Below, piece by piece: positions 1-64,000 of a stretch of DNA of 64,000 nucleotides. The DNA is from an uncultured Bacillota bacterium (GTDB lineage: Bacteria > Sysuimicrobiota > Sysuimicrobiia > Sysuimicrobiales > Segetimicrobiaceae): positions 96,001 through 160,000 of the forward strand of contig CAWDRG010000015.1 in the NCBI GenBank assembly GCA_963804645.1, read 5' to 3'. Under the pieces are notes generated by a model, which was not told the origin of the DNA, searched no databases, and was given only the letters and a program-made list of their open reading frames with translations. Made by a program: the position numbers and the translations under genes. Position 1 is the first letter of the stretch. Each line of letters starts with the position of its first letter.

Positions 1-310
1 GCGGCGTCGTAGCGTTCAGAATCGCGGCGAGGCCGGAGGCGATCTTGGTCTCTCCCCACGCGATCAGCGCGAACGGAATCGCGGACTGCACCGCGGCGAG
101 CCCGATGTACGCGCGCAGCGTCCGGGCGTCCCGGGGAAACGGCTGCCGGCGCGCCGCGGCGACCGCGAGCAGGCCGATGAGCCCGATGCCCAGGCGCAGT
201 GCGGCCACGGTCAGCGGCGGTAGGTGCCCGACGGCGATCTTGATCCAGAGGAACGACGTTCCCCAAATCAGTCCCAACAGCCAGAACGCCGCCCACTCCT
301 TGGCTCTCAC
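1..310 (-). CDS. EamA/DMT family transporter (partial, runs off window start)
   Basis: Manual translation of the minus strand from GTG at 310 gives MRAKEWAAFWLLGLIWGTSFLWIKIAVGHLPPLTVAALRLGIG..., the typical EamA 'IWG.SF..IK......PP.....R' start. A GGAGG RBS lies upstream. Not in the ORF track because it is truncated. Confidence 0.85.
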   Translation of the reverse strand, partial: MRAKEWAAFWLLGLIWGTSFLWIKIAVGHLPPLTVAALRLGIGLIGLLAVAAARRQPFPRDARTLRAYIGLAAVQSAIPFALIAWGETKIASGLAAILNATTP

Positions 311-470
311 CGCACCGCCTCCTTGCGCCACCATACGGGGCAGCCCGCGGCACATCTACCCGATTTGCGAACGCAAATCCAATTCCGGAGGCCTCCCCGG
401 CATCGCATCACACGCAGGGTGACGGGGGTGCGCTCGCGGACGTGCCGTTCGACGTGCCGTTCGATGGAGG

Positions 471-860
471 TTACGGTTGCGGGAGCGGTTCGAGTAGGGA
501 GCGCAGGAGACCCTTGAGTCCGCCGCTGATCGCGCCGTTGGTCACGACGAGATTGCATCCCGCCGCGCGCGCCGCCGACTGCCGCTCGGTATCTTGATGC
601 CCGCAGAAGCCGAGGAGGGGCACCGTGCGCGTCACCGGATCGAGCTTCGCCGCGCGGATCGCCTGCGTGGCATCGAACCGGTGCGCGGCGAGGTTGAGGA
701 TCGCGGCGGCGGGGGCGTCCCGGAGGTGCGCCAGCAGCGTCTCCGGAGTGCGGACGACGACAGGCCGAAACCCGAGGGACGTGAGGCCGGCGGAGATGCG
801 GGCCGAGAAGAAGAGATCGTCGTCGGCCACGACGACCGTGCGTTCCGTGCGTTCGGTCAT
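471..860 (-). CDS. single-domain receiver (CheY-like) protein, atypical
   Basis: VVVADDDLFF N-terminus, PLLGFCGH and AAGCN.VV give a receiver-like pattern. The phospho-Asp position appears to be Asn (AILNL). Confidence 0.7.
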   Translation of the reverse strand: MTERTERTVVVADDDLFFSARISAGLTSLGFRPVVVRTPETLLAHLRDAPAAAILNLAAHRFDATQAIRAAKLDPVTRTVPLLGFCGHQDTERQSAARAAGCNLVVTNGAISGGLKGLLRSLLEPLPQP

Positions 861-894
861 CTGGGGGCGCGGCCTCCGTGCGTGTGCGAGGCGG

Positions 895-1206
895 TCAGAC
901 CGCCATGCCCATGGCCTGGAGCTGCAGCCGGCCGTCGTCGCTGAGGCGTTCGGGCGACCACGGGGGATTCCACACCATCTCGACTTGGCAGTCCTCCGCG
1001 CCGTCGACGGTCATGATCTTCGACTGGATCTCGGAGACCATCTGCGGCCCCATCGCGCAGCCCATCGCGGTGAGCGTCATCTTGATGTCGACGACGCCGT
1101 CGACGATCGTGATGTCGTAAATCAACCCGAGGTCCCAAATGTTCACCGGGATCTCCGGATCGTAGCACGTCTTCAGGACGTCGATGACCTGGTCGCGCGT
1201 GATCAT
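895..1206 (-). CDS. DUF59/MIP18 (SufT-like) Fe-S cluster assembly protein
   Basis: YDPEIPVNIWDLGLIY, MTLTAMGC and WNPPWSPE are DUF59 signatures. ATG at 1206 with a GAGGGTG RBS. Confidence 0.9.
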   Translation of the reverse strand: MITRDQVIDVLKTCYDPEIPVNIWDLGLIYDITIVDGVVDIKMTLTAMGCAMGPQMVSEIQSKIMTVDGAEDCQVEMVWNPPWSPERLSDDGRLQLQAMGMAV

Positions 1207-1224
1207 GGCATCACCCTCGGGGGG

Positions 1225-1233
1225 TATTGTACC
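1225..1233 (-). promoter_or_regulatory. extended -10 element (TGgTACAAT) for the DUF59 gene
   Basis: Minus strand reads gtggTACAATaccccccgagggtgatgccATG. Confidence 0.5.
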
Positions 1234-1334
1234 ACAGCGCGCCAGCCGGCCGCGGCGCGCGTCGATCGAGCGAGTGCTATAGTTTAGGGGCAGCCGCGGG
1301 GGCGGCGTCACTTCGACGCGGAGGAGACCGGGCG

Positions 1335-4082
1335 ATGAAGATCCGGAACGTGCTGGCCGTCGTGCTGATCGCCCTGTTGCTGCTCCTGCCCACGCTCGCG
1401 CGGTGGTACACCGAGTGGCTGTGGTTCGGCGAAGTCGGCTACCGTTCGGTGTTCTGGGTGCCCATCGTCGCCGGGGCCGGGTTGGGGTTCGCGGCGGGCC
1501 TGAGCGTGTTCCTCATTCTCTACGTCAACGTGCGCCCGCTGCTGCGGCTTCGCCCGATTCCGCGGGTGATCGAACTGCGCGCCGCCGGCGGGCGCGCAGT
1601 GCGTCAGATCGTCACCCGGCTGAGCCCGGGCCGGCTTGCGATCTTCGGCGCCCTCGCGGTGGCCGCGATCGCCGGCATCGCGGCGTCCGGCGGGTGGCTC
1701 CAGTTTGAGACCCTGCTCCACCAGGTGCCGTTCGGGACCTCGGACCCGGTGTACGGACGCGACGTGGCGTTCTACGTGTTCACGCTGCCGGTGCTGCAGA
1801 CGGTGTACGATTGGCTGTTCGGCTGGCTGTTTGTCGCGCTGCTGATCGTGGCGGTGGGGTACTATCTCGACCTCGCGCCGCTCGCGGTGCGGGGCGTGTG
1901 GGCGATGCCCCGGGGCGTTCGCGTGCACCTGTGCGCGCTGGTCGGCACGATGGCGCTGCTCCGGGCCGTGGGGTTCTGGCTCCAGACCTACGGGCTGCTG
2001 TACTCTCAGCGCGGGGTCGTGTACGGCGCCGGGTACGCGGATCTCCACGCGACACTGCCGATGCTACGCGTGCTCGTCGCGCTCGCTGCGATCACCGGCG
2101 TCCTGCTGCTGGCCTCGACGCGGGCGCGGACGCTGCGTGCCGCGGGGGTCTCGGCCGCGGTGCTCGGCGTCGCGTGGATCGGCGGGATCGGACTCTACCC
2201 GCAGTTCGTCCAGAGCTTCACCGTCGCGCCGAACGAGCTCCGGCTGGAGTCGCCGTACATCAAGAGCAGCATCGACTCCACACTGCACGCCTACAACTTG
2301 GACCAGGTGGAGGAGAAGCAGTTTGCCGCCAACACCGACCTGACCCCCGCCGTCATCGAGGCGAACCGGACGGTGTTGGACAACGTGCGCCTCTGGGACG
2401 ACCGGCCGCTGCTGCAGACGTACGCGCAGATTCAGAGCCTGCGGCTGTACTACACGTTCACGAGCGTCGGCATCGACCGCTACCGGATCGGCGGACACGA
2501 GCAGCAGGTGATGCTGTCCGCGCGCGAGTTGGACGTGACGCGCGTGTCATCGGACGCGCGCACCTGGGTGAACGACCACCTGGTGTTCACCCACGGCTAC
2601 GGGCTGGTGATGAGCCCGGTCAACCTGATCTCGGGCGAGGGCCTGCCGGATCTGTACATCAGGGACATTCCGCCGGTGAGTATTGCCGGTCTCACGGTCA
2701 TGCGGCCCCAACTGTACTACGGGTTGATCGACACCCCCTACGCGGTCGTGAACACGCGGACGAAGGAGCTCGACTACCCGCAGGGCGATCAGAACGTGTA
2801 CGCGAGCTACGCGGGGACCGGCGGGGTGCCGCTCGGCGGGTCGCTCACGCGGCTGGCGTTCATGTACCGGTTCGGCGATCTGCCGCTGGCGCTCAGCACG
2901 GACATCACGCCGCAGAGCCGCATCATGTTCTACCGCTCGGTGCCGGACCGCCTCTCGCACATCGCGCCGTTCCTGACGTTCGACCGCGACCCGTATCTCG
3001 TGCTCGCGGACGGGCGGTTGTTCTGGATCGTCGATGGGTACACGACCAGCTCGGCGTACCCGTACTCGCAGCCGGCCGGGGGGCTCAACTACATCCGCAA
3101 CTCGGTGAAGGCCGTAGTCGACGCCTACAGCGGCGCGACGCAGTTGTACGTGGTCGATCCCTCGGATCCGATCGTGCGGACGTACGCGCAGGTGTTCCCC
3201 GGCGTGTTCCAGCCGATGTCGGCGATGCCGCCGGTCCTCGTCGCACACCTGCGCTACCCGGTTGATCTCTTCCTGGTGCAGGCGCAGATCTACGACACGT
3301 ACCACATGACGGACCCGCGCGTGTTCTACAACCGCGAGGACGTCTGGGCGACGCCCAACGAGCTGTTCGCCGGGGCGCAGCAGCCGCTCGACCCATACTA
3401 CGTGAACCTCCATCTCGACCCGGCCGTGGGCGACGAGTTCGCCCTGATCCTGCCGTTTACGCCGTCCGGGAAGGACAACATGGTGGCGTGGATGGCCGGG
3501 CGGAGCGACGCGCCCAACTACGGCCGGCTGCTCGTCTACCGGTTTCCCAAGGACCGCACCGTGTTCGGCCCGATGCAGATCGAGGCCCGCATCAATCAGG
3601 ATCCCGGCATCAGCGCGCAGCTCACGCTGTGGAACCAGCAGGGGTCCCGGGTGATCCGCGGCAACCTGCTCGTCGTTCCGATTGCCGACGCGCTGTTGTA
3701 CATCGAACCGCTGTACCTCCAGGCGGAGGGCAGCGCCCTGCCGGAACTGAAGCGGGTGATCGTCGCGTACGGGACGCAGATCTCGATGGAGACGACGCTC
3801 GAGCAGGCGCTCGGGCGCGTCTTCGGCGGGCTGCAGCAGTCGTCGACGCTGACATCTCCCGCCCCCGCTCCGAGCGCCCCCGCGGCCGCGCCGGGCGCCC
3901 CCGCGGCGAGCGGCGAGACCCCGGCCCCGTCGCCGCGCGTGGCCGCGCTGATCGCCGAGGCCAACAGCGACTACGAGCGCGCGCAGGCGGCCCTCCGTGC
4001 GGGGGACTTCGCCGCGTACGGCCGCGACGTCGCAGCGCTCGGCCGGGTGCTGCAGCAGCTCAAGCAGGCGACCGGGCCGTAG
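1335..4082 (+). CDS. UPF0182 family integral membrane protein
   Basis: WYTEWLWF.EVGY, DPVYGRD..FYVF, NVRLWD.RP, HL.YTHGYG-like, NYIRNSVK and LRYP.DLF motifs. GGAGG RBS before the ATG at 1335. Confidence 0.92.
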   Translation: MKIRNVLAVVLIALLLLLPTLARWYTEWLWFGEVGYRSVFWVPIVAGAGLGFAAGLSVFLILYVNVRPLLRLRPIPRVIELRAAGGRAVRQIVTRLSPGRLAIFGALAVAAIAGIAASGGWLQFETLLHQVPFGTSDPVYGRDVAFYVFTLPVLQTVYDWLFGWLFVALLIVAVGYYLDLAPLAVRGVWAMPRGVRVHLCALVGTMALLRAVGFWLQTYGLLYSQRGVVYGAGYADLHATLPMLRVLVALAAITGVLLLASTRARTLRAAGVSAAVLGVAWIGGIGLYPQFVQSFTVAPNELRLESPYIKSSIDSTLHAYNLDQVEEKQFAANTDLTPAVIEANRTVLDNVRLWDDRPLLQTYAQIQSLRLYYTFTSVGIDRYRIGGHEQQVMLSARELDVTRVSSDARTWVNDHLVFTHGYGLVMSPVNLISGEGLPDLYIRDIPPVSIAGLTVMRPQLYYGLIDTPYAVVNTRTKELDYPQGDQNVYASYAGTGGVPLGGSLTRLAFMYRFGDLPLALSTDITPQSRIMFYRSVPDRLSHIAPFLTFDRDPYLVLADGRLFWIVDGYTTSSAYPYSQPAGGLNYIRNSVKAVVDAYSGATQLYVVDPSDPIVRTYAQVFPGVFQPMSAMPPVLVAHLRYPVDLFLVQAQIYDTYHMTDPRVFYNREDVWATPNELFAGAQQPLDPYYVNLHLDPAVGDEFALILPFTPSGKDNMVAWMAGRSDAPNYGRLLVYRFPKDRTVFGPMQIEARINQDPGISAQLTLWNQQGSRVIRGNLLVVPIADALLYIEPLYLQAEGSALPELKRVIVAYGTQISMETTLEQALGRVFGGLQQSSTLTSPAPAPSAPAAAPGAPAASGETPAPSPRVAALIAEANSDYERAQAALRAGDFAAYGRDVAALGRVLQQLKQATGP

Positions 4083-4105
4083 ACGGCCGCCCGGAGGCGC
4101 GCCGC

Positions 4106-4753
4106 ATGTCCGAGCTCCGACCCCGCGCGGACGGTCCCCACGCGGGCGGGGACACACGGGAGACCGCGCGCATCGAAGCGTTCAGCGACGGGGTGTTCGC
4201 GATCGCGATCACGCTGCTCGTCCTGGATCTGCGCGTGCCTCCCCAGGCGAGTCAGGTGCCGCTCGGCGGCTGGCTCGCCGCGCAGTGGCCCTCGTACTTC
4301 GCGTTCGTCGACAGCTTCGCGACGATCGGCATCATGTGGATCAACCACCACCGGCTGTTCACCCTGATCCGTCGCGCGGACCATACCCTGCTGGTGCTGA
4401 ACGGCCTGCTGCTGCTCGGCGTCACCGTGGTACCGTTTCCGACCGCGCTGCTGGCGAGCTCCCTGCACCGCCCGGACGCGCGGGTGGCTGCGATGGTCTA
4501 CTCCGGTACCTTCACCTGTATCGCGATCGCCTTCAACCTGCTGTGGCATTACGCCGCGTCGGGGTCCCGCTTGCTGGACCGCCGGGTGGACCCGAACGCG
4601 GTGCGCGCGATCACCCGCGCCTACGCCGTCGGCCCCGCGCTGTACGGGCTCGCGCTCGGTCTCGCGGTGGTGTCGGTGACGGCGAGCATCGCGCTGACCG
4701 TCGCGCTCGCGCTGTTCTTTGCGCTGCCGAGCCGGCCCCGCGCCGCGGTGTGA
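4106..4753 (+). CDS. TMEM175 family (DUF1211) potassium channel
   Basis: RIEAFSDGVFAIAITLLVL and W.NHH motifs. GGAGG RBS. Confidence 0.92.
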   Translation: MSELRPRADGPHAGGDTRETARIEAFSDGVFAIAITLLVLDLRVPPQASQVPLGGWLAAQWPSYFAFVDSFATIGIMWINHHRLFTLIRRADHTLLVLNGLLLLGVTVVPFPTALLASSLHRPDARVAAMVYSGTFTCIAIAFNLLWHYAASGSRLLDRRVDPNAVRAITRAYAVGPALYGLALGLAVVSVTASIALTVALALFFALPSRPRAAV

Positions 4754-4759
4754 GGGCGT

Positions 4760-5344
4760 TCAGCTCGCCGCGAGCCGCTCGAGCAGGACGGCGTACTCCT
4801 CGGGCGTGTTCACGTTCACGAACGAGGCCAGATCGGGGTCGAAACGCCGTATGTCGTCCTCCTCGACGATGCGGACGCGGACGGACGCGAGGAGTCCAGC
4901 GGTGCGGGCCCCGCGCGCGATGCACTGTTCGATCGCGGGCAGGCAGGCGGGCGTGTAGATCGCGTGCAGCGGCTCATACTCGCCGCGATGCCGCGGAATG
5001 ACGACGTCGACATCGCCGGCGAGCGCGGCCATGTGTCGGATCAGCGCCGCGCTTAGGAACGGCATGTCGCACGCGCAGACGAACGCCGGGCCGGAGACGT
5101 GCCGGAGTCCCGAGTAGACGCCGACGAGCGGGTGGCCGGATGGCAGCGCGTCGGGGATGCACCGGAGTCCGGTGCGCGCGTAGTCCTCGGCCGTGTTGGT
5201 CACGAGCAGCGGGGGCTGCCCGCATGCGTCCCCGACGCGCGCGGCCACGATCTCGACGAGCGTGCGGTCTCCGACCGGCAGTAGGGCCTTGTTCCGCCCC
5301 ATGCGACGGCTGTGACCGCCCGCCAGAATGACCCCTGCCAGCAT
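4760..5344 (-). CDS. mobA: molybdenum cofactor guanylyltransferase
   Basis: ILAGGHSRRMGRNKA, ACDMPF, EPLHAIY and FVNVNTPEE motifs. Confidence 0.9.
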   Translation of the reverse strand: MLAGVILAGGHSRRMGRNKALLPVGDRTLVEIVAARVGDACGQPPLLVTNTAEDYARTGLRCIPDALPSGHPLVGVYSGLRHVSGPAFVCACDMPFLSAALIRHMAALAGDVDVVIPRHRGEYEPLHAIYTPACLPAIEQCIARGARTAGLLASVRVRIVEEDDIRRFDPDLASFVNVNTPEEYAVLLERLAAS

Positions 5345-5440
5345 CACTGTGGCCCGAGTATACATCACCGGCCCGCTTGGGCCAGGATGACGCTGGCCGG
5401 TCGACGAATGTCCACGCGCGGGGGAGATTGGGGGGGCGCG

Positions 5441-5728
5441 ATGGACGAGGTCGAGGCGCGGAGGATGCTGAAGGCGTTCGGCACGCAGGTCACGCAGTTC
5501 ATGGACCGCCGCCGCGAGCTGAAGAATCTGGCCGCCGACGCGATCGAGGGGCAGGATCGGACGGCGGTCGCGGTCGTCCTCGCCCAGCTGGGGACCGAGA
5601 CCTCGGAGCTGCACCGCCACTGGCTTCGGGTGACGAACCTGGTGCTGCAAGAGGAGCGGGAGGCGTACAGTGAAATCGCCCGCCTGCTCGAGCAGGCCGG
5701 GCAGGCCGAGGCACAGCAGACCACGTAG
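5441..5728 (+). CDS. small helical hypothetical protein
   Basis: GC3-biased codons and an amphipathic helical 95-aa product. No family recognised. Confidence 0.7.
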   Translation: MDEVEARRMLKAFGTQVTQFMDRRRELKNLAADAIEGQDRTAVAVVLAQLGTETSELHRHWLRVTNLVLQEEREAYSEIARLLEQAGQAEAQQTT

Positions 5729-5823
5729 GAAGTGCGGCGCGCGCCGCCGCGAGAGGGGCGGCGCCGCGAGACCCAGAATCCCCCGGCACGCATCTCGTTG
5801 GGGATATGTGGAGGAGGCGCACT

Positions 5824-7467
5824 ATGAAGATCGAGGACGTGCTGGCTGAGCTGCACCGCGCCGACGTGCGCGTGTCCCGTCGGGACCTGATCCGCCTCGC
5901 CGCGCTCGGCGGCGCCGCCGCGGCCGGGTTGGGGGAGGCGCTCGGGGGTGCGCCCGCGGCCGAGGGCGCCACGGGAAAGCGGGGCGGCGTGTGGCGCATG
6001 GCGATCCCCGGCAACCCGACCGCGTACCCGATCACGATCCCGGGCAAGCTCGTGGATATTCTCGTCAACAAGACGATCTTCAGCACGCTCGTCCGCTACC
6101 AGCTCGTGAACGGCGGCATCCAGGTGGTCCCGGACCTCGCCCAGTCGTGGACGGCGAACGCCAGCCTGACCGAGTACACCTTCAAGCTTCGCAGCGGGGT
6201 GAAGTGGCACGATGGGCAGCCGCTGACCGCGGACGACGTGAAGTTTACCCTCGATGCCCTGCTCAACCCCAAGGTGAACGCGGGGCTGGCCGGCGTGGTC
6301 GCGGCGATCAAGGAGACCCAGGTCGTCGACCCCCTGACCGTCAGGTTCGTCACGCAGTACCCGTACGCGTCCCTGCCCGTGATGCTCGGGTACAACATCG
6401 CGATCGTGCCGAAGCATCTGCTGCAGAGTCAAGACCTGAACCAGCCGGTGGCGTTCATCCAGCATCCGGTGGGGACGGGCCCGTTCCGGTTCAAGTCGTT
6501 CACGCAGGACACCGCGATGGAGGTCGAGGCGAATCCGGACTACTGGGACGGCGCTCCGATGCTGGACGGGATCGTCTTCAAGGTGATCCCGGACGGGAAC
6601 GCGCGGCTGGCGCAGCTCAAGTCCGGTGATATCGACTTCACCGTGATCGATCCGCCGCAGCTGGCCGCGCTGCAGGGCGTGTCGGGGATCAGGGTCCGGC
6701 GCGCGCCGCAGGTCAACTACTATTTCTTCGCGATCAACCACGATCTGCCGAAGTTCGCGGACCTGAGGGTGCGGCAGGCGCTGACGTACGCGATCGACAA
6801 GCAGGCGATCGTCAAGAACATCCTCAAGGGCGACGGGCGGCCGGCGACGGGCCCGATCAACCCGCTCTTGGGCGCGTATTACAACCCGGACGTCGATACG
6901 TACCCGTACAACATGGACAAGGCGGCGGGCCTGCTCGCCGAGGCGGGATGGAAGAAGGGTCCCGACGGCATTCTCGTCAACGCGCAGGGGCAGAAGTTCA
7001 CGCTCTCGATGAACGGGCCGAAGGGCTACCCCGTGATGGAGCAGGTGCTGACGTACGCGCAGCAGCAGTACAAGACGCTCGGGTTCGACGCCACGCTCGA
7101 GATCGTGGATTGGCCGGTGCACCTCACCACGTACGTGAAGCGCCAGTATGAGCTGCTGATGGAGTGGTGGATCACGCCCCCCGATCCCGACGAGTACGAC
7201 CACTACTACAGCACATCGCCCGACAACTACTGGGGGTACAAGAACACCGCCCTCGACTCGCTCCTGATCAAGGCGCGGAGCGAGCCGGATCCGCAGAAGC
7301 GCGTCGCGCTGTACCATCAGATCCAGGACCTGATCGCGAAGGACATCCCGCTCGTCTACCTCTACTACCCGCCGGAGCTGCAGGCGATGAGCACGCGCAC
7401 GCAGGGGCTGCCGCTCATCGGCTACCGTGATGCGCTCACGTGGACGTCCAGGGTGTGGCTGAGCTAA
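5824..7467 (+). CDS. ABC transporter substrate-binding protein, family 5 (peptide/nickel), Tat-exported
   Basis: SRRDLI twin-arginine signal. PDLAQSW, YTFKLRSGVKWHDG.PLTADDV.FT, PVGTGPF and VRQAL.YAID motifs. Confidence 0.93.
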   Translation: MKIEDVLAELHRADVRVSRRDLIRLAALGGAAAAGLGEALGGAPAAEGATGKRGGVWRMAIPGNPTAYPITIPGKLVDILVNKTIFSTLVRYQLVNGGIQVVPDLAQSWTANASLTEYTFKLRSGVKWHDGQPLTADDVKFTLDALLNPKVNAGLAGVVAAIKETQVVDPLTVRFVTQYPYASLPVMLGYNIAIVPKHLLQSQDLNQPVAFIQHPVGTGPFRFKSFTQDTAMEVEANPDYWDGAPMLDGIVFKVIPDGNARLAQLKSGDIDFTVIDPPQLAALQGVSGIRVRRAPQVNYYFFAINHDLPKFADLRVRQALTYAIDKQAIVKNILKGDGRPATGPINPLLGAYYNPDVDTYPYNMDKAAGLLAEAGWKKGPDGILVNAQGQKFTLSMNGPKGYPVMEQVLTYAQQQYKTLGFDATLEIVDWPVHLTTYVKRQYELLMEWWITPPDPDEYDHYYSTSPDNYWGYKNTALDSLLIKARSEPDPQKRVALYHQIQDLIAKDIPLVYLYYPPELQAMSTRTQGLPLIGYRDALTWTSRVWLS

Positions 7468-7498
7468 GGTGACGGCGGTCTGACCCGCGGCCTCGACG

Positions 7499-7539
7499 GG
7501 GCCGGGCCGGCGGGCGCGCTCGCGCCGCCGGCCTGGCTC
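7499..7539 (+). terminator. GC-rich stem-loop between the binding-protein and permease genes
   Basis: gggccgggccggcgg pairs with ccgccggcctggctc (with G-U pairs). This is the usual position for an mRNA-stabilising or attenuating hairpin. Confidence 0.5.
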
Positions 7540-7560
7540 TGAGCCGCCACCGCGCGACCA

Positions 7561-8511
7561 GTGATGACCGGATACCTCCTGCGGCGGCTTCTCCAGGCGG
7601 TCGTGCTGCTCTGGATCGTGACCGTGATCACGTTCGTGCTGATCCACGAGGCACCCGGCGGCCCCGCGGTGCTCCAAAACCCCGACCTCGGCCGCGATCA
7701 GGTCGCGCGGTTTCGCGCGAACCTCGGCCTCGACGACCCGCTGCCGGCGCAGTACTGGCGATGGCTCCGCGGCGTGCTGCGGGGGGACTTCGGCCTGAGC
7801 TACAACACCGTCGAGCCGGTGCTGGGCCTCGTCGCCACCCGGCTGCCGAATACGCTGCTGCTGACCGGGGTTGCACTCGGCATCGCGTTCGCGGTGGCGA
7901 TTCCGCTGGGGGTGATCAGCGCCACGCACCGCAACTCCGCGGTGGACCGCGTGATCGCGGCGGTGGCCTTTCTCGGGATCTCCACCCCGGTGTTTTGGCT
8001 CGGGATCATGCTCATCGTGCTGTTCGCGGTCCAATGGCGCGTGCTGCCGGCCGGCGGCATGTATGAGGTGGGCGCGCCATTTTCGATCGCCGACCGCGTC
8101 CGCCACCTCCTGCTTCCGGTGTTCGTGCTCGTGATCGCGAACCTGGCCGAGGTCACCCGCTATACCCGGTCGGCGATGATCGGGGCCCTCGCCGAGGACT
8201 ACGTGCGCACCGCGCACGCCAAGGGCTTGTCCGGGCGGGTCGTGCTGTTCCGGCACGCCCTGCGGAACGCGCTCATCCCCGTGCTGACGATCATCGGCGT
8301 GTACCTCCCGCGTGCGGTCAGCGCCACCGCGATCACGGAAACCGTGTTTACCTGGCCCGGCATGGGGCTGCTCGCGGTCCAGTCCGCGGCGACACGCGAC
8401 TATCCCGTGGTGATGGGGGCGACGCTCGCCGTCGCGGTGTTTGCCGTGGCGAGCAGTTTGCTCACGGACCTCGCGTACGGGTACGTCGACCCCAGGATCC
8501 GGCTCGGGTAG
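7561..8511 (+). CDS. peptide ABC transporter permease (OppB/DppB-like)
   Basis: GLDDPL..QY, GDFG.S, RLPNT, EDYVRTAHAKG and DPRIR motifs. Confidence 0.93.
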   Translation: MMTGYLLRRLLQAVVLLWIVTVITFVLIHEAPGGPAVLQNPDLGRDQVARFRANLGLDDPLPAQYWRWLRGVLRGDFGLSYNTVEPVLGLVATRLPNTLLLTGVALGIAFAVAIPLGVISATHRNSAVDRVIAAVAFLGISTPVFWLGIMLIVLFAVQWRVLPAGGMYEVGAPFSIADRVRHLLLPVFVLVIANLAEVTRYTRSAMIGALAEDYVRTAHAKGLSGRVVLFRHALRNALIPVLTIIGVYLPRAVSATAITETVFTWPGMGLLAVQSAATRDYPVVMGATLAVAVFAVASSLLTDLAYGYVDPRIRLG

Positions 8512-8518
8512 CGTCGCG

Positions 8519-9418
8519 ATGGCGGCCGTCCAGTCCCTCGACCGGCGCGTCCAGAGCGACGCACCGCCACCGCAGCGGCGGCGGGCGGCGTGGCGCCGGT
8601 TCGTGGCGAACAGGCTCGCCGTCGCCTCGACCACGTTTCTGCTCGCGATGTATCTCGTGGCGGCGGCCGGACCGCTGATCAGTCCGTACCGTCCCGACGC
8701 CGTCGACATCATGAACACGAACGCGGCGCCGTCCGCGGCGCACTGGCTCGGGACCGACGAGAACGGCCGGGACGTCTTGTCGCGGCTGATCGCGGGCGCT
8801 CGGGCCTCGATGACGGTCGGCGTCATCGCGATGGTGATCGCGATCGTGATCGGCGCCCTCGTCGGCAGCCTCGCGGGGTATTACGGGCGGTGGGTCGACA
8901 GCGTGCTGATGCGATTTACGGACGGCATGATGGCAATCCCGTACTTCTTTCTGGTCCTGATCGTCGTCGCGGTGTTCGGGTCCGCCTTTCGCAACATCGT
9001 GATCGCGATCGGTGTCACGAGCTGGATGGTCGTCGCCCGGATCGTCCGCGGTGAGGTGCTGCGGTACCGCGGCCTGGACTTCGTGCTTGCCGCCCGCACG
9101 CTCGGCGCGACGTCGGGGCGGATTCTGGTCCGCCACATCGTGCCGCAGACCGTCCCGTCGATCATCGTGGCGGCCACCTTTGGGGTCGCGTCCGCGATCC
9201 TGCTCGAGTCTGCCCTGAGCTTCCTCGGGCTGGGCATCCAGCCGCCGCAGGCGAGCTGGGGCAACATGCTGTCGAACGCCCAGGCGTACGTCTGGGAGAA
9301 CCCGCGGCTGCCGATGTATCCCGGGGTGCTGATCCTGTGCACGGTGCTTGCCTACAACTTTCTTGGCGACGCCCTGCGGGACGCGCTGGACCCCAGGTAC
9401 CGGGAGAGCAACGTCTGA
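8519..9418 (+). CDS. peptide ABC transporter permease (OppC/DppC-like)
   Basis: HWLGTDENGRDVLSR, ESALSFLGLG.QPP..SWG and GDALRDALDP motifs. Confidence 0.93.
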   Translation: MAAVQSLDRRVQSDAPPPQRRRAAWRRFVANRLAVASTTFLLAMYLVAAAGPLISPYRPDAVDIMNTNAAPSAAHWLGTDENGRDVLSRLIAGARASMTVGVIAMVIAIVIGALVGSLAGYYGRWVDSVLMRFTDGMMAIPYFFLVLIVVAVFGSAFRNIVIAIGVTSWMVVARIVRGEVLRYRGLDFVLAARTLGATSGRILVRHIVPQTVPSIIVAATFGVASAILLESALSFLGLGIQPPQASWGNMLSNAQAYVWENPRLPMYPGVLILCTVLAYNFLGDALRDALDPRYRESNV

Positions 9419-9511
9419 CGACCGTCCGGGGAAGACGCCAGGGCGGACGATGCGGCGGTGTCGAAGACCTCAGGGGCGCGCATCGGCGCGGCGGAGCAAG
9501 GAGGTGAGTCC

Positions 9512-10570
9512 GTGACACAGGCTGGCGCGGGGACCGTGAGCTTGGTCGGAGACGTGATGATCGAGCGTCCGTTCGCGCAGAGCGGGCGCGGCCGCGAGGC
9601 CGGGTTTCGAGCGGCCCTGGCGGCTGCGCGCGAGGCGGACCTCGTCGTGGCGAACCTCGAAATGCCGCTGTCACGGCGCGGCGTCCGCGTCCCGAAGACG
9701 GCAAGCCTGCGGTCCGATCCGGACGTGATCCAGGACGTCCGGGCGATGGGGATCGACGCGGTGACGCTCGCGAACAACCACCTGTACGACTACGGGCCCG
9801 AGGCGCTCCATGACACGGTCGCCGCGTGCCGTGAAGCCGGCATCGCGTGCTGCGGCGCCGGCGCGGATCTGGACGCGGCGCTGGCGCCCGTGCGCCTCCG
9901 CGCCGGCGGGGCGGCGGTCTCGTTGCTCAGCGTGGCCTGCACGCTCCCGGTGGAGTCGGCGGCGAGATCCGGGAAGCCCGGGATCGCCCCGATCGGGGTC
10001 GGGCACTCGCTCGAAACCGACATCAATCTGTTCGTCGAGCAGCCGGGGACCGTGCCGGTCGTCCACACCTGGGCGTCGCCGGCGGACCAGCAGACCGTGT
10101 GCGACCGCATCGCCGCGCTGCGCGGCGAGGGGCAGGTCGTGATCGTCGGCATCCACTGGGGGGTTCCTGAGTACTGGCTGTCGCCGTCGCTCGGGCGGCT
10201 TGCGGAGTACCAGCGTCCGCTTGGGCATGCCCTGATCGACGCCGGGGCCGAGATCGTGTTCGGGCACCACTCGCACTCGCTCCATCCGATCGAGGTGTAC
10301 CGGGGCAAGCCGATCTTCTACAGCGCCGGGAACTTCCTGTTCGAGGACCCGCGGGCGTTCATGGGGCCCGAATCGATGATCGTGCAGGCTGCCATCGGCG
10401 CGCAGCTGGAGATCTCGATCGTGCCCGTGCTCGTGGACGCCGACGGGTTCCCGGAGGTGGCCGCGGGGCCCGCCGCCGCCCGGGTGCTGGGGCGGCTGGT
10501 AGAGCTGTCTCAATCGTTGGGGACGTCGCTCGAACTCGCGGGCGACCGGGCGCGCCTCATTCTGACGTAA
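9512..10570 (+). CDS. CapA/PGA_cap family metallophosphoesterase-fold protein (no signal peptide)
   Basis: GDVM, NLE, LANNH.YD.G, HWG, GHHSH and YSAGNF motifs. Likely start is GTG at 9512 after GGAGG; 9458 is the alternative. Confidence 0.88.
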   Translation: MTQAGAGTVSLVGDVMIERPFAQSGRGREAGFRAALAAAREADLVVANLEMPLSRRGVRVPKTASLRSDPDVIQDVRAMGIDAVTLANNHLYDYGPEALHDTVAACREAGIACCGAGADLDAALAPVRLRAGGAAVSLLSVACTLPVESAARSGKPGIAPIGVGHSLETDINLFVEQPGTVPVVHTWASPADQQTVCDRIAALRGEGQVVIVGIHWGVPEYWLSPSLGRLAEYQRPLGHALIDAGAEIVFGHHSHSLHPIEVYRGKPIFYSAGNFLFEDPRAFMGPESMIVQAAIGAQLEISIVPVLVDADGFPEVAAGPAAARVLGRLVELSQSLGTSLELAGDRARLILT

Positions 10571-10614
10571 GTCGATCGGAGCACAGTTCGGCAGTCGAGA
10601 AAGGGGAGACTCGG

Positions 10615-12384
10615 ATGAGTCGTGTGGACGAGATTACCGGGTGGAGCGACGGAGCCCTCGAGCGTCGTGTCCTCGACGCGGTGTCGATCAAGGTCCCGTG
10701 GCGCTTGGTCGAGCAGTTCTCCAAGCTCGTGCGCCTCTCGGGATCGCCGGAGGAACGGCGGGCGTTTGAGCTGCTGACGAAGCAGCTGACCGCATGGGGA
10801 GTGCCGCACCGTCTCCACGAGCCGCTGTGCTTCATCTCGATTCCGGGGCCCTCCGGGGTGCGCTGCAACGGCACCGTGTACCGGGCGAAGACGCCGGCGA
10901 TGTCGGTGTCCACGAACGGGGCGGAGGTCTCGGGCGAGCTCGTGTATGTGACGAGCGGCAGCGGACGCAGCGCGTTCGACGTGCTGTCCACCGGGGTGGA
11001 TCTCGCCGGGACGCGGGTGGCCGGCAAGATCGTCGTGACCGAGGGGATGGCGGCGCCCGCCAAGGTGAAGGACCTGATGGAGGCGGGGGCGATCGCCGGG
11101 ATCTTCATCAACCCGGGCCAGAACATTCACGAGGGCATCTGCACGACGATCTGGGGCACGCCCGACCTCGATGCCGCGGTCCGGCAGCCGACAATCCCCG
11201 TCGTCGCGGTCAACCACCCCGACGGGCAGGCGCTCATTCGTGCCGCGGAACGGGGCGGTCGGGCGTCGGTGTCGACGCAGCTCGACACGGGCTGGCGCAC
11301 GATCCCGGTGCTCGTCGCGGAGATCCCCGGCCGCCAGGCGCCCGAGGAATTCGCGCTGCTGCACGGCCACGTCGACGGATGGCACTTCGGCGTCGGCGAC
11401 AACGCGACCGGCAACGCGACGCTGCTGGAGCTCGCCCGAGTGTTTTGGCGCCACCGGCGGAGGCTTGCGCGCTCGCTGCGCATCGCGTGGTGGTCCGGGC
11501 ACTCCCACGGCCGGTACGCGGGGTCGACCTGGTACGCCGACACGCACGGGATCGATCTCGCGAGACACTGCGTTGCCCAGGTGAACTGCGATTCACCGGG
11601 CTGCCGCTGGGCCACGACCTACAACCATCTGACGGCGATGAGCGAGACGGTACCGCTCGTCGAGGCCGTGATCCGCGGGACGACCGGCATCACCCCTGAG
11701 CCCGAGCGGCCGCCGCGCGCGGGCGACTATTCGTTCAACGGCATCGGGCTGTCCTCGTACTTCATGCTGAGCTCCACGATGTCCGAGGAAGACCGCGCGG
11801 CGCGCCACTACTACGCGGTCGGCGGGTGCGGCGGCAACATCGCGTGGCACACCGAGGACGATCTGATGGACATCGCCGACCGGGACAACCTGCTGCGGGA
11901 CATGCGCGTCTACGCGGCGGCGGTGCTGCGGACGCTGAACGCCCCGGTCCATCCGCTTGACTGGACGCGGACCGCCGCGGAGTTCCGCTCGACGCTCGAT
12001 GGGTACCGGCAGGCCGCGGAGCCTGAGTTCGACTTCGCCCCTGCGTTGACCGCGCTCGATGAGCTGGACGGGACCCTCGCCGAGTTTTACGCCAAGGCGC
12101 CCGCCCGCGGGAGCGCCCGGACTGCGGCGGTGAAGCGCTTCAACGCGGTCCAGCGGCGTCTCGGACGACTCCTGATCCCGGTGAACTACAGCCGGATGCC
12201 GGCGTTCTGGCACGATCCCGCGGTGAACGTGGCGCCGCTCCCGGATCTCGCGCCCGCGTCGGCGCTGCCTCGGGCCGCGGGGCGCGCCGACCAGCTCGGG
12301 ATGCTCCGAGCGCATCTGACGCGCGGACAGAATCGCCTGGTCTGGACCCTGCAGCAGGCCCGAGAGGCGGCGGGCGGGTCGTGA
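10615..12384 (+). CDS. M28 family peptidase with PA-like insert, 'GHSHGRY' variant
   Basis: HGHVD, DNATG, WWSGHSHGRYAGSTW, NCDSPG and WHTEDD motifs. Confidence 0.85.
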   Translation: MSRVDEITGWSDGALERRVLDAVSIKVPWRLVEQFSKLVRLSGSPEERRAFELLTKQLTAWGVPHRLHEPLCFISIPGPSGVRCNGTVYRAKTPAMSVSTNGAEVSGELVYVTSGSGRSAFDVLSTGVDLAGTRVAGKIVVTEGMAAPAKVKDLMEAGAIAGIFINPGQNIHEGICTTIWGTPDLDAAVRQPTIPVVAVNHPDGQALIRAAERGGRASVSTQLDTGWRTIPVLVAEIPGRQAPEEFALLHGHVDGWHFGVGDNATGNATLLELARVFWRHRRRLARSLRIAWWSGHSHGRYAGSTWYADTHGIDLARHCVAQVNCDSPGCRWATTYNHLTAMSETVPLVEAVIRGTTGITPEPERPPRAGDYSFNGIGLSSYFMLSSTMSEEDRAARHYYAVGGCGGNIAWHTEDDLMDIADRDNLLRDMRVYAAAVLRTLNAPVHPLDWTRTAAEFRSTLDGYRQAAEPEFDFAPALTALDELDGTLAEFYAKAPARGSARTAAVKRFNAVQRRLGRLLIPVNYSRMPAFWHDPAVNVAPLPDLAPASALPRAAGRADQLGMLRAHLTRGQNRLVWTLQQAREAAGGS

Positions 12385-12684
12385 GGGTGTTCGACGGGGC
12401 CGGGAGATGCCAGGGGCGCGCCGGCCGCGACCACGGATGGAGCGTGCTCTCGGGGAGATCGCGGACGGCGTGCGTGTAGCACACGACTTCGGGATGCGCG
12501 AGTACGTTGCGCGGTAGTCCAACGATCGGACCTGGGATCTCCGCGGCCGGGCGCATGCGTCGATGCCGGTGCAGCCTCATCTCTGGTGGTCGATGAACCT
12601 CGGCGTCCGGGTGGAGAACGATCAAGCCAGACGGTGCTTCATGCACCTCGATTCCATCGTCTTGTCCACGGAGGCGTAACGCCG

Positions 12685-13023
12685 ATGCCGCTCACCTCAT
12701 ACACGGCTGTGGTCGAACGCGCGACCCCGCTCGCCGGGACGTTTGCGACGGAGCCGTATGAAGTCGCGTGGGCGCGTGAGGTCCTGGTGTTCATTCGAGT
12801 CCGGGAAGACACGCAGGGGCGTCCGGCGGTGCAGGCTCGGATCCAGATCTCGCCGGACGGGATGCACTGGGTCGATGAGGGAACCGCGTTCGCGCCGATC
12901 GAGGGCCCCGGCGTCGCCTTCGTCCGCGTCACCCAGTTCGGCAACTGGCTGCGCGTGGCCGGGCAGGTCAGCCCGGACGGCGCGGCGGCGAAGGCCCTGA
13001 TCTACTTCTGCTTGAAGGAGTAG
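12685..13023 (+). CDS. small beta-rich hypothetical protein (possibly DUF6385-like)
   Basis: GGAGG RBS and motifs TEPYE.AWA and QISPDG.HW. The family name is recalled from memory only. Confidence 0.7.
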   Translation: MPLTSYTAVVERATPLAGTFATEPYEVAWAREVLVFIRVREDTQGRPAVQARIQISPDGMHWVDEGTAFAPIEGPGVAFVRVTQFGNWLRVAGQVSPDGAAAKALIYFCLKE

Positions 13024-13123
13024 GGCGTCACGCGCTCGAGTCGCGCGCGCACTCGCGTGATGGCGTTACATGGCCCTGACCGGGCGCCGCGTTGCAGAGA
13101 GGATCTCTCGGCTCGCATCGCGC

Positions 13124-14116
13124 TCAACGCTGCGGATTAATCTGGCGCAGCGCGGGGAGCACGTCCGTCCCGAGGATGTCGAGGGTGGCCTCCTGGTCGA
13201 CCGATGTGACCTGGACCGTGACGATGTCCGCCCCGACCTCGACCAACGGTCGGTACACCTCCACCAACTCCGCGGGCGTGCGGGCCCACGCGTACTTAGC
13301 GATGATCTCGCGGCGGTCCATCGAGTCGGCCCGCTGCCGGAGGACGGCCGGGTCCACCTCGTCGAGCCGGCCCTCGACGCGGAGGCCCCGCCACGCGGCG
13401 AGCGCCTGCCAGGCTTCCTCCTCGGTGCGGGCGAGGATCGACCACCGCTGGGCGACGACCGTCGGCGTCGGCCGGCCCGCCTCGCGCGCGGCCTGCCGGA
13501 AGGGATCGATGACCTGCTGGTGCGCGTCGACCGGGTCCTTGACGCTGACGATGAGCCCGTCCGCGAGCCGGCCGGCCATCGCGGCGGACTGCTTGCCGCC
13601 GGCCGACATCCAGATCGGGACGTAGCCGCGCGGAGGGCTGTAGAGCTTGGCGGCGCGCGTCCGATAGTGCTCCCCGGTGAAATCGAGCTTCTTCCCGTCG
13701 AGGAGGCCGCGCATGATCGCGATCGCTTCCGCCATGCGGGCGGACCGTTCCTTGTACCCTGGGAAGTCCCAGCCGAGGGGGCGTTCGTTGATGCCTTCCC
13801 CGCTGCCGATGCCGAGCGCGAACCGGCCGCCGGACAGCCGGTCGACCGTGGCCGCCGCCTGGGCGACCAATCCCGGATGGTAGCGGAAGAGGGGGCAGGT
13901 CACGGCGGTGGCGAGGCGCACGTGCCGGGTGCGGACGGCCGCCGCGCCGAGCCAGGTCCACGCGGCGCCCGCCGCCGACGCGTCATCGACCCACGGGTGG
14001 AAATGGTCGGAGACGGTGAGGGCGTCAAACCCGACGTCCTCGGCGCGCACCGCGTGCTCGAGCAGGACCTCGGGCTGGAACTGCTCGGTGCCGCAGAAGT
14101 AGGCGAATGCTGGCAT
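13124..14116 (-). CDS. F420-dependent LLM-class oxidoreductase (G6PDH/TIGR03557-like)
   Basis: EQFQP, SDHFHPW, TAVTCP..RY.P..VAQA.AT and GIGSGE.INE motifs. GAGGAGG RBS. Confidence 0.88.
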   Translation of the reverse strand: MPAFAYFCGTEQFQPEVLLEHAVRAEDVGFDALTVSDHFHPWVDDASAAGAAWTWLGAAAVRTRHVRLATAVTCPLFRYHPGLVAQAAATVDRLSGGRFALGIGSGEGINERPLGWDFPGYKERSARMAEAIAIMRGLLDGKKLDFTGEHYRTRAAKLYSPPRGYVPIWMSAGGKQSAAMAGRLADGLIVSVKDPVDAHQQVIDPFRQAAREAGRPTPTVVAQRWSILARTEEEAWQALAAWRGLRVEGRLDEVDPAVLRQRADSMDRREIIAKYAWARTPAELVEVYRPLVEVGADIVTVQVTSVDQEATLDILGTDVLPALRQINPQR

Positions 14117-14164
14117 CGTATCCTCCTCACGTGCTGGCATCGTGTTCGTCTGGTCTGACGAGGG

Positions 14165-15898
14165 TCACGGGGCGAGTGCGTCAAGCGTCGCGTCGATTTC
14201 GCGCGTCGCATCCCGCAGCGCGGCAGCCACCCGGTTGGACTCGCGGAGCACCTGCGCCCGCAGAAACCCGTAGGCAGGCTGCCCGTCGAGTTGCGGCAGT
14301 CCGGCGGCCTTGCCGAGCGCCGCAAGGGTGGACGACGTGGTGGCCCGCATGATGGGCGACCACTCCGCGGGATCGTGCTGGAACCGTCCGCCCTGACTGT
14401 AGATCACCGACGTGACGATCCGGCTGATCCGGATCAAGGCCGCGTTCAGCCGCTTCCGGGCCCGCTCGCTCCGCGCCGTTTCTCTGGCGTCTTCCAGGCG
14501 CGCCGCCGCGGCGCCAAACGCGTCTGCCTCCGCGCGGAGCTGCGAGAGATCGAGGTGCCGGCCGGCGCCCTCCTGGATTGCCGCGAGCGCGCGGCGGATG
14601 TCGGCGGCCGTGTCGACGTGGTGCAGCGGCAGGACGGCGGCGTTCGCGAGGTCGATCATCGCCGTGAGCGAGACGCGGGTGTCCAGCGCCAAAATCTCGA
14701 CGTCGGCCTTGTCGAGCGTGTCAAACTCGGTGTGCCACCACCACGCGTTGGCCGCCCCGCCGGTCCACGGGCGGAAATCGGGGTGGCCGTCCGGGAGAAA
14801 CGGATAGGTCGAGAACGCCGGGACGCCGTTCGCCAGGAATGACTGATCGGCCGCGCGGGAGGGCCGGTGAACCGGCGCGTCCGCCTGTCCGGTGACGCGC
14901 GCGATCGTCGCGCGGCAGAACCGCTCGATCTCCGCGGTGGTGTGGCGCGCCACGTAGCGGGTGGCGCCGCGAACGCCGGGGGAATCGACGTTGTGGTAGG
15001 CGAGGCAGTGCTCGGCGAGATCCTGGAAGAACCGGTCCGCGTACCACGTGGAGCCGGCGTATCGGCCGTGCGAGTGCCCCGGCCACCAGCACACGCGCAC
15101 GCTGCGCCGGAGGTCTTGCCGCCGCTCCCAGAGGATCCGCGCCATCTCCATCAGACACGCGTCGCCCGTCGCGTTGTCGGTGATCCCGGCGTGCCATGAG
15201 CAGTAGTGCGCGCCCACCATGACGAACAGCTCGGGCTCGTCCGTGCCGGGAATCCGCACTTCCGGCAGCCGCGACGGCGTCCACCCGGTCTGGACCTCGG
15301 CCGTGACCTTGACCCGCACGCGGTCGCCGCGGCCGAGCAGGCGCTTGAGCGCGTCCCCACTCTCTTTGTTCACCGAGACCGCCGGGACGTTCGGCAGCCG
15401 GTCGAGCTGATCGAGCCCGGGGGTCCCCCAAATCGTGGTGCCGATCATGTTGTGGATGACGCGGTCCTGGTTGGCAAAGATCACCGCGGCGCATCCCGCC
15501 CGCGTCGCGCGCAGGATCGTGACCGGCGTCGCCAGTCCGTCGATCAGCACGGCCTGCCCCGCCGCGCGCGTCACCTCGGCGTCCGGCAGGTACACGAGAT
15601 CGGCGACCACCCCGTCGAGGCCTGTGTCCCGCCCGAACGAGTGGGTGGCGCACCGCAGGGACGTCGGCTCGGGTTCGAGGACGTCGAGCGTGGCGCGGAT
15701 CGGGTAGCTCAGGTAGGCCGGGAACTCGTGCACGGTGACCGGCACGCCCGCGTCACGCATCCGGTCCGCGATGTACGCCGCGGCCTTGGCCTCTCCCGGC
15801 CCCCCCGTGTCGCGGCGCACTTCCGCGAACCACTCGAGGTCTGCACGCAGCCGCGCGGTGCTCACCGCGCGCGCCGCCGCCTCCGCCTCCGCGCTCAC
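14165..15898 (-). CDS. second M28 family peptidase, 'GHSHGRY' variant (paralog of 10615..12384)
   Basis: GAHYC, DNATG, WWPGHSHGRYAGSTWYAD, NVDSPG and WWHTEFD motifs, plus TTIWGTP shared with the paralog. GTG start after GGAGG. Confidence 0.85.
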   Translation of the reverse strand: MSAEAEAAARAVSTARLRADLEWFAEVRRDTGGPGEAKAAAYIADRMRDAGVPVTVHEFPAYLSYPIRATLDVLEPEPTSLRCATHSFGRDTGLDGVVADLVYLPDAEVTRAAGQAVLIDGLATPVTILRATRAGCAAVIFANQDRVIHNMIGTTIWGTPGLDQLDRLPNVPAVSVNKESGDALKRLLGRGDRVRVKVTAEVQTGWTPSRLPEVRIPGTDEPELFVMVGAHYCSWHAGITDNATGDACLMEMARILWERRQDLRRSVRVCWWPGHSHGRYAGSTWYADRFFQDLAEHCLAYHNVDSPGVRGATRYVARHTTAEIERFCRATIARVTGQADAPVHRPSRAADQSFLANGVPAFSTYPFLPDGHPDFRPWTGGAANAWWWHTEFDTLDKADVEILALDTRVSLTAMIDLANAAVLPLHHVDTAADIRRALAAIQEGAGRHLDLSQLRAEADAFGAAAARLEDARETARSERARKRLNAALIRISRIVTSVIYSQGGRFQHDPAEWSPIMRATTSSTLAALGKAAGLPQLDGQPAYGFLRAQVLRESNRVAAALRDATREIDATLDALAP

Positions 15899-15944
15899 CT
15901 GACACCTCCGTTGGTCGACACGGCTCGCCTCACCCGGATCCGCG

Positions 15945-17060
15945 TCAGCCTCGCGCCCGGAACTCCGCGGTCCGCAGCGTGTACTTCTCGACGAGCCGGT
16001 CCACGACCGCGACGCCGAGCCCCGGGCCGGTGGGGACGTCCACCGTGCCGTCGGCATTCACCTCGAACCACGGCTCGATCAGATCCTCATGGAAGTAGCG
16101 CCGGCTCGCGCCGAGGTCGGCCGGCAGCGTGAAGTTCGGCAGCGAGGAGAGCGCGACGTTCGCCGCGCGGCCGATCCCCGTTTCGAGAAAGCCGCCGCAC
16201 CACACGGGGACGGCGCGCTCCTGGCATACGTCGTGGCAGCGAAGCGCCTCGGCGAGCCCGCCCATCCGTGCGGCCTTGATGTTGATGATCCGGCAGGCGC
16301 CGAGATCGTGCGCCTTGCGGGCGTCCTCGGCCGAGCAGATGGACTCGTCGAGGCAGATCGGCGTCTCGAGCTGGCGCTGCAGCGTCGCGTGGTCGATGAT
16401 ATCGTCGTGGTCGAGCGGCTGTTCGATCATCATCAAGTCGTAGGTATCGAGCGCCCGCAGCCGTTCGACGTCCGCCAGTGTGTACGCGGTGTTCGCATCC
16501 ACCTGCAGGCCGATCATGCCAAACCGGCCGCGGATGGCATCGACGACTTCCAGGTCGAACCCCGGCTTGATCTTGATCTTGATGCGCTGGTAGCCCTGCG
16601 CCAGCCACGTCTCGATCCGCGCGAGGACCCGGTCGATCGTCGGCTCGATGCCGACGCTCATGCCGACAGCCACCGACGTCCGGGTGCCGCCGAGGGCGTG
16701 GGCGAGCGATACGCCCTGCGCCTCGGCCCACGCGGCCCACGCCGCCGACTCCACGCCCGCCTTCGCGAGGTAGTTCCGGCGCACCGGATGCAGCCACTCG
16801 GAGACCTCGCGCGGGTGCGCGAACGTGCGGCCGAGCACGCGCGGGATCACGAACTCGGTGAGGATCGGCCACGCGGTGTCGACGGTTTCCTCTTTATAGT
16901 ACGGTTTGGCGGTCACCGGCGACTCGCCCCACCCCGTGACGCCGTCGGCCCATAGCCGGACGAGGAGGCAGTCTTTGTTCTCATCGCGGTCGACCGACGT
17001 CTCGAACGGAAACACATACGGCATCCGGATCTGGCGGAGTTCGACGCGCTCGATGTTCAC
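15945..17060 (-). CDS. N-succinyl/N-acylamino acid racemase / o-succinylbenzoate synthase (NSAR/OSBS, enolase superfamily)
   Basis: PFETS, GWGE, RIKIKIKP (KxK), DANTAY, IEQP, LDES, INIK and WCGG.LETGIG motifs. No other men genes nearby, so menC is not assigned. Confidence 0.88.
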   Translation of the reverse strand: MNIERVELRQIRMPYVFPFETSVDRDENKDCLLVRLWADGVTGWGESPVTAKPYYKEETVDTAWPILTEFVIPRVLGRTFAHPREVSEWLHPVRRNYLAKAGVESAAWAAWAEAQGVSLAHALGGTRTSVAVGMSVGIEPTIDRVLARIETWLAQGYQRIKIKIKPGFDLEVVDAIRGRFGMIGLQVDANTAYTLADVERLRALDTYDLMMIEQPLDHDDIIDHATLQRQLETPICLDESICSAEDARKAHDLGACRIINIKAARMGGLAEALRCHDVCQERAVPVWCGGFLETGIGRAANVALSSLPNFTLPADLGASRRYFHEDLIEPWFEVNADGTVDVPTGPGLGVAVVDRLVEKYTLRTAEFRARG

Positions 17061-17071
17061 GGTCGTGCCTC

Positions 17072-17950
17072 CTACTGAACGAGTAGGTACACCACGCGGG
17101 GGCCGCGCCCGTCCGGAAACCGGACCGCCTCGGTCACGGTATACCCGCGTGTCAGGTAGTGCCGAAACGCCGCCCGGGTTGCGTCGCGCCACCGCAGCGC
17201 GACGTCCGGCCGCGCGGCTTTGAGCCCGGTGAGGTCGCGCGGAATCTCCACGAGCAGCGCCCGCGCCGCCAGGCTCACGTCCGGCGGGCGGGGGGACGCC
17301 AGGCCGGCGTCGTGGTCGTCCGCCTCTTCGGCGGCGACCGCCCAGGGCAGACCGGAGGGCAGCCGGGGCGCGCCCTCGCCTGCGAGGCGGGCGAGGACCC
17401 GGGACGACCGCAGCTGCCAGTCGATCTCGAACCGGTCGCTCGGCAGTCCGTGGTTGATCGCGTCGTTCATGATGCCGTAGTAGTCCACGTGGTACCGCCG
17501 GGCGATCCCGCCGAGGCGGGTGAAGTTGAACCGCGCATTCCCGGCCTGCAGCGGGTCGTACGTCCACACGATCTCATCCAGACCTGCCGCGAGTGCGGCG
17601 TCCCGCTGGGCGCGCTTCAGGCGGAGCCCCAGGCCCATCCCCTGCGACGCCGGCACCACGCCGGCCATATGCGAGTACCACAAGGCGCGGCCTCCACGCC
17701 AGGCCGGAAACGCGTAGGCGAATCCAACGAGCCCGCCGTCCGGACCGAACGCGCCGAGGACGAGGCCGCCGGCCGAGACCGCGGCCACCAACTGCGTGAG
17801 CGGCACGATATCAACCGGCGGAAACCGCCAGATCTCGGCCTGGAGCGTCTCGCACAGGCGAAGCGTCTCGGCATCCCGGATCGGGCGGATGGCGTACGCG
17901 TCCGCGGGGTGCGTCGGGACGCCGCGGGCCGCGCCGCCGCGGTCAGCCAA
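17072..17950 (-). CDS. GNAT acyltransferase of the type that accompanies NSAR (putative D-amino acid N-succinyltransferase)
   Basis: YSHMAGV, G.G..LK.AQR, WTYDPL...NA.FN..RLG and YYG...D.....LPSDRF...W motifs. Directly upstream of NSAR. Confidence 0.82.
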   Translation of the reverse strand: MADRGGAARGVPTHPADAYAIRPIRDAETLRLCETLQAEIWRFPPVDIVPLTQLVAAVSAGGLVLGAFGPDGGLVGFAYAFPAWRGGRALWYSHMAGVVPASQGMGLGLRLKRAQRDAALAAGLDEIVWTYDPLQAGNARFNFTRLGGIARRYHVDYYGIMNDAINHGLPSDRFEIDWQLRSSRVLARLAGEGAPRLPSGLPWAVAAEEADDHDAGLASPRPPDVSLAARALLVEIPRDLTGLKAARPDVALRWRDATRAAFRHYLTRGYTVTEAVRFPDGRGPRVVYLLVQ

Positions 17951-18998
17951 CGAGCGTGTGCGCCTCCTCGACGAAGGCCCCCACCAGCCGGATCGCGCCC
18001 TCCACGTCGCTCATCTGCAGCAGACTGAGCGGGGTGTGGATGTAGCGGCACGGGACCGAGACGCCGCCCGCGAGCACGCCGCCCCGGCTCAGATGGATCG
18101 CACCGGCGTCCGTGCCCCCGTATCCTCCCGGTGTCTTGTACTGATAGGGGATGCCGTGCGCGTCGGCGATCCGCTCCAGGGCGCGCGCCATCTGGGGCCG
18201 GACGATCGTCGAGCGGTCCGCCAGCGACACCGCCGGACCGTTCCCGAGCCGGGTGATCTGTCGTGCGCCGGTGACGCCCGGCACGTCCGCCGCGATCGTG
18301 CCCTCCAGCGCCAGCGCGATCACGGGGTCGATCTGATACGCGGCCGTGTGCGCGCCGCGCAGGCCGACTTCTTCGCACACCGCGAAGTTGCACGTCACCG
18401 TGAGCTCGGGCGTCCGATCCGCGAGGGCGCCGAGCACCTGCAGCATGATGGCGCAGCCCACGCGGTCGTCGAGCGCTTTGCCGAGCACGCAGCCGTTCGG
18501 GAGCGCTTGAAACGGATACGCGAGCGTCGCCGGGTCGCCGATGCGGATGCCGCGCTGCGCCACGTCGTCGGCCGACCCCGCGCCGACGTCGATAAACAGC
18601 GCCTCCACGGGGATCGGTTTGGCGCGCTCCTCGGCGCTGAGAATGTGCGGGGGCAGGGTCCCGATCACCCCGCGCGCCAGGGCGCCGTCGCGCGTACGGA
18701 TTGTCACCCCCTGCGCCGGCAGCACGCGCGCGTCCCATCCGCCGATCGTCGCGAACCGGAGAAACCCCGAGTCCTCGATGTGGTTGATGATGAAGCCGAT
18801 CTCGTCCATGTGGGCGTCGATCATCAGCGTGCGGGGGGACCGTCCGCGCCGCGTGGCGATCAGGTTGCCGAGGACGTCGGTCCGGACCTCGTCGGCGTGC
18901 GCGGCGGCGAGCGGCTGGATCACGTCCCGCACGTCGTCTTCGAAGCCAGAAACCCCGAAGGTGTTGGACAGTGTTTCCAGTAGCGCGAGCGTCTCCAT
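17943..18998 (-). CDS. M42 family aminopeptidase
   Basis: AHMDEIG, GKALDDRVG, EEVGLRGA, GGTDAG and RYIHTP motifs. Confidence 0.92.
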   Translation of the reverse strand: METLALLETLSNTFGVSGFEDDVRDVIQPLAAAHADEVRTDVLGNLIATRRGRSPRTLMIDAHMDEIGFIINHIEDSGFLRFATIGGWDARVLPAQGVTIRTRDGALARGVIGTLPPHILSAEERAKPIPVEALFIDVGAGSADDVAQRGIRIGDPATLAYPFQALPNGCVLGKALDDRVGCAIMLQVLGALADRTPELTVTCNFAVCEEVGLRGAHTAAYQIDPVIALALEGTIAADVPGVTGARQITRLGNGPAVSLADRSTIVRPQMARALERIADAHGIPYQYKTPGGYGGTDAGAIHLSRGGVLAGGVSVPCRYIHTPLSLLQMSDVEGAIRLVGAFVEEAHTLVG

Positions 18999-19304
18999 GG
19001 CTTCCTCCGGCGTGATGAACAGGTAGTGGTTCCTTTCGTCCGGCCGCGGCTACCTCCTGTGCCGTGGGAGTGCGGGGACCGCGCGGCCGGCCGGTCGGCG
19101 GCACCTCATCCGTTGGAACGGGCCGCCGGACGTATTCGGACATATGTGCGGCAGAGAGGTTTGATCGGGAGGCGCCGGCATGTATTATCTAAACTTAGGG
19201 AGGGTTCGATGTCGTGTGACCTCCCAAGATCCGGTCTGCTCATCACTCCACGCTTCAGGTGCGCTAGCGAATGTAACGAAAGCTCACTCAGGGAGGACCC
19301 CGCG

Positions 19305-20282
19305 ATGAAGCGCTTGTGCCTCGTTGGCGTTGCGTTGACGGTGCTCGGATTTGCGGTTCCGGCGATGGCCGCTCCGATCAGCTACCAGTTCCAAACCATC
19401 ATCAACCCAAACGATAGCACGTTCACGCAGCTGCTCGGGATCAACGACGCCAGCACGATCGCCGGATATTTCGGGAGCGGCGCCGCGGGCCATCCCAATC
19501 AAGGGTTCACGTTGACCCTGCCCAGCAGTTTCACGCCCGAGAACTTCCCCGGTTCGGCCCAGACGCAGGTCGTCGGCATCAATAACCTCGGGAACACGGC
19601 GGGCTTTTACATCACGGGGGGCATGACCCCGACCACGAACGGGTTCCTCGATACCGGCGGAGTGTTTTCAACGGTCGATGCCCCTGCCACGGTATTCAAT
19701 CAGCTTCTCGGCCTGAACAATAACGGAGAGGCGGCGGGGTACTCATCCGCCATCGATCCGGCCGGGATGAACGGCCAGGAGGCGTACACGGAACAGGGCG
19801 GAACCTTTACGTACCTGACCAGCTTGCTCCCGTCGGGCACCCAGAACAATCAGGCCACGGGGGTAAACGATTCCGGAGAGGTGTCGGGATTCTACGTCGA
19901 CAGCCTCGGGGTGACTCACGGCTTTCTACTGAACGGCAGCACGCTGACGACGATCGACCCAACCGGGTCGATGTTCACGCAGGCGCTCGGCGTGAATAAC
20001 TTGGGACAGGTCTCCGGCGTGTACATCGACTCCGGAATGGTGCAACACGGGTTCCTGGACATCAACGGCACCTTCCAGACGATCGACGATCCGGCCGGCT
20101 TCGGCACGACCACCGTGAACGGGCTCAACAACCAAGACCAGCTGGTCGGGTTCTACGTCGATGGCAACGATAACACCGACGGCTTCGTGGCCTCCCCGAC
20201 GCCAGAGCCGGGCTCGCTCCTGCTCCTGAGCACCGGCCTCGCCGGGTTCGGGGCGTACCGGCGCCGCCGCCAGCGCGGATAA
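19305..20282 (+). CDS. PEP-CTERM-anchored surface protein with HAF-like/propeller repeats
   Basis: N-terminal Sec signal, repeated 'GIN(N/D).G...G.Y....(H)GF' units, and a C-terminal TPEPGSLLLLSTGLAGFGAYRRRR sorting signal. Confidence 0.9.
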   Translation: MKRLCLVGVALTVLGFAVPAMAAPISYQFQTIINPNDSTFTQLLGINDASTIAGYFGSGAAGHPNQGFTLTLPSSFTPENFPGSAQTQVVGINNLGNTAGFYITGGMTPTTNGFLDTGGVFSTVDAPATVFNQLLGLNNNGEAAGYSSAIDPAGMNGQEAYTEQGGTFTYLTSLLPSGTQNNQATGVNDSGEVSGFYVDSLGVTHGFLLNGSTLTTIDPTGSMFTQALGVNNLGQVSGVYIDSGMVQHGFLDINGTFQTIDDPAGFGTTTVNGLNNQDQLVGFYVDGNDNTDGFVASPTPEPGSLLLLSTGLAGFGAYRRRRQRG

Positions 20283-20295
20283 CGCTCGTTCCGCG

Positions 20296-20340
20296 CTGAC
20301 CGCGGCTCACCCACGAGGCGCATGAGGGGTGAGCCGTCAG
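20296..20340 (+). terminator. stem-loop downstream of the PEP-CTERM gene
   Basis: cggctcaccc (20303-20312) pairs with gggtgagccg (20327-20336), extended by ctgac/gtcag. No U-tract. Confidence 0.45.
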
Positions 20341-20823
20341 GCCGCGGCGGCCGCTGTTGTGTCTCCGGCGGGCGCCCTCGGCGACCCATCACAGGCCCGG
20401 CTCTCCGGCTGCGGGGAGTCCATACCTTCTCGTCTTCGCGGTCACACCGAATCCTCCATCAATTCCTCGGCGAACAGAGGGCCGCGAGGGATCACGGACG
20501 GGTGCACGTCCGAGACCGGGATGCCGGCCGGCGGTGCCGTCGTCGCCTTGACCCGTCGGCAGCCGGCCCGCTCGGGGCAGATTACTGGCCGCGGGAAGAG
20601 GGGTGACGGAGGGGTCTACGGGAGCGCCTGCGGAACTATACCGGCGATCACGCGGCCGGGACGTCTGCCAGAGTCGGGCACGACGAAGACGAAGCGAGGG
20701 CCGGGCCATGGCGCGGCGCTGGTGTCAGCGTTGGATGTCGATCGCCGGACTGGTGCTGCTCGGCGGGATCGCCCTCGCCGCGCCCGTGCCGTCGGCCGCG
20801 GCCGCGGGGAGAGGGAGGTAAGT

Positions 20824-22176
20824 ATGGACGCACTGAGCGCGCACGTCGATGCGGAGCTGCCGAAGACGCTGGAGGACCTCAGGCGGCTGGTCCGGATCCC
20901 GTCCGTGGCCGCCCAGCGGATTGGGATCCCCGAGACCGCCGCGGCGGTGGGGGAGCTGCTGCGGAGCGCCGGCGGCCGGGTGACGATGCTGACCCCGGAC
21001 GGCGGCAGTCCCGTGGTCACCGCCGAGTTCGACGGGCGCTCCGATCGGACGCTGCTCTTCTACGATCACTACGACGTCCAGCCAGCGGAGCCGCTTGACG
21101 AGTGGACCGTGCCGCCGTTCGACGTGACCGAGCGCGACGGCCTCCTGATCGGGCGCGGCATCGCGGACAACAAGGGCGATCTCGTGACCCGGGTCGCGGC
21201 GCTGCGCGCGCTCACCGCGGTGCACGGCGGCCTGCCGTGCCGCGTGAAGTTCGTGGTCGAGGGCGAAGAGGAGGTCAGCAGCGTGCACTTCGGCGCCGCG
21301 GTGCGCGGAGCCAAGGAGCTGCTGCGCGCGGACGCGTGCATTTGGGAGTACGGCGAGCGCGATCACCAGGAGCGAATGCACCTCATCCTCGGCATGAAGG
21401 GAATCTGCTACCTCGAGCTCACAGCGACGACCGCGCGGGTCGATCTGCACTCGTCGTTCGGGTCGGTGATCGAGGGGGCGACGATGCGGCTGATCTGGGC
21501 CCTCGCGACGTTCAAGGACCAGCACGGGCGCGTGCAGATCCCGGGCCACTACGATCGCGTGCGCCGGCCCACCGACGCCGAGGAGGCCGCCTCGCGGCAG
21601 ATTCCTCCGGACGCCGTGGACAGCCTGCGCCGGCAGGCCGGCGTCGAGACGCTGATCGGGGGGGTGCAAGGCGCGGAGGCCGTCCGCCAGTTCCTGTTCG
21701 CGCCCACGTGCACGGTGTGCGGCGTGTGGGGCGGTTACACGCTCGGCGGGTCGAAGACGGTGCTCCCGAAGGTCGCTCGGGCGAAGCTCGACTTCCGCCT
21801 GGTGCCGGACCAGGATCCCCACGAGGTGGCGCGTAACGTGCGGCGGCATCTCGACGCCGGAGGGTTCATGGACATCGAGATGGCGGTGCTCGGCGCCGAG
21901 TTTCCGTTCCGGACCGATCTCGCGGATCCGTTCGTCGGGCTGGTCCGGCAGTCGGTGGAGGCCGCGACGGGCCGGTCGGTGCTGGTTTATCCCACCTCTG
22001 CCGGCACCGGGCCGATGCACGACGTCGGGCCGGTGCTGAACGTCCCCATGATCAGCGTCGGCGCGGGGTATTGGAACGGCCGCCCGCACGCGCCCGACGA
22101 GAACGTCCGGAAAAAGGATTTTCGCGAGACCATCGTGCTGATGGCCGACATCTTGGAGCGCTTCGCGAAGGGCTAG
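20824..22176 (+). CDS. M20/M25/M40 family metallo-dipeptidase
   Basis: YDHYDVQP, GRGIADNKG, EGEEE and HAPDEN motifs. GGGAGG RBS. Confidence 0.92.
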   Translation: MDALSAHVDAELPKTLEDLRRLVRIPSVAAQRIGIPETAAAVGELLRSAGGRVTMLTPDGGSPVVTAEFDGRSDRTLLFYDHYDVQPAEPLDEWTVPPFDVTERDGLLIGRGIADNKGDLVTRVAALRALTAVHGGLPCRVKFVVEGEEEVSSVHFGAAVRGAKELLRADACIWEYGERDHQERMHLILGMKGICYLELTATTARVDLHSSFGSVIEGATMRLIWALATFKDQHGRVQIPGHYDRVRRPTDAEEAASRQIPPDAVDSLRRQAGVETLIGGVQGAEAVRQFLFAPTCTVCGVWGGYTLGGSKTVLPKVARAKLDFRLVPDQDPHEVARNVRRHLDAGGFMDIEMAVLGAEFPFRTDLADPFVGLVRQSVEAATGRSVLVYPTSAGTGPMHDVGPVLNVPMISVGAGYWNGRPHAPDENVRKKDFRETIVLMADILERFAKG

Positions 22177-22347
22177 CGGGGGGAAAGCTCCGAGCCGTCC
22201 GGACAGGCTGCGCCGGCCGGGGGGGTCGGACCGGCGCCCGAGACCAAGATCAGGCGGGTGCCCGATGCCAAGACTTCCCTGTTCCAGGTATGCTGGGACC
22301 CAAGACGGCCCGTTTCCGACGCAACGGGGCCGCGGAGGTGATGGATC

Positions 22348-22953
22348 ATGTCCGAGCGCAGCGCGCAGATCTCGCAGCTACCTGAACCACCGATCGCACG
22401 CTTTCTGTTCGCCGACACCCGCATGGCATGGTTTTGGCTGATCGTACGGCTGTACGCCGGGTACCTCTGGCTGATCGAGGGCTGGGCCAAGATTCACGAC
22501 CCCGTCTGGGCCGGCTCGAAGGCCGGGACCGCCATGACGGGATTCGTCGCCGGGGCCCTCAAGAAGGCCGCCGCCGGGGGGGCGCACCCAGACGTGGCCG
22601 GCTGGTATGCGGTGTTCTTGCATAATTTCGTGGCGCCGCACGTCGTGGCGTGGAGTTACGCGATCGCGTTCGGCGAGTTCTTCGTCGGACTCGGACTGGT
22701 GCTGGGCCTGTTCACGGGGATCGCGGCGTTCTTCGGAGGCCTGATGAACGCCAACTACCTGCTCGCGGGAACCGTGAGTGTTAATCCGATGTTCTTTGTT
22801 CTCGCCACATGGCTGGTGCTTGCGTGGCGGATCGCGGGCTACTACGGGCTCGATTACTATGTCCTTCCCATGGTCGGGGTGCCCGGAGCCCCCGGGAAGG
22901 TGTTCAAGAAGGCGGACGCACCCCCGGCTGCGGCCCCGGCGGCCTCCCGCTAG
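22348..22953 (+). CDS. DoxX/DoxD-like membrane protein
   Basis: RLYAGY.W...GW.K, WY..FL, GEF.VGLGL..GLFT and N.LLAG.VS.NP motifs. Confidence 0.85.
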   Translation: MSERSAQISQLPEPPIARFLFADTRMAWFWLIVRLYAGYLWLIEGWAKIHDPVWAGSKAGTAMTGFVAGALKKAAAGGAHPDVAGWYAVFLHNFVAPHVVAWSYAIAFGEFFVGLGLVLGLFTGIAAFFGGLMNANYLLAGTVSVNPMFFVLATWLVLAWRIAGYYGLDYYVLPMVGVPGAPGKVFKKADAPPAAAPAASR

Positions 22954-22975
22954 CGGTCGCCAAACGTCTGTTCGC

Positions 22976-23002
22976 CCGCCCGGCCGGACCCCGGCCGGGC
23001 GG
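22976..23002 (+). terminator. perfect 12-bp inverted repeat after doxX
   Basis: ccgcccggccgg-acc-ccggccgggcgg, followed by cggcattt. Confidence 0.55.
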
Positions 23003-23156
23003 CGGCATTTCCCGCGAGCGTAATTGTGCGCCCCGGGCGTATTTCGTCGCGGGCCGTCGTTCAGGTATAGTATGGGGACCGGGAACAGACTGCGTCCTTT
23101 CCCGGCGTCCGCGTCCTACTCGTTGTCATCTCCCAGAACATAAGGAGGATGATTCC

Positions 23157-23627
23157 ATGTCAGTTGCGGTCGGTCAGCAGGCACCTGATGCGGTACTGGT
23201 CGGCGGTGACCGCAAGGCGGTGAAGATCAGCGACCTTCGCGGCAAGCCCACCGTCCTCGCGTTCTTTCCGGCGGCGTTCACCGGCACGTGCACCAAGGAG
23301 ATGTGCCGGTTCCGCGATGATCTCAGCCGGTACAACTCGCTGAACGCCAACGTCGTCGGGATCAGCGCCGACACGCCGTTCGTGCTGGCGGAGTTCGCCA
23401 AGCAGAATCAGCTCACGTTTCCGATGCTGAGCGACTTCAACCACGAGGCGATGCAGGCGTTCGGCGTGTACGATGGGGGCTTCCTCGGGGGCCTGCTGAA
23501 GGGGATCGCGAGGCGGTCGGTGTTCGTGCTCGATAAGAACGGGAAGGTCGTGTACACGTGGATCGCGGACGCGCCCGGCGAGCCCCCGTACGACCAGGTC
23601 CAGGCGGCCGTGCAGCAGGCGCAGTAG
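23157..23627 (+). CDS. peroxiredoxin (AhpC/TSA; BCP/AhpE-like)
   Basis: FFPAAFTGTCTKEMC, GISAD and RSVFVLD motifs. TAAGGAGG RBS. Confidence 0.9.
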   Translation: MSVAVGQQAPDAVLVGGDRKAVKISDLRGKPTVLAFFPAAFTGTCTKEMCRFRDDLSRYNSLNANVVGISADTPFVLAEFAKQNQLTFPMLSDFNHEAMQAFGVYDGGFLGGLLKGIARRSVFVLDKNGKVVYTWIADAPGEPPYDQVQAAVQQAQ

Positions 23628-23707
23628 CCCGGGCGGGGGTGCTCCCCGCCGTCGAGCCTGCCGCGGCCGCCGCGGCCGGATCTCATCGGACGAAAGGAGT
23701 CTTGGCG

Positions 23708-25037
23708 ATGATGCCCACGGTTCGCACGGTGCTGCCGAACGGCCTCGTCGTCCTCTTGCGTGAGGTGCACACGGCTCCGGTGGCCACGTTTTGGGCGTGG
23801 TACCGGGTCGGCAGCCGGAACGAGGTGCCCGGCATCACGGGGATCTCGCACTGGGTGGAGCACATGCTGTTCAAGGGCACGCCGACGCTCGGCAAGGGTG
23901 AGTTTCCGCGCCTCGTGAACCGCCACGGCGGCTCGTGGAACGGGTTCACGTGGAAGGATTTCACCGCGTACTTCGAGACCCTGCCGGCCGAGCACGTCGA
24001 CCTCGGCATTCGGATCGAGTCCGACCGCATGATCAACACGCTGTTCGAGCCGGAGGAGGTCGAGAGCGAGCGGACGGTCATCGTGTCCGAGCGCGAGGGC
24101 GCCGAGAACAATCCCGAGTACGCCCTGTACGAGGAGCTCGAGTCCGCGGCGTATCGCGTCCACGCGTACCGGCACGCGGTGATCGGATACAAGAGCGACC
24201 TGTGGGCCATCACCCGGGACGACCTGTACCACCACTACCGCACGTTCTACGCGCCCAACAACGCGGTCGTCGTGGCCGTGGGGGATTTTGACAGCGCGGA
24301 TCTGCTCGCGCGCATCACCGATGCGTTCGGAAGCATTCCGGCCGGGGCCGCCCCGCCCGCGGTGCGGAGCGTGGAGCCGCCGCAGGAGGGGGAGCGCCGC
24401 GTGACCGTCCGCCGCCCGGGCGGCGCCGTCCCGATCGTGCAGATGGGGTTCCATGTGCCGGCCGTCACGTCGCCGGACTTCTTCCCGCTGCTGCTCGTCG
24501 ACGGGGTGCTCTCGGGGTTCAAGGGGCCCGGCGTATTCGGCGGCGAGGCGCTCGGGGCCCGGAGCAGCCGGCTCTACCGCGCACTCGTGGAGCGAGAACT
24601 GGCGGTCGACGCGGGCAGCGCGTGCCGGCCCTCGCGGGACCCGACGCTGTTCGAGGTAGGGGCGACGCTGCGCCCCGAAGTCGCGCCGGAGCGGGCCGAA
24701 GCAGCGCTGCTCGAAGAGCTTCGGCGCGTGAGCGAGGAGCCCGTGAGCGAAGAGGAGCTGGCGCGGGTGCGCAAGCAGGCGCGCGCGCAGTGGGTGTATG
24801 CCGGCGACGGCGTGAGCCCGCAGGCCGTACTGCTCGGCAGCATGGAGATCGTGGCCGAGACCGGGATTCCTCGACACATTCTGGGATCGGCTCTCCGCCG
24901 TGACGCCCGACGCGATGCGTGAGGCCGCCGCCCGGACCTTCAGCGAGCGCAACCGGACCGTGGGCTGGTACTTCCCCGAGCCGGGCGAGGACACGGTGTC
25001 CTCCGGCGACGCGGCGGAGGTGGCGCACCATGCCTGA
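23708..25037 (+). CDS. M16 family zinc peptidase, catalytic subunit (apparent +1 frameshift at ~24863-24865)
   Basis: GISHWVEHMLFKG (HxxEH). The expected C-terminus (FLDTFWDRLSAVTPDAMREAAARTFSERNRTVGWY) continues in another frame to TGA at 25037, overlapping the next ATG. Confidence 0.85.
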
Positions 25038-26328
25038 CGCGCCGCGCTCGGACCGCCCGCGGGTGGCGGTGCCGATCACGCCGGAGCACGTCGTCCGGCA
25101 GCGCCTCGCCAACGGCGCGATCGTGCTCGTGCGGGAGAGCCGCGCCGCGGCCGCGATGACCGTGCGCGGCTATCTGCGCGCGGGTGGGGCCTGCGACCCT
25201 GCGGGCCGCGAGGGCTTGGCGCTGCTGACCGCCTCGCTGCTGACCCGCGGCAGTGCCTCGCATACGTCTGAGAGCCTCGGCCTCGCGCTCGATTCGCTCG
25301 GCGCCACCCTCTCGGTGCGCGCAGACATCGAAGGGGTCTCGTTTTCCGTCCATTGCCTGGCGGAGGACGCGGGCGCGCTGCTCGATCTGCTCGCCGAGGT
25401 CCTCACCCAGCCGACCTTTCCCTCGGATGAGACCGAGAAGCAGCGGATGAAACTCATCACGGGAATCCGCGAGTCCCGCTACGACACCCGGGCCATGGCG
25501 GATAAGACGTTTCGCGCGGCGGCGTACCCGGACGAGCACCCGTACCATCGTCCCCTCGAAGGGGAGGAGGAGACGGTCGCGCCGCTCGTCCGTGAGGATC
25601 TCGCCGCGTTCCACCGCCGGTGGTACCATCCGAAGAGCGCCGTGTTTGCGATTGTCGGCGACGTGCGCGCGGCCGATGTCGTCGCCCGTCTCGACTTGGC
25701 GCTTGCCGGCTGGCGCGTGGGGCCGCCGCCCGACCTTCCGGCCGTTCCGGCCTCCGGACCGGCGCCGTCCGTGCAGCGGCGGACCGTCGCGCTGCCCGGC
25801 AAGACCCAGGCGGATATCGTGCTCGGCGTCCCCGGGTTTACGCGGAAAAGCCCGGACTATTACTCGGCGACGATGGCCGATTTGATCCTCGGCCGCCTCG
25901 GGCTGATGGGACGGCTCGGCGCGACGCTTCGCGACGAGGAAGGGCTGGCGTATTACGTGTACAGTCAGGCCCAGGCCGGGTTTCTCGCCGGGCCGTGGGC
26001 GGTGCGCGCCGGGGTCAATCCTAAGAACGTGGACCGTACTGTCACCGGGATCGTGCGCGAGATCCAGGGACTGCAGCGTGAACCCGTTCGCGGTGACGAG
26101 CTGCGGGATGCGCAGGAGTACGTCACGGGGTCGCTCGCCGTGCGGCTCGAGACGGACGCGGGGATCGCCCAGGCGCTGCTCGACATCGAGCTCTACGATC
26201 TCGGGTTGGACTATCTGCTGCGGTACCCGGGGCTGATCAGAGGCGTGACTCCGGACCAGATCGGCGCGGCGGCCCAGCGCTATTTGCGGTTGGACGGCTA
26301 TACGGTCGCGACCGCCGTGCCGGCGTGA
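25030..26328 (+). CDS. M16 family peptidase, non-catalytic subunit
   Basis: L.NG, GLA.LTA.LL.RG (no HxxEH), SRL-equivalent GRL...LR.E.GLAY and VT.DQI..AA..YL motifs. Confidence 0.88.
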   Translation: MPDAPRSDRPRVAVPITPEHVVRQRLANGAIVLVRESRAAAAMTVRGYLRAGGACDPAGREGLALLTASLLTRGSASHTSESLGLALDSLGATLSVRADIEGVSFSVHCLAEDAGALLDLLAEVLTQPTFPSDETEKQRMKLITGIRESRYDTRAMADKTFRAAAYPDEHPYHRPLEGEEETVAPLVREDLAAFHRRWYHPKSAVFAIVGDVRAADVVARLDLALAGWRVGPPPDLPAVPASGPAPSVQRRTVALPGKTQADIVLGVPGFTRKSPDYYSATMADLILGRLGLMGRLGATLRDEEGLAYYVYSQAQAGFLAGPWAVRAGVNPKNVDRTVTGIVREIQGLQREPVRGDELRDAQEYVTGSLAVRLETDAGIAQALLDIELYDLGLDYLLRYPGLIRGVTPDQIGAAAQRYLRLDGYTVATAVPA

Positions 26329-26458
26329 TCGGCGTCTTCGCAGGCCCGGCGGTTCCGCGTGACTGAGCGGTGCGGAGCGCAGGGCATCGCGTCATGAGGT
26401 CGGCCGACGCAGCGCGGCGCGCCGCGCATCGTCGGACGACCGTGCGAGGAGTGCCCGC

Positions 26459-27220
26459 GTGACGACGTCGTTCACGGTGACCGCGCTGCAGGGCCTGCCG
26501 GAGGTGCGGCCCGGGGCCTTGCTGCCCGACCTGATCGTGGCCGCCCTGCGAGAGCGGGGTCCGCGTCCGGAAGACGGCGACATTCTCGTCGTCGCCCAAA
26601 AGGTCGTCAGCAAGGCGGAAGGCAGCGTCGTCGATCTGCGCGAGGTCACGCCGAGCGCGGAGGCGCTGCGGCTCGCGGCGCCTGGCGGCAAGGACCCGCG
26701 TCTTGTCGAAGTGATCCTGCGCGAGTCCAAGCGTGTCGTGCGCGCGCAGGGGGGCGTGCTGATCACCGAGCACCATCTGGGATATATCTCGGCGAACGCC
26801 GGCGTGGACCACAGCAATGCCGGGATCGGACCCGAGGTGGTGACCCTCCTCCCGCGCGATCCGGATGCGTCGGCGCGCGCGCTGCGCGAGGCGGTGCGCG
26901 GCGCGTTCGGGGTGTCGGTGGCGGTGCTGGTGAACGACAGCCACGGCCGTCCGCATCGCGAGGGCGCCGTCGGCGTCTGCATCGGCGCCGCGGGCATCGA
27001 GCCGCTCGTGAGCCTGGTCGGCCGGCCGGATCGGCACGGGTACACGATGCGGACGTCCGTGGAAGCCGTCGCCGACGAACTGGCCGGTGCGGCCACCCTC
27101 GTGCAGGGTCAGTGTGACGAAGGGACGCCGGTGGCGCTGATCCGCGGTGTCGTTGTGCCGCTCGGGGACGGGAGCGCCGCGCAGCTGCTGCGGGATCCCT
27201 CGAAGGATCTGTTTCGGTAG
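26459..27220 (+). CDS. cofE: coenzyme F420-0:L-glutamate ligase
   Basis: GLPEV.PG, DGDILVVAQKVVSKAEG, ANAGVD.SN, LLP.DPD.SA, DS.GRP.R.G and AVADELA motifs. Confidence 0.92.
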   Translation: MTTSFTVTALQGLPEVRPGALLPDLIVAALRERGPRPEDGDILVVAQKVVSKAEGSVVDLREVTPSAEALRLAAPGGKDPRLVEVILRESKRVVRAQGGVLITEHHLGYISANAGVDHSNAGIGPEVVTLLPRDPDASARALREAVRGAFGVSVAVLVNDSHGRPHREGAVGVCIGAAGIEPLVSLVGRPDRHGYTMRTSVEAVADELAGAATLVQGQCDEGTPVALIRGVVVPLGDGSAAQLLRDPSKDLFR

Positions 27221-27297
27221 GCTCCGCCCGGGACGACGTGCCGTCTCCCGGCGCGGATGGGATAGGTCCGACGACGCGGGCCGTTTCACCGGGACCG

Positions 27298-27513
27298 CGC
27301 GGCGGCCCCCCGCTCAGCTTCGGTCAAAAGTCCTGCCCAACGCCGAGGCGCGCGCGCCACGCGACCGAGGTCGCGACGTTTCCGTAGTCGTATGCTTCCC
27401 GCCCGGAGACGGGAACCAACACGGGCGCCGGGCGGCGCGTGACCGCCGCGTTACAGGTAGGAGATCGAGCGCTCGGGGGGAACTGCGACAGGGCGCGGTG
27501 GGGGGACGCCGCG
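27298..27513 (-). ncRNA. candidate 6S RNA-like rod-shaped RNA
   Basis: Nested helices on the minus strand: cgcggcg/cgccgcg + C6/G6; cctgtc/ggcagg; ccgag/ctcgg; ggcg/cgtc; ccgt/acgg; gttg/cgac; ttcccgtc-TCCG-ggcgggaa (cUNCGg loop). Most G-U pairs work only on the minus strand. Segments resemble E. coli 6S as I recall it. Confidence 0.5.
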
Positions 27514-27538
27514 GAGGAAGAGGAGAGCGAGCGGCGCA

Positions 27539-28273
27539 ATGCGGATCACGTTTCTCGGCAGCGGCGATGCGTTCAGCACGGGCGGGCGGTTTCACACGTG
27601 CATGCTGGTGGAGACGGAGGCGACACGGTTTCTGATCGACTGCGGGGGCTCGGCGATCACCGCGATCCAGCAGCGCGGCGTGGACACGAACACAATCGGG
27701 ACGATCGTGCTCACCCATCTGCACGGCGATCACTTCGGCGGTCTTCCCTACGTGCTGCTCGACGGTCAGTTCGACCGTCGGCGCACGGCGGGGCTGGTGA
27801 TTGCCGGGCCCCCGGCGTCGCGGTCGCGCATCGCCGCGATGATGGAGGCGCTGTATCCGGGCATGTGGGAGCGGACCTGGCGGTTTCCGATCGAGGTCGT
27901 CGAACTGGCCCCGCGCACGGCGTGGCAGTTCGATGCGGTGGCGGTCACGCCGTATGTTGTCGAGCACGCGCCCGAGTCGACGTGTCTCGCCCTGCGCATC
28001 GCGTGCGGGGGCACCACGATCGCGTACTCGGGAGACACGCAGTGGACGCCGGCGCTGGTGGAGGCGGCCCGGGGCACCGACCTGTTCGTCTGCGAGTGCA
28101 ACAGTTACGACCGGGCCATCCCGGGACACACGGACCTGCCGACGCTGGTCGCGCACCGGCGCGAGCTCGAGACGAAGCGTCTGATCCTCACGCATCTCGG
28201 GCCGGCGATGCTGGCCCACGCGGACACCCTGCCGTACGAGTACGCCGTCGACGGCCTGAGCGTCACGGTGTGA
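27539..28273 (+). CDS. MBL-fold metallo-hydrolase (RNase BN/Z-like)
   Basis: FLGSG, LIDCG, THLHGDHFGG (HxHxDH), YSGDT and LTHL motifs. Confidence 0.9.
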   Translation: MRITFLGSGDAFSTGGRFHTCMLVETEATRFLIDCGGSAITAIQQRGVDTNTIGTIVLTHLHGDHFGGLPYVLLDGQFDRRRTAGLVIAGPPASRSRIAAMMEALYPGMWERTWRFPIEVVELAPRTAWQFDAVAVTPYVVEHAPESTCLALRIACGGTTIAYSGDTQWTPALVEAARGTDLFVCECNSYDRAIPGHTDLPTLVAHRRELETKRLILTHLGPAMLAHADTLPYEYAVDGLSVTV

Positions 28274-28385
28274 GCGGTCCCCTGCCGCGACAGGACAACG
28301 CCCCCCGGTGCATAATGTCCGTGGCGGGGTGGCGCGGCGGGGCGCCCGGCGAGCCGGGGAGACGCCCCCGCGCGGGGAGGACGGG

Positions 28386-29384
28386 ATGAGCACGACCCAG
28401 ACGACGCTGCCGGCCGGCGAGACGCTGCCGCCCGACGGGCTGCTGGACCTGCTGTACTATATGCGGCTCCAGCGTGCCATCGAGGACCGCGGGATCAAGC
28501 TGTACTATCAGGGGCGCATTCCCGGCGCGTACTTCACGGGCTTCGGCCATGAAGCGACGGTCGTCGGCGCGGCGTATGCCCTCGGTCCGGACGACTTGCT
28601 GGCGCCGATGCACCGCGATCTCGCGGCGTACCTGATGCGCGGGATGACGGTCGGGCAGGTGTTCGCGCAGTTTCTCGATCGCGAAGGCGGGCCGACGCGC
28701 GGACGCGACGGCAACGTCCACATGGGAGACCCGAGGCGCGGCATCTTGCCGTTTATCAGCCACATGGCGGCCTCGGTCCCGGTGGCGGCCGGGATGGCGC
28801 TCGCGTGCCGCCAGCGCGGGGAGTCCCGTGTGGTGCTGACGTACTTCGGCGACGGGGCCACCAGCACCGGCGCATGGCACGAGGGCGTCAACTTCGCCGC
28901 GGTGTTCCGTCTCCCGCTCGTGCTGGTGCTCGAAAACAACCAGTACGCGTATTCGACGCCGCTCGCACGGCAGACCGCCGCCGGCGCCTTGGTCGACAAG
29001 GCCGCCGGCTACGGCATCCCCGGGGTGGCGGTGGACGGGAACGACGTGCTGGCCGTGTACGCGGCGTCTCGCGATGCGGTCGCGCGGGCGCGGGACGGCG
29101 GCGGGCCGACGCTGATCGAGTGCCGGACGATGCGCATGCGCGGGCACAGCGAGGCGGATACCTTCGCCTACGTGCCGGCGGAGGTACTGCGCGAGTGGGC
29201 GGCACGGGACCCGATCGCGCTGTTCGAGCGCCGGCTGTCCGGTGACGGCGTGCTGCCGCCCGAGGCGGACGCGGCGATGCGGGCGCGGATCGCGCGCGAG
29301 GTCGAGGCCGGTCTCGAGTGGGCCGAGGCGAGTCCCGAGCCCGCACCGTCGTCGGTGGCCGAAGGCGTCTTCGCGAGCGAGTGA
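28386..29384 (+). CDS. TPP-dependent 2-oxoacid dehydrogenase E1 alpha subunit
   Basis: GHEA, FGDGATS.G.WHEG.N, ENNQYA, VDGND and R.RGHSE motifs. Confidence 0.92.
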   Translation: MSTTQTTLPAGETLPPDGLLDLLYYMRLQRAIEDRGIKLYYQGRIPGAYFTGFGHEATVVGAAYALGPDDLLAPMHRDLAAYLMRGMTVGQVFAQFLDREGGPTRGRDGNVHMGDPRRGILPFISHMAASVPVAAGMALACRQRGESRVVLTYFGDGATSTGAWHEGVNFAAVFRLPLVLVLENNQYAYSTPLARQTAAGALVDKAAGYGIPGVAVDGNDVLAVYAASRDAVARARDGGGPTLIECRTMRMRGHSEADTFAYVPAEVLREWAARDPIALFERRLSGDGVLPPEADAAMRARIAREVEAGLEWAEASPEPAPSSVAEGVFASE

Positions 29385-29388
29385 GGGC

Positions 29389-30369
29389 ATGGGGATGGCG
29401 CAGATGAACTATCTTGAGGCGATCCGCGACGCGCTGCTCGGAGAGATGCGGCGGGATCCCCGTGTGTTTGTCCTCGGCGAGGACGTCGGCGCTTACGGCG
29501 GCGCGTTCGGCATCACGAAAGGCTTTCTCGACGAGTTCGGGCCGTGGCGCGTCATCGACGGCCCGCTCGCAGAAACCGCGAACGTCGGCGCCGGGATCGG
29601 CGCCGCGGTGATGGGCATGCGTCCCGTGGTCGAGCTGCAATTCGCGGACTTCATTTCCGACGCGTTCACGCAGGTGGTGAACGTGGCGGCGAAGTTTCAC
29701 TGGCGCACCGGCACGGCGCTGCCGCTCGTTCTGCGCATGCCGTACGGGGGCGACGTGAAGGGTGGACCGTTCCACTCGCAGTGCATGGAGGCGTGGTTCG
29801 TGCACACGCCCGGCCTCAAGGTCGTCGCCCCCGCGTTTGCCGCGGACGCGAAGGGGCTGCTCACGGCGGCGATCCGCGATCCGAATCCGGTGATGTTTTT
29901 TGAGCATAAGCACCTCTACCGGTATGGCAGCGAGGAGGTGCCCGCGGGCGAGCACGTGACCCCCATCGGCCGCGCGCAGGTCGTCCGCGAGGGCACCGCC
30001 GTGTCGGTGTTTTCGTACGGGTGGATGCTGCGCAAGTGTCTCGACGCCGCCAGCGAGGCGGCGCGGGACGGGGTGTCGGTGGAGGTGGTGGATCTTCGCA
30101 GCCTGGCGCCGCTGGACCGTGAGACGATTCTCGCCTCGGTCCGGAAGACATCGAGGGCGCTCGTCGTGCACGAGGCGGTCCGTACCGGCGGCATCGGGGG
30201 CGAGGTCGCCGCGCTGATCGGCGAGGACGCGTTCGAGTCCCTCGACGCGCCCGTCGTGCGGTTGGCCAGCGAGGATGCGCCGGTGCCCCACAGTCCGGTG
30301 CTCGAAGCCGCGTTTCAGCCGACCGTGGGTGAGATCGCGGAGGCGATCCGCCGGCTGGCCGCCTACTGA
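29389..30369 (+). CDS. 2-oxoacid dehydrogenase E1 beta subunit
   Basis: LGEDVG..GG.F, RPVVELQFADF, HSQ, PGLKVV, FFEHK and DLRSL.PLD motifs. Confidence 0.92.
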   Translation: MGMAQMNYLEAIRDALLGEMRRDPRVFVLGEDVGAYGGAFGITKGFLDEFGPWRVIDGPLAETANVGAGIGAAVMGMRPVVELQFADFISDAFTQVVNVAAKFHWRTGTALPLVLRMPYGGDVKGGPFHSQCMEAWFVHTPGLKVVAPAFAADAKGLLTAAIRDPNPVMFFEHKHLYRYGSEEVPAGEHVTPIGRAQVVREGTAVSVFSYGWMLRKCLDAASEAARDGVSVEVVDLRSLAPLDRETILASVRKTSRALVVHEAVRTGGIGGEVAALIGEDAFESLDAPVVRLASEDAPVPHSPVLEAAFQPTVGEIAEAIRRLAAY

Positions 30370-30404
30370 CGGCGGCGGGGCGACGCGCCGGACGGAGGGC
30401 GCAG

Positions 30405-31007
30405 ATGGACGACGCGGCGCTGTTCGAGTACCTGGCGGGATTGGAGCAGCGGGGGCGGGAGAACGACGCGCGCGAGACGGAGCGGTCCCGCCGCCTGCTG
30501 AATTGCGGGCCGGAGACCGGCCGGCTGCTTGCGATCCTCATTCGTGCGCTCGGCGCGCAGGACATCCTTGAACTCGGGACCTCCAACGGGTACTCGACCC
30601 TGTGGCTGGCGTGGGCCGCGTCGGCCACCGGCGGGCGTGTCACGACCGTCGATCACGCCGCCGACAAGATCGAGATGGCCCGGGAGAACCTCGAGCGCGT
30701 GGCGTTGGCCGACCGCGTGACGGTCGCCCACGGACAGATCGCGGACGTGCTGCGGGACCTGTCGGGTCCGGTCGACATGGTGTTCCTCGATGCGGACCGT
30801 CCGAATTACCTCGTGTATCTCGACCCGCTGCTGCGTCTGCTCCGCCCCGGCGGGCTGCTCGTCACCGACAACGTCGTGTCGCATGCGTCCGAGGTGAAGG
30901 AGTTCCTCGCCCGGCTGCGCGGCACCGAGGGCGTCGAGACCGTGACGCTGCCGGTCGGGAACGGCGTCGAGCTGACGTACCGGCGCGGAGGCGCGCCGCG
31001 GCCGTGA
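30405..31007 (+). CDS. class I SAM-dependent O-methyltransferase (Methyltransf_3-like)
   Basis: LELGTSNGYS, DMVFLDAD and LRPGGLLV.DNV motifs. Confidence 0.9.
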   Translation: MDDAALFEYLAGLEQRGRENDARETERSRRLLNCGPETGRLLAILIRALGAQDILELGTSNGYSTLWLAWAASATGGRVTTVDHAADKIEMARENLERVALADRVTVAHGQIADVLRDLSGPVDMVFLDADRPNYLVYLDPLLRLLRPGGLLVTDNVVSHASEVKEFLARLRGTEGVETVTLPVGNGVELTYRRGGAPRP

Positions 31008-31099
31008 CCGCGGCGACGCGGACGGTGCGCCGGGGCCACCGGGACTCCACGATCGCGCTCCCGGGTGTCCGCACGACAGCGTTCAAGCCCGAACCGGCA

Positions 31100-32092
31100 G
31101 CCCCGTCTGGACCTGCCGCGCTTTCTCGCGGAGACGCTGCGGCCGGACGGGGCGGATATTCCCTGGCCGGCGATGGCCATGGTGCTCGTGCTGGGCCGCC
31201 TCTGCGCGCCCAGCAGCGAACTACACTTGGCCGAGCACGTCTATGACGGGAGTGCGCTCCCGGACCTGTTGGGCGTGCCGGCGGCCAAGGTCAATGAGGA
31301 TCGACTGTACCGTGCGCTCGATCACCTGCTTCCGCACAAAGCGGCGCTGGAGCAACATCTCAAAGCCCGGCTCGGCGAGTTGTTCCAGGTCCAATACGAT
31401 CTGCTGCTCTACGATGTGACCTCGACTTACTTCGAAGGCGACGCCGCGAAGAATCCGCAGGCGCAGCGGGGCTACTCGCGCGATCACCGGCCCGATTGCA
31501 AACAAGTCAACTTGGCCTTGGTCGTGACGCGCGAGGGCCTGCCGCTAGGCTATGAACTCTTCGCCGGCAACAAGGCCGACGTGACCACGCTGCGCGAAAT
31601 CGTCACGCGAAGGGTGTTACGTGCTCCGCAGTAATCTCACCGACTGGGCCGCAGCAGATCTGTGGACCGCCTACATTCATCTGACCGACGCGGAAACCGC
31701 CTTCCGCATTCAAAAATCCGACCTGCAGCTCCGGCCGATTTGGCATCAAAAGGAAGCCCGCGTGCAGGCGCACATTCTCGTGTGCTTCCTCGCCTACGTG
31801 CTGTGGAAAACACTGGCGCGTTGGTGTCACGCCGTCGGCTTGGGCGACGAGCCGCGGAAGGTGCTCACTGAGCTCCACGCCATTCGCCTCGTCGACGTGG
31901 TGCTCCCGACCCGCACCGGCCTCGAGCTCCGCAAACGCTGCGTCAGCCGGCCGACCGAGCACCAAGCCCTTCTGCTCCAACAGCTCGGGCTGAGCCTCCC
32001 TACGCACCTCGAGGCGGTCGCGGTGTAGTGAAGAATCGGCCCCAATTCCGTTGCAAAATATGGAGTTTTACCGTCCAACTGCGGAACTTGGG
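31100..32092 (+). mobile_element. IS1634-family element remnant (5'-truncated, internally deleted)
   Basis: Transposase fragments plus a right end ...caactgcggaacttggg at 32092 abutting the neighbour's stop codon. GC content is lower than the flanks. No left end found. Confidence 0.8.
31104..32028 (+). pseudogene. IS1634-family DDE transposase pseudogene
   Basis: LYRALD.L, LLYDVTSTYFEG, RGYSRDHRPDCKQV and F.GN.AD in one frame are joined out of frame at ~31605 to EGCYVLRSN, AFRI.KSDL.LRPI.H and AHIL.CFLAY. The central part is missing. Confidence 0.88.
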
Positions 32093-33868
32093 TTAGAGGT
32101 CGCGCCGCGGGACGAGCGTCTGGTTCCGGCGGACGTCCCACACGCCGTGGTAGGTGACGCGGATGTCGGGCAGCGAGTCGATCGGCAGAAACAGCAGCGT
32201 GTAGTGCGGGTCCGCGTGCGGGTACCCGCGCGCCCGCAGGAACGCGTACAGCGCGCGCAGCCGCTCGGCGAGCGCGGGCAGCGTCCCGGTCGCCATCACC
32301 CCGCCGATCGGGAGGGGCAGCTCCAGCACCACGTCGCCGTCCTCCACCGCGACGATGCCGCCTCCGAGCGCGAGCACCCTGCGGGCGGCGAGGGTCATGT
32401 CGTCGGGGCGCTGGCCGAGGACGGTCAGATGCGCGATGACGTTGAACGACGACGCCAGTCCGCCCAGCCGTCCCGCGAAGTTGCCGAGCGCCCCGTTCGT
32501 GATCCACCGTCCCGCCGGATCGACGAGCGCCACGCGTACGACCTCCGGGGGCCACGCCAAGACGCCGTGGGAGACCGGCACCGTGAGATCGCGTCGGCGC
32601 GTGATGACGCTGTTCTCGAGGTGCATCACCGGAAACGCCACGTGCGCCGCGCCGCCGGTGTCACCGGGCAGGTCGGCGGCGCGGGTGTCGAACCACGACG
32701 GCTCGGGCGCCCACCCGGAGCGGAACCGCGGCGGGAAGAACCTCGCCCACTCGATCTCGGGAAACGCGGCGACGGTCCGGCCGTCCCGCGCGGCGACGGT
32801 CCCGGCGGCCAGCACGAGTTCCGGCGTGGGGTCGCGCACGTCGGCGAGCACGGCGATGTCCGCACGCCGGCCCGGGCCGATCCCGCCGATCTCCTCGTCC
32901 AGGCTGAAGTAGGTCGCGGGGGTGAGCGTCGCCATCTGATACGCGAGGACGGGCGGGATGCCGGACATGATCGCCTGGCGGATGGCGTGGTTCATGTGGC
33001 CCTGCTCCACGATCGTGACCGGCTCGGGTCCGTCGGTCACCAGCATCAGCCGCGCCGACATCGCGCGCTCCGTGGTGACCGCCGGGGCGAGCGCGGGGAC
33101 ATCCGGCCGCAGCGACGAGTGCCGCAGCATCGTATAGATGCCGGCCCGCAGCCGCGCCAGGACCTCGTTCGGGGTGATCGCCTCGTGATCCGCGGACCAG
33201 CCGGCCGCGGCGAGCGCGACCAGCCGGTCGTACGACACGCCGGGCGCGTGCCCCTCGATCCGGCGCCCCGCGGCGAGCGCGAGCGAGATTTTCTGCAGCA
33301 GCGTGTCGCTGCCGCGGTACAGCGCGGCCCAGCGCGTCACCTCGCCCACGGTCCGGACACTGTCGAGCTCGAGGAGCGGGGCGAGGTGGTCGAGATCGAA
33401 CATCGTTTCATCGGCGAGCGCGGAGGCCGGATCGAGACGCAGCGACCAGTAGATTCTGACGGGCAGGTCGGCGGTCGTCTCGAGCGCCTCCGGAATCAGC
33501 GCCGGCGGCGTCTGCTGGAGGAAGTGCAGGGTGTCGGCGACCATGGCCGTCGTGCCGGTGCGCAGGACCTCGCGCGCGAACTCGACAGGCGTGGCGATGC
33601 CGGTGATGTGGGTGTGGGGATCGATGTACCCGGGGACGAGCGTCCTGCCCGGTAGGGTGAGGACGTCGGTCTCCGGTCCCACCATCGCGCGGCTGTCGCC
33701 GACGTACGCGATCCGTCCGCGTGCGATCGCCACGCCCGCGGGGTAGAGCTCCCCGCTGTACACGTTGAGGAGGGTGGCGCCGTCGAGGTAGCGGTCTGCG
33801 GGGCGGCGCCCGGCGGCCACCTCGAGCAAGTGTCGGCTGTCTTCGAGCGTCCTGAGCGTGCGTCTCAC
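32093..33868 (-). CDS. adenine deaminase-family amidohydrolase (non-canonical)
   Basis: LLNVYSGE, PGYIDPHTH, GTT, GEV, EGHAPG, ADHE, ATL.PA.YF, GRRAD and LPLPIGG.M motifs. Confidence 0.85.
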   Translation of the reverse strand: MRRTLRTLEDSRHLLEVAAGRRPADRYLDGATLLNVYSGELYPAGVAIARGRIAYVGDSRAMVGPETDVLTLPGRTLVPGYIDPHTHITGIATPVEFAREVLRTGTTAMVADTLHFLQQTPPALIPEALETTADLPVRIYWSLRLDPASALADETMFDLDHLAPLLELDSVRTVGEVTRWAALYRGSDTLLQKISLALAAGRRIEGHAPGVSYDRLVALAAAGWSADHEAITPNEVLARLRAGIYTMLRHSSLRPDVPALAPAVTTERAMSARLMLVTDGPEPVTIVEQGHMNHAIRQAIMSGIPPVLAYQMATLTPATYFSLDEEIGGIGPGRRADIAVLADVRDPTPELVLAAGTVAARDGRTVAAFPEIEWARFFPPRFRSGWAPEPSWFDTRAADLPGDTGGAAHVAFPVMHLENSVITRRRDLTVPVSHGVLAWPPEVVRVALVDPAGRWITNGALGNFAGRLGGLASSFNVIAHLTVLGQRPDDMTLAARRVLALGGGIVAVEDGDVVLELPLPIGGVMATGTLPALAERLRALYAFLRARGYPHADPHYTLLFLPIDSLPDIRVTYHGVWDVRRNQTLVPRRDL

Positions 33869-33876
33869 CGCGGCGC

Positions 33877-34221
33877 CTAGAAGATCCGCCCGCCGAGCGG
33901 GACCTCTCGCTCCAGGCTGAGCAGGACCACCCGCCCGTCTGGATCGGGCGCCCCGAGGACGAGCACTTCCGAGGCGAATCCCGCGATCGATCGCACTCCC
34001 AAGTTCATCGCGGCGACGACTTGGCGGCCGACGAGGAACGCGGGATCGTACAGGTCCGTCAGCTGTGCGCTGGACGTCCGCTCGCCGAGCGGCCCAAAGT
34101 CGATCCACAGTTGATACGACGGCTTTCGGGCCTTGGGATGGCGCTCGGCGCGCACGATCCGGCCGACCCGCATCTCGACGGCCTGGAACGCGTCGAGCGC
34201 GTGCGCGGGGGTGTCGGGCAC
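33877..34221 (-). CDS. csaA: CsaA-like tRNA-binding/export chaperone
   Basis: MRVGRIV, RKPSYQLWIDFGPLG, SSAQLT.LY and GF.SEVLVLG motifs. Confidence 0.88.
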   Translation of the reverse strand: MPDTPAHALDAFQAVEMRVGRIVRAERHPKARKPSYQLWIDFGPLGERTSSAQLTDLYDPAFLVGRQVVAAMNLGVRSIAGFASEVLVLGAPDPDGRVVLLSLEREVPLGGRIF

Positions 34222-34226
34222 GGACG

Positions 34227-35709
34227 CTACGCCGGCGACACGAGGTAGCGGAGCAGCGTGCGCACCCCGAATCCGGTCCCGCCCGAGGAGATGTACGGCG
34301 CGGCGAACTTTTCGTCGTAGAACGCCGGGCCGGCGATGTCGAGATGGGCCCAGGGCGTCCCGGCCACGAACTCGCCCATAAACGCGGCCGCCCGCTCCGC
34401 GCCGGCCTGCCGGCCACCGGAGTTCTTGAGGTCGGAGATCTCTCCCCGCATCGCGTCGAGGAACTCGTCGTACATCGGCAGCTGCCAGATCTGTTCGCCC
34501 GTCTCCGCGCCGGCGCGCAGGATGCGGTCCATCAGCGGCTGGTTGTTGCCCATGAGCCCAGCCGTATGATCGCCGAGCGCGATCACGCAGGACCCGGTCA
34601 GCGTCGCGAGGTCGATCAGTTCGGTCGCCCCCTCGCGCACCGCGAACGCCAGCGCGTCCGCGAGCACGAGCCGTCCCTCCGCGTCGGTGTTGTTGATCTC
34701 GACGGTCTTGCCTCCCAGACCGCGGACGATGTCGCCGGGCTTCACGGCGCGGCCGCTGATCATGTTCTCGGTGGCCGCCGCGATGCCGAGCACCCGCACC
34801 GGCACGTTGTAGGCCCGGAGCCCGCTCATCGCGCCGACGACCGCCGCCGCGCCGCCCATGTCGCCCTTCATCGTGCTCATGCCGCCCGCGGTCTTGATGG
34901 ACAGCCCGCCGCTGTCGAACGTGATGCCCTTGCCGACGAGCGCCACCCGCCGCGTGCCCGTCGTGCTTCCCGGCGGGCTCGTACTCCATGACGATAAACT
35001 TGGCGGGCTGGTCGCTCGCCGCCGCGACCGCGGCGAAGAGGCCCATCCCCATCGCGCGCGCGTCATCCAGTTCGATGATGCGGCACCGCATCTGACCGGC
35101 TTCGGCCACCGCGCGGGCCGTGTCGGCGAGCGCGGTCGGGGTGAGCACGTTCGCCGGTTCGTTGACGAGATCGCGCGCGAGGCAGGTCGCTTGGACCGCC
35201 GCCTCGGCGAGGCGGAGCGCCTCGCCGAGCGCCGTCCGGTCGCCGCCGGAGGCGAGGATCGCCGCCTCCTCGACCGCGGGAGTGCCGTCGCTCGCGCGGT
35301 ACCGGTCGAACCGGTATGCGCCGAGTCCCGCTCCCTCCACCACGGCACGGACGTGCTCGGGAGCCGACGGACCTTCGACGCTGGAGGCGAGCGCGATTCG
35401 CGTCGCGTGGGCGTCGCGCGCGCGCCGAACCGCGACCGCGGCGTAACGCCGCATCGCTTCCGGCGACGGCTGCGCGCCGACGCCGACGAGCGTCACACGG
35501 CGAAACGGCGTGTCGGGGGCAAACAGCGTCGCGGTGGTGCCTCGCTTGCCCGTGAACCCCTCCGCGCGGATCAACTCGGACAGCCGCCCGCCGACCGCTC
35601 GATCTACGGCGGCGGCGGACGCGCTGAGCGTCCCCGGCTCCGGGACAGGCACGGCCAGCAACTCACCGGTCACCTTCTGCAGGGCGGTATCGCTGAGGGT
35701 CACGCGCAT
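34227..35709 (-). CDS. pepA: leucyl aminopeptidase M17 (apparent +1 frameshift at ~34967)
   Basis: The N-half (ARDLVNEPANVLTP, GMG) and the catalytic half (LVGKGITFDSGG, MKGDMGGAA, NTDAEGRL, DLATLTG, HLDIAG) are in different frames. Confidence 0.88.
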
Positions 35710-35858
35710 CAAAGGACCTCCCGGGTGCGGCCGCTGGACCGACCGCAAGATGGCGCGCGCCTGGCGCGCCCCGCACAGTATTGTCGCCGGTCGCGGGAAT
35801 CCCCTCCGCCGGCCTCGCGTTGACCGCGCGTCGGTCCCGGGCGTACACTCGGCGTATC

Positions 35859-36566
35859 ATGACGTGGCGCCGCGCGCTCGCCGCGCTGCTGGTGTTCGCC
35901 TTTGGGTCCGGCATGCCGCGCCCCGACCCCGGGGCGGCGGCCGCCCAGGCCGCGCTCGTGTTCGTGCACGCGGGGCGCAGCCTCGCGGCGCTCGCCCCGC
36001 TGTACGCGCTGCGGCGGCCGCTCGGGCTCGGGATTCTGCCGCGTCACGCCTACTCGGTGGAGATCTCCAAGGACGCGCCGGCGCACGGCGTCGAGCCGCT
36101 GCTGGACGTTCCGATCAGCGGGCTGGGCGCCGGTGGCGCGCCGCGCGACCAGGAGATCCGTCAGGCTGTGCTCGATGAGTTCTTCACCACGCCGGGCGTC
36201 GTCGCGCTGCGCCTTGACGCCGACGCACGGACGGCGCCGGACGCGCGGGTGGTCCGCGACATTTTCGAGGTCGCGCGCGCCCGGGGGGTGTGGTTCCTCG
36301 ACGCGCCCGGCGGCTCGGCCGCCGCCGGCACCGCCGGGGCCCTCGGAGTTCCGGTGCTTGTCGCCAGCGACGAGATCGACGCGACCCCGTCGGACGGGGC
36401 TGTCGCATCACGCGTCCGGGCGCTGATTGCGCGTGCGCGGCGGGCCGGTCAGGCGATCGGCATCGCGCGGCTCGACGGCCCCGCGCTCGCGGTCGTGGCC
36501 CGGCTGCTCCCGGAGTTCGATCGTGCCGGCGTGACGCTCGTGCCGCCGTCAGCGTTTCTGCGATAG
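35859..36566 (+). CDS. degenerate divergent polysaccharide deacetylase paralog (secreted)
   Basis: Collinear similarity to 36581..37585 (APAHGV, F.D, GQAI.I, EFD.AG..LV), but the DD, H, NNH and GH motif residues are substituted. Confidence 0.72.
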   Translation: MTWRRALAALLVFAFGSGMPRPDPGAAAAQAALVFVHAGRSLAALAPLYALRRPLGLGILPRHAYSVEISKDAPAHGVEPLLDVPISGLGAGGAPRDQEIRQAVLDEFFTTPGVVALRLDADARTAPDARVVRDIFEVARARGVWFLDAPGGSAAAGTAGALGVPVLVASDEIDATPSDGAVASRVRALIARARRAGQAIGIARLDGPALAVVARLLPEFDRAGVTLVPPSAFLR

Positions 36567-36580
36567 GCGCCGCGGACGGC

Positions 36581-37585
36581 TTACTGCACCAACTGCGAGA
36601 CTCCCACCAGCTCGATTCCCGCTTCGTCGAACTCCGCGTACATCGAGCGCAGCACCGCGGCCGTCACCTTGCCGACGTGCCCGATCGCGATCGCCTGGCC
36701 GCGCGTGAGTGCAATTTGGATGAGCGCGTGAAACTGTGCGCGCACCGAGGCGTCCGTGTTCTCGTTGTCGAGGAACACCGCGCGCGCGGCTGTGGGCACG
36801 CCCATCTGACGCGCGACCACGGCGCCGACCGACCGGGATGACGTCATGCTGTCCACGAAGAACAGGTGCCGGGCGCGGATGACCGAGATCACGTCCTGCA
36901 TCACGCGCGGATCCGCGGTGCCGCGGGATCCTTCGTGGTTGTTGGCTCCGATGGCGTTCGGTACGGTGTCGAGATCCCCGGCCACGGTGTCGCGGATTGC
37001 CTGGTCGCTCATGTCCACTGTGACAACGCCGGGGCCGAGCGTGATTGCCGGATCCTCCGGCTGCACCGGGAGATGCAGGATGATCTGCACGCCGTGTGCG
37101 GGTGCCTCCTCGGCGATCGGGGTGGAGAACGGCAGGTGGGGCAGCACCGACATCGTGACCGGGCGGCCCAGCGCCTCGACCTCGCGCGCGGTCAGGATGC
37201 TGTAGCCGGCGTCGTCGAAGATGATCGCCACGCGCGCATGCGGCGGCCGTCCCTGGGTTTCGGGTTCGTGCAGGGCCGGGGGGCCGGGCTCGATCGCCGG
37301 CGCCTCGGAGGCCTCTGGGTTTTGCCGCGGCAGGGGGACGGGCGCAGCCGGGGCTGGCGCTTGGGACACCTCCGGCCGCGGCTGCGGCGCCGGCTTGGCG
37401 CGGTGAGGCTGCGTCGCCGCTGGGTGCCGGGCGGGGTGTGACGAGATCGCGGCGCGGGGAGGGGCCGGCACCGCGTGGCGGAATCCCCACAGGCCTGCGA
37501 GGACGAACCCGGCGCCCAGGATGACGCCGAGGATGAGTCCGGTCAGCCACGATGGGGACCGCCGAGCCGATCGCCGCTTCGCCAT
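36581..37585 (-). CDS. divergent polysaccharide deacetylase family protein (YibQ-like)
   Basis: N-terminal TM and Pro-rich linker, then AIIFDDAG, LHLP.QP, NNHEGS, FFVDS, VFLDN and IAIGH motifs. Confidence 0.9.
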   Translation of the reverse strand: MAKRRSARRSPSWLTGLILGVILGAGFVLAGLWGFRHAVPAPPRAAISSHPARHPAATQPHRAKPAPQPRPEVSQAPAPAAPVPLPRQNPEASEAPAIEPGPPALHEPETQGRPPHARVAIIFDDAGYSILTAREVEALGRPVTMSVLPHLPFSTPIAEEAPAHGVQIILHLPVQPEDPAITLGPGVVTVDMSDQAIRDTVAGDLDTVPNAIGANNHEGSRGTADPRVMQDVISVIRARHLFFVDSMTSSRSVGAVVARQMGVPTAARAVFLDNENTDASVRAQFHALIQIALTRGQAIAIGHVGKVTAAVLRSMYAEFDEAGIELVGVSQLVQ

Positions 37586-37630
37586 GTCGTGATCCTCCAC
37601 GTGGGGTGAGTGTCGGCCTCGAGCGGACTG

Positions 37631-39355
37631 CTACGGCGCCGCCGACTGCTGGGCGGCGAGGTACTGTTGGATGCCCTGAAAGATTCCCTGGGCGATGAGC
37701 TGCTGCTGCCCCGGGTCCCGCAGTTGCTGCTCTTCACGCGGGTTGGTTACGAACGCCGTTTCCACGAGGATCGCCGGGATCTTCGCGTCGTCGACCAGCA
37801 CCTCGAACCGCGCCTGGGTCACACCGCGCGGCGCGAGGCCGGCGGCCCGGCTGACCCCTGTGAGTACGGCCTGGGCGAGCGGCACGCTTTGGGGCGTATA
37901 GTAGAACGTCTGCGTCCCGCGGGCGTTCGGGTCTACCGACGCGTTCGCGTGGATGCTGATGAAGAGCGTGGCGCCCGCGCGCTGCGCCACGACGGCGCGG
38001 TCGTCGAGCGCCACGAAAACGTCGCTCTGACGCACCATGACCGTGTCGATGTGCTGCTGGCTCAGCAGCGCGTAGAGGTCGCCCGCGATCGCCAGAACGA
38101 TGTCCTTCTCGCGCACGCCGTCCGGTCCGATGGCGCCGGGATCGCTGCCGCCGTGGCCGGGGTCGATCGCGACGACCACGGGCCCCCGTGGTGCGGCCCC
38201 CGGCGGCGCCGCCGGCCCGGGACCAGGTGCGCCGGCGGTCGCGGCCCCGAGGTCCAACTCGGTCTGCGTCGCGTCCGCCCGCATCACGAACGCGGTGGGC
38301 CGCGCAAGCTGCACGACGATCCGGACGATGTCCGGCGCCTTGTGGAACTGGGCGGCGCGCACCTGCGTCACCAGCCCGTCGTTCACATCGATCGCCTGCT
38401 TCACCGGGATGAAGATCGCATTCGCGGCGTCGAGCACGATCCGGTCGGGACTCCTGAGCACGTGCTGGCTGAACTGCACGGGGGCGGTGCTGTCGACCAG
38501 GAGCCGTCCCCCGCCGTCCACCTGCTGGTAGGCCACGTTGGTGATTTTGGCCTCGCCGGGCGCGATCGGACCGGCCGGCGCCGGCGCCGCGGTGGGGGGG
38601 AGGAGCGTCAAGACCGCGTGGCGGCCGGCGGCGTCGCCGTGGAACTCGTACGGGACGGGCTCCGTCAGCGTCAGCACGATCTGCGTGCCGGACGGCGAGG
38701 TCGCGACCGCCACGGTGGAGAGCGGTCCCTCGTGGACGTCGACGACGGGCTGGTCGAGTTTCGCGATGGCCCCGATCACGTCGATGACGATGCGGTCCGG
38801 GCCGGAGAGCTCGATCGCCCGGGCGTGCAGCGGCGCGGTACCGTCGAGCTCCACGGCCAGGCCGCCGCCGGCGGCCTGCCAGGTGACTCCCGTGATCTGG
38901 GCGCTGATGCTCAGCGTCTGCGTCGCGGCATCGTAGCTGGTGATGTCTCCGAGTGTGTCGAACACCCACTGGACAGGGATCAGCACGCGTCCGAACACGG
39001 TGACCAGCGGGATCGGAATCGGCCGGCGCTCACCGTTCACGGTGGCGTAGGGATCGTTGGGACGGAGCTGCATCTCGTCCCCGGCCGCGCCGATGAGGGT
39101 GAGCGTTTCGGTGCGCGGATCCCATGCGGCGCGCGCGCCGAGGGGGTCGGCGAGCCCCTGGAACGGGGCCATCACGACGCCGTTCTGGACGATCGCATTG
39201 CCCTGGAGCGGCACGAGTTCGCCGTCGACGATGACGCGCAGCGGGGTCGACTGGGCGAGGGAGGCGGCGGGCTGCAGGACGATGCTCGGCGCCGCGGTCA
39301 GCATGACCAGCAACGCCACGCCGAACGCCCGGCGTGTCCCGGCTCCGATGCGCAC
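37631..39355 (-). CDS. N-acetylmuramoyl-L-alanine amidase (Amidase_3) with Cu-amine-oxidase-N-like and two AMIN domains
   Basis: Signal peptide, two PDRIV(I/L)D AMIN motifs, IDPGHGG.DPGA, EK, FISIHANA and ILVETAF.TN. Confidence 0.9.
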   Translation of the reverse strand: MRIGAGTRRAFGVALLVMLTAAPSIVLQPAASLAQSTPLRVIVDGELVPLQGNAIVQNGVVMAPFQGLADPLGARAAWDPRTETLTLIGAAGDEMQLRPNDPYATVNGERRPIPIPLVTVFGRVLIPVQWVFDTLGDITSYDAATQTLSISAQITGVTWQAAGGGLAVELDGTAPLHARAIELSGPDRIVIDVIGAIAKLDQPVVDVHEGPLSTVAVATSPSGTQIVLTLTEPVPYEFHGDAAGRHAVLTLLPPTAAPAPAGPIAPGEAKITNVAYQQVDGGGRLLVDSTAPVQFSQHVLRSPDRIVLDAANAIFIPVKQAIDVNDGLVTQVRAAQFHKAPDIVRIVVQLARPTAFVMRADATQTELDLGAATAGAPGPGPAAPPGAAPRGPVVVAIDPGHGGSDPGAIGPDGVREKDIVLAIAGDLYALLSQQHIDTVMVRQSDVFVALDDRAVVAQRAGATLFISIHANASVDPNARGTQTFYYTPQSVPLAQAVLTGVSRAAGLAPRGVTQARFEVLVDDAKIPAILVETAFVTNPREEQQLRDPGQQQLIAQGIFQGIQQYLAAQQSAAP

Positions 39356-39500
39356 AATCGATCCTCCTACCACTGCTGCGATGTCAGCTGCGATCTCTGC
39401 GGCGTCCGCCGGGCCTGCGCAGGGCCGGACCTCGGGCGTCTTGGGCCTTACTACGCCGGACCGAAAGGAACTCCTGCTCGCGCGGACCGGGCGCTCCGTG

Positions 39501-40373
39501 CTATCGGATCCACACCTCGTCGATCGGCGGCTCGTCGGCCCCCCGCCCGAGCGGATCGAGTCCGAGGTTGTCGGTCATGGTGCGGCAGAAACCGTAGTGC
39601 GTGTGGTGGCGCGTGGAGGCGATCCCCCGGCTCACACCGCGTCCCCACCACGCGGCGAACACGCGGTTGCCCGGCCGCCCGTCGTTCTCGTCGTAGGTGA
39701 GAAACAGCGCGGGGTAGCGGCCGGAGCCGTCCGGGGTCGTGAACCAGGGCGACGCCGCGAGCGCGTCGAGCAGGCTGGTGACGTTGCGGTCCGCGAGCGA
39801 GAAGTTGCCGTTGTGCAGGTCGTTGTCGTCGTCCCAGCCTACGTACACCAGCGCGGCGGGCGGCAGGCCGCCGGCAAGGTCCCGACGGAACACGTCGAAG
39901 CCGCGGCGCTGGGCGGCCAGGGGAGCGTGCAGGTCGACGAACGGGTTGTGCCGCGCGGCGATCGTGCCGGCGAGATGGTAGACGTACGTCGGGACCGGCG
40001 GGACGAGCGCCGCGGCGGCGCTCGCCACCGACGGATGGAACGTGTCAACGATCTCTCCGGTGCCCCAGGCTTCTCCCGAGATCATCGCTCGGTAGTTCGG
40101 GCCGGACGGATGGCCGATCGCATCGTAATTCGAGAGCACGGCGCCCTCGCGGGCGAGGCGCACGTGCGACGGCAGCGTCTCGACCGTGGAGTACGCCCGG
40201 TTCTCGAGCACGCCAAAGACGAGGCTGCTCCACCACCGTGCGGCCGCGCGCGCCGGCGCCCTACCCCAGAGGAGCGTCGCGCCCGCCGCGGCGGCGCCCG
40301 CGAGGGCCCGGCGGGTGATGCGTCGGGGTGCCGGGTGCTGCTGGAGGTCGGCCGGTACGAACCCTGCGCTCAT
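39501..40373 (-). CDS. Tat-exported phosphoesterase (acid phosphatase/PLC family)
   Basis: TRRAL signal, then LEN, HPSGPNY, RHNPF, DLH, TYDE and HY motifs. Confidence 0.82.
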   Translation of the reverse strand: MSAGFVPADLQQHPAPRRITRRALAGAAAAGATLLWGRAPARAAARWWSSLVFGVLENRAYSTVETLPSHVRLAREGAVLSNYDAIGHPSGPNYRAMISGEAWGTGEIVDTFHPSVASAAAALVPPVPTYVYHLAGTIAARHNPFVDLHAPLAAQRRGFDVFRRDLAGGLPPAALVYVGWDDDNDLHNGNFSLADRNVTSLLDALAASPWFTTPDGSGRYPALFLTYDENDGRPGNRVFAAWWGRGVSRGIASTRHHTHYGFCRTMTDNLGLDPLGRGADEPPIDEVWIR

Positions 40374-40451
40374 CGATACTTCCTATAATACAGCGACGCC
40401 GCGGCGCCCTCTCGCGGTTCCGCCGCGCCCGGCCCGAGGGCCCCGGTGTGA

Positions 40452-41342
40452 CTACTCGGGCGTGCTGTTGAGAAATGCGAGGAGGCGGCGCGGCGCCGGC
40501 TGGGGGGCTTGGCAGAAGGCGACCCAGGTCTCCGCGAGCCGCCCGATCGCGTCCGGGTCCAGCGGTCTGCCGGCGACGCCGGCGGGAGCATCCCACCGCG
40601 GCCCGTCGAGCTGCAGGCCGAGCTGGTCCGCATAGTCCATCGCGGCGTCCGCGGTGGCCCGGATCGCGGCCCCGCCTTCCATCGGCCGCCCGGCGCCGTC
40701 TTCGTAGATCGCGACCAGCGTGGTCGTCAGCCCCGCGAGCCCCGCGACCGCGCGGAGCGTGATCCACTGGTCCTGGATGCTTGCCCGGGGGTTCCAGAGC
40801 GTCGGGGGCGCCGCGCCGTTTGCCTGCACGGGGCCGTAGGCCTGGGCGGGCGTTTCCTCCCCGGCCTGGATCGCGCCCACCCACCGCGCGAGCAGCGTGT
40901 AGCAGGTCGACGCGGCCTGCAGCACGCCGCGCGGGCCGTCGCCCTTGCGGTACGCCCGGCTCGTGATGCCCGCCGCGGCGTCGATGACTTTCCCGGCGAG
41001 GTCGGGAGGGGCGAGCCGCGGGAGGCGGACCGTGCGCTCGAACAGCATCTCGGTCATGAGCGTCACGCGGTCCCCGGTGGCGTATCGGTCATCGCGCCGC
41101 TCGGTCTCCCGGCGCAGCGTGTCGCGAAGCCGGGGCCCGAGGGTATGAAAGAGTTCGATGCCGATGCGCACCGGGGCGAAAATACAGACGAGCCAGACGG
41201 TCAGCACGATGAACAGGTGGGCGGGCCCGACGGCGGCCAGCGTGACGAACGCCCCGAGGAGGCACACGGCGAGCCACGCGCGTCCGACCGTGCGCCGCGC
41301 GGCGGGACGGCTCAGGCGGGCCAGACGGGAGCGCAGCATCAT
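40452..41342 (-). CDS. hypothetical membrane protein (2 N-terminal TM segments)
   Basis: Long GC3-biased ORF with two hydrophobic helices. No family recognised. Confidence 0.7.
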   Translation of the reverse strand: MMLRSRLARLSRPAARRTVGRAWLAVCLLGAFVTLAAVGPAHLFIVLTVWLVCIFAPVRIGIELFHTLGPRLRDTLRRETERRDDRYATGDRVTLMTEMLFERTVRLPRLAPPDLAGKVIDAAAGITSRAYRKGDGPRGVLQAASTCYTLLARWVGAIQAGEETPAQAYGPVQANGAAPPTLWNPRASIQDQWITLRAVAGLAGLTTTLVAIYEDGAGRPMEGGAAIRATADAAMDYADQLGLQLDGPRWDAPAGVAGRPLDPDAIGRLAETWVAFCQAPQPAPRRLLAFLNSTPE

Positions 41343-41477
41343 CGTGCGGCGCGGCGCTTGAGAAGGGTGCGGCGTGGGGCCATGATATCTCCTCGATGAC
41401 GCGCGGCTGCGGCGGGTTTGCTTACAGATCGGCGACCATATGATACCATAAGCGGTGGCGCGTTGAGGAGGGCATGA

Positions 41478-42452
41478 GTGCCGAGCATTGCCGACTCGCG
41501 GTCCCAGATGGTTCAGTTTGTATTTCCCGAGCACACCAACCAACGCGGTAACCTGTACGGCGGCCGGATGATGTCCTGGATCGCGACGGCTGGGACGCTG
41601 GCGGCGTCTCGGTTTGCCCGGCGTGCGGTGGTCCTCGGCGCGATGGACGATTTGGATTTTCTCGCGCCGATTCGCCTGGGCGAGATCGTGACGATGGACG
41701 CGCAGGTGGAGTTTGTCGGGCGGTCGTCGCTCGAGGTCGGCGTCGACGTCCACGCGGAGTCCCCGCGCGGCGGGGACCGGCGCCACGCGACCTCATCCCA
41801 TCTGGCGTTCATCGCGCTCGACGACGCGGCGTGCCCCTGGCCGGTGACGCAGACGCTCGTGCCGGCGTCGGAGCTCGAGGAAGCGCTGTGGAACGAGGGG
41901 GCGGCGCGCCGCGCCGCGCGCCTCGCGCGGCTGCGCGCCCGGCGGGACGGCGCCGATGTGATCCCGAACGCCCGGGTGCGGTACGGGGTGACGCTGTCGC
42001 GCATCGTGCGGCCGGAGGACGCCCTGACCGGCACGCTGATGTTCGCCGGCAAGCTGCTCGAGATGCTCGACGAGGTGGCCGCGATCACCGCCGTCCGGTA
42101 CTGCCGCGGGGGCACCGTGACGGCGTCGCTCGATACCGTTTACTTTTACCACCCGCTGCGGGTCGGCCAGATCGTCGATTTCCGGAGCGCCCTGACCCAC
42201 GTCGCCCGGTCGTCGATGGAGATCGGCGTCCGCATAGACAGCGAGGAACCGCGCACCGGCGTGCGCAGCCACACCTGCACGGCGTTTCTCACGATGGTGC
42301 ACCTCGACGACGAGGGGAAGCCGAGCCCCGTGCCGGCGTTCACGCCCGAGAGCCAGGATGAGCGGCGTCTGTGGGATGAAGCGGAGCGCCGGATCGAGGC
42401 GCGCCGCCAGCGCGTTGAGGCGCTGCGGCACCCCGCCGGATCCGAATGGTGA
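41478..42452 (+). CDS. double hot-dog acyl-CoA thioesterase
   Basis: Two repeats: N..G.LYGG and GT.MFAG..L..LDE, each followed by SS(L/M)E(V/I)GV. GAGGAGG RBS. Confidence 0.88.
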   Translation: MPSIADSRSQMVQFVFPEHTNQRGNLYGGRMMSWIATAGTLAASRFARRAVVLGAMDDLDFLAPIRLGEIVTMDAQVEFVGRSSLEVGVDVHAESPRGGDRRHATSSHLAFIALDDAACPWPVTQTLVPASELEEALWNEGAARRAARLARLRARRDGADVIPNARVRYGVTLSRIVRPEDALTGTLMFAGKLLEMLDEVAAITAVRYCRGGTVTASLDTVYFYHPLRVGQIVDFRSALTHVARSSMEIGVRIDSEEPRTGVRSHTCTAFLTMVHLDDEGKPSPVPAFTPESQDERRLWDEAERRIEARRQRVEALRHPAGSEW

Positions 42453-42904
42453 CCCGATTCCTCCAGGTGATGATGATCTCGCTGCTCCCGTGGGTCGAGC
42501 TTCGCTTCGCGATCCCGTTCGGCATCACCAAGGGGCTGCACCCGGTGTTCGCCTGCCTGGCCGCGCTGGTGGCCACGTGGGCGATGATCATTCCGGTGTT
42601 TCTGTTCCTCGACATGTCGTATCACCGGTTCCTGACCCGCGTGCCCTGGATCCACTGGGGCATCGAGGAGGTGCGCCACCGCGGCCGCAGTTACGTGGAG
42701 CGCTGGGGCGTGCTCGGCGTCGGCATCTACGTCAGCCTGCCGATTCCGGGTCCGGGACTGTACTCCGGCGCGGTCCTGGCCTGGGTGTTCGGCCTGCCGC
42801 GCCGGCAGGCGATGCTCGCGCTTGCGCTCGGCACCTTCGTCAGCGCGATGCTCGTGACGATCATCAGCACCGGCGTGATCGCGCTGGTTCGACGCTTCGT
42901 CTGA
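42446..42904 (+). CDS. putative small multidrug export protein (COG2426)
   Basis: LPWVELRFAIP and V.LPIPG.G.YSG motifs. Confidence 0.85.
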   Translation: MVTRFLQVMMISLLPWVELRFAIPFGITKGLHPVFACLAALVATWAMIIPVFLFLDMSYHRFLTRVPWIHWGIEEVRHRGRSYVERWGVLGVGIYVSLPIPGPGLYSGAVLAWVFGLPRRQAMLALALGTFVSAMLVTIISTGVIALVRRFV

Positions 42905-42959
42905 CCGCGCCGCGCACAGCCGGACCGCGCGGAGTCGCGCGAGAAGGGGGGAGCAGCCG

Positions 42960-43430
42960 ATGGAGACCCTGGGACACCATTACATCGTCGAAGGATCGGG
43001 CTGCAGCGGCGACGTGATCAGCCGGGTCGAGCAGGTGGAGCAGATCATGGTGCGGGCCGCCGAGGTCGCCAACACGCAGGTGTGGGCGATCTCGTTTCAC
43101 CGGTTCCAGCCGACCGGCGTCAGCGGGGTGGTGGTGATCTCCGAGTCCCACCTCTCCGTGCACACGTGGCCGGAGGCGGGCTACGTCGCGCTCGACATCT
43201 TCACGTGCGGCGACCGCGGGAAGCCGGAGGCCGCGGTGCAGTACGCGCTGAAGGCGTTCGGGGCGACGAACATGCACATCACGGAAGTCACCCGCGGGCT
43301 CGACGAGGGTGACAAGGTCTATTTCCACAGCATGATCACCTGGGAAGAGAACCTGCCGGACAACGTACTCAATCACCGGCCGCGGCGGCGCCGCAGCGCG
43401 ACCCGACGGCGGAAGTCGCTCGCGACGTGA
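42960..43430 (+). CDS. speD: pyruvoyl-dependent S-adenosylmethionine decarboxylase proenzyme family
   Basis: LG.H, F.P.GVSGVVVISESHLSVHTWPE and DIFTCG motifs. Confidence 0.85.
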   Translation: METLGHHYIVEGSGCSGDVISRVEQVEQIMVRAAEVANTQVWAISFHRFQPTGVSGVVVISESHLSVHTWPEAGYVALDIFTCGDRGKPEAAVQYALKAFGATNMHITEVTRGLDEGDKVYFHSMITWEENLPDNVLNHRPRRRRSATRRRKSLAT

Positions 43431-43434
43431 CCCG

Positions 43435-43707
43435 CTAGAAGCCGTACGAGATTGAGAACAGCAGTTGGATCACGAGCCGTCCGACGAACTGCACCAGCAG
43501 CAGCGCGATGATCGGGGAGAGGTCGAAACCGCTGAGCGGCGGAATGACCCGCCGGATCGGCTCAAGGATCGGATCGGTGACGCGCATGATGAAGCGGATC
43601 ACCGGGTGCCCGAGATCGATGCCCGGAATCCACGACAGCACGGCCCGCACGATGATGAGCAGCGTCAACAACTGCACGATGTCGGAGACCAGGCCGATGA
43701 TAAGCAT
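43435..43707 (-). CDS. yggT: YggT family membrane protein
   Basis: R..LSW, TDPILEPIRRVIPP and FDLSP motifs. Confidence 0.9.
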   Translation of the reverse strand: MLIIGLVSDIVQLLTLLIIVRAVLSWIPGIDLGHPVIRFIMRVTDPILEPIRRVIPPLSGFDLSPIIALLLVQFVGRLVIQLLFSISYGF

Positions 43708-43713
43708 CGGGGG

Positions 43714-43722
43714 TATTGTAAC
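43714..43722 (-). promoter_or_regulatory. extended -10 (TGtTACAAT) 6 nt upstream of the yggT ATG; probable leaderless transcript
   Basis: Minus strand reads gtgtTACAATaccccgATG, with no SD sequence. Confidence 0.55.
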
Positions 43723-43770
43723 ACAGGTGCGGAGGCGGCTGCGTCCGACGCGGGACGGCCGGCTCATCCG

Positions 43771-44979
43771 GTGACGGAGCGCCTGTACTATGGCGATGCC
43801 TACCTCACGCGCTTTACGGCGCGCGTGGTCGAGGTCGTGCCGGCCGACTCCGGTCGGCCCGGGGGCGTGATCCTGGACCGCACCGCGTTCTACCCGACGT
43901 CCGGGGGGCAGCCGCACGACACCGGCCGGCTCGCGGGCGCGCGCGTGGCGGAGGTCGTGGACGCCGGCGAGACCGTCGTCCACGTGCTCGACGGCGCCGA
44001 TCCCGCCGGCGGCGTGGCCCCGGGCGGCGAGGTCGCCGCGGAGGTGGACTGGGAGCGCCGGTTCGATCACATGCAGCAGCACACGGCGCAGCATCTCCTC
44101 TCCGCGGTCTTCCTGGACCTCCTCGGCGCCGGCACCGCGTCGGTGCATCTCGGCGACTCGTGCACCATCGATCTCGACACGCCGTCGCTCGATGCCGAAC
44201 AGGCCGGCCGCGTCGCGGATGCGGCGAACCGCGCCGTGTTCGAGGCTCGGCCGGTGACGATCCGCTACGTGGATGCGGCGGAGGCGGACGCGCTCGGGCT
44301 GCGGCGCCCGCCCCGACGGGAGGGGCTGCTGCGGGTCATCGAGATCGAAGGGCTCGACCGGTCGGCGTGCGGCGGCACCCATGTGCGCAGTACCGCCGAG
44401 CTGGGCCCGGTGCTGATCCGGCGGTGGGAGCGGAGCCGCGGGCGGCTGCGCGTCGAATTCCTGGCGGGCTGGCGCGCGGTGCGCGACTACGAATGGAAGC
44501 ACGCGCTCGTCGGCGAGTGGAGCGCGAAGCTGACGGTGCGCGACCGGGAGTTGGGCGCCGCCCTCGACCGGATCGTCGAGGACAGCCGGGCGCGCGAGCG
44601 CGCCCTGGGGGACGCGGAGAAGCGGCTGCTGCGGTACGAGGCGGCGGAGCACCTCGCGGCGCACGCGGCTCAGCCGGGACGGGGTGTCCTCCGCCTGCTC
44701 TTCCCCGAGCGCGACATCGACGAGGTCCGCGCGCTGCTCCGGGAGATCATCGGGACGGCGCCGGTGGTGGTCCTCGCGGGGGTCGCCGCCACGGGCCGGC
44801 TCTGCTTCGCCCGCGCGGCCGGGGATGGCCCGGATCTCGCGGCGGTGCTCACGCGGGCCTGCCGCGCGGTGGGTGGGCGCGGCGGCGGGACCGCTGAGTT
44901 TGCGCAGGGTGCGGTGCCGTCGGCCGACGCGGTCGCCTCCGCCCTCGACGCGGCCGAGCGGGAGGTCGCCGGTGCCTGA
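43771..44979 (+). CDS. alanyl-tRNA editing protein (AlaX-L type with DHHA1)
   Basis: TERLYY.D, TAFYPTSGGQPHDTG, MQQHTAQH, CGGTHV and GRGGG motifs. Confidence 0.9.
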   Translation: MTERLYYGDAYLTRFTARVVEVVPADSGRPGGVILDRTAFYPTSGGQPHDTGRLAGARVAEVVDAGETVVHVLDGADPAGGVAPGGEVAAEVDWERRFDHMQQHTAQHLLSAVFLDLLGAGTASVHLGDSCTIDLDTPSLDAEQAGRVADAANRAVFEARPVTIRYVDAAEADALGLRRPPRREGLLRVIEIEGLDRSACGGTHVRSTAELGPVLIRRWERSRGRLRVEFLAGWRAVRDYEWKHALVGEWSAKLTVRDRELGAALDRIVEDSRARERALGDAEKRLLRYEAAEHLAAHAAQPGRGVLRLLFPERDIDEVRALLREIIGTAPVVVLAGVAATGRLCFARAAGDGPDLAAVLTRACRAVGGRGGGTAEFAQGAVPSADAVASALDAAEREVAGA

Positions 44980-45766
44980 GCTGCCTGAGGTCGAAACGGC
45001 CCGCCGCAGCCTGGTCCGGGCCGCCTCGGGGAAGACCATCGAGCGGGCCATCGTCCGCCGGCCCATCGCGGTGCGCACGCACACGGCGACCGCGTTCGCC
45101 CGCGCGCTGCGCGGAGCGGTCGTCGAGGACGTGGCCCGGCACGGGAAGCGGCTCTGGTTTCTCTTGGGACCGCGCGTGCTGGTGTTCCACTACAAGCTGT
45201 GGGGCGTCGTGCGCCACCACGCGCAGGTGCCGGAGCCGGACAAGGGCACGGCCCTGCTGATCGGCTTCACCGACGGGACGGCGCTCGAGTTTCGCGAGCT
45301 GCAGCTGAGCTCGTTTCATCTCACGCGGCCCGGGGCCGGCGCCTCGCTCGACGACCTCGGTCTCGAGCCGCTCGCGCCCACGACGACGTTCGACGTGTTC
45401 CGCCGGGCGCTCAGCCCGAAGGCCGCGGTCAAGGATGCCCTGTGCGACCAGGCGCGAATCGCCGGCATCGGCAACCTCTGGGCGCATGAGATCCTTTTCC
45501 GCGCCCGGCTCCGGCCGGACCGCAGGGTCGAGTCGCTGACCGCGGCCGAGGCACGCGCGCTCTACCGGATGACGCGCGAGACGCTGCGGCAGGCCGTCGA
45601 GGCCGGCGGGGAGCCCGACTTTCGCGACGCGTTCGGGCGCGAAGGGCGCTACCGCCTCGCGGTCTACGGGCGCGCGGGACAGCCCTGCCCGGTGTGCGGC
45701 GGCAAGATCCGAGGCGGGCGGCTGCACGGCCGGCCGACGTTCTTCTGTCCGGTCTGCCAGCGGTGA
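44972..45766 (+). CDS. Fpg/Nei family DNA glycosylase
   Basis: PELPEVET N-terminus, R.GK, DQ..IAGIGN and C-terminal CPVC...CPVCQ zinc finger. Confidence 0.88.
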   Translation: MPELPEVETARRSLVRAASGKTIERAIVRRPIAVRTHTATAFARALRGAVVEDVARHGKRLWFLLGPRVLVFHYKLWGVVRHHAQVPEPDKGTALLIGFTDGTALEFRELQLSSFHLTRPGAGASLDDLGLEPLAPTTTFDVFRRALSPKAAVKDALCDQARIAGIGNLWAHEILFRARLRPDRRVESLTAAEARALYRMTRETLRQAVEAGGEPDFRDAFGREGRYRLAVYGRAGQPCPVCGGKIRGGRLHGRPTFFCPVCQR

Positions 45767-46980
45767 CGGGTCAGCGGGACGCCGCCACGACGTCGGCGGA
45801 CGGGCCCGCGGTGGATCCGGAGTTCATCACCGAACTCCTCGCGTCGCTCGTTCGGATTCCGTCCGTGAATCCAGCGCTGGTGCCCGGCGGCGCGGGCGAA
45901 GGTGCGATTGCCCGGCACCTCGCGGAGGTCTGCCGCGGCCTGGGGTTGGGCGTTACGGTGGAGAACGCGGCGCCGGGGCGGCCCAACGTGACGGCGCTGC
46001 TCCGGGGCGTCGATCCGGCGCGCGGCCGCCGCCTGCTGCTGAACGGCCACACCGACACCGTCGGGCCCGCGGGCATGCGGGCGCCGTTTGTCCCGGAGAT
46101 GCGCGGCGCGCGCCTGTACGGCCGCGGCGCCGTCGACATGAAGGCCGGGCTCGCGGCGATGATCGCGGCGGTTGCCGCGCTCCGCGCGGCCGGACGCGTG
46201 CCGGCGGGAGATGTGATGCTGACGTTCGCCGCCGACGAAGAACACCTCAGCGTCGGGACCGCGGCGCTCGCGGGGCGGCTCCACGCCGACGGCGCGATCG
46301 TGACCGAACCCACCGGGCTGGACATCTGCATCGCCCACAAGGGGTTTCTGTGGGCTACGATCCGGACCCAGGGCCGCGCCGCCCACGGCAGCGACCATGC
46401 CAGCGGGGTCGACGCCATCGCGCGGATGGGCCGCGTGCTCGAGGCGCTGGAACGGCTGGAGCGCGACGTGCTCCCGCGCCGCTCGCATCCGCTGCTCGGC
46501 CGCGCGTCGCTGCACGCATCGATGATCCGGGGCGGCGAAGGCCTCTCCACCTACCCGGCCGCCTGCGAGCTCCAGCTGGAGCGCCGGACCCTCCCGGATG
46601 AAACCGACGCGGCCGTGCGGGCGGAGTGCGAGGCGCTGCTGCAGCGGCTGCGCGACGACGACGCGACGTTTCGAGCGTCCCTGGAGGTGACCGGCGCGCG
46701 GCCGGGCCTGGAAGTCGACCGGAACGCGGCCGTGGTGACCGCGCTGTCCGAGGCGTACGCCGCGGTGCGCGGGGAGGCTCCCGCGCTGACCGGCGCGGCG
46801 TACTGGACCGACGCGGCGCTGCTCGCCGGCGCGGGCATTCCCACCGTGCTGTTCGGGCCGACCGGCGCCGGGATGCACGCGGATGAGGAGTACGTCGAGC
46901 TGCCGTCCGTCGTCACCTGCGCGCAGGTGCTGGTCGGCACGATCGAGCGATTCTGCGGCAGCGGCGCGACAGGTCGGTAG
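45763..46980 (+). CDS. ArgE/DapE family (M20A) deacylase
   Basis: NGHTDTV, GRGAVDMKAG, DEE, TEPT, GRAAHGS and HADEE motifs. Confidence 0.9.
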   Translation: MTGQRDAATTSADGPAVDPEFITELLASLVRIPSVNPALVPGGAGEGAIARHLAEVCRGLGLGVTVENAAPGRPNVTALLRGVDPARGRRLLLNGHTDTVGPAGMRAPFVPEMRGARLYGRGAVDMKAGLAAMIAAVAALRAAGRVPAGDVMLTFAADEEHLSVGTAALAGRLHADGAIVTEPTGLDICIAHKGFLWATIRTQGRAAHGSDHASGVDAIARMGRVLEALERLERDVLPRRSHPLLGRASLHASMIRGGEGLSTYPAACELQLERRTLPDETDAAVRAECEALLQRLRDDDATFRASLEVTGARPGLEVDRNAAVVTALSEAYAAVRGEAPALTGAAYWTDAALLAGAGIPTVLFGPTGAGMHADEEYVELPSVVTCAQVLVGTIERFCGSGATGR

Positions 46981-46992
46981 GGCGGCCCCGCC

Positions 46993-47778
46993 GTGCGCAT
47001 CCTCACGTTCCTGTCGGACTTCGGCGGCCGGTCGCCCTACCCGGCGGCGATGAAGGGCGCCGCCGCGTCCGTCGTGTCCTGTGCCGTCTCGTTCGTCGAC
47101 ATCTCGCACGACGTGCCGGCGCGCGACATCCGCACGGGCGCGTATTTCCTCTGGTCGGCGGCGCCGGCCTTTCCCGCGGGCACGGTGCACTGCGCGGTCG
47201 TCGATCCCGGCGTCGGAACCGCGCGCGTGCCCCTCGCGGTCTTGTCCGGGGGACAGTGGTTCGTCGGGCCGGACAACGGCCTGTTGATGCCGGCGGCCCA
47301 CCGCCTCGGGGTGCCGATGGCGGTGCGCCTCGCCGAGCCGAGCGAGGCACGCGCGTCCGAGACGTTTCACGGGCGGGACGTGTTCGCACCGGCCGCGGCC
47401 CGGCTCGCGTGCGCAGTCCCGATCGAATCGCTGGGAACCCCGGCCGCGGCCGTGGTCGACGCGGAGTTTTCGCCCGGCCGGCGCGCCGGCGGCGTCCTCG
47501 AGGGCGAGGTCCTGTGGGTCGATCCGTTCGGAAACGTGGTCACCACCATTCCGGGCGCGCTGCTGCGCGACGAGGCGCTCGCGTCGGAGTGGCTTGTCGA
47601 GGCCGGCGACGCGGAGCTGCGTGCGGTGGCCGCGCGCACGTTCGGAGACGTGCGCCCCGGCCACGCGGTCGTGCTGGTGGGCAGCGACGGCGTGGTGGAA
47701 GTGGTGGTCAACTGCGGAAGCGCCGCCGCCGCGATGGGCGCGGCGCCCGGCGCGGCGGTGCGGCTCCGGCCGGCCTGA
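46993..47778 (+). CDS. SAM hydroxide adenosyltransferase / chlorinase-fluorinase family (DUF62)
   Basis: LSDFG, DISH, VVDPGVGT.R, GPDNG, SETFHGRDVF and D.FGN motifs. Confidence 0.9.
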   Translation: MRILTFLSDFGGRSPYPAAMKGAAASVVSCAVSFVDISHDVPARDIRTGAYFLWSAAPAFPAGTVHCAVVDPGVGTARVPLAVLSGGQWFVGPDNGLLMPAAHRLGVPMAVRLAEPSEARASETFHGRDVFAPAAARLACAVPIESLGTPAAAVVDAEFSPGRRAGGVLEGEVLWVDPFGNVVTTIPGALLRDEALASEWLVEAGDAELRAVAARTFGDVRPGHAVVLVGSDGVVEVVVNCGSAAAAMGAAPGAAVRLRPA

Positions 47779-47927
47779 ACCGGCGCCTCTCTCGCCGGAC
47801 CCCCATCTGCCGGGCGGTTCGGGACGAAGTATGGAGACGAGGGAGGCGGTGCCATGGGGACGCAGTCACAGGAGACCGCGCGGTCGGCGTGCAATCCTCC
47901 GACCGACACGGTCAACGCGAGGTGGCG

Positions 47928-48494
47928 ATGGCGGGCGCGAGCACACACGGGGACGATGACGGGGCACTGCTCGAGCGCATCGCGCAGTCCGACGCCGATG
48001 CGTTTGAAGTTTTGTACGATCGCTACAGCGGGGCGGTGTACTCGGTGACACGCGGCATGCTGCAGGATTCGCAGGCGGCGCAGGAAGTGACCCAGGACGT
48101 GTTCCTCGGGATCTGGCGCGGCGCGCACGCGTTCGACCCCCAGCGGGGGAGCCCCCGGGCGTGGATTCTGTCGCTCGCGCATCATAAGAGCGTCGACGTG
48201 CTGCGGCGGGTCCGGTACACCGTCGTGCCCCTGTCCGAAACGATCGTCGATGATTCCGACGTGGTCGCGGAGACGCTGCGGAAGGTCGAGGGCGTGCGTG
48301 TGCAGACCGCGCTGTCCTCCCTCACGATCGAGCAGCGGACGGCGCTCGTGCTCGCCTACTACGGAGGGTACACCCAGCGGGAGATCGCACAGAAGACCGG
48401 CACGCCGCTCGGCACGATTAAGACGCGGATGCGGGACGGGCTGCTGCGACTGCGCGCGGTGTTGGAGCCAGACCTGCAGGAGATCGGACCATGA
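47928..48494 (+). CDS. ECF sigma factor (SigK-like)
   Basis: AFE.LYDRY, QEV.QDVF..IW, FDP.RG and LAYYGG.TQREIA...G.PLGTIKTRMRDGL motifs. Confidence 0.92.
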   Translation: MAGASTHGDDDGALLERIAQSDADAFEVLYDRYSGAVYSVTRGMLQDSQAAQEVTQDVFLGIWRGAHAFDPQRGSPRAWILSLAHHKSVDVLRRVRYTVVPLSETIVDDSDVVAETLRKVEGVRVQTALSSLTIEQRTALVLAYYGGYTQREIAQKTGTPLGTIKTRMRDGLLRLRAVLEPDLQEIGP

Positions 48495-49429
48495 CGCACG
48501 CGGACGCCCAGGAACTGATCGCCGCGTACGTCATCAGCGGGCTCGAGCCCGACGAGCAGCGCGCCCTTGAGGCACATCTCGACGGGTGTGCGGAGTGCCG
48601 TCAGGAGCTCGCGCGGCTGCTCGAGGTCAGCGCCGCGATGGCGGCGGGGTTGCCGCAGACGCCGCCGCCCGCGGCGCTGCGGGAGGCGGTGATGGCGGCG
48701 GTGCGGCCGGTTCCGGCCCGGCGTCCCGCCGCGGTCTGGTTCGCGGTCGCCGCGCTCGGCGTGATTGCCGGGGCGATGGTGCAGTTGGCCGGACGGCTGT
48801 CCCTCCTCCTTCCCACCGACTTCGATCGGGCGACGCGGCTCGCGGCGCTGCTCGTCGCGGTGGTGGTGTTCGGGGTGGTCGTCGCGGTCGTGGCGCGTCT
48901 GTTCCAGCTCGTGACGACCGCGTCGTCGGGACGGCTGCAGGCGGTGCCGGCGGCGCGTCCCACGCCGCTGTGGCTCGCGGTGGGGACGGTGATCATCGTG
49001 CTGCTCGGCGCGCAGGTCCTCCTGGTCCAGCGGCAGAACGCGGGGCTTTCCGCCGAGCTCGATCAGCAGTCGCGGCTGCTCGCGATGCTCACGAGCCCGA
49101 CGTCGACGACGATCGCCCTGACCGGATCGGCCCCCGGCTCGGTGCGCCTCGTGGTCAACGTGAAGGTGCACGAGGGTGTGCTGATCGCGAACGGGCTCGC
49201 GTCGCCGACGGCGGGGTCCGTCTACCAGCTGTGGCTGCTCGGCGGGCCGAAGCCCGAGAGCGGCGCGGTGTTCTCGGCGGGGCCGCAGGGGACGACGATT
49301 ACCGTGTTGGGCGCGGATTTCTCGCGCTACCGCGCCGTGGCGATCACCGTCGAACCGGGGCCGCGGGGCTCGCCGCAGCCGACGACCACCCCGATCTTGA
49401 CCGGGAGGCTCCCCGGCGGCAGCGCCTAA
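48491..49429 (+). CDS. anti-sigma factor (zinc-finger HxxxCxxC + RskA-like domain)
   Basis: HLDGCAEC, PPP..LR, YQLW and AITVEP...GS.QPT motifs. ATGA overlap with the sigma gene. Confidence 0.88.
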   Translation: MTHADAQELIAAYVISGLEPDEQRALEAHLDGCAECRQELARLLEVSAAMAAGLPQTPPPAALREAVMAAVRPVPARRPAAVWFAVAALGVIAGAMVQLAGRLSLLLPTDFDRATRLAALLVAVVVFGVVVAVVARLFQLVTTASSGRLQAVPAARPTPLWLAVGTVIIVLLGAQVLLVQRQNAGLSAELDQQSRLLAMLTSPTSTTIALTGSAPGSVRLVVNVKVHEGVLIANGLASPTAGSVYQLWLLGGPKPESGAVFSAGPQGTTITVLGADFSRYRAVAITVEPGPRGSPQPTTTPILTGRLPGGSA

Positions 49430-49507
49430 CAGGACGTGGGCGGGTCGTCGTGGAACTTCATGAGACTTTCCGGCGCTTGGTCCAGTATCCGTGGACGGGA
49501 GGGTCGC

Positions 49508-50863
49508 ATGAAGCTTCGAGCGCTCGCCGCGGCACTGATCGGCTTGCTCGTCGTACTGGTGGGGCCCGGCATTCCCGGGGCGGAGGCTGCGGACGCCCAG
49601 TTCGTGATCAGCGCCGTCCGCACGCTGGAGGCGCACTACGTCGATCCGCTGGGGACCCCGACGCTGCTCAACGCCGCCCTCGAGAGCCTTCAGACGCAGT
49701 TCCACGTGGAGCCGTTGGGCGGACCGATTCCCGACGGTGCGAGCGCGGCGGACGCCAGCCGCCTGTTCACGCAGCGCTTTGATGAGATCGCGAGCCAGGA
49801 GGGCGGTCGGGCGAGTGCCACCCAGCTCGCGTACGCGGCGGTGTCCGGCATGCTCGCCAGCCTGCACGATTCGCACACGGCCTTCATCCCGCCGGCCGCG
49901 TATCAGGAGCAGCAGCGCCGCGAGGACGGCGCCGCGGCGTTCGTCGGCATCGGGATCGAAACGCTCTACCGCGACGGTCAGGTCTACGTCGACGAAGTGT
50001 ACCCCGAGAGCCCCGCGGAGACGGCCGGCGTCCAGCCGTTTGACCGGATCGTCGCGGTGGACGGCCAGACCGTCGCCGCCATGGATGACGGCGGCGTGAG
50101 CGCGACGATCCGCGGCGCGGACGGCACCCCGGTCGTGCTGACCGTGATGCGGGCGGGGCAGGCCGCTTCGGTCGACATCCGCATCATGCGTGCGCCGATC
50201 CGCGTGCCCCGCGTGTCGAGCCGCCTGCTCGACGGCGGCATCGGGTACGTCAGGATTTACGAGTTCGTCCCCGGCACGGGCGGGGCGTTCCGCAACGCCA
50301 TCTTCGGCCTGCGGCGGCAGGGCATGCGCGCAATGGTGCTCGATCTCCGCGGCAATCCCGGCGGGTTGGTGGACGAACTGCGCGATGTCTCGGCGGCGAT
50401 CCTGCCGCAGCGCTCACCGATCGTCAAGATGCGCACCCGGTCGGGACGGGAAGAGATGCTCGATACGTCGGATCCGCCGATCGTGCCCGCGGACACGCCG
50501 ATCGCGGTGCTGGTGGACGAGGACACGGGATCGGCGGCAGAGCTGCTGTCCGCCGCGCTTCAGGAGCAGTCGCGCGCGGTGATTGTCGGAACACGGACGG
50601 CGGGCGCGGTCGAGATCGGCATCACCGTCCACCTGCCCGAGGGCGCCGGGATGGCGATCACGGTGGCCCGCGTGTGGAGCGGCAAGGGGACGCGGCTTGA
50701 GGGAAGCGGCGTCACCCCCGATGCCCTCGTCACCCTGACGACGGACGCGATGAATCTGGGGCACGACAGCCAGCTCGACAAGGCGGTCCAGGTCGTTCGG
50801 GACAAGCTGGCGGCCGCGAGTTGGACGCGTCCCGCGCCGTTGTGGGCCGCCCAGGCGGCCTAG
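49508..50863 (+). CDS. S41 family C-terminal processing peptidase (PDZ)
   Basis: Signal peptide, then L.DSHT, GIG, SPA..AG, VLDLRGNPGG, TGSAAE and G.GV.PD motifs. Confidence 0.88.
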   Translation: MKLRALAAALIGLLVVLVGPGIPGAEAADAQFVISAVRTLEAHYVDPLGTPTLLNAALESLQTQFHVEPLGGPIPDGASAADASRLFTQRFDEIASQEGGRASATQLAYAAVSGMLASLHDSHTAFIPPAAYQEQQRREDGAAAFVGIGIETLYRDGQVYVDEVYPESPAETAGVQPFDRIVAVDGQTVAAMDDGGVSATIRGADGTPVVLTVMRAGQAASVDIRIMRAPIRVPRVSSRLLDGGIGYVRIYEFVPGTGGAFRNAIFGLRRQGMRAMVLDLRGNPGGLVDELRDVSAAILPQRSPIVKMRTRSGREEMLDTSDPPIVPADTPIAVLVDEDTGSAAELLSAALQEQSRAVIVGTRTAGAVEIGITVHLPEGAGMAITVARVWSGKGTRLEGSGVTPDALVTLTTDAMNLGHDSQLDKAVQVVRDKLAAASWTRPAPLWAAQAA

Positions 50864-50926
50864 CCTGGTCCTCGTGCGTGGTGCGGGAAGGGCGCGGGCG
50901 GTCCCGCGCGCCGGTGTGCGCGGCCT

Positions 50927-51523
50927 GTGACGGCGGCGTTCGAATGTGAGGTCCGGTTCCTCATCCCCGACATCACCGCGTTTCAAGCGCGCCTGGCCGC
51001 GCTCGGGGCGCACGGCATGGAGCGCTACGCGTTTACCGATCATTACTTTCACCCCCGGGAAGGCGCATGGAATCCGCGGACGCACGCGCTGCGCGTGCGC
51101 GAGTGGCGTGAGCCGGCCCGTTCGAGCGAGCTCCTGCTCACCCACATCGAAGCTGTCAGCGTAGACGGGCTGGCGTGCAAGCGGTCGCGCCTGCCTCAGG
51201 GGAAGCTGCGGCTGCACGAGGGATCGATCGACGAGTGCGCCGGTGTCTGCCGTGCGCTCGGCTTCGTCCCGTGGCTCGATGTGGTGAAGACCGACTGCGC
51301 GATCTGCGACCTCCCCGGGTTGGGCAGGGCGATCTATGAGCATGTGGACGGGCTCGGGTGGACGAGCGAAATCGAGGTCGACGGCACCGACGCGGCCGCC
51401 GCGCTCGCGCACATCGGCGTGAAGCTGGCCGCGCTCGGGGTGCCCGTCGGGGCGGTGACCGACACGCCGATGGCGGTCCTCGTCGCGGAACGGATCGGGC
51501 TGCTGCCGTCCCCCCCGCCGTAA
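50927..51523 (+). CDS. CYTH (class IV adenylate cyclase-like) domain protein
   Basis: ECEVR (ExExK/R), D.YF, LRVR, V.K and V.GLG...EIE motifs. Confidence 0.8.
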   Translation: MTAAFECEVRFLIPDITAFQARLAALGAHGMERYAFTDHYFHPREGAWNPRTHALRVREWREPARSSELLLTHIEAVSVDGLACKRSRLPQGKLRLHEGSIDECAGVCRALGFVPWLDVVKTDCAICDLPGLGRAIYEHVDGLGWTSEIEVDGTDAAAALAHIGVKLAALGVPVGAVTDTPMAVLVAERIGLLPSPPP

Positions 51524-51636
51524 CGTCCGGCGGTCCGGCCGGCGCCGTCTGCGGGAGTATACTGAGGGGTGGTGCCGGCTTCACGAGACGCGCCGCGAGT
51601 TGAGTCGCGGCGGTCGGCGCCATCGGAGGAGTGGGA

Positions 51637-52221
51637 ATGCGCGCCCTCGGCATCGCGGTCTTGATCGTGGTTGTGCTCGGGCTGGTGGTCTACTCGTCGG
51701 TGGCCGGGACGTACAACCGGCTCGTCCAGGCCAATCAGCAGGTCAGCGCGGCACAGGCCGACGTGGAGACGCAGCTCCAGCGTCGGTTCGACCTGATCCC
51801 GAACTTGGTCGAGTCGACCAAGGCGGTGCTGTCGCAGGAGCGCGCCGTGTTCGGGGCGATCGCCGAGGCACGCACGCACTACGCGGGCACGCAGCCGGGC
51901 TCCCCGGCGCGCGTCGACGCCGCGAACCAATACGAGGGCGCGATCGCCCGCCTGCTCGTCGTCGTCGAAAACTACCCCGTATTGCGCAGCAACGAGACGG
52001 TCCAGTCGCTGATGCAGCAGCTCGCCTCGACCGAGAACCAGATCGCGTACGCGCGCCGCAACTACAACCAGGCCGTGCAGGCGTACGATACGATGCTGCA
52101 GTCGTTTCCGACCGTGCTGTTCGCGCGGACGCTCGGGTTCCAGCCGCGTCCGTACTTCGAAGCGCAACCCGGGTCCGAGCAGGCGCCGCGCGTCGATCTC
52201 ACCCTTCCCACGAAGCCTTGA
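51637..52221 (+). CDS. lemA: LemA family protein 1
   Basis: N-terminal TM, then YN.LV, QRRFDLIPNLV, ENYP.L, TEN.IA.ARR.YN and FP motifs. Confidence 0.92.
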   Translation: MRALGIAVLIVVVLGLVVYSSVAGTYNRLVQANQQVSAAQADVETQLQRRFDLIPNLVESTKAVLSQERAVFGAIAEARTHYAGTQPGSPARVDAANQYEGAIARLLVVVENYPVLRSNETVQSLMQQLASTENQIAYARRNYNQAVQAYDTMLQSFPTVLFARTLGFQPRPYFEAQPGSEQAPRVDLTLPTKP

Positions 52222-53087
52222 CGGCGGCGTGGGCGTCCGCCGGCCTGAGGCGGCCGGCGGCGGCGGTCCTGGTCTGCTGTGCCGTCGCATGGGCGGCCGC
52301 CGCCCTCGCGGGCCCCGCGGCGTTTCCCCAACCCGTCGGATACGTCAATGATTTCGCGAATCTGCTCGCCCCGTCCGCGCGGGCGAGCCTCGACGCGAAG
52401 CTCGCCGCCTACAGCCGCGCGACCGGCAACGAGATCGCGATCGCGATCTTTCCCGACCTCGGCGGCGCGCCGATCGACGACTTCACCGCGCGCCTTGAGG
52501 AGGCGTGGAAGGTCGGCCGCCGAGGTCAAGACAACGGCGTGCTCCTGGTCGTCGCGGTGCGCGAGCGCGAGGTTCGGATCGAGGTGGGGTACGGGCTCGA
52601 AGGTCGGGTGACCGACGCGCAGGCGGGCGAGATTATCCGGCGGGACATCGCGCCGTCGTTTCGCGCCGGTGACTACGCCGGCGGCCTGAACGCGGCGGTC
52701 GACGCGTTGATCGCCTTGATCGGCGGCGCGCCCGGCGCCGCGCCCCCGCCCCCGACTGCCGGCTCCGGCTCCGAGTCCGGCTCGTGGTGGTGGCTGGCCC
52801 CGCTCGCCTGGTTCGGCGTGCTCGGGGTGATGGCGCGCCTGCGCGGCCGGCGCTGCCCGCGGTGCCACGCCCGTCTCGTCGCGTCGGCGGGCGGCGGCAA
52901 CACCGTCGTGTGGTCGTGCCCGCGCTGCGGCTACCAAGAGAAGACCGTGCGGTCGACGGGGCCGATGTTCGTACCGCTCGTGGGCGGGGGCGGCGGGTGG
53001 GGCAGCGGCGGCTTCAGCGGCGGCGGTGGATTCGGCGGGTTCGGGGGCGGCGGATCGGGCGGCGGCGGCGCCTCGGGAGGATGGTGA
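52218..53087 (+). CDS. TPM domain membrane protein with Zn-ribbon and Gly-rich tail
   Basis: YVNDFA, W.VG....DNGVL and RIEVGYGLEG motifs, a TM, CPRC...CPRC, and a GGFGGFGGGGSGGGGASGGW tail. The start (TTG 52218) is uncertain. Confidence 0.85.
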   Translation: MTAAWASAGLRRPAAAVLVCCAVAWAAAALAGPAAFPQPVGYVNDFANLLAPSARASLDAKLAAYSRATGNEIAIAIFPDLGGAPIDDFTARLEEAWKVGRRGQDNGVLLVVAVREREVRIEVGYGLEGRVTDAQAGEIIRRDIAPSFRAGDYAGGLNAAVDALIALIGGAPGAAPPPPTAGSGSESGSWWWLAPLAWFGVLGVMARLRGRRCPRCHARLVASAGGGNTVVWSCPRCGYQEKTVRSTGPMFVPLVGGGGGWGSGGFSGGGGFGGFGGGGSGGGGASGGW

Positions 53088-53088
53088 C

Positions 53089-53493
53089 GTGACGAACCGT
53101 GCGCACCGCGCGCTGAGCGGCCCCGAGAAGGCGCGCCTGCGTCATCTCGTCGAGGGCATCGAGCGTGCGACCGGCGCCGAGATCGCGGTGCTCATCGTGC
53201 CGCACGTCCACGACGTCGAGGGCTTTGCGACGGCGCACTTCAATCAGATGGGCATCGGCAAGCGCGGCCACGACAACGGGATTCTCGTGCTCATGGTCCT
53301 CGACCGCCGGGTCGTCCGCATCGAGGTCGGCCGCGGCCTCGAGACGGCCGTGGGCCCCGAGGCCGCCCGGCGGGTGATCGCCGACGTGATGGCGCCGCAG
53401 TTGCGGGCGGGCCGGTACGGGGACGCGGTGCTGCAGGGGATCGAGGCGCTCGGACATCTGATCCGCGCGGCCGAGATCCCCGGCCGTCCGTGA
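53089..53493 (+). CDS. stand-alone TPM domain protein (no signal)
   Basis: E..TG.EI, GIG....DNGIL and RIEVG.GLE motifs. Confidence 0.85.
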   Translation: MTNRAHRALSGPEKARLRHLVEGIERATGAEIAVLIVPHVHDVEGFATAHFNQMGIGKRGHDNGILVLMVLDRRVVRIEVGRGLETAVGPEAARRVIADVMAPQLRAGRYGDAVLQGIEALGHLIRAAEIPGRP

Positions 53494-53497
53494 GCGC

Positions 53498-54103
53498 GTG
53501 AACCTGCCCGGACCGTCGCATCCCCCGCGCGGCGCCGCGACCTACGTGCTCGGCGCCGTCGTGGTGTGCGCGGCGGCGGTCGGCATCTGGGCGTCGGGGA
53601 CGTACAACGCGCTCGTGCAGGCGCGCGTCGCGGTCGACACGCAGTGGTCGCAGGTGGAGGTGCAGTATCAGCGGCGGGTCGATCTGGTGCCGTCCCTCGT
53701 CGCGGCGCTGCGCGGGTATCTCATCCAGGAGCGGACCGTCCTGGAGGCGGTGGCGCGGGCGCGCGAGGCGTATCTCGCGGCACCGGCCGGGTCCACGGCC
53801 CGGGTGCACGCCGCCGGCGCGCTGGAGCAGGGGCTCGGGCGGCTCGTCGGCGTCGTCGAGGCGTCGCCCGCGCTGCGCAGCAACGAGACGGTGGCCGAGC
53901 TGATGGACGAACTGGCCGGGACCGAGAACCGCATCGCGGTGGAGCGTCGCCGCTACAACGACCGCGTGCTCGCCTACAATACGCGGGTGCTCACGCTGCC
54001 GTCGTCGCTCATCGCCCGCGCCGGCGGATTTCAGCCGCGCGAGTACTTCGAGGCGGCGCCGGGCGCCTCGACCGCGCCGTCCGTCACCCTCCCGCCGCGG
54101 TAG
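53498..54103 (+). CDS. lemA: LemA family protein 2
   Basis: YN.LV, W.QVE.QYQRR.DL.P and ELAGTENRIAVERRRYN motifs. Confidence 0.9.
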   Translation: MNLPGPSHPPRGAATYVLGAVVVCAAAVGIWASGTYNALVQARVAVDTQWSQVEVQYQRRVDLVPSLVAALRGYLIQERTVLEAVARAREAYLAAPAGSTARVHAAGALEQGLGRLVGVVEASPALRSNETVAELMDELAGTENRIAVERRRYNDRVLAYNTRVLTLPSSLIARAGGFQPREYFEAAPGASTAPSVTLPPR

Positions 54104-54776
54104 TGGGCAGCACCCAGATGAGCTCGGCCGCCTCCCGGGCGACGGTGTGGCGGATGCCGTTCGTGCGGACGATCAGCGGGCCCCGCGGCGTGGCCGCGGC
54201 CTCCACGTGGAGCTCGGCGTCGAGGTGCAGCCCCATCGCCAGCGACGTCCTGAGGACGTCCGTGCGCTCCTCGGGGAGCGCCGTGACCCGCGCGACCGTG
54301 CGGGGTCGCAGCGCGGCCAGGGTCTGATCCGGACGCACGCCGAGCGCGGCGTCCGACCGGGGAATCGGGTGGCCGTGTGGGCACGTCTCGGGATGCCCGA
54401 GCACCGCGTCAAGCCGGGACTCGACGGCAGGGCTGATGACGTGCTCCATCTTGCAGGCCTCGTCGTACACGGCGGGCAGATCCATCTTGAGGACATCGGT
54501 CAGCAGCCGCTCGGCCAGCCGCAGGCGGCGCACCACCTGCGTGGCGATGCCGAGCCCCGCGACCGACAGCCGGGCGCCGTCCTGCGACGGTTCCACGTAC
54601 CCGAGGTGCTCGAGCCGCTTCAGCATTTCGGACGCCGACGGCGCGGACACCCCCATCGCGTCGGCCACGCGGGACGTCGTCACGCGGTGGCCGGCCTGCG
54701 CGATCGTCAGCACGGCCTTCAGGTACATCTCCGTGCGCTCGACCTTGGCGATGTCGTGGGTCGTCATCGGGCTCAC
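54084..54776 (-). CDS. DtxR/MntR family metal-dependent regulator with FeoA domain
   Basis: EMYLK, VS.PS..EML.RL, R.RL.E.LL, EAC.MEH and CPHGHPIP motifs. Confidence 0.9.
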   Translation of the reverse strand: MSPMTTHDIAKVERTEMYLKAVLTIAQAGHRVTTSRVADAMGVSAPSASEMLKRLEHLGYVEPSQDGARLSVAGLGIATQVVRRLRLAERLLTDVLKMDLPAVYDEACKMEHVISPAVESRLDAVLGHPETCPHGHPIPRSDAALGVRPDQTLAALRPRTVARVTALPEERTDVLRTSLAMGLHLDAELHVEAAATPRGPLIVRTNGIRHTVAREAAELIWVLPTTAAGG

Positions 54777-55021
54777 GATCGAGAAGGTTACTTGTGCCGT
54801 TCGAAAGTCCCTGCTGCGCTCGTTGGGCGCGTCGACCGCTGCGCGTCGGGGCGGGCTTCACGGACGGCAGATGCCGGCCAGGAGCCGGCACGCCGACGGA
54901 ACGACCGACCGGGTCCACCGCGGTCCGGAATGCAGGCGCCCTTGGGTGTGGAGGGAAGACAGATGATGAGGCCCGGGCGAGATGGCCGACTCCGAACGTC
55001 GCCCCCCCTTGGAGACACCTC

Positions 55022-58000
55022 ATGATGATCGAAGGGTTCAATCCCGGTGGGCTCAAGACGCAGTCCAACATCTTCGTCGCGCCCGACGGCTACATGTACT
55101 TTCAGGGCACTGATCACGCGGTCTGGCGTGTGAACATCGCCGATGCGAGTGACCGGACCAACTTCGGCGGTCCCAACACCATCAAGACGCAGTCCAACAT
55201 TTGCGTCGGGCCGGACGGCTATATGTACTTTCAGGGAACCGATCAGGCAGTCTGGCGCATGAGTCCAACGAATCCCAGCGATCGGACCAACTTCGGCGGG
55301 CCCAACACGATCAAGACGCAGTCCGACATCTTCGTTGCGCACGACGGCTACATGTACTTTCAGGGGACCGATCACGCGGTCTGGCGCATGAGTCCGACGA
55401 ATCCCAGCGACCGGACGAACTTCGGCGGCCCCAATGTCATCAAAACGCAGTCCGATATCTTCGTCGCGCACGACGGCTATATGTACTTTCAGGGGACCGA
55501 TCACGCGGTCTGGCGCATGAGTCCGACGAATCCCAGCGACCGGACGAACTTCGGCGGCCCCAATATCATCAAGACGCAGTCCAACATTTGCGTGGGGCCG
55601 GACGGCTACATGTACTTTCAGGGAACCGACCAGGCGGTCTGGCGCATGAGCCCGACGAATCCGAGCGACCGGACGAATTTTGGCGGTCCGAACGTGATCA
55701 AAACGCAGTCCGACGTATTGGTCGCGACCGACGGCTATATGTACTTTCGAGGCACCGACGATAAGGTCTGGCGCGTCAACGTCGCCAACGCAAGCGACCG
55801 GACGAATCCGGGCGGGTTCACGACGACGTCCAACGTGCTCTGCGCCGGCGGGTGCATGTACTTCCAGGGGACCGATCAGAAGGTGTGGCAGTTCTACTTT
55901 GTCGATGGGCCGCTGCAGGCCTATGCCCACGCCGCGGCCGAGACGCTGCAGGGCTGGTACAACTGGAACGAGGACCTCTTGGGGAAAAACGCGGGGTTGT
56001 GGCAGGGGACCGGGTGGTGGAATTCGGCCAACGCGCTGAATGCGTTGATTGACTACATGACCATCACGAAAACCCGCAGCTACGTGGACGTGGTCGTCAA
56101 CACCTTCAACAACTGCAAGAGCAACAACTTTCTCAACGGGTATTACGACGACGAGGGATGGTGGGCGCTCACGTGGATCAACGCCTACGATCTGACGCAG
56201 GACACGCGCTACTTGGACATGGCCAAGACCATCTTCCAGGACATCACCGGCGGGTGGGGCGAGCCCTGCGGCGGCGGCGTGTGGTGGGACAAGAGCCACA
56301 CGTACAAGAATGCGATTGCCAACGAGCTGTTCTTGACCATCGCCGTGCGTCTCTACCTGCGCACCACGACGCAGGCGTACTTGGATTGGGCGACGCGCGA
56401 ATGGGCATGGTTCCAGCAGAGCAAGATGATCAATCCGCAGCACCTGGTCAACGACGGGCTGACCGTGCTTGCCGCGAGCAACACCTGCACCAATAACGGG
56501 AAACAAGGCTGGACCTACAACCAGGGTGTCATCCTCGGCGGTCTTGTCGACCTGTCCTTAGCCATGCACGACGGCGCCTATCTCGCGGTCGCCCGGGAGA
56601 TTGCGAACGCCGCCATCGCCGCGCTGGGAAACGCGCAGGGCATTCTGACCGAGCCGGGATCGGGCGGCCCGGATCTTCCCCAGTTCAAGGGCATTTTCAT
56701 GCGCAATCTGGCCTACCTCTACAGTTTCGACGGCCAACCCAACCATTTGACGTTCATACAGAAGAACGCGCAATCGCTCTTGCAGTATGATCGCACCCTC
56801 TCCAACCAGTTCGGCTATGCCTGGGCGGGGCCGTTCGATACGGCGGATGCCGCTCGGCAAACGTCGGCCCTCGACGCGCTGAATGCGGCGATGCGAGTGT
56901 CGTCGCCCGAGGAGGACGGATCGATGGTGGTCGCGCGCACCCCACAGCACATGGACGTGTTCTGGGTGCACCCGGACGGCTCGATCAATTCGACGTGGTG
57001 GGACGCGAACGCGGCGGGCGGCGCGTGGGACCCCGCCCGCGTCTTCGCCGCGACGGCGCCGGGCAAGGCGGCCGGCGGCTGGGTGAGCGTGGTCGCCCGC
57101 ACGCCCGATCACATGGATCTATTCTGGGTGCACCCGGACGGCTCGATCAATTCGACGTGGTGGGACGCGAACGTGGCGGGCGGCGCGTGGGACCCTACGC
57201 GCGTCTTCGCCGCGACGGCGCCGGGCCAGGCGGCCGGCGGCTGGGTGAGCGTGGTGGCCCGTACGCCCGATCACATGGATCTATTCTGGGTGCACCCGGA
57301 CGGCTCGATCAACTCGACGTGGTGGGACGCGAACGTGGCGGGCGGCGCGTGGGACCCCGCCCGCGTGTTCGCCGCGACGGCGCCGGGCGCAGGCGGCCGG
57401 CGGGGGAGTGAGCGTGGTCGCCCGCACGCCCGATCACATGGATGTGTTCTGGGTGCACCCGGACGGCTCGATCAATTCGACGTGGTGGGACGCGAACGTG
57501 GCGGGCGGCGCGTGGGACCCGGCCCGCGTCTTCGCCGCGACGGCGCCGGGCCAGGCGCTCGCGGGGCCGCTTGGGCTGGTCGCGCGCGCGTCGACGCACA
57601 TGGACGTGTTCTGGGTGCACCCGGACGGCTCGATCAACTCGACGTGGTGGGACGCGAACGTGGCGGGCGGCGCATGGGACCCCGCCCGCGTCTTCGCCGC
57701 GACCGCGCCGGGCGCAGCGGCCGGCGGGGGAGTGAGCGTGGTCGCCCGCACGCCCGATCACATGGACGTGTTCTGGGTGCACCCGGACGGTTCGATCAAT
57801 TCGACGTGGTGGGACGCGAACGTGGCGGGCGGCGCGTGGGACCCCGCCCGCGTCTTCGCCGCGACGGCGCCGGGCCAGGCGCTCGTGGGGCCGCTTGGGC
57901 TGGTCGCGCGCGCGTCGACGCACATGGACGTGTTCTGGGTGCACCCGGACGGCTCGATCAACTCGACGTGGTGGGACGCGAACGTGGCGGGCGGCGCGTG

Positions 58001-58052
58001 GGATCCTACCCGCGTCTTCGCCGCCACGAATCCGGGCGCGGCAGTTCCGTGA
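55022..58052 (+). CDS. modular protein: 7-repeat propeller - GH76 - 7-repeat lectin-like propeller (apparent +1 frameshift at ~57392)
   Basis: GH76 motifs WW..AN, YYDDEGWW, CGGG.WW, YKNAI.NEL, DG, WTYNQG and FKGIF.R. Repeats flank it on both sides; the C-terminal repeats continue in the 57408..58052 frame. GGAG RBS. Confidence 0.85.
55055..55895 (+). repeat. 129-bp (43-aa) tandem repeats, 6 near-full units + 1 degenerate
   Basis: KTQS codons start at 55055, 55184, 55313, 55442, 55571 and 55700. The motif (G/C)xMYF(Q/R)GTDxxVW occurs 7 times. Confidence 0.92.
56921..58049 (+). repeat. 162-bp (54-aa) tandem repeats, 7 units
   Basis: cacatgga occurs at 56948, 57110, 57272, 57435, 57597, 57759 and 57921 (spacing 162, with one spacing of 163). 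The core HMD(V/L)FWVHPDGSINSTWWDAN is nearly invariant. Confidence 0.93.
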
Positions 58053-58153
58053 GCTGGTGTGGTCGGCGCGACTTCTCCATCACTCGTTCGACATGCAATA
58101 CGCACGCCCGTGCGAGTCACGGACACGCGCGCGCCGCCCTGAAGAGCGCTTTC

Positions 58154-58182
58154 TTGACAGCCCAGGGGCCGTGGACTACCCT
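58154..58182 (+). promoter_or_regulatory. sigma70-type promoter TTGACA-17-TACCCT
   Basis: Perfect -35, 17-nt spacer and TAnnnT -10 upstream of the DUF4149-lipB-desuccinylase cluster. Confidence 0.65.
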
Positions 58183-58343
58183 AACCCTCGCACGCGCCGT
58201 GTGCATCGACGGAGCGACAGGGCGTGCCGCGACGTTCTCTCCGAGGATGCCGCATCCCGCGCAGGAGTGAACCTGATGCCGGTTGCCGACTCACCCGCAC
58301 GTGCCCGAACGTCCGACCCGCAGGGTGACCGCCGGAGCTTCCG

Positions 58344-58796
58344 ATGATCGCGTTCGCGACGATCGTCCGCACGCTCGCGGTGGCGCTCTGGATCGGCGGC
58401 ATGGCGGCGCTCGACTTCCTGGATGCCCCCGCGCGGTTTGCGCTGCTCAACCGGAACGATGCGGTCCGGGTCGGTCAAGCGCTGTTCGAACGCTTCAATC
58501 GCGTGGAGGTGGCGCTGGCGGTGATCGCGCTCGCCGCCGCGTGGGTCGCGCGCAGCGCCCGCTGGACGATCTGGCTCACGGTCCTCATGCTCGTCCTGAT
58601 CGTGGTGCAGGCCACGTATCTGACGCCCGGGATCTCGCACCTCGCGCAGGGACTCGACTTCGTCCACCGCGTGCCGGGCGACCCGCGCTACGCCGCGATC
58701 CAGCCGCTCCATACCGCCTACGCCGTGCTCGAGGTCGTGATCTTTGTGGCCGGCGTCGTCGTGCTGGCCGCGTGGGCGCGCGGCGCGCGGGACTGA
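58344..58796 (+). CDS. DUF4149/TMEM205-like membrane protein
   Basis: Four hydrophobic helices with W.GG, AP..F, G..F and LH motifs. Confidence 0.78.
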   Translation: MIAFATIVRTLAVALWIGGMAALDFLDAPARFALLNRNDAVRVGQALFERFNRVEVALAVIALAAAWVARSARWTIWLTVLMLVLIVVQATYLTPGISHLAQGLDFVHRVPGDPRYAAIQPLHTAYAVLEVVIFVAGVVVLAAWARGARD

Positions 58797-58797
58797 G

Positions 58798-59493
58798 ATG
58801 CGCGCGATGTGGCTCGTGGACTGCGGCCGGCTGCCGTACGGGGATGCGTGGACGCTGCAGCGCGCCCTGCTCGCGGCGCGACAGGACGACGCGGTGCCCG
58901 ACGTGATGCTGCTGGTGGAACACCCGCCGGTGGTGACCATGGGCCGCGCCGGCCGCACGTCGAACATCCTGGTGCCGCGCGGCCTGCTGGACGCGCGCGG
59001 CATCGATGTCCACCACGTCGAGCGCGGCGGAGACGTCACCTACCACGGTCCGGGGCAACTCGTCGGGTATCCGATCGTGAATCTGCGCGTCCTCAACGAG
59101 GACGTCGTCCGCTACGTGCGCCTGCTGGAGGCGATGCTGATCCGGGCCGTCGCGGCCTGGGGCGTCGAGGGCGAACGACGGCGCGGGTTCCCCGGCGTCT
59201 GGGTCGGTGGCGCGAAGATCGCCGCGATCGGCGTCGCGGTGAAGCGCAAGGTGACGATGCACGGATTCGCGCTCAATGTCGAGCCCGATCTGTCGCATTT
59301 CGAGTTGATCAATCCGTGCGGCCTCGGCATGCCGGTGACGTCGCTCGCGCGGCTGCTCGGCCGATCGGTGTCCATCGGCGAGGTCCGGCCCGTCGTGGCG
59401 CGGACCTTCGCCGAGACGTTCGAGGTGACGTTCGAGCCGGTCGCGCTCGATGACCTCCGCGCCCGGCTGGGCGCGGCGGCTCCGCGCGCCTGA
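58798..59493 (+). CDS. lipB: lipoyl(octanoyl) transferase
   Basis: EHPPV.T.G, RGGDVTYHGPGQLVGYP, KIAAIGV, HGFALN and INPCG motifs. Confidence 0.94.
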   Translation: MRAMWLVDCGRLPYGDAWTLQRALLAARQDDAVPDVMLLVEHPPVVTMGRAGRTSNILVPRGLLDARGIDVHHVERGGDVTYHGPGQLVGYPIVNLRVLNEDVVRYVRLLEAMLIRAVAAWGVEGERRRGFPGVWVGGAKIAAIGVAVKRKVTMHGFALNVEPDLSHFELINPCGLGMPVTSLARLLGRSVSIGEVRPVVARTFAETFEVTFEPVALDDLRARLGAAAPRA

Positions 59494-59512
59494 GACGCAA
59501 GGGGGGATCGTG

Positions 59513-60469
59513 ATGGCCAGCGAGACGTTGACCGTAGGCTCCGCCGCCGCCGCACCCGGCCGCAAGGCGACGGGGCATCTCGAGGTGCCCGGGACATCGA
59601 TCCGGATGCCGGTGACGGTCGTGAACGGGGCGGCGGCGGGTCCGCGCGTCTGCATCACCGCGGGCGTGCACGGCGGCGAGTACCCGGGCATCGAGGCGGC
59701 GATCCGCACCGCCGCGTCGCTCGATCCGGCGCACGTGCGCGGGCAAGTGGTCGTCGTGCACATCGTGGACGTGCCGTCCTTCCAGGCGCGCTCGATCTAC
59801 ATCTGTCCGCTCGACGGCAAGAATCCAAACCGAGTGTTTCCCGGCAACCCGGCGGGCACGGCGAGCGAGCGCCTCGCGCACACGCTGTTCAGCGAGGTGA
59901 TCGCCCGAGCGGATTACTACGTCGACCTGCACGGCGGCGACATCAACGAGGCGCTCGTGCCGTTCACGATCTTACTCGACTCGGGGACGCCAGAGGTCGA
60001 CGCGGCGGCGATGGACCTCGCGCGGGTGTACGGGATCAAGTATGTCGTGCGCGGGCGCGTGTCGGGCGGCACGTATTCTGCGGCGGCGCAGCGGAAGATC
60101 CCGGCGATTCTCGCGGAAGCCGGCGGGCAAGGCCTCCTCGAGCCCGCGGCGCTGGCGCTGCACCTGCGCGGCCTGCAGAACGTCCTCAAGCATCTCAAGG
60201 TCGTCTCCGGCGCGCCCGAGCCGGTGGAGCCGATCGTGCTGCTCGGACCGCTCCACTGGGTGAGTTCTGAACACACGGGATTGTTTTATCCGAATGTGGC
60301 CCCGGGCGACCGGGTCACGCAGGGGCAGCGTGTCGGGGAGATCCGCGACTATTTCGGCGCATCACTTGCGGAGATTGTGTCCCCGGGGACCGGGATCGTG
60401 CTCTTCACCGTCACGACCCCGGCCACCAATCCCTCGGACCCGCTGTTCGCCGTGGGGGCGCCCGCGTAG
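59513..60469 (+). CDS. succinylglutamate desuccinylase/aspartoacylase (M14-like) family protein
   Basis: AGVHGGEY, N.NRVFPG, DLHGG and E.GG motifs, with a C-terminal biotinyl-like domain. Confidence 0.9.
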   Translation: MASETLTVGSAAAAPGRKATGHLEVPGTSIRMPVTVVNGAAAGPRVCITAGVHGGEYPGIEAAIRTAASLDPAHVRGQVVVVHIVDVPSFQARSIYICPLDGKNPNRVFPGNPAGTASERLAHTLFSEVIARADYYVDLHGGDINEALVPFTILLDSGTPEVDAAAMDLARVYGIKYVVRGRVSGGTYSAAAQRKIPAILAEAGGQGLLEPAALALHLRGLQNVLKHLKVVSGAPEPVEPIVLLGPLHWVSSEHTGLFYPNVAPGDRVTQGQRVGEIRDYFGASLAEIVSPGTGIVLFTVTTPATNPSDPLFAVGAPA

Positions 60470-60568
60470 AGGGGATCCCCGGCCGTCCCGTCCCTCCGAC
60501 AAATGCGCGGGCCGGCGCCGCCTAGGGCCCCGGCCCGCGCACCGTTCGCGGTTCCGCGTCGTGCGGCG

Positions 60569-61051
60569 CTAGATCGGTTCCTCGTCGTCCTCGTCTTCGA
60601 GTTCAAACTCCTCCTCGTCGTCGTCGACGGCGGGAAGGCTCCACAGCGGCTCCTGCTGCGCCTCCTGCGGTGGAACCGCGGCGCCAAACAGGTCCACCTG
60701 CTCGCGGGTGGACGGTTCCGCCGGCGCGGGCCGGGGCGCGGGTTTTCGCGGCGCAGCGGCAGCCGTCGTGCGGCTGCTCGTCTTCTTCCGCTGCGCGGCC
60801 AGCGCGATCGTCGCCAGTGCCATGGTTTTCTTCTTCGCGGCGGTGCCTTTCTTGGCTGTGGTCCGCGCCGGGGCGCGACCCTTCGCGTTCGACCGCGTCG
60901 CCGCGCGGCTCGAGGCCTTCACGCGGCGCTTCGGGGGTTTGGCCGCGGCCCGACGCGGAGCCGCTTTCTTGACTGCCTTTCGCGGTGCCGTGCGCCGCTT
61001 GGCGGAGCTGGATTTCGCCCGCGAGTTTCGCTGCACCGCTCGTCTTGCCAT
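60569..61051 (-). CDS. histone H1-like Lys/Arg/Ala-rich protein with acidic tail
   Basis: MARRAVQRNSRAKSSSAKRR...AKKGTAAKKK...DDDEEEFELEDEDDEEPI. An AAAGGGG RBS-like sequence lies upstream. Confidence 0.72.
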   Translation of the reverse strand: MARRAVQRNSRAKSSSAKRRTAPRKAVKKAAPRRAAAKPPKRRVKASSRAATRSNAKGRAPARTTAKKGTAAKKKTMALATIALAAQRKKTSSRTTAAAAPRKPAPRPAPAEPSTREQVDLFGAAVPPQEAQQEPLWSLPAVDDDEEEFELEDEDDEEPI

Positions 61052-61296
61052 TCTGGGCGCCCCTTTCCCGGTTGGGAACCTGTCCCCACCGGCTGGAATC
61101 GGGCCCCCCTTCGACGGCCGCCGCATCCTTCTCCTCTCTGTCTCGGCGCCGCCCCCGGGGCCTGCCCGGCGGGCCGCCGGCACCGCCGCGCGGCCGACCG
61201 AGGCAGGAGTTCGGCGCCGTTCGACGAAGGGGGGCTGGGTGTTCGGCGGGACCGCATACATCGCACATTTACGTCGAAGTAGCTGTTGAGGCACGG

Positions 61297-62484
61297 ATGC
61301 GAGAGACATCCCGGACACTGGTGTGCGCATGGCTGGCGGCCGCGTTATTCGTGGCCGGCCCGGCGAGTGGCGCATCTCCCCAACATGCGGCGCCTCCCAA
61401 GCCGCATTCCCCGACCGCGCACCCCTCGTTGGTGGCATCGGAGCAGTCGAAGCTCGCCGCGGTGCAGCAGCAGCTCGCCGAGCGGGAGCGGGAGCTCGCG
61501 AAGACGCGCGTCGTGGAACGCCAGGCGCTCACCCAGCTTTCGTGGGCCCAGGACCGGCTCGACCGCGCAAAGGTGAACCTCAAGCAGACGACGGGCGCGC
61601 TTGTCGGTACGCGGCAGGCGGTGGTCGGGGCCACCCGCGCGCTCCGGGCCGTGTCGGCGCGCCTCGAGACGCACGAAGCGATGATGGACGCCCGCCTCCG
61701 CGCCTCGTACGAGCGCGGCTCCCTCGGCTACCTGGACGTGGTGCTCGGCGCCACTAACTTCCGAGATTTTGTCACGCGCTCGTACCTCCTCGGCGTCATC
61801 ATCACCAGCGACCTGCGCCTGTACGAGCAGGTAGGGGCTGAGCGGCAGCAGCAGAGCGTCGTGCGCGAGACCCTCGCCGAGCGCGAACAGCGCCTCGCCG
61901 CGCAGCAGGAGCGCTGGCGCGTCAGCCGCGACCAGATCGCGCAGCTGGCGGAGGCCCGGGCCGATGTCGTCGCACGCGTGCGCGCGCAGCGGCTGGCGGA
62001 GGAAGAAGCGGTCCGCGAACTCGAGACCGAGTCCGTCCAGATCGCCAGAATCATCCAGCAGGCCACGCACGGCGGTCACGTCGGCCCGGTGCCGACGCTC
62101 GCCGGCGGCGCGCTGCTGTGGCCGGTGGAAGGGCGGATCAGTTCGCCGTACGGCTGGCGCGTGCATCCGATCTTCCGCACGCGCGAGTTCCATACCGGCA
62201 TCGACATCGCCGTCCCGTGGGGGACTCCGATTCATGCCGCGGCGGCGGGGACGGTGATCTTTACGGGGTGGATGCGCGGGTACGGGATGCTGGTGATTCT
62301 CGATCACGGCAACGGGCTCTCAACGACCTACTCCCACCTGTCGTCGTATCTCGTCCACGTCGGCGAACACGTTGACCGCGGCCAGGAGATCGCGAAGATC
62401 GGCAGCACCGGCTGGAGCACCGGTCCGCACCTGTTCTTCGAGGTGCGCGAGAATGGGCAGCCCGTCAATCCGCTCGGCAACTAA
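61297..62484 (+). CDS. M23 peptidase with coiled-coil (EnvC-like architecture, intact Zn motifs)
   Basis: Signal peptide, coiled coil, then WP..G.ISS.YG.R.HP, HTGIDI, GYG, Y.HL and STGPHL motifs. Confidence 0.9.
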   Translation: MRETSRTLVCAWLAAALFVAGPASGASPQHAAPPKPHSPTAHPSLVASEQSKLAAVQQQLAERERELAKTRVVERQALTQLSWAQDRLDRAKVNLKQTTGALVGTRQAVVGATRALRAVSARLETHEAMMDARLRASYERGSLGYLDVVLGATNFRDFVTRSYLLGVIITSDLRLYEQVGAERQQQSVVRETLAEREQRLAAQQERWRVSRDQIAQLAEARADVVARVRAQRLAEEEAVRELETESVQIARIIQQATHGGHVGPVPTLAGGALLWPVEGRISSPYGWRVHPIFRTREFHTGIDIAVPWGTPIHAAAAGTVIFTGWMRGYGMLVILDHGNGLSTTYSHLSSYLVHVGEHVDRGQEIAKIGSTGWSTGPHLFFEVRENGQPVNPLGN

Positions 62485-62653
62485 GAACCTATCCCAAAAA
62501 CCTCCGAAGCCAATACTACGACGAGACTTTCGATCGCTACCCTTGAGATTGCGGATAACGATCCTAGTAGCCCGTTACCCGCTTCAACAATCTTCCCAAG
62601 TGCATGCGGCGATTCCGAGGCGGACTCCCGGGCCCGTAGGCCTCGCCGACACG

Positions 62654-63310
62654 TCATGGGCGATTGACATCATTATCCAAGAGTCCGGCACGGATGCCCA
62701 GGATGGCGGCCTGCGTGCGGTCGGCGACACCCAACTTGCTGAGGATTGTGCTGACGTAATTGCGTATCGTTCCCTCCGAGAGGTGGATGCGCGCGGCGAT
62801 GTCTGCGTTGGAAAGCCCCTCCGCCAACAGCGCAAGCACCTCACGTTCACGCTCGCTCAGCTCCGCTAGGGGCATCGTGTTTGTCGGAGCGGTCCGCGCG
62901 ATCCGTGCGAAGACTTTCCCCGCGACCTTCGGGTGCACCGGCGTCTGCCCGGCCGCGACTGCTCGGATCGCGGCAATGAGGTCCTCGGCCGGAGTATCTT
63001 TGAGCACGTACCCGGCCGCACCGCTGCGGATGGCGTCGAAAACCCATTCGTCGTCATCGTAGGTTGTCAGGACGAGGACCCGTACCTTCGGGTGACCTTC
63101 GCGGATCCGCCGCGTCGCCTCAACCCCGTTCAGGCCGGGCATCTTGAGATCCATGAGGATCACGTGCGGCTGAGCCGCGGGGAGCAGGGCCAGGACCTGG
63201 GCACCGTCCTGCGCGGTGCCCACAATCTCAATCTCGGGCACCTCGTTTAGGATGACCCGCAGACCCTCGCGGACGACCTCCTGATCATCGCAAATCAGCA
63301 CGCGAATCAT
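62654..63310 (-). CDS. NarL/LuxR family response regulator
   Basis: DD, MDLKMP, LTT, GY.LK and LSEREREVL..LA.G.SN..IA...T..N.V..IL.KL motifs. Confidence 0.94.
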   Translation of the reverse strand: MIRVLICDDQEVVREGLRVILNEVPEIEIVGTAQDGAQVLALLPAAQPHVILMDLKMPGLNGVEATRRIREGHPKVRVLVLTTYDDDEWVFDAIRSGAAGYVLKDTPAEDLIAAIRAVAAGQTPVHPKVAGKVFARIARTAPTNTMPLAELSEREREVLALLAEGLSNADIAARIHLSEGTIRNYVSTILSKLGVADRTQAAILGIRAGLLDNDVNRP

Positions 63311-64000
63311 GCCGGGATCGGAAGAATCAGATTGAGTGAGGTGGGGCCGCCGAGCCTGCTTCTGATCTCAACGGAGCCGCCGAGCATCTCAGCCCGCTCG
63401 TGCATGCCCCTCACTCCCAGATGGTTTCCGCCATCGAGCGCGGCGGGATCGAACCCGCGACCGTCGTCCACGACCGTCAACCGAAGGTTGGCTCCGACTC
63501 GTTCAAGCGCGACGGTAATGGACTTGGCGTCCGCGTGGCGGGCGACGTTCTCGAGGGCTTCCTGCGCCACCCGGTAGACGGACTGCTCGATCTCCGGTTG
63601 AAAGCGGGGTCCCGGTTCGATGGTTCGCACCGTCATCGCCGCGCCCGTTCGCGCGGCGACGGATTCCGCCAGCCGACGCAGCGCCAGCGGCAACCCCAGT
63701 TCGTCGAGCGGCGAGGCGCGTAAGTCGTGCAGGGCACGCCGTGCGTCGGCCACGCCGGTTCGCGTCGTCATCAGCGCCCGGTCCAGCAGGCCGCGCGCCA
63801 CACGCGGATCTGTGTCCCATACGGATCGCACCGCCTCGAGTTGGATGGCCAGTGCGCTCAGCGTGTGGGCGAGCGTATCGTGGAGCTCGCGGGCCAGGCG
63901 ATTTCGTTCCGCCGCGGTCGCCAGTTGCTCCACGGTGGCCGCGTGTCGCGCCAGCTGCTCGTTTTGCCGCAGCAGCGCGCGGCGTCGTTCCTGTCCAGCC
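63307..64000 (-). CDS. HisKA_3 (NarX-type) sensor histidine kinase (partial, 5' end beyond window)
   Basis: ERNRLARELHD, QEAL.N..RH, DDG.GF and G..GM.ER motifs. The open frame continues to the window end. Confidence 0.92.
   Translation of the reverse strand, partial: AGQERRRALLRQNEQLARHAATVEQLATAAERNRLARELHDTLAHTLSALAIQLEAVRSVWDTDPRVARGLLDRALMTTRTGVADARRALHDLRASPLDELGLPLALRRLAESVAARTGAAMTVRTIEPGPRFQPEIEQSVYRVAQEALENVARHADAKSITVALERVGANLRLTVVDDGRGFDPAALDGGNHLGVRGMHERAEMLGGSVEIRSRLGGPTSLNLILPIPA

Follow-up and report, generated by a model that had tools for sequence, protein, structure and literature searches.

In Bacillus subtilis, ykfABCD is a dipeptide epimerase/peptidase operon which includes the L-Ala-D/L-Glu epimerase YkfB. 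Canonical M28 enzymes and GCPII, the latter of which removes the C-terminal glutamate from folyl-poly-gamma-glutamate, need a Glu-Glu pair. CapA/PgsA of poly-gamma-glutamate synthesis is a relative of MslH. MslH itself is a Ca(II)-dependent epimerase of the C-terminal Trp in the lasso-peptide precursor MslA (PDB 8GQ9; PMC10406935), and its authors proposed, according to an excerpt of PMC8179263, that CapA is an epimerase of Glu units. A route converting D- to L-amino acids consists of a GNAT enzyme, an NSAR/OSBS enzyme, and an M20 desuccinylase, as outlined in an excerpt of bioRxiv 10.1101/2022.03.03.481873.

According to our analysis of the window, a stretch of DNA of 64,000 nucleotides, all ten genes that a first-pass annotation had described in two operons are present, with tight junctions, at positions 5806 to 18998. 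One ORF per position was picked by GC3 (0.89 to 0.94), and names were taken from Pfam/NCBIfam. The features are as follows:

5806-7467, plus strand: SBP_bac_5, family-5 solute-binding protein (SBP) of a peptide ABC importer (PF00496, 334 bits)
7561-8511, plus strand: OppB-type permease (PF00528, PF19300)
8519-9418, plus strand: OppC-type permease (PF00528, PF12911; likely ATG at 8519, ORF opens at 8441)
9512-10570, plus strand: PGA_cap (CapA/MslH-family) protein (PF09587, 205 bits; ORF opens at 9458)
10615-12384, plus strand: M28a, cytoplasmic PA+M28 protein of the GHSxGRY type (PF04389, PF02225)
12586-13023, plus strand: small DUF6385 ORF between both operons
13124-14140, minus strand: F420-dependent luciferase-like (LLM) oxidoreductase, last gene of the minus operon (TIGR03557, 231.8 bits; cut-off, 210.4)
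14165-15898, minus strand: M28b, second GHSxGRY-type PA+M28 protein (PF04389)
15945-17060, minus strand: N-succinylamino acid racemase, NSAR/OSBS subfamily (TIGR01928, 336 bits; cut-off, 200.65)
17072-17950, minus strand: GNAT-family acyltransferase, candidate D-amino acid N-succinyltransferase (homologues with PF00583; NSAR adjacency)
17943-18998, minus strand: M42 (TET/FrvX-type) aminopeptidase, first gene of the minus operon (PF05343, 320 bits)
20329-22176, plus strand: M20 metallopeptidase, divergent from the minus operon, likely start near 20800 (PF01546, PF07687)

The M20 gene lies just beyond the range covered by the first-pass annotation and was overlooked there. The short or overlapping junctions reported for the minus operon consist of an 8-nt overlap between the M42 and GNAT reading frames and gaps of 11 nt (GNAT/NSAR, containing GGAGG), 46 nt (NSAR/M28b), and 24 nt (M28b/LLM), while in the plus operon the gaps measure 93 nt (SBP/OppB), 7 nt (OppB/OppC), and 44 nt (CapA-like/M28a). 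ABC ATPase genes are absent from the locus. The host is a peptide-scavenging, F420-making bacterium of a small uncultured phylum, whose genome (G000, 96.8% complete) contains 106 SBP5, 74 OppB-like, 58 OppC-like, and 13 M20-like proteins, together with 10 M28 relatives and 7 GHS-type M28 proteins. Since this genome is so crowded with SBP5, Opp, M20, and M28 genes, adjacency to one of them means little, and since the genomes compared are kin, independent events are fewer than the locus counts given below.

At the core of the minus operon is the gene pair of a known route, in which a GNAT succinyltransferase and NSAR convert D- to L-amino acids. The racemase scores 344 bits against the Deinococcus radiodurans N-acylamino acid racemase 1r0m, also matches 2zc8 and 1sja, and carries the motifs KIKIK, DAN, IEQP, LDES, and NIKAAR as well as the equivalent of R266. 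The GNAT gene is single-copy in the genome; its protein falls below the Pfam cut-off (PF00583, 17.6 versus 20.7 bits), and 16 of 20 aligned homologues match this family at E<=0.1. NSAR adjoins GNAT in 38 of 80 loci across GTDB and in 19 of 20 loci of the phylum of the window organism, and it is the sole common neighbor among the 80, the next gene clusters occurring in 11, 9, and 8 loci. This adjacency exceeds chance and supports the D-to-L conversion pair proposed in the first pass. An alternative, in which the enolase-superfamily gene would serve menaquinone synthesis as an o-succinylbenzoate synthase and the operon would be unrelated to D-amino acids, would fit the name carried by TIGR01928 and the frequent bifunctionality of subfamily members mentioned in the excerpt of bioRxiv 10.1101/2022.03.03.481873. 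However, the racemase gene lies directly 3' of the GNAT gene, and profile searches of the 96.8% complete genome gave only 79 bits for MenD (cut-off, 244), only 135 bits for MenB (cut-off, 343), and no match for MqnA, so that OSBS activity is not needed; we consider this alternative extremely improbable.

The M42 protein, whose PDB relatives are 4wwv, 1vhe, and 1y0r, is encoded upstream of GNAT in 8 of the 20 phylum loci, every one of them in family f1, where this holds for 8 of 9 GNAT loci; the ninth (L137), on a short contig, is missing NSAR too. Two Bacillota loci outside the phylum (L071 and L074) likewise have M42 next to GNAT-NSAR. The M42-GNAT adjacency exceeds chance, and M42 was added to the GNAT-NSAR operon at the family level. 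An orthologue of the window M20 is found beside GNAT in 11 of the 20 phylum loci. This protein scores 323 bits against PRK06446, under the cut-off of 369, is related to 2pok and to the Sso-CP2 carboxypeptidase 4mmo, and is of another subfamily than the M20 of Bacillaceae M20-GNAT-NSAR operons, to which it shows no similarity by BLASTP. Judged by position alone, it is the likeliest candidate for the N-succinyl-L-amino acid deacylase. The first-pass idea that an M28 replaces the M20 deacylase is thus unsupported in general, also because each of the six genomes of genus g2 has an M28b orthologue (64 to 67% identity) and GNAT was found in none of them. In genome G066 (96% complete), M42-GNAT-NSAR-M28b is present and no orthologue of the window M20 was detected (best match, 41%), and displacement of M20 by M28b or M42 is possible there.

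Both genes at the end of the minus operon joined it late, within one genus. M28b lies directly 3' of NSAR in G000, G066, G067, and G069, while just two genomes, G000 and G070, have the LLM gene in the operon, and a second copy, 98.4% identical, is located at G000:C17:52316-53336. These data do not favor the F420 redox step that had been proposed as part of the system.

The first-pass annotation had called the M28 proteins odd and placed a paralog of the same family in each operon, and both observations were borne out. M28a (motif, AWWSGHSHGRYAGSTWYAD) and M28b share GHSHGRY and 36% identity over about 570 residues (E, 4e-90). The AF2 model of M28b (pLDDT, 91.9; pTM, 0.92) predicts a GCPII-like three-domain fold, its top Foldseek matches being human GCPII, GCPIII, NAALADase-L, and transferrin receptor (TMq, 0.71 to 0.82). 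The four metal-ligand positions H231, D241, D305, and H389 are kept, and H275-S276 stands in place of the Glu-Glu pair, whose positions were taken from an alignment with NAALADase-L and a bacterial aminopeptidase. This His-Ser is invariant in the GHS-type M28 family, and since the Glu-Glu pair is absent, these proteins may not be peptidases.

In the plus operon, the SBP N-terminus reads ...VSRRDLIRLAALGGAAAA... and includes SRRDLIRLAALGGAAAA, a twin-arginine-like signal read directly from the sequence rather than scored by a Tat model; the closest solved relative is the B. subtilis oligopeptide-binding AppA (1xoc; E, 7.5e-69). OppB stays under the equivalog cut-offs of all Opp/Nik-type permease models, and OppC scores 342 bits against Opp4C (cut-off, 350). 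The CapA-like protein, whose likely start is the GTG at 9512 preceded by AGGAGG, displays by eye no signal peptide, membrane helix, or hydrophobic stretch at its N-terminus. MslH entries (8GQ9 and others; E, 9e-22) are the only relatives found in the PDB, and the protein has equivalents of MslH D11, E44, N87, H88, D91, H259, and H295, with Gly aligned to the metal ligand H261. It is deemed a candidate cytoplasmic peptide epimerase, and the D-residue theme suggested earlier for this operon is plausible, since the only characterized relative of the CapA-like gene is the peptide epimerase MslH. The label of hydrolase given to this gene in the first pass was an assumption and not an observation.

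Among 34 CapA-like loci, which span 8 genera and 4 families, 21 have a GHS-type M28 gene no more than 5 kb away, and 27 have a peptide ABC component nearby. In other genomes, too, M28a orthologues are preceded by CapA-like genes, and one genome from a different phylum (L201) shows the five-gene order SBP-OppB-OppC-CapA-like-M28a. The CapA-M28 adjacency exceeds chance, 21 of 34 being far over the expectation from 2 to 10 M28 copies per 2- to 5-Mb genome. Elsewhere, GHS-type M28 genes lie beside NSAR or, in five loci of two families, beside a dipeptide-epimerase-like gene. These recurrences, together with the coupling of M42 to GNAT and its repeated presence in f1 and Bacillota loci, speak against an account in which the D-specific role is confined to GNAT-NSAR(-M20) and the remaining genes serve ordinary L-peptide uptake and trimming, nearby by accident. 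We judge that account fairly unlikely, although the crowded gene content of the genome, the gain and loss of M28b, LLM, and CapA among genomes of a single genus, and the lack of any common neighbor besides NSAR in the 80 GTDB loci would agree with it.

Alternatively, the plus operon might be dedicated to degrading gamma-glutamyl oligomers, for instance pieces of poly-gamma-D/L-glutamate, with the CapA-like protein epimerizing D-Glu and M28a removing C-terminal Glu. The family membership of CapA and the Glu epimerase role proposed for it in the excerpt of PMC8179263 point in this direction, as do GCPII with folyl-gamma-glutamate (4mcp) among the top fold matches and the gamma-glutamyltranspeptidase genes that adjoin further CapA-like genes of G000, G061, and G070. 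However, the transpeptidase-containing loci L170, L184, and L196 are without a GHS-type M28, and AppA binds alpha-oligopeptides, for which reasons we hold this specialization to be distinctly unlikely.

The first-pass annotation had joined both operons into one D-peptide salvage system that imports D-residue- or isopeptide-containing peptides, with M42, CapA, and M28 trimming, GNAT and NSAR converting, an M28 replacing M20, and an F420 step. In its favor, six genomes of genus g1 (G000, G065, G066, G067, G068, and G070; loci L129 to L133 and L149) share the tail-to-tail layout, M28b directly follows NSAR in four genomes, G066 is without the window M20, and a GCPII-like enzyme, to judge from the fold, would act beside a C-terminal carboxylate, so that N-succinyl amino acids would be fitting substrates. 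However, GNAT is present in 22 of 28 genomes with a CapA-like gene versus 46 of 66 without, and the plus operon lies apart from GNAT-NSAR in G005, G008, G030, G093, and another phylum, so that it is a module inherited independently of GNAT-NSAR. Sister genus g4 (L134) has M28a alone, with the importer genes missing, and G068 retains M42-NSAR-M28b with no GNAT. Together with the adjacent M20, the g2 orthologues of M28b, and the two-genome distribution of LLM within the operon, this makes a single system quite improbable. GNAT-NSAR, M42-GNAT, and CapA-M28 are adjacent more often than chance predicts, whereas the operon pair is confined to g1 and is above chance only as one genus-level event.

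We lean, by a small measure, toward two separately evolved cytoplasmic salvage modules placed tail to tail in one genus, A for peptide uptake and processing and B for the D-to-L route. Taking gene identities, conservation counts, fold, and residue substitutions as observed, we infer every substrate and the reaction order as follows. Module B, the minus strand with the divergent M20, would carry out an irreversible D-to-L amino acid conversion: M42 would supply free amino acids from peptides, GNAT would N-succinylate the D-amino acid, NSAR would racemize the N-succinyl amino acid, and a metallo-deacylase, most likely the neighboring M20 and possibly M42 or M28b, would free the L-amino acid, M28b and the F420 oxidoreductase presumably being late genus-level additions. 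In module A, the plus strand, oligopeptides would be imported via the Tat-exported SBP and two permeases powered by ATPases from elsewhere in the genome, and processed at the C-terminus, where the CapA/MslH-family enzyme would epimerize one residue and the GCPII-like M28a would then remove it. The plus operon is a conserved, uncharacterized peptide-uptake operon with a likely peptide epimerase and an unusual peptidase-like protein. The GHS-type M28 family is the interesting part, combining a predicted GCPII fold, a replaced catalytic pair, and CapA/MslH-family or epimerase/NSAR neighbors.

As in the known GNAT, NSAR, and M20 route, the GNAT and NSAR genes of the window are adjacent and co-oriented, the NSAR catalytic residues are present, and a clan MH metallo-deacylase gene lies alongside. 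The GNAT homologues of Bacillaceae M20-GNAT-NSAR loci (e.g., L059 and L061) are 36% identical to the window GNAT, whereas the window M20, of a different subfamily, is divergently transcribed. The window differs from the known route in that an M42 gene precedes GNAT and is translationally coupled to it, in that a GHS-type M28 gene and an F420 oxidoreductase gene extend the operon at its 3' end, and in that the organism is without an OSBS-dependent menaquinone pathway. The CapA-like protein shares with MslH the PGA_cap family, both His/Asp catalytic dyads, and three of four metal ligands, but its score against the MslH model is a mere 102 bits (cut-off, 700), and it has no lasso-peptide genes nearby; it is also soluble rather than membrane-anchored and is encoded in an uptake operon rather than a biosynthetic cluster. 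M28b resembles human GCPII, GCPIII, NAALADase-L (M28B), and transferrin receptor in its protease-like, PA/apical, and C-terminal helical domains, but is bacterial and cytoplasmic, has His-Ser at the Glu-Glu positions, and is only 14 to 16% identical to these fold matches. Genera g8 and g31 recall ykfABCD in having a GHS-type M28 beside a YkfB-like enolase-superfamily gene (1jpm; E, 9e-57), in loci which also contain OppB, OppC, and SBP genes, although the peptidase partner is the GHS-type M28 instead of an LD-carboxypeptidase or NlpC/P60 enzyme. This epimerase-M28 arrangement, found in relatives and not in the window, parallels the NSAR-M28b pair of the window.

According to our analysis, the locus comprises two operons that converge tail to tail. 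The window (C15:96001-160000 of the source genome) has a GC content of 70%; one open reading frame (ORF) per position was chosen by its third-position GC (GC3, 0.89 to 0.94), and names were assigned from Pfam and NCBIfam.

Features of the two operons and their surroundings
5806-7467, plus strand: SBP_bac_5 binding protein, SBP (Pfam/NCBIfam)
7561-8511, plus strand: OppB-type permease (Pfam/NCBIfam)
8519-9418, plus strand: OppC-type permease (Pfam/NCBIfam)
9512-10570, plus strand: PGA_cap, or CapA-like, protein (PF09587)
10615-12384, plus strand: M28a, with PA and M28 domains (Pfam/NCBIfam)
12586-13023, plus strand: small DUF6385 ORF (30 bits, cut-off 26.8; GC3 0.77; likely starting at an ATG further in)
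13124-14140, minus strand: F420-type LLM oxidoreductase (TIGR03557)
14165-15898, minus strand: M28b, with PA and M28 domains (Pfam/NCBIfam)
15945-17060, minus strand: NSAR/OSBS racemase (TIGR01928)
17072-17950, minus strand: GNAT-like protein (homologues match PF00583)
17943-18998, minus strand: M42 (Pfam/NCBIfam)
20329-22176, plus strand: M20 (PF01546 and PF07687), divergent from the M42 operon and behind an inserted PEP-CTERM gene

This inventory bears out the gene content given for both operons by the first-pass annotation, including one paralogue of the same odd M28 in each (M28a and M28b are 36% identical) and tight junctions, with genes overlapping or separated by short gaps and with Shine-Dalgarno-like GGAGG motifs. 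The M20 gene, the DUF6385 ORF and the absence of ABC ATPase genes had been missed. The N-terminus of SBP (SRRDLI...AAAA) is twin-arginine-like, and inspection by eye found no signal sequence in the CapA-like or M28 proteins. Scanning 4500-22500 for promoters and terminators gave one promoter-like site and four terminator-like ones, which does not exceed the number in shuffled sequence, and is uninformative at 70% GC; no RNA data sets are listed for 9400-19100. The contigs of four peat-metagenome runs, which are short and possibly derive from the window's own source sample, bridge 12519-14119 and 14090-14524 and add little beyond continuity of the DNA.

The DUF6385 ORF lies between the convergent operons and has no counterpart in the ORF-homology maps of related loci. 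The PEP-CTERM gene between M42 and M20 (19026-20282, plus strand, likely start near 19305) has a lower local GC (0.615) and encodes a protein with a signal peptide and a C-terminal PEPGS...RRRRQRG; its slot in the congeneric genome G070 holds an MscS-like channel gene. Five further relatives of this protein and an exosortase gene (C15:478769-479521, 253 bits) occur in the source genome, a system unexpected in a lineage labelled Bacillota.

The source genome (5.3 Mb, 96.8% complete), whose nearest named relatives are MAGs filed under Firmicutes or Bacillota, is that of a peptide specialist with hugely expanded peptide-uptake genes: phmmer searches with the window proteins returned 106 SBP5, 74 OppB-like, 58 OppC-like, 13 M20-like and 6 CapA-like proteins as well as 10 M28 relatives. 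An Opp/Dpp-type set consists of an SBP, two permeases and two ATPases, and at the locus we found SBP, OppB and OppC and no ABC ATPase gene. Since oligo_HPY ATPase domains above the cut-off number only 19 in this genome, versus 74 OppB-like genes, most of its importers must share ATPases and importer operons lacking their own are normal in it, so that a neighbouring peptide transporter, taken alone, counts for little as evidence. The ATPases serving the plus-operon importer are probably shared as well. A peptide and amino-acid catabolism island is found elsewhere in the genome (C17:676000-734000, L112-L114), with an M28-M20-M20 cluster, an MLE-subgroup enolase gene, three DAO-family oxidases, ornithine cyclodeaminase, an SBP-CapA-SBP-GGT-amidohydrolase cluster and two tandem pairs of M28 genes, each joining a GHSxGRY-type (hereafter GHS-type) and a canonical GEE-type member.

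The first-pass annotation had read both operons as one D-peptide salvage system. In that form the reading finds no support, since the plus operon recurs away from GNAT-NSAR and the pairing is confined to the genus of the source genome (g1). At E<=1e-40, the CapA-like protein was detected in 28 of the 94 genomes of the phylum in our collection, and 34 of the 35 matches outside the source genome were mapped; the one left out lies in the unpublished genome G025, which is included in the genome tallies (phylum size, GNAT, CapA-like) and on which nothing else rests. A GHS-type M28 gene lies within 5 kb of the CapA-like gene in 21 of these 34 loci, at distances of 0 to 3506 nt, in eight genera of four families; at one more locus it is 8.2 kb away, and in the fetched DNA of the remaining 12, in three of which the CapA-like gene lies within about 100 nt of a contig end, we found none. 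A peptide ABC component is present within 5 kb in 27/34, and two gene orders recur, SBP-OppB-OppC-CapA-M28 and SBP-OppB-OppC-CapA-ApbA-x-M28. The plus operon occupies a different contig than GNAT-NSAR in four genomes (G005, G008, G030 and G093). GNAT is found in 22 of the 28 genomes with a CapA-like gene versus 46 of the 66 without, i.e., the plus operon and the GNAT module are independent at the genome level.

The module also extends beyond the phylum. M28a matches at E<=1e-40 turned up in 7 of the 201 genomes sampled from the phylum to which a Caldilineales MAG belongs, and among six loci fetched from four of these seven genomes L201 carries the full SBP-OppB-OppC-CapA-M28 order, its M28a being 66% identical. 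At E<=1e-20, no M28a match was obtained in five other-phylum genomes carrying GNAT, an empty answer that shows little. Tail-to-tail pairing of the two operons was seen in g1 only (the source genome, G065, G066, G067, G068 and G070), where the plus operon includes the CapA-like gene in the source genome, G067 and G069 (L131, L167); in the sister genus g4, M28a stands alone, without transporter genes.

M28a and M28b belong to a large family (1609 database proteins at E<=0.001, all 120 matches listed having E<=1e-214). The AF2 model of M28b (pLDDT 91.9, pTM 0.92) was compared with human GCPII, GCPIII, NAALADase-L and the transferrin receptor (TMq 0.71-0.82, 14-16% identity) and shows the three-domain GCPII architecture, with TMq of 0.77-0.82 to the first three. 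Where Bacillus aminopeptidase (2ek8) and NAALADase-L (4twe) have adjacent Glu-Glu, GHS-type M28s have His-Ser, so that the co-catalytic pair of canonical M28, general base and ligand, is absent from them. We take this pair to be E424/E425 of GCPII, and titles of GCPII entries in the PDB, in support, call the E424A and E424M mutants inactive. G274, H275, S276, H277 and Y280 are invariant in 34/34 aligned family members, as are the remaining metal-ligand positions H231, D241, D305 and H389, and all 25 further homologues carry the motif GHS[H/T/Q]GRY. On the strength of the model, the GHS-type M28s are predicted to be a GCPII-fold family with an altered metal site that probably still binds metal. 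We do not file them as canonical M28 peptidases, and any peptide hydrolysis by them is putative.

The source genome encodes seven GHS-type and three canonical GEE-type M28s, two of the latter in tandem with a GHS-type gene. A recent tandem duplication giving rise to M28a and M28b was considered and rejected, the two being only 36% identical and having separate orthologue sets. ESM Atlas gave no clusters for M28b more specific than 'M28 family' and 'Carboxypeptidase Q', and among the papers listed on bacterial GCPII-like M28 homologues, judged by title and abstract opening, none deals with the GHSxGRY family. Neighbourhoods of this family were covered in the present phylum and in the 201 genomes of one other phylum.

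Among solved structures, the CapA-like protein (PF09587, 205 bits, cut-off 27) is related to one kind only, MslH (8GQ9 and related entries), an enzyme that needs Ca to epimerise the C-terminal residue of a lasso-peptide precursor and has the catalytic dyads His88/Asp91 and His295/Asp11 (PMC10406935). Both dyads are kept in the CapA-like protein, with GD, NNHxxD and GHHSH aligned; the metal ligands E44, N87 and H259 have equivalents as well, whereas H261 aligns with Gly, and the score on the MslH equivalog model NF038314 is 102.5 bits versus a cut-off of 700. The discoverers of MslH have put forward CapA, too, as a peptide epimerase (PMC8179263). Given the aligned dyads and this proposal, the 'CapA-like hydrolase' of the first-pass annotation is better labelled a candidate peptide epimerase. 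As the same paper states, the biochemical part played by CapA/PgsA in the synthesis of poly-gamma-glutamate is unsettled because the proteins are membrane-bound and unstable (PMC8179263); soluble CapA homologues in a simple uptake operon would offer far easier tests of peptide epimerase activity.

The GNAT-NSAR core of the minus operon, with NSAR next to GNAT (11-nt gap), is as it had been recognised at first. NSAR scores 336.4 bits on TIGR01928 (cut-off 200.65) and 344 bits against the Deinococcus N-acylamino acid racemase 1r0m, with KIKIKPG, VDAN, IEQP, LDES and NIKAARMGG aligned; it keeps the catalytic lysines (KxK, K263), all three acids that bind the metal, and the equivalent of second-shell R266. 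In the 96.8% complete source genome, MenD (79 bits, cut-off 244) and MenB (135 bits, cut-off 343) remain below their cut-offs and MqnA has no match. Following the logic of the NSAR/OSBS literature, the lack of an OSBS-dependent menaquinone pathway points to NSAR, not OSBS, as the predicted biological role of the racemase. The GNAT-like protein itself falls below the PF00583 cut-off (17.6 bits versus 20.7) and has weak PDB matches to GNAT enzymes over residues 69-131 only; PF00583 is detected in 16 of 20 aligned homologues at E<=0.1 (best 2.4e-7), which would place the family in GNAT. A D-amino acid N-succinyltransferase of the GNAT type has been characterised in G. kaustophilus, and the GNAT-like protein is a candidate for the same activity as partner of NSAR. 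A preprint that also treats the role of R266 in NSAR/OSBS enzymes describes the pathway as GNAT succinyltransferase, NSAR/OSBS and M20 L-desuccinylase (bioRxiv 10.1101/2022.03.03.481873).

The GNAT-like family is very widespread (an estimated ~3900 stored stretches in the GTDB species collection). Of its 80 best GTDB loci, 38 have an NSAR homologue no more than 10 kb from GNAT, mostly directly downstream, and no other common neighbour emerged. The neighbour clusters comprise NSAR (35 loci), ABC ATPase (11), aminotransferase (9), RpiR-type regulator (8) and, with six loci each, a class-C beta-lactamase-fold protein, Bacillaceae-type M20 and M16; cluster 2 (14 loci) is represented by an opposite-strand ORF over the GNAT gene. 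Within the phylum, all ORFs were mapped at the best 20 loci by E-value outside the source genome, out of 67 other genomes with a match. NSAR is adjacent to GNAT in 19/20, an orthologue of the window's M20 stands beside GNAT-NSAR, usually divergent, in 11/20, M42 lies directly upstream of GNAT in 8/20 (all family f1), and M28b directly follows NSAR in 3/20, plus the window. M42, which overlaps GNAT by 8 nt in the window, also adjoins GNAT-NSAR outside the phylum, at the Bacillota loci L071 and L074. At one g1 locus (L149, G068:C50), a divergent M20 faces M42-NSAR-M28b with the GNAT gene missing, and GNAT matches nowhere in G068 (97% complete, 8% contamination), leaving NSAR without its acyltransferase.

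As for the deacylase, the suggestion that an M28 replaces the M20 enzyme is disfavoured by the orthologous M20, which by its adjacency in the window and in 11 of the 20 best phylum loci is a widespread partner of GNAT-NSAR. It has catalytic and dimerisation domains (PF01546, PF07687), and the structures closest to it in the PDB are 2pok and that of the Sulfolobus carboxypeptidase Sso-CP2 (4mmo). Sso-CP2 also cleaves N-blocked amino acids. BLASTP gave no significant alignment with the M20 of a Bacillaceae operon (L061:2624-3793), and the window M20 is not of the subfamily found in Bacillaceae M20-GNAT-NSAR operons; from its position only, we infer that it is the likeliest L-desuccinylase of the pathway. 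In the congeneric G066 (96% complete), M42-GNAT-NSAR-M28b is present and the window M20 lacks an orthologue (best match 41% identical), which, together with the coupling of M42 to GNAT and its recurrence, keeps M42 and M28b in play as deacylases. A dedicated role of M28b is argued against by its orthologues of 64-67% identity throughout genus g2, whose six genomes gave no GNAT match, and by the GNAT-less M42-NSAR-M28b of G068. Further afield in the window, an AstE/AspA-family gene (succinylglutamate desuccinylase/aspartoacylase; 59429-60469, plus strand) and another M20 gene (45490-46980, plus strand) encode proteins that could conceivably deacylate N-acyl amino acids; both genes lie 25-40 kb from the operon.

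The LLM gene had been taken as an F420 redox step of the system, a part that our analysis does not support: among the mapped phylum loci it follows NSAR in the source genome and G070 only, and a gene-sized copy of window ~13140-14160, 98.4% identical and limited to the gene, is present at C17:52316-53336, by either recent duplication or gene conversion. LLM scores 231.8 bits on TIGR03557 (cut-off 210.4), a family of F420-dependent glucose-6-phosphate dehydrogenase relatives, and looks like a recent passenger of the minus operon. Use of F420 by the organism is plausible given CofD in the genome (293.5 bits, above the cut-off) and CofE in the window (26363-27220). The latter (F420-0:gamma-glutamyl ligase) follows an M16 pair of YfmF/YfmH-like peptidases within 23537-27220 (plus strand); the M16 pair also stands beside the M42 operon in G066.

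GHS-type M28 genes adjoin three kinds of alpha-carbon epimerase or racemase: the CapA/MslH type in the 21/34 loci, NSAR in genus g1, and a YkfB-like dipeptide epimerase (1jpm, E 9e-57) in the order M28-enolase-OppB-OppC-SBP, seen in four g8 genomes (L159, L160, L162, L163) and one of family f7 (L158). At L159, a PRK10481-family gene precedes this cluster. The genomes are related, and the associations amount to few events, perhaps three to five. The enolase-superfamily genes near g2 M28b orthologues were considered as epimerases and rejected; that of L154, three genes from M28 and the sole one scanned, bears the closest resemblance to an acid-sugar dehydratase (253 bits on the L-talarate/galactarate model, below the cut-off of 500). 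GCPII-type enzymes remove the C-terminal residue, the one on which MslH acts, which makes a sequence of 'epimerise, then cleave' mechanistically coherent: the CapA/MslH-type enzyme would epimerise the C-terminal residue and the GHS-type M28 would then cleave it. We consider it rather unlikely, in its general form, that the GHSxGRY M28s are a distinct enzyme family of GCPII fold dedicated to three unrelated kinds of alpha-carbon epimerase, each pair being a cytoplasmic route that epimerises, then cleaves at the C-terminus, and so converts imported D-residue peptides or N-acyl-D-amino acids to L-amino acids. If true, the soluble CapA homologues would be the first catabolic MslH-type peptide epimerases.

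The more useful result is the M28 family itself, which is large, has a predicted GCPII fold without the Glu-Glu pair and is found repeatedly beside soluble CapA/MslH-family proteins. The GNAT-NSAR core offers little new alone. It carries a known pathway into an uncultured phylum, with a deacylase partner that varies between the candidates M20, M42 and M28. Compared with known systems, the minus operon is best described as a D-to-L conversion operon of known kind to which peptidases were added in particular lineages, and the plus operon as an autonomous, uncharacterised uptake module in which a CapA/MslH-family protein is paired with a GCPII-like protein.
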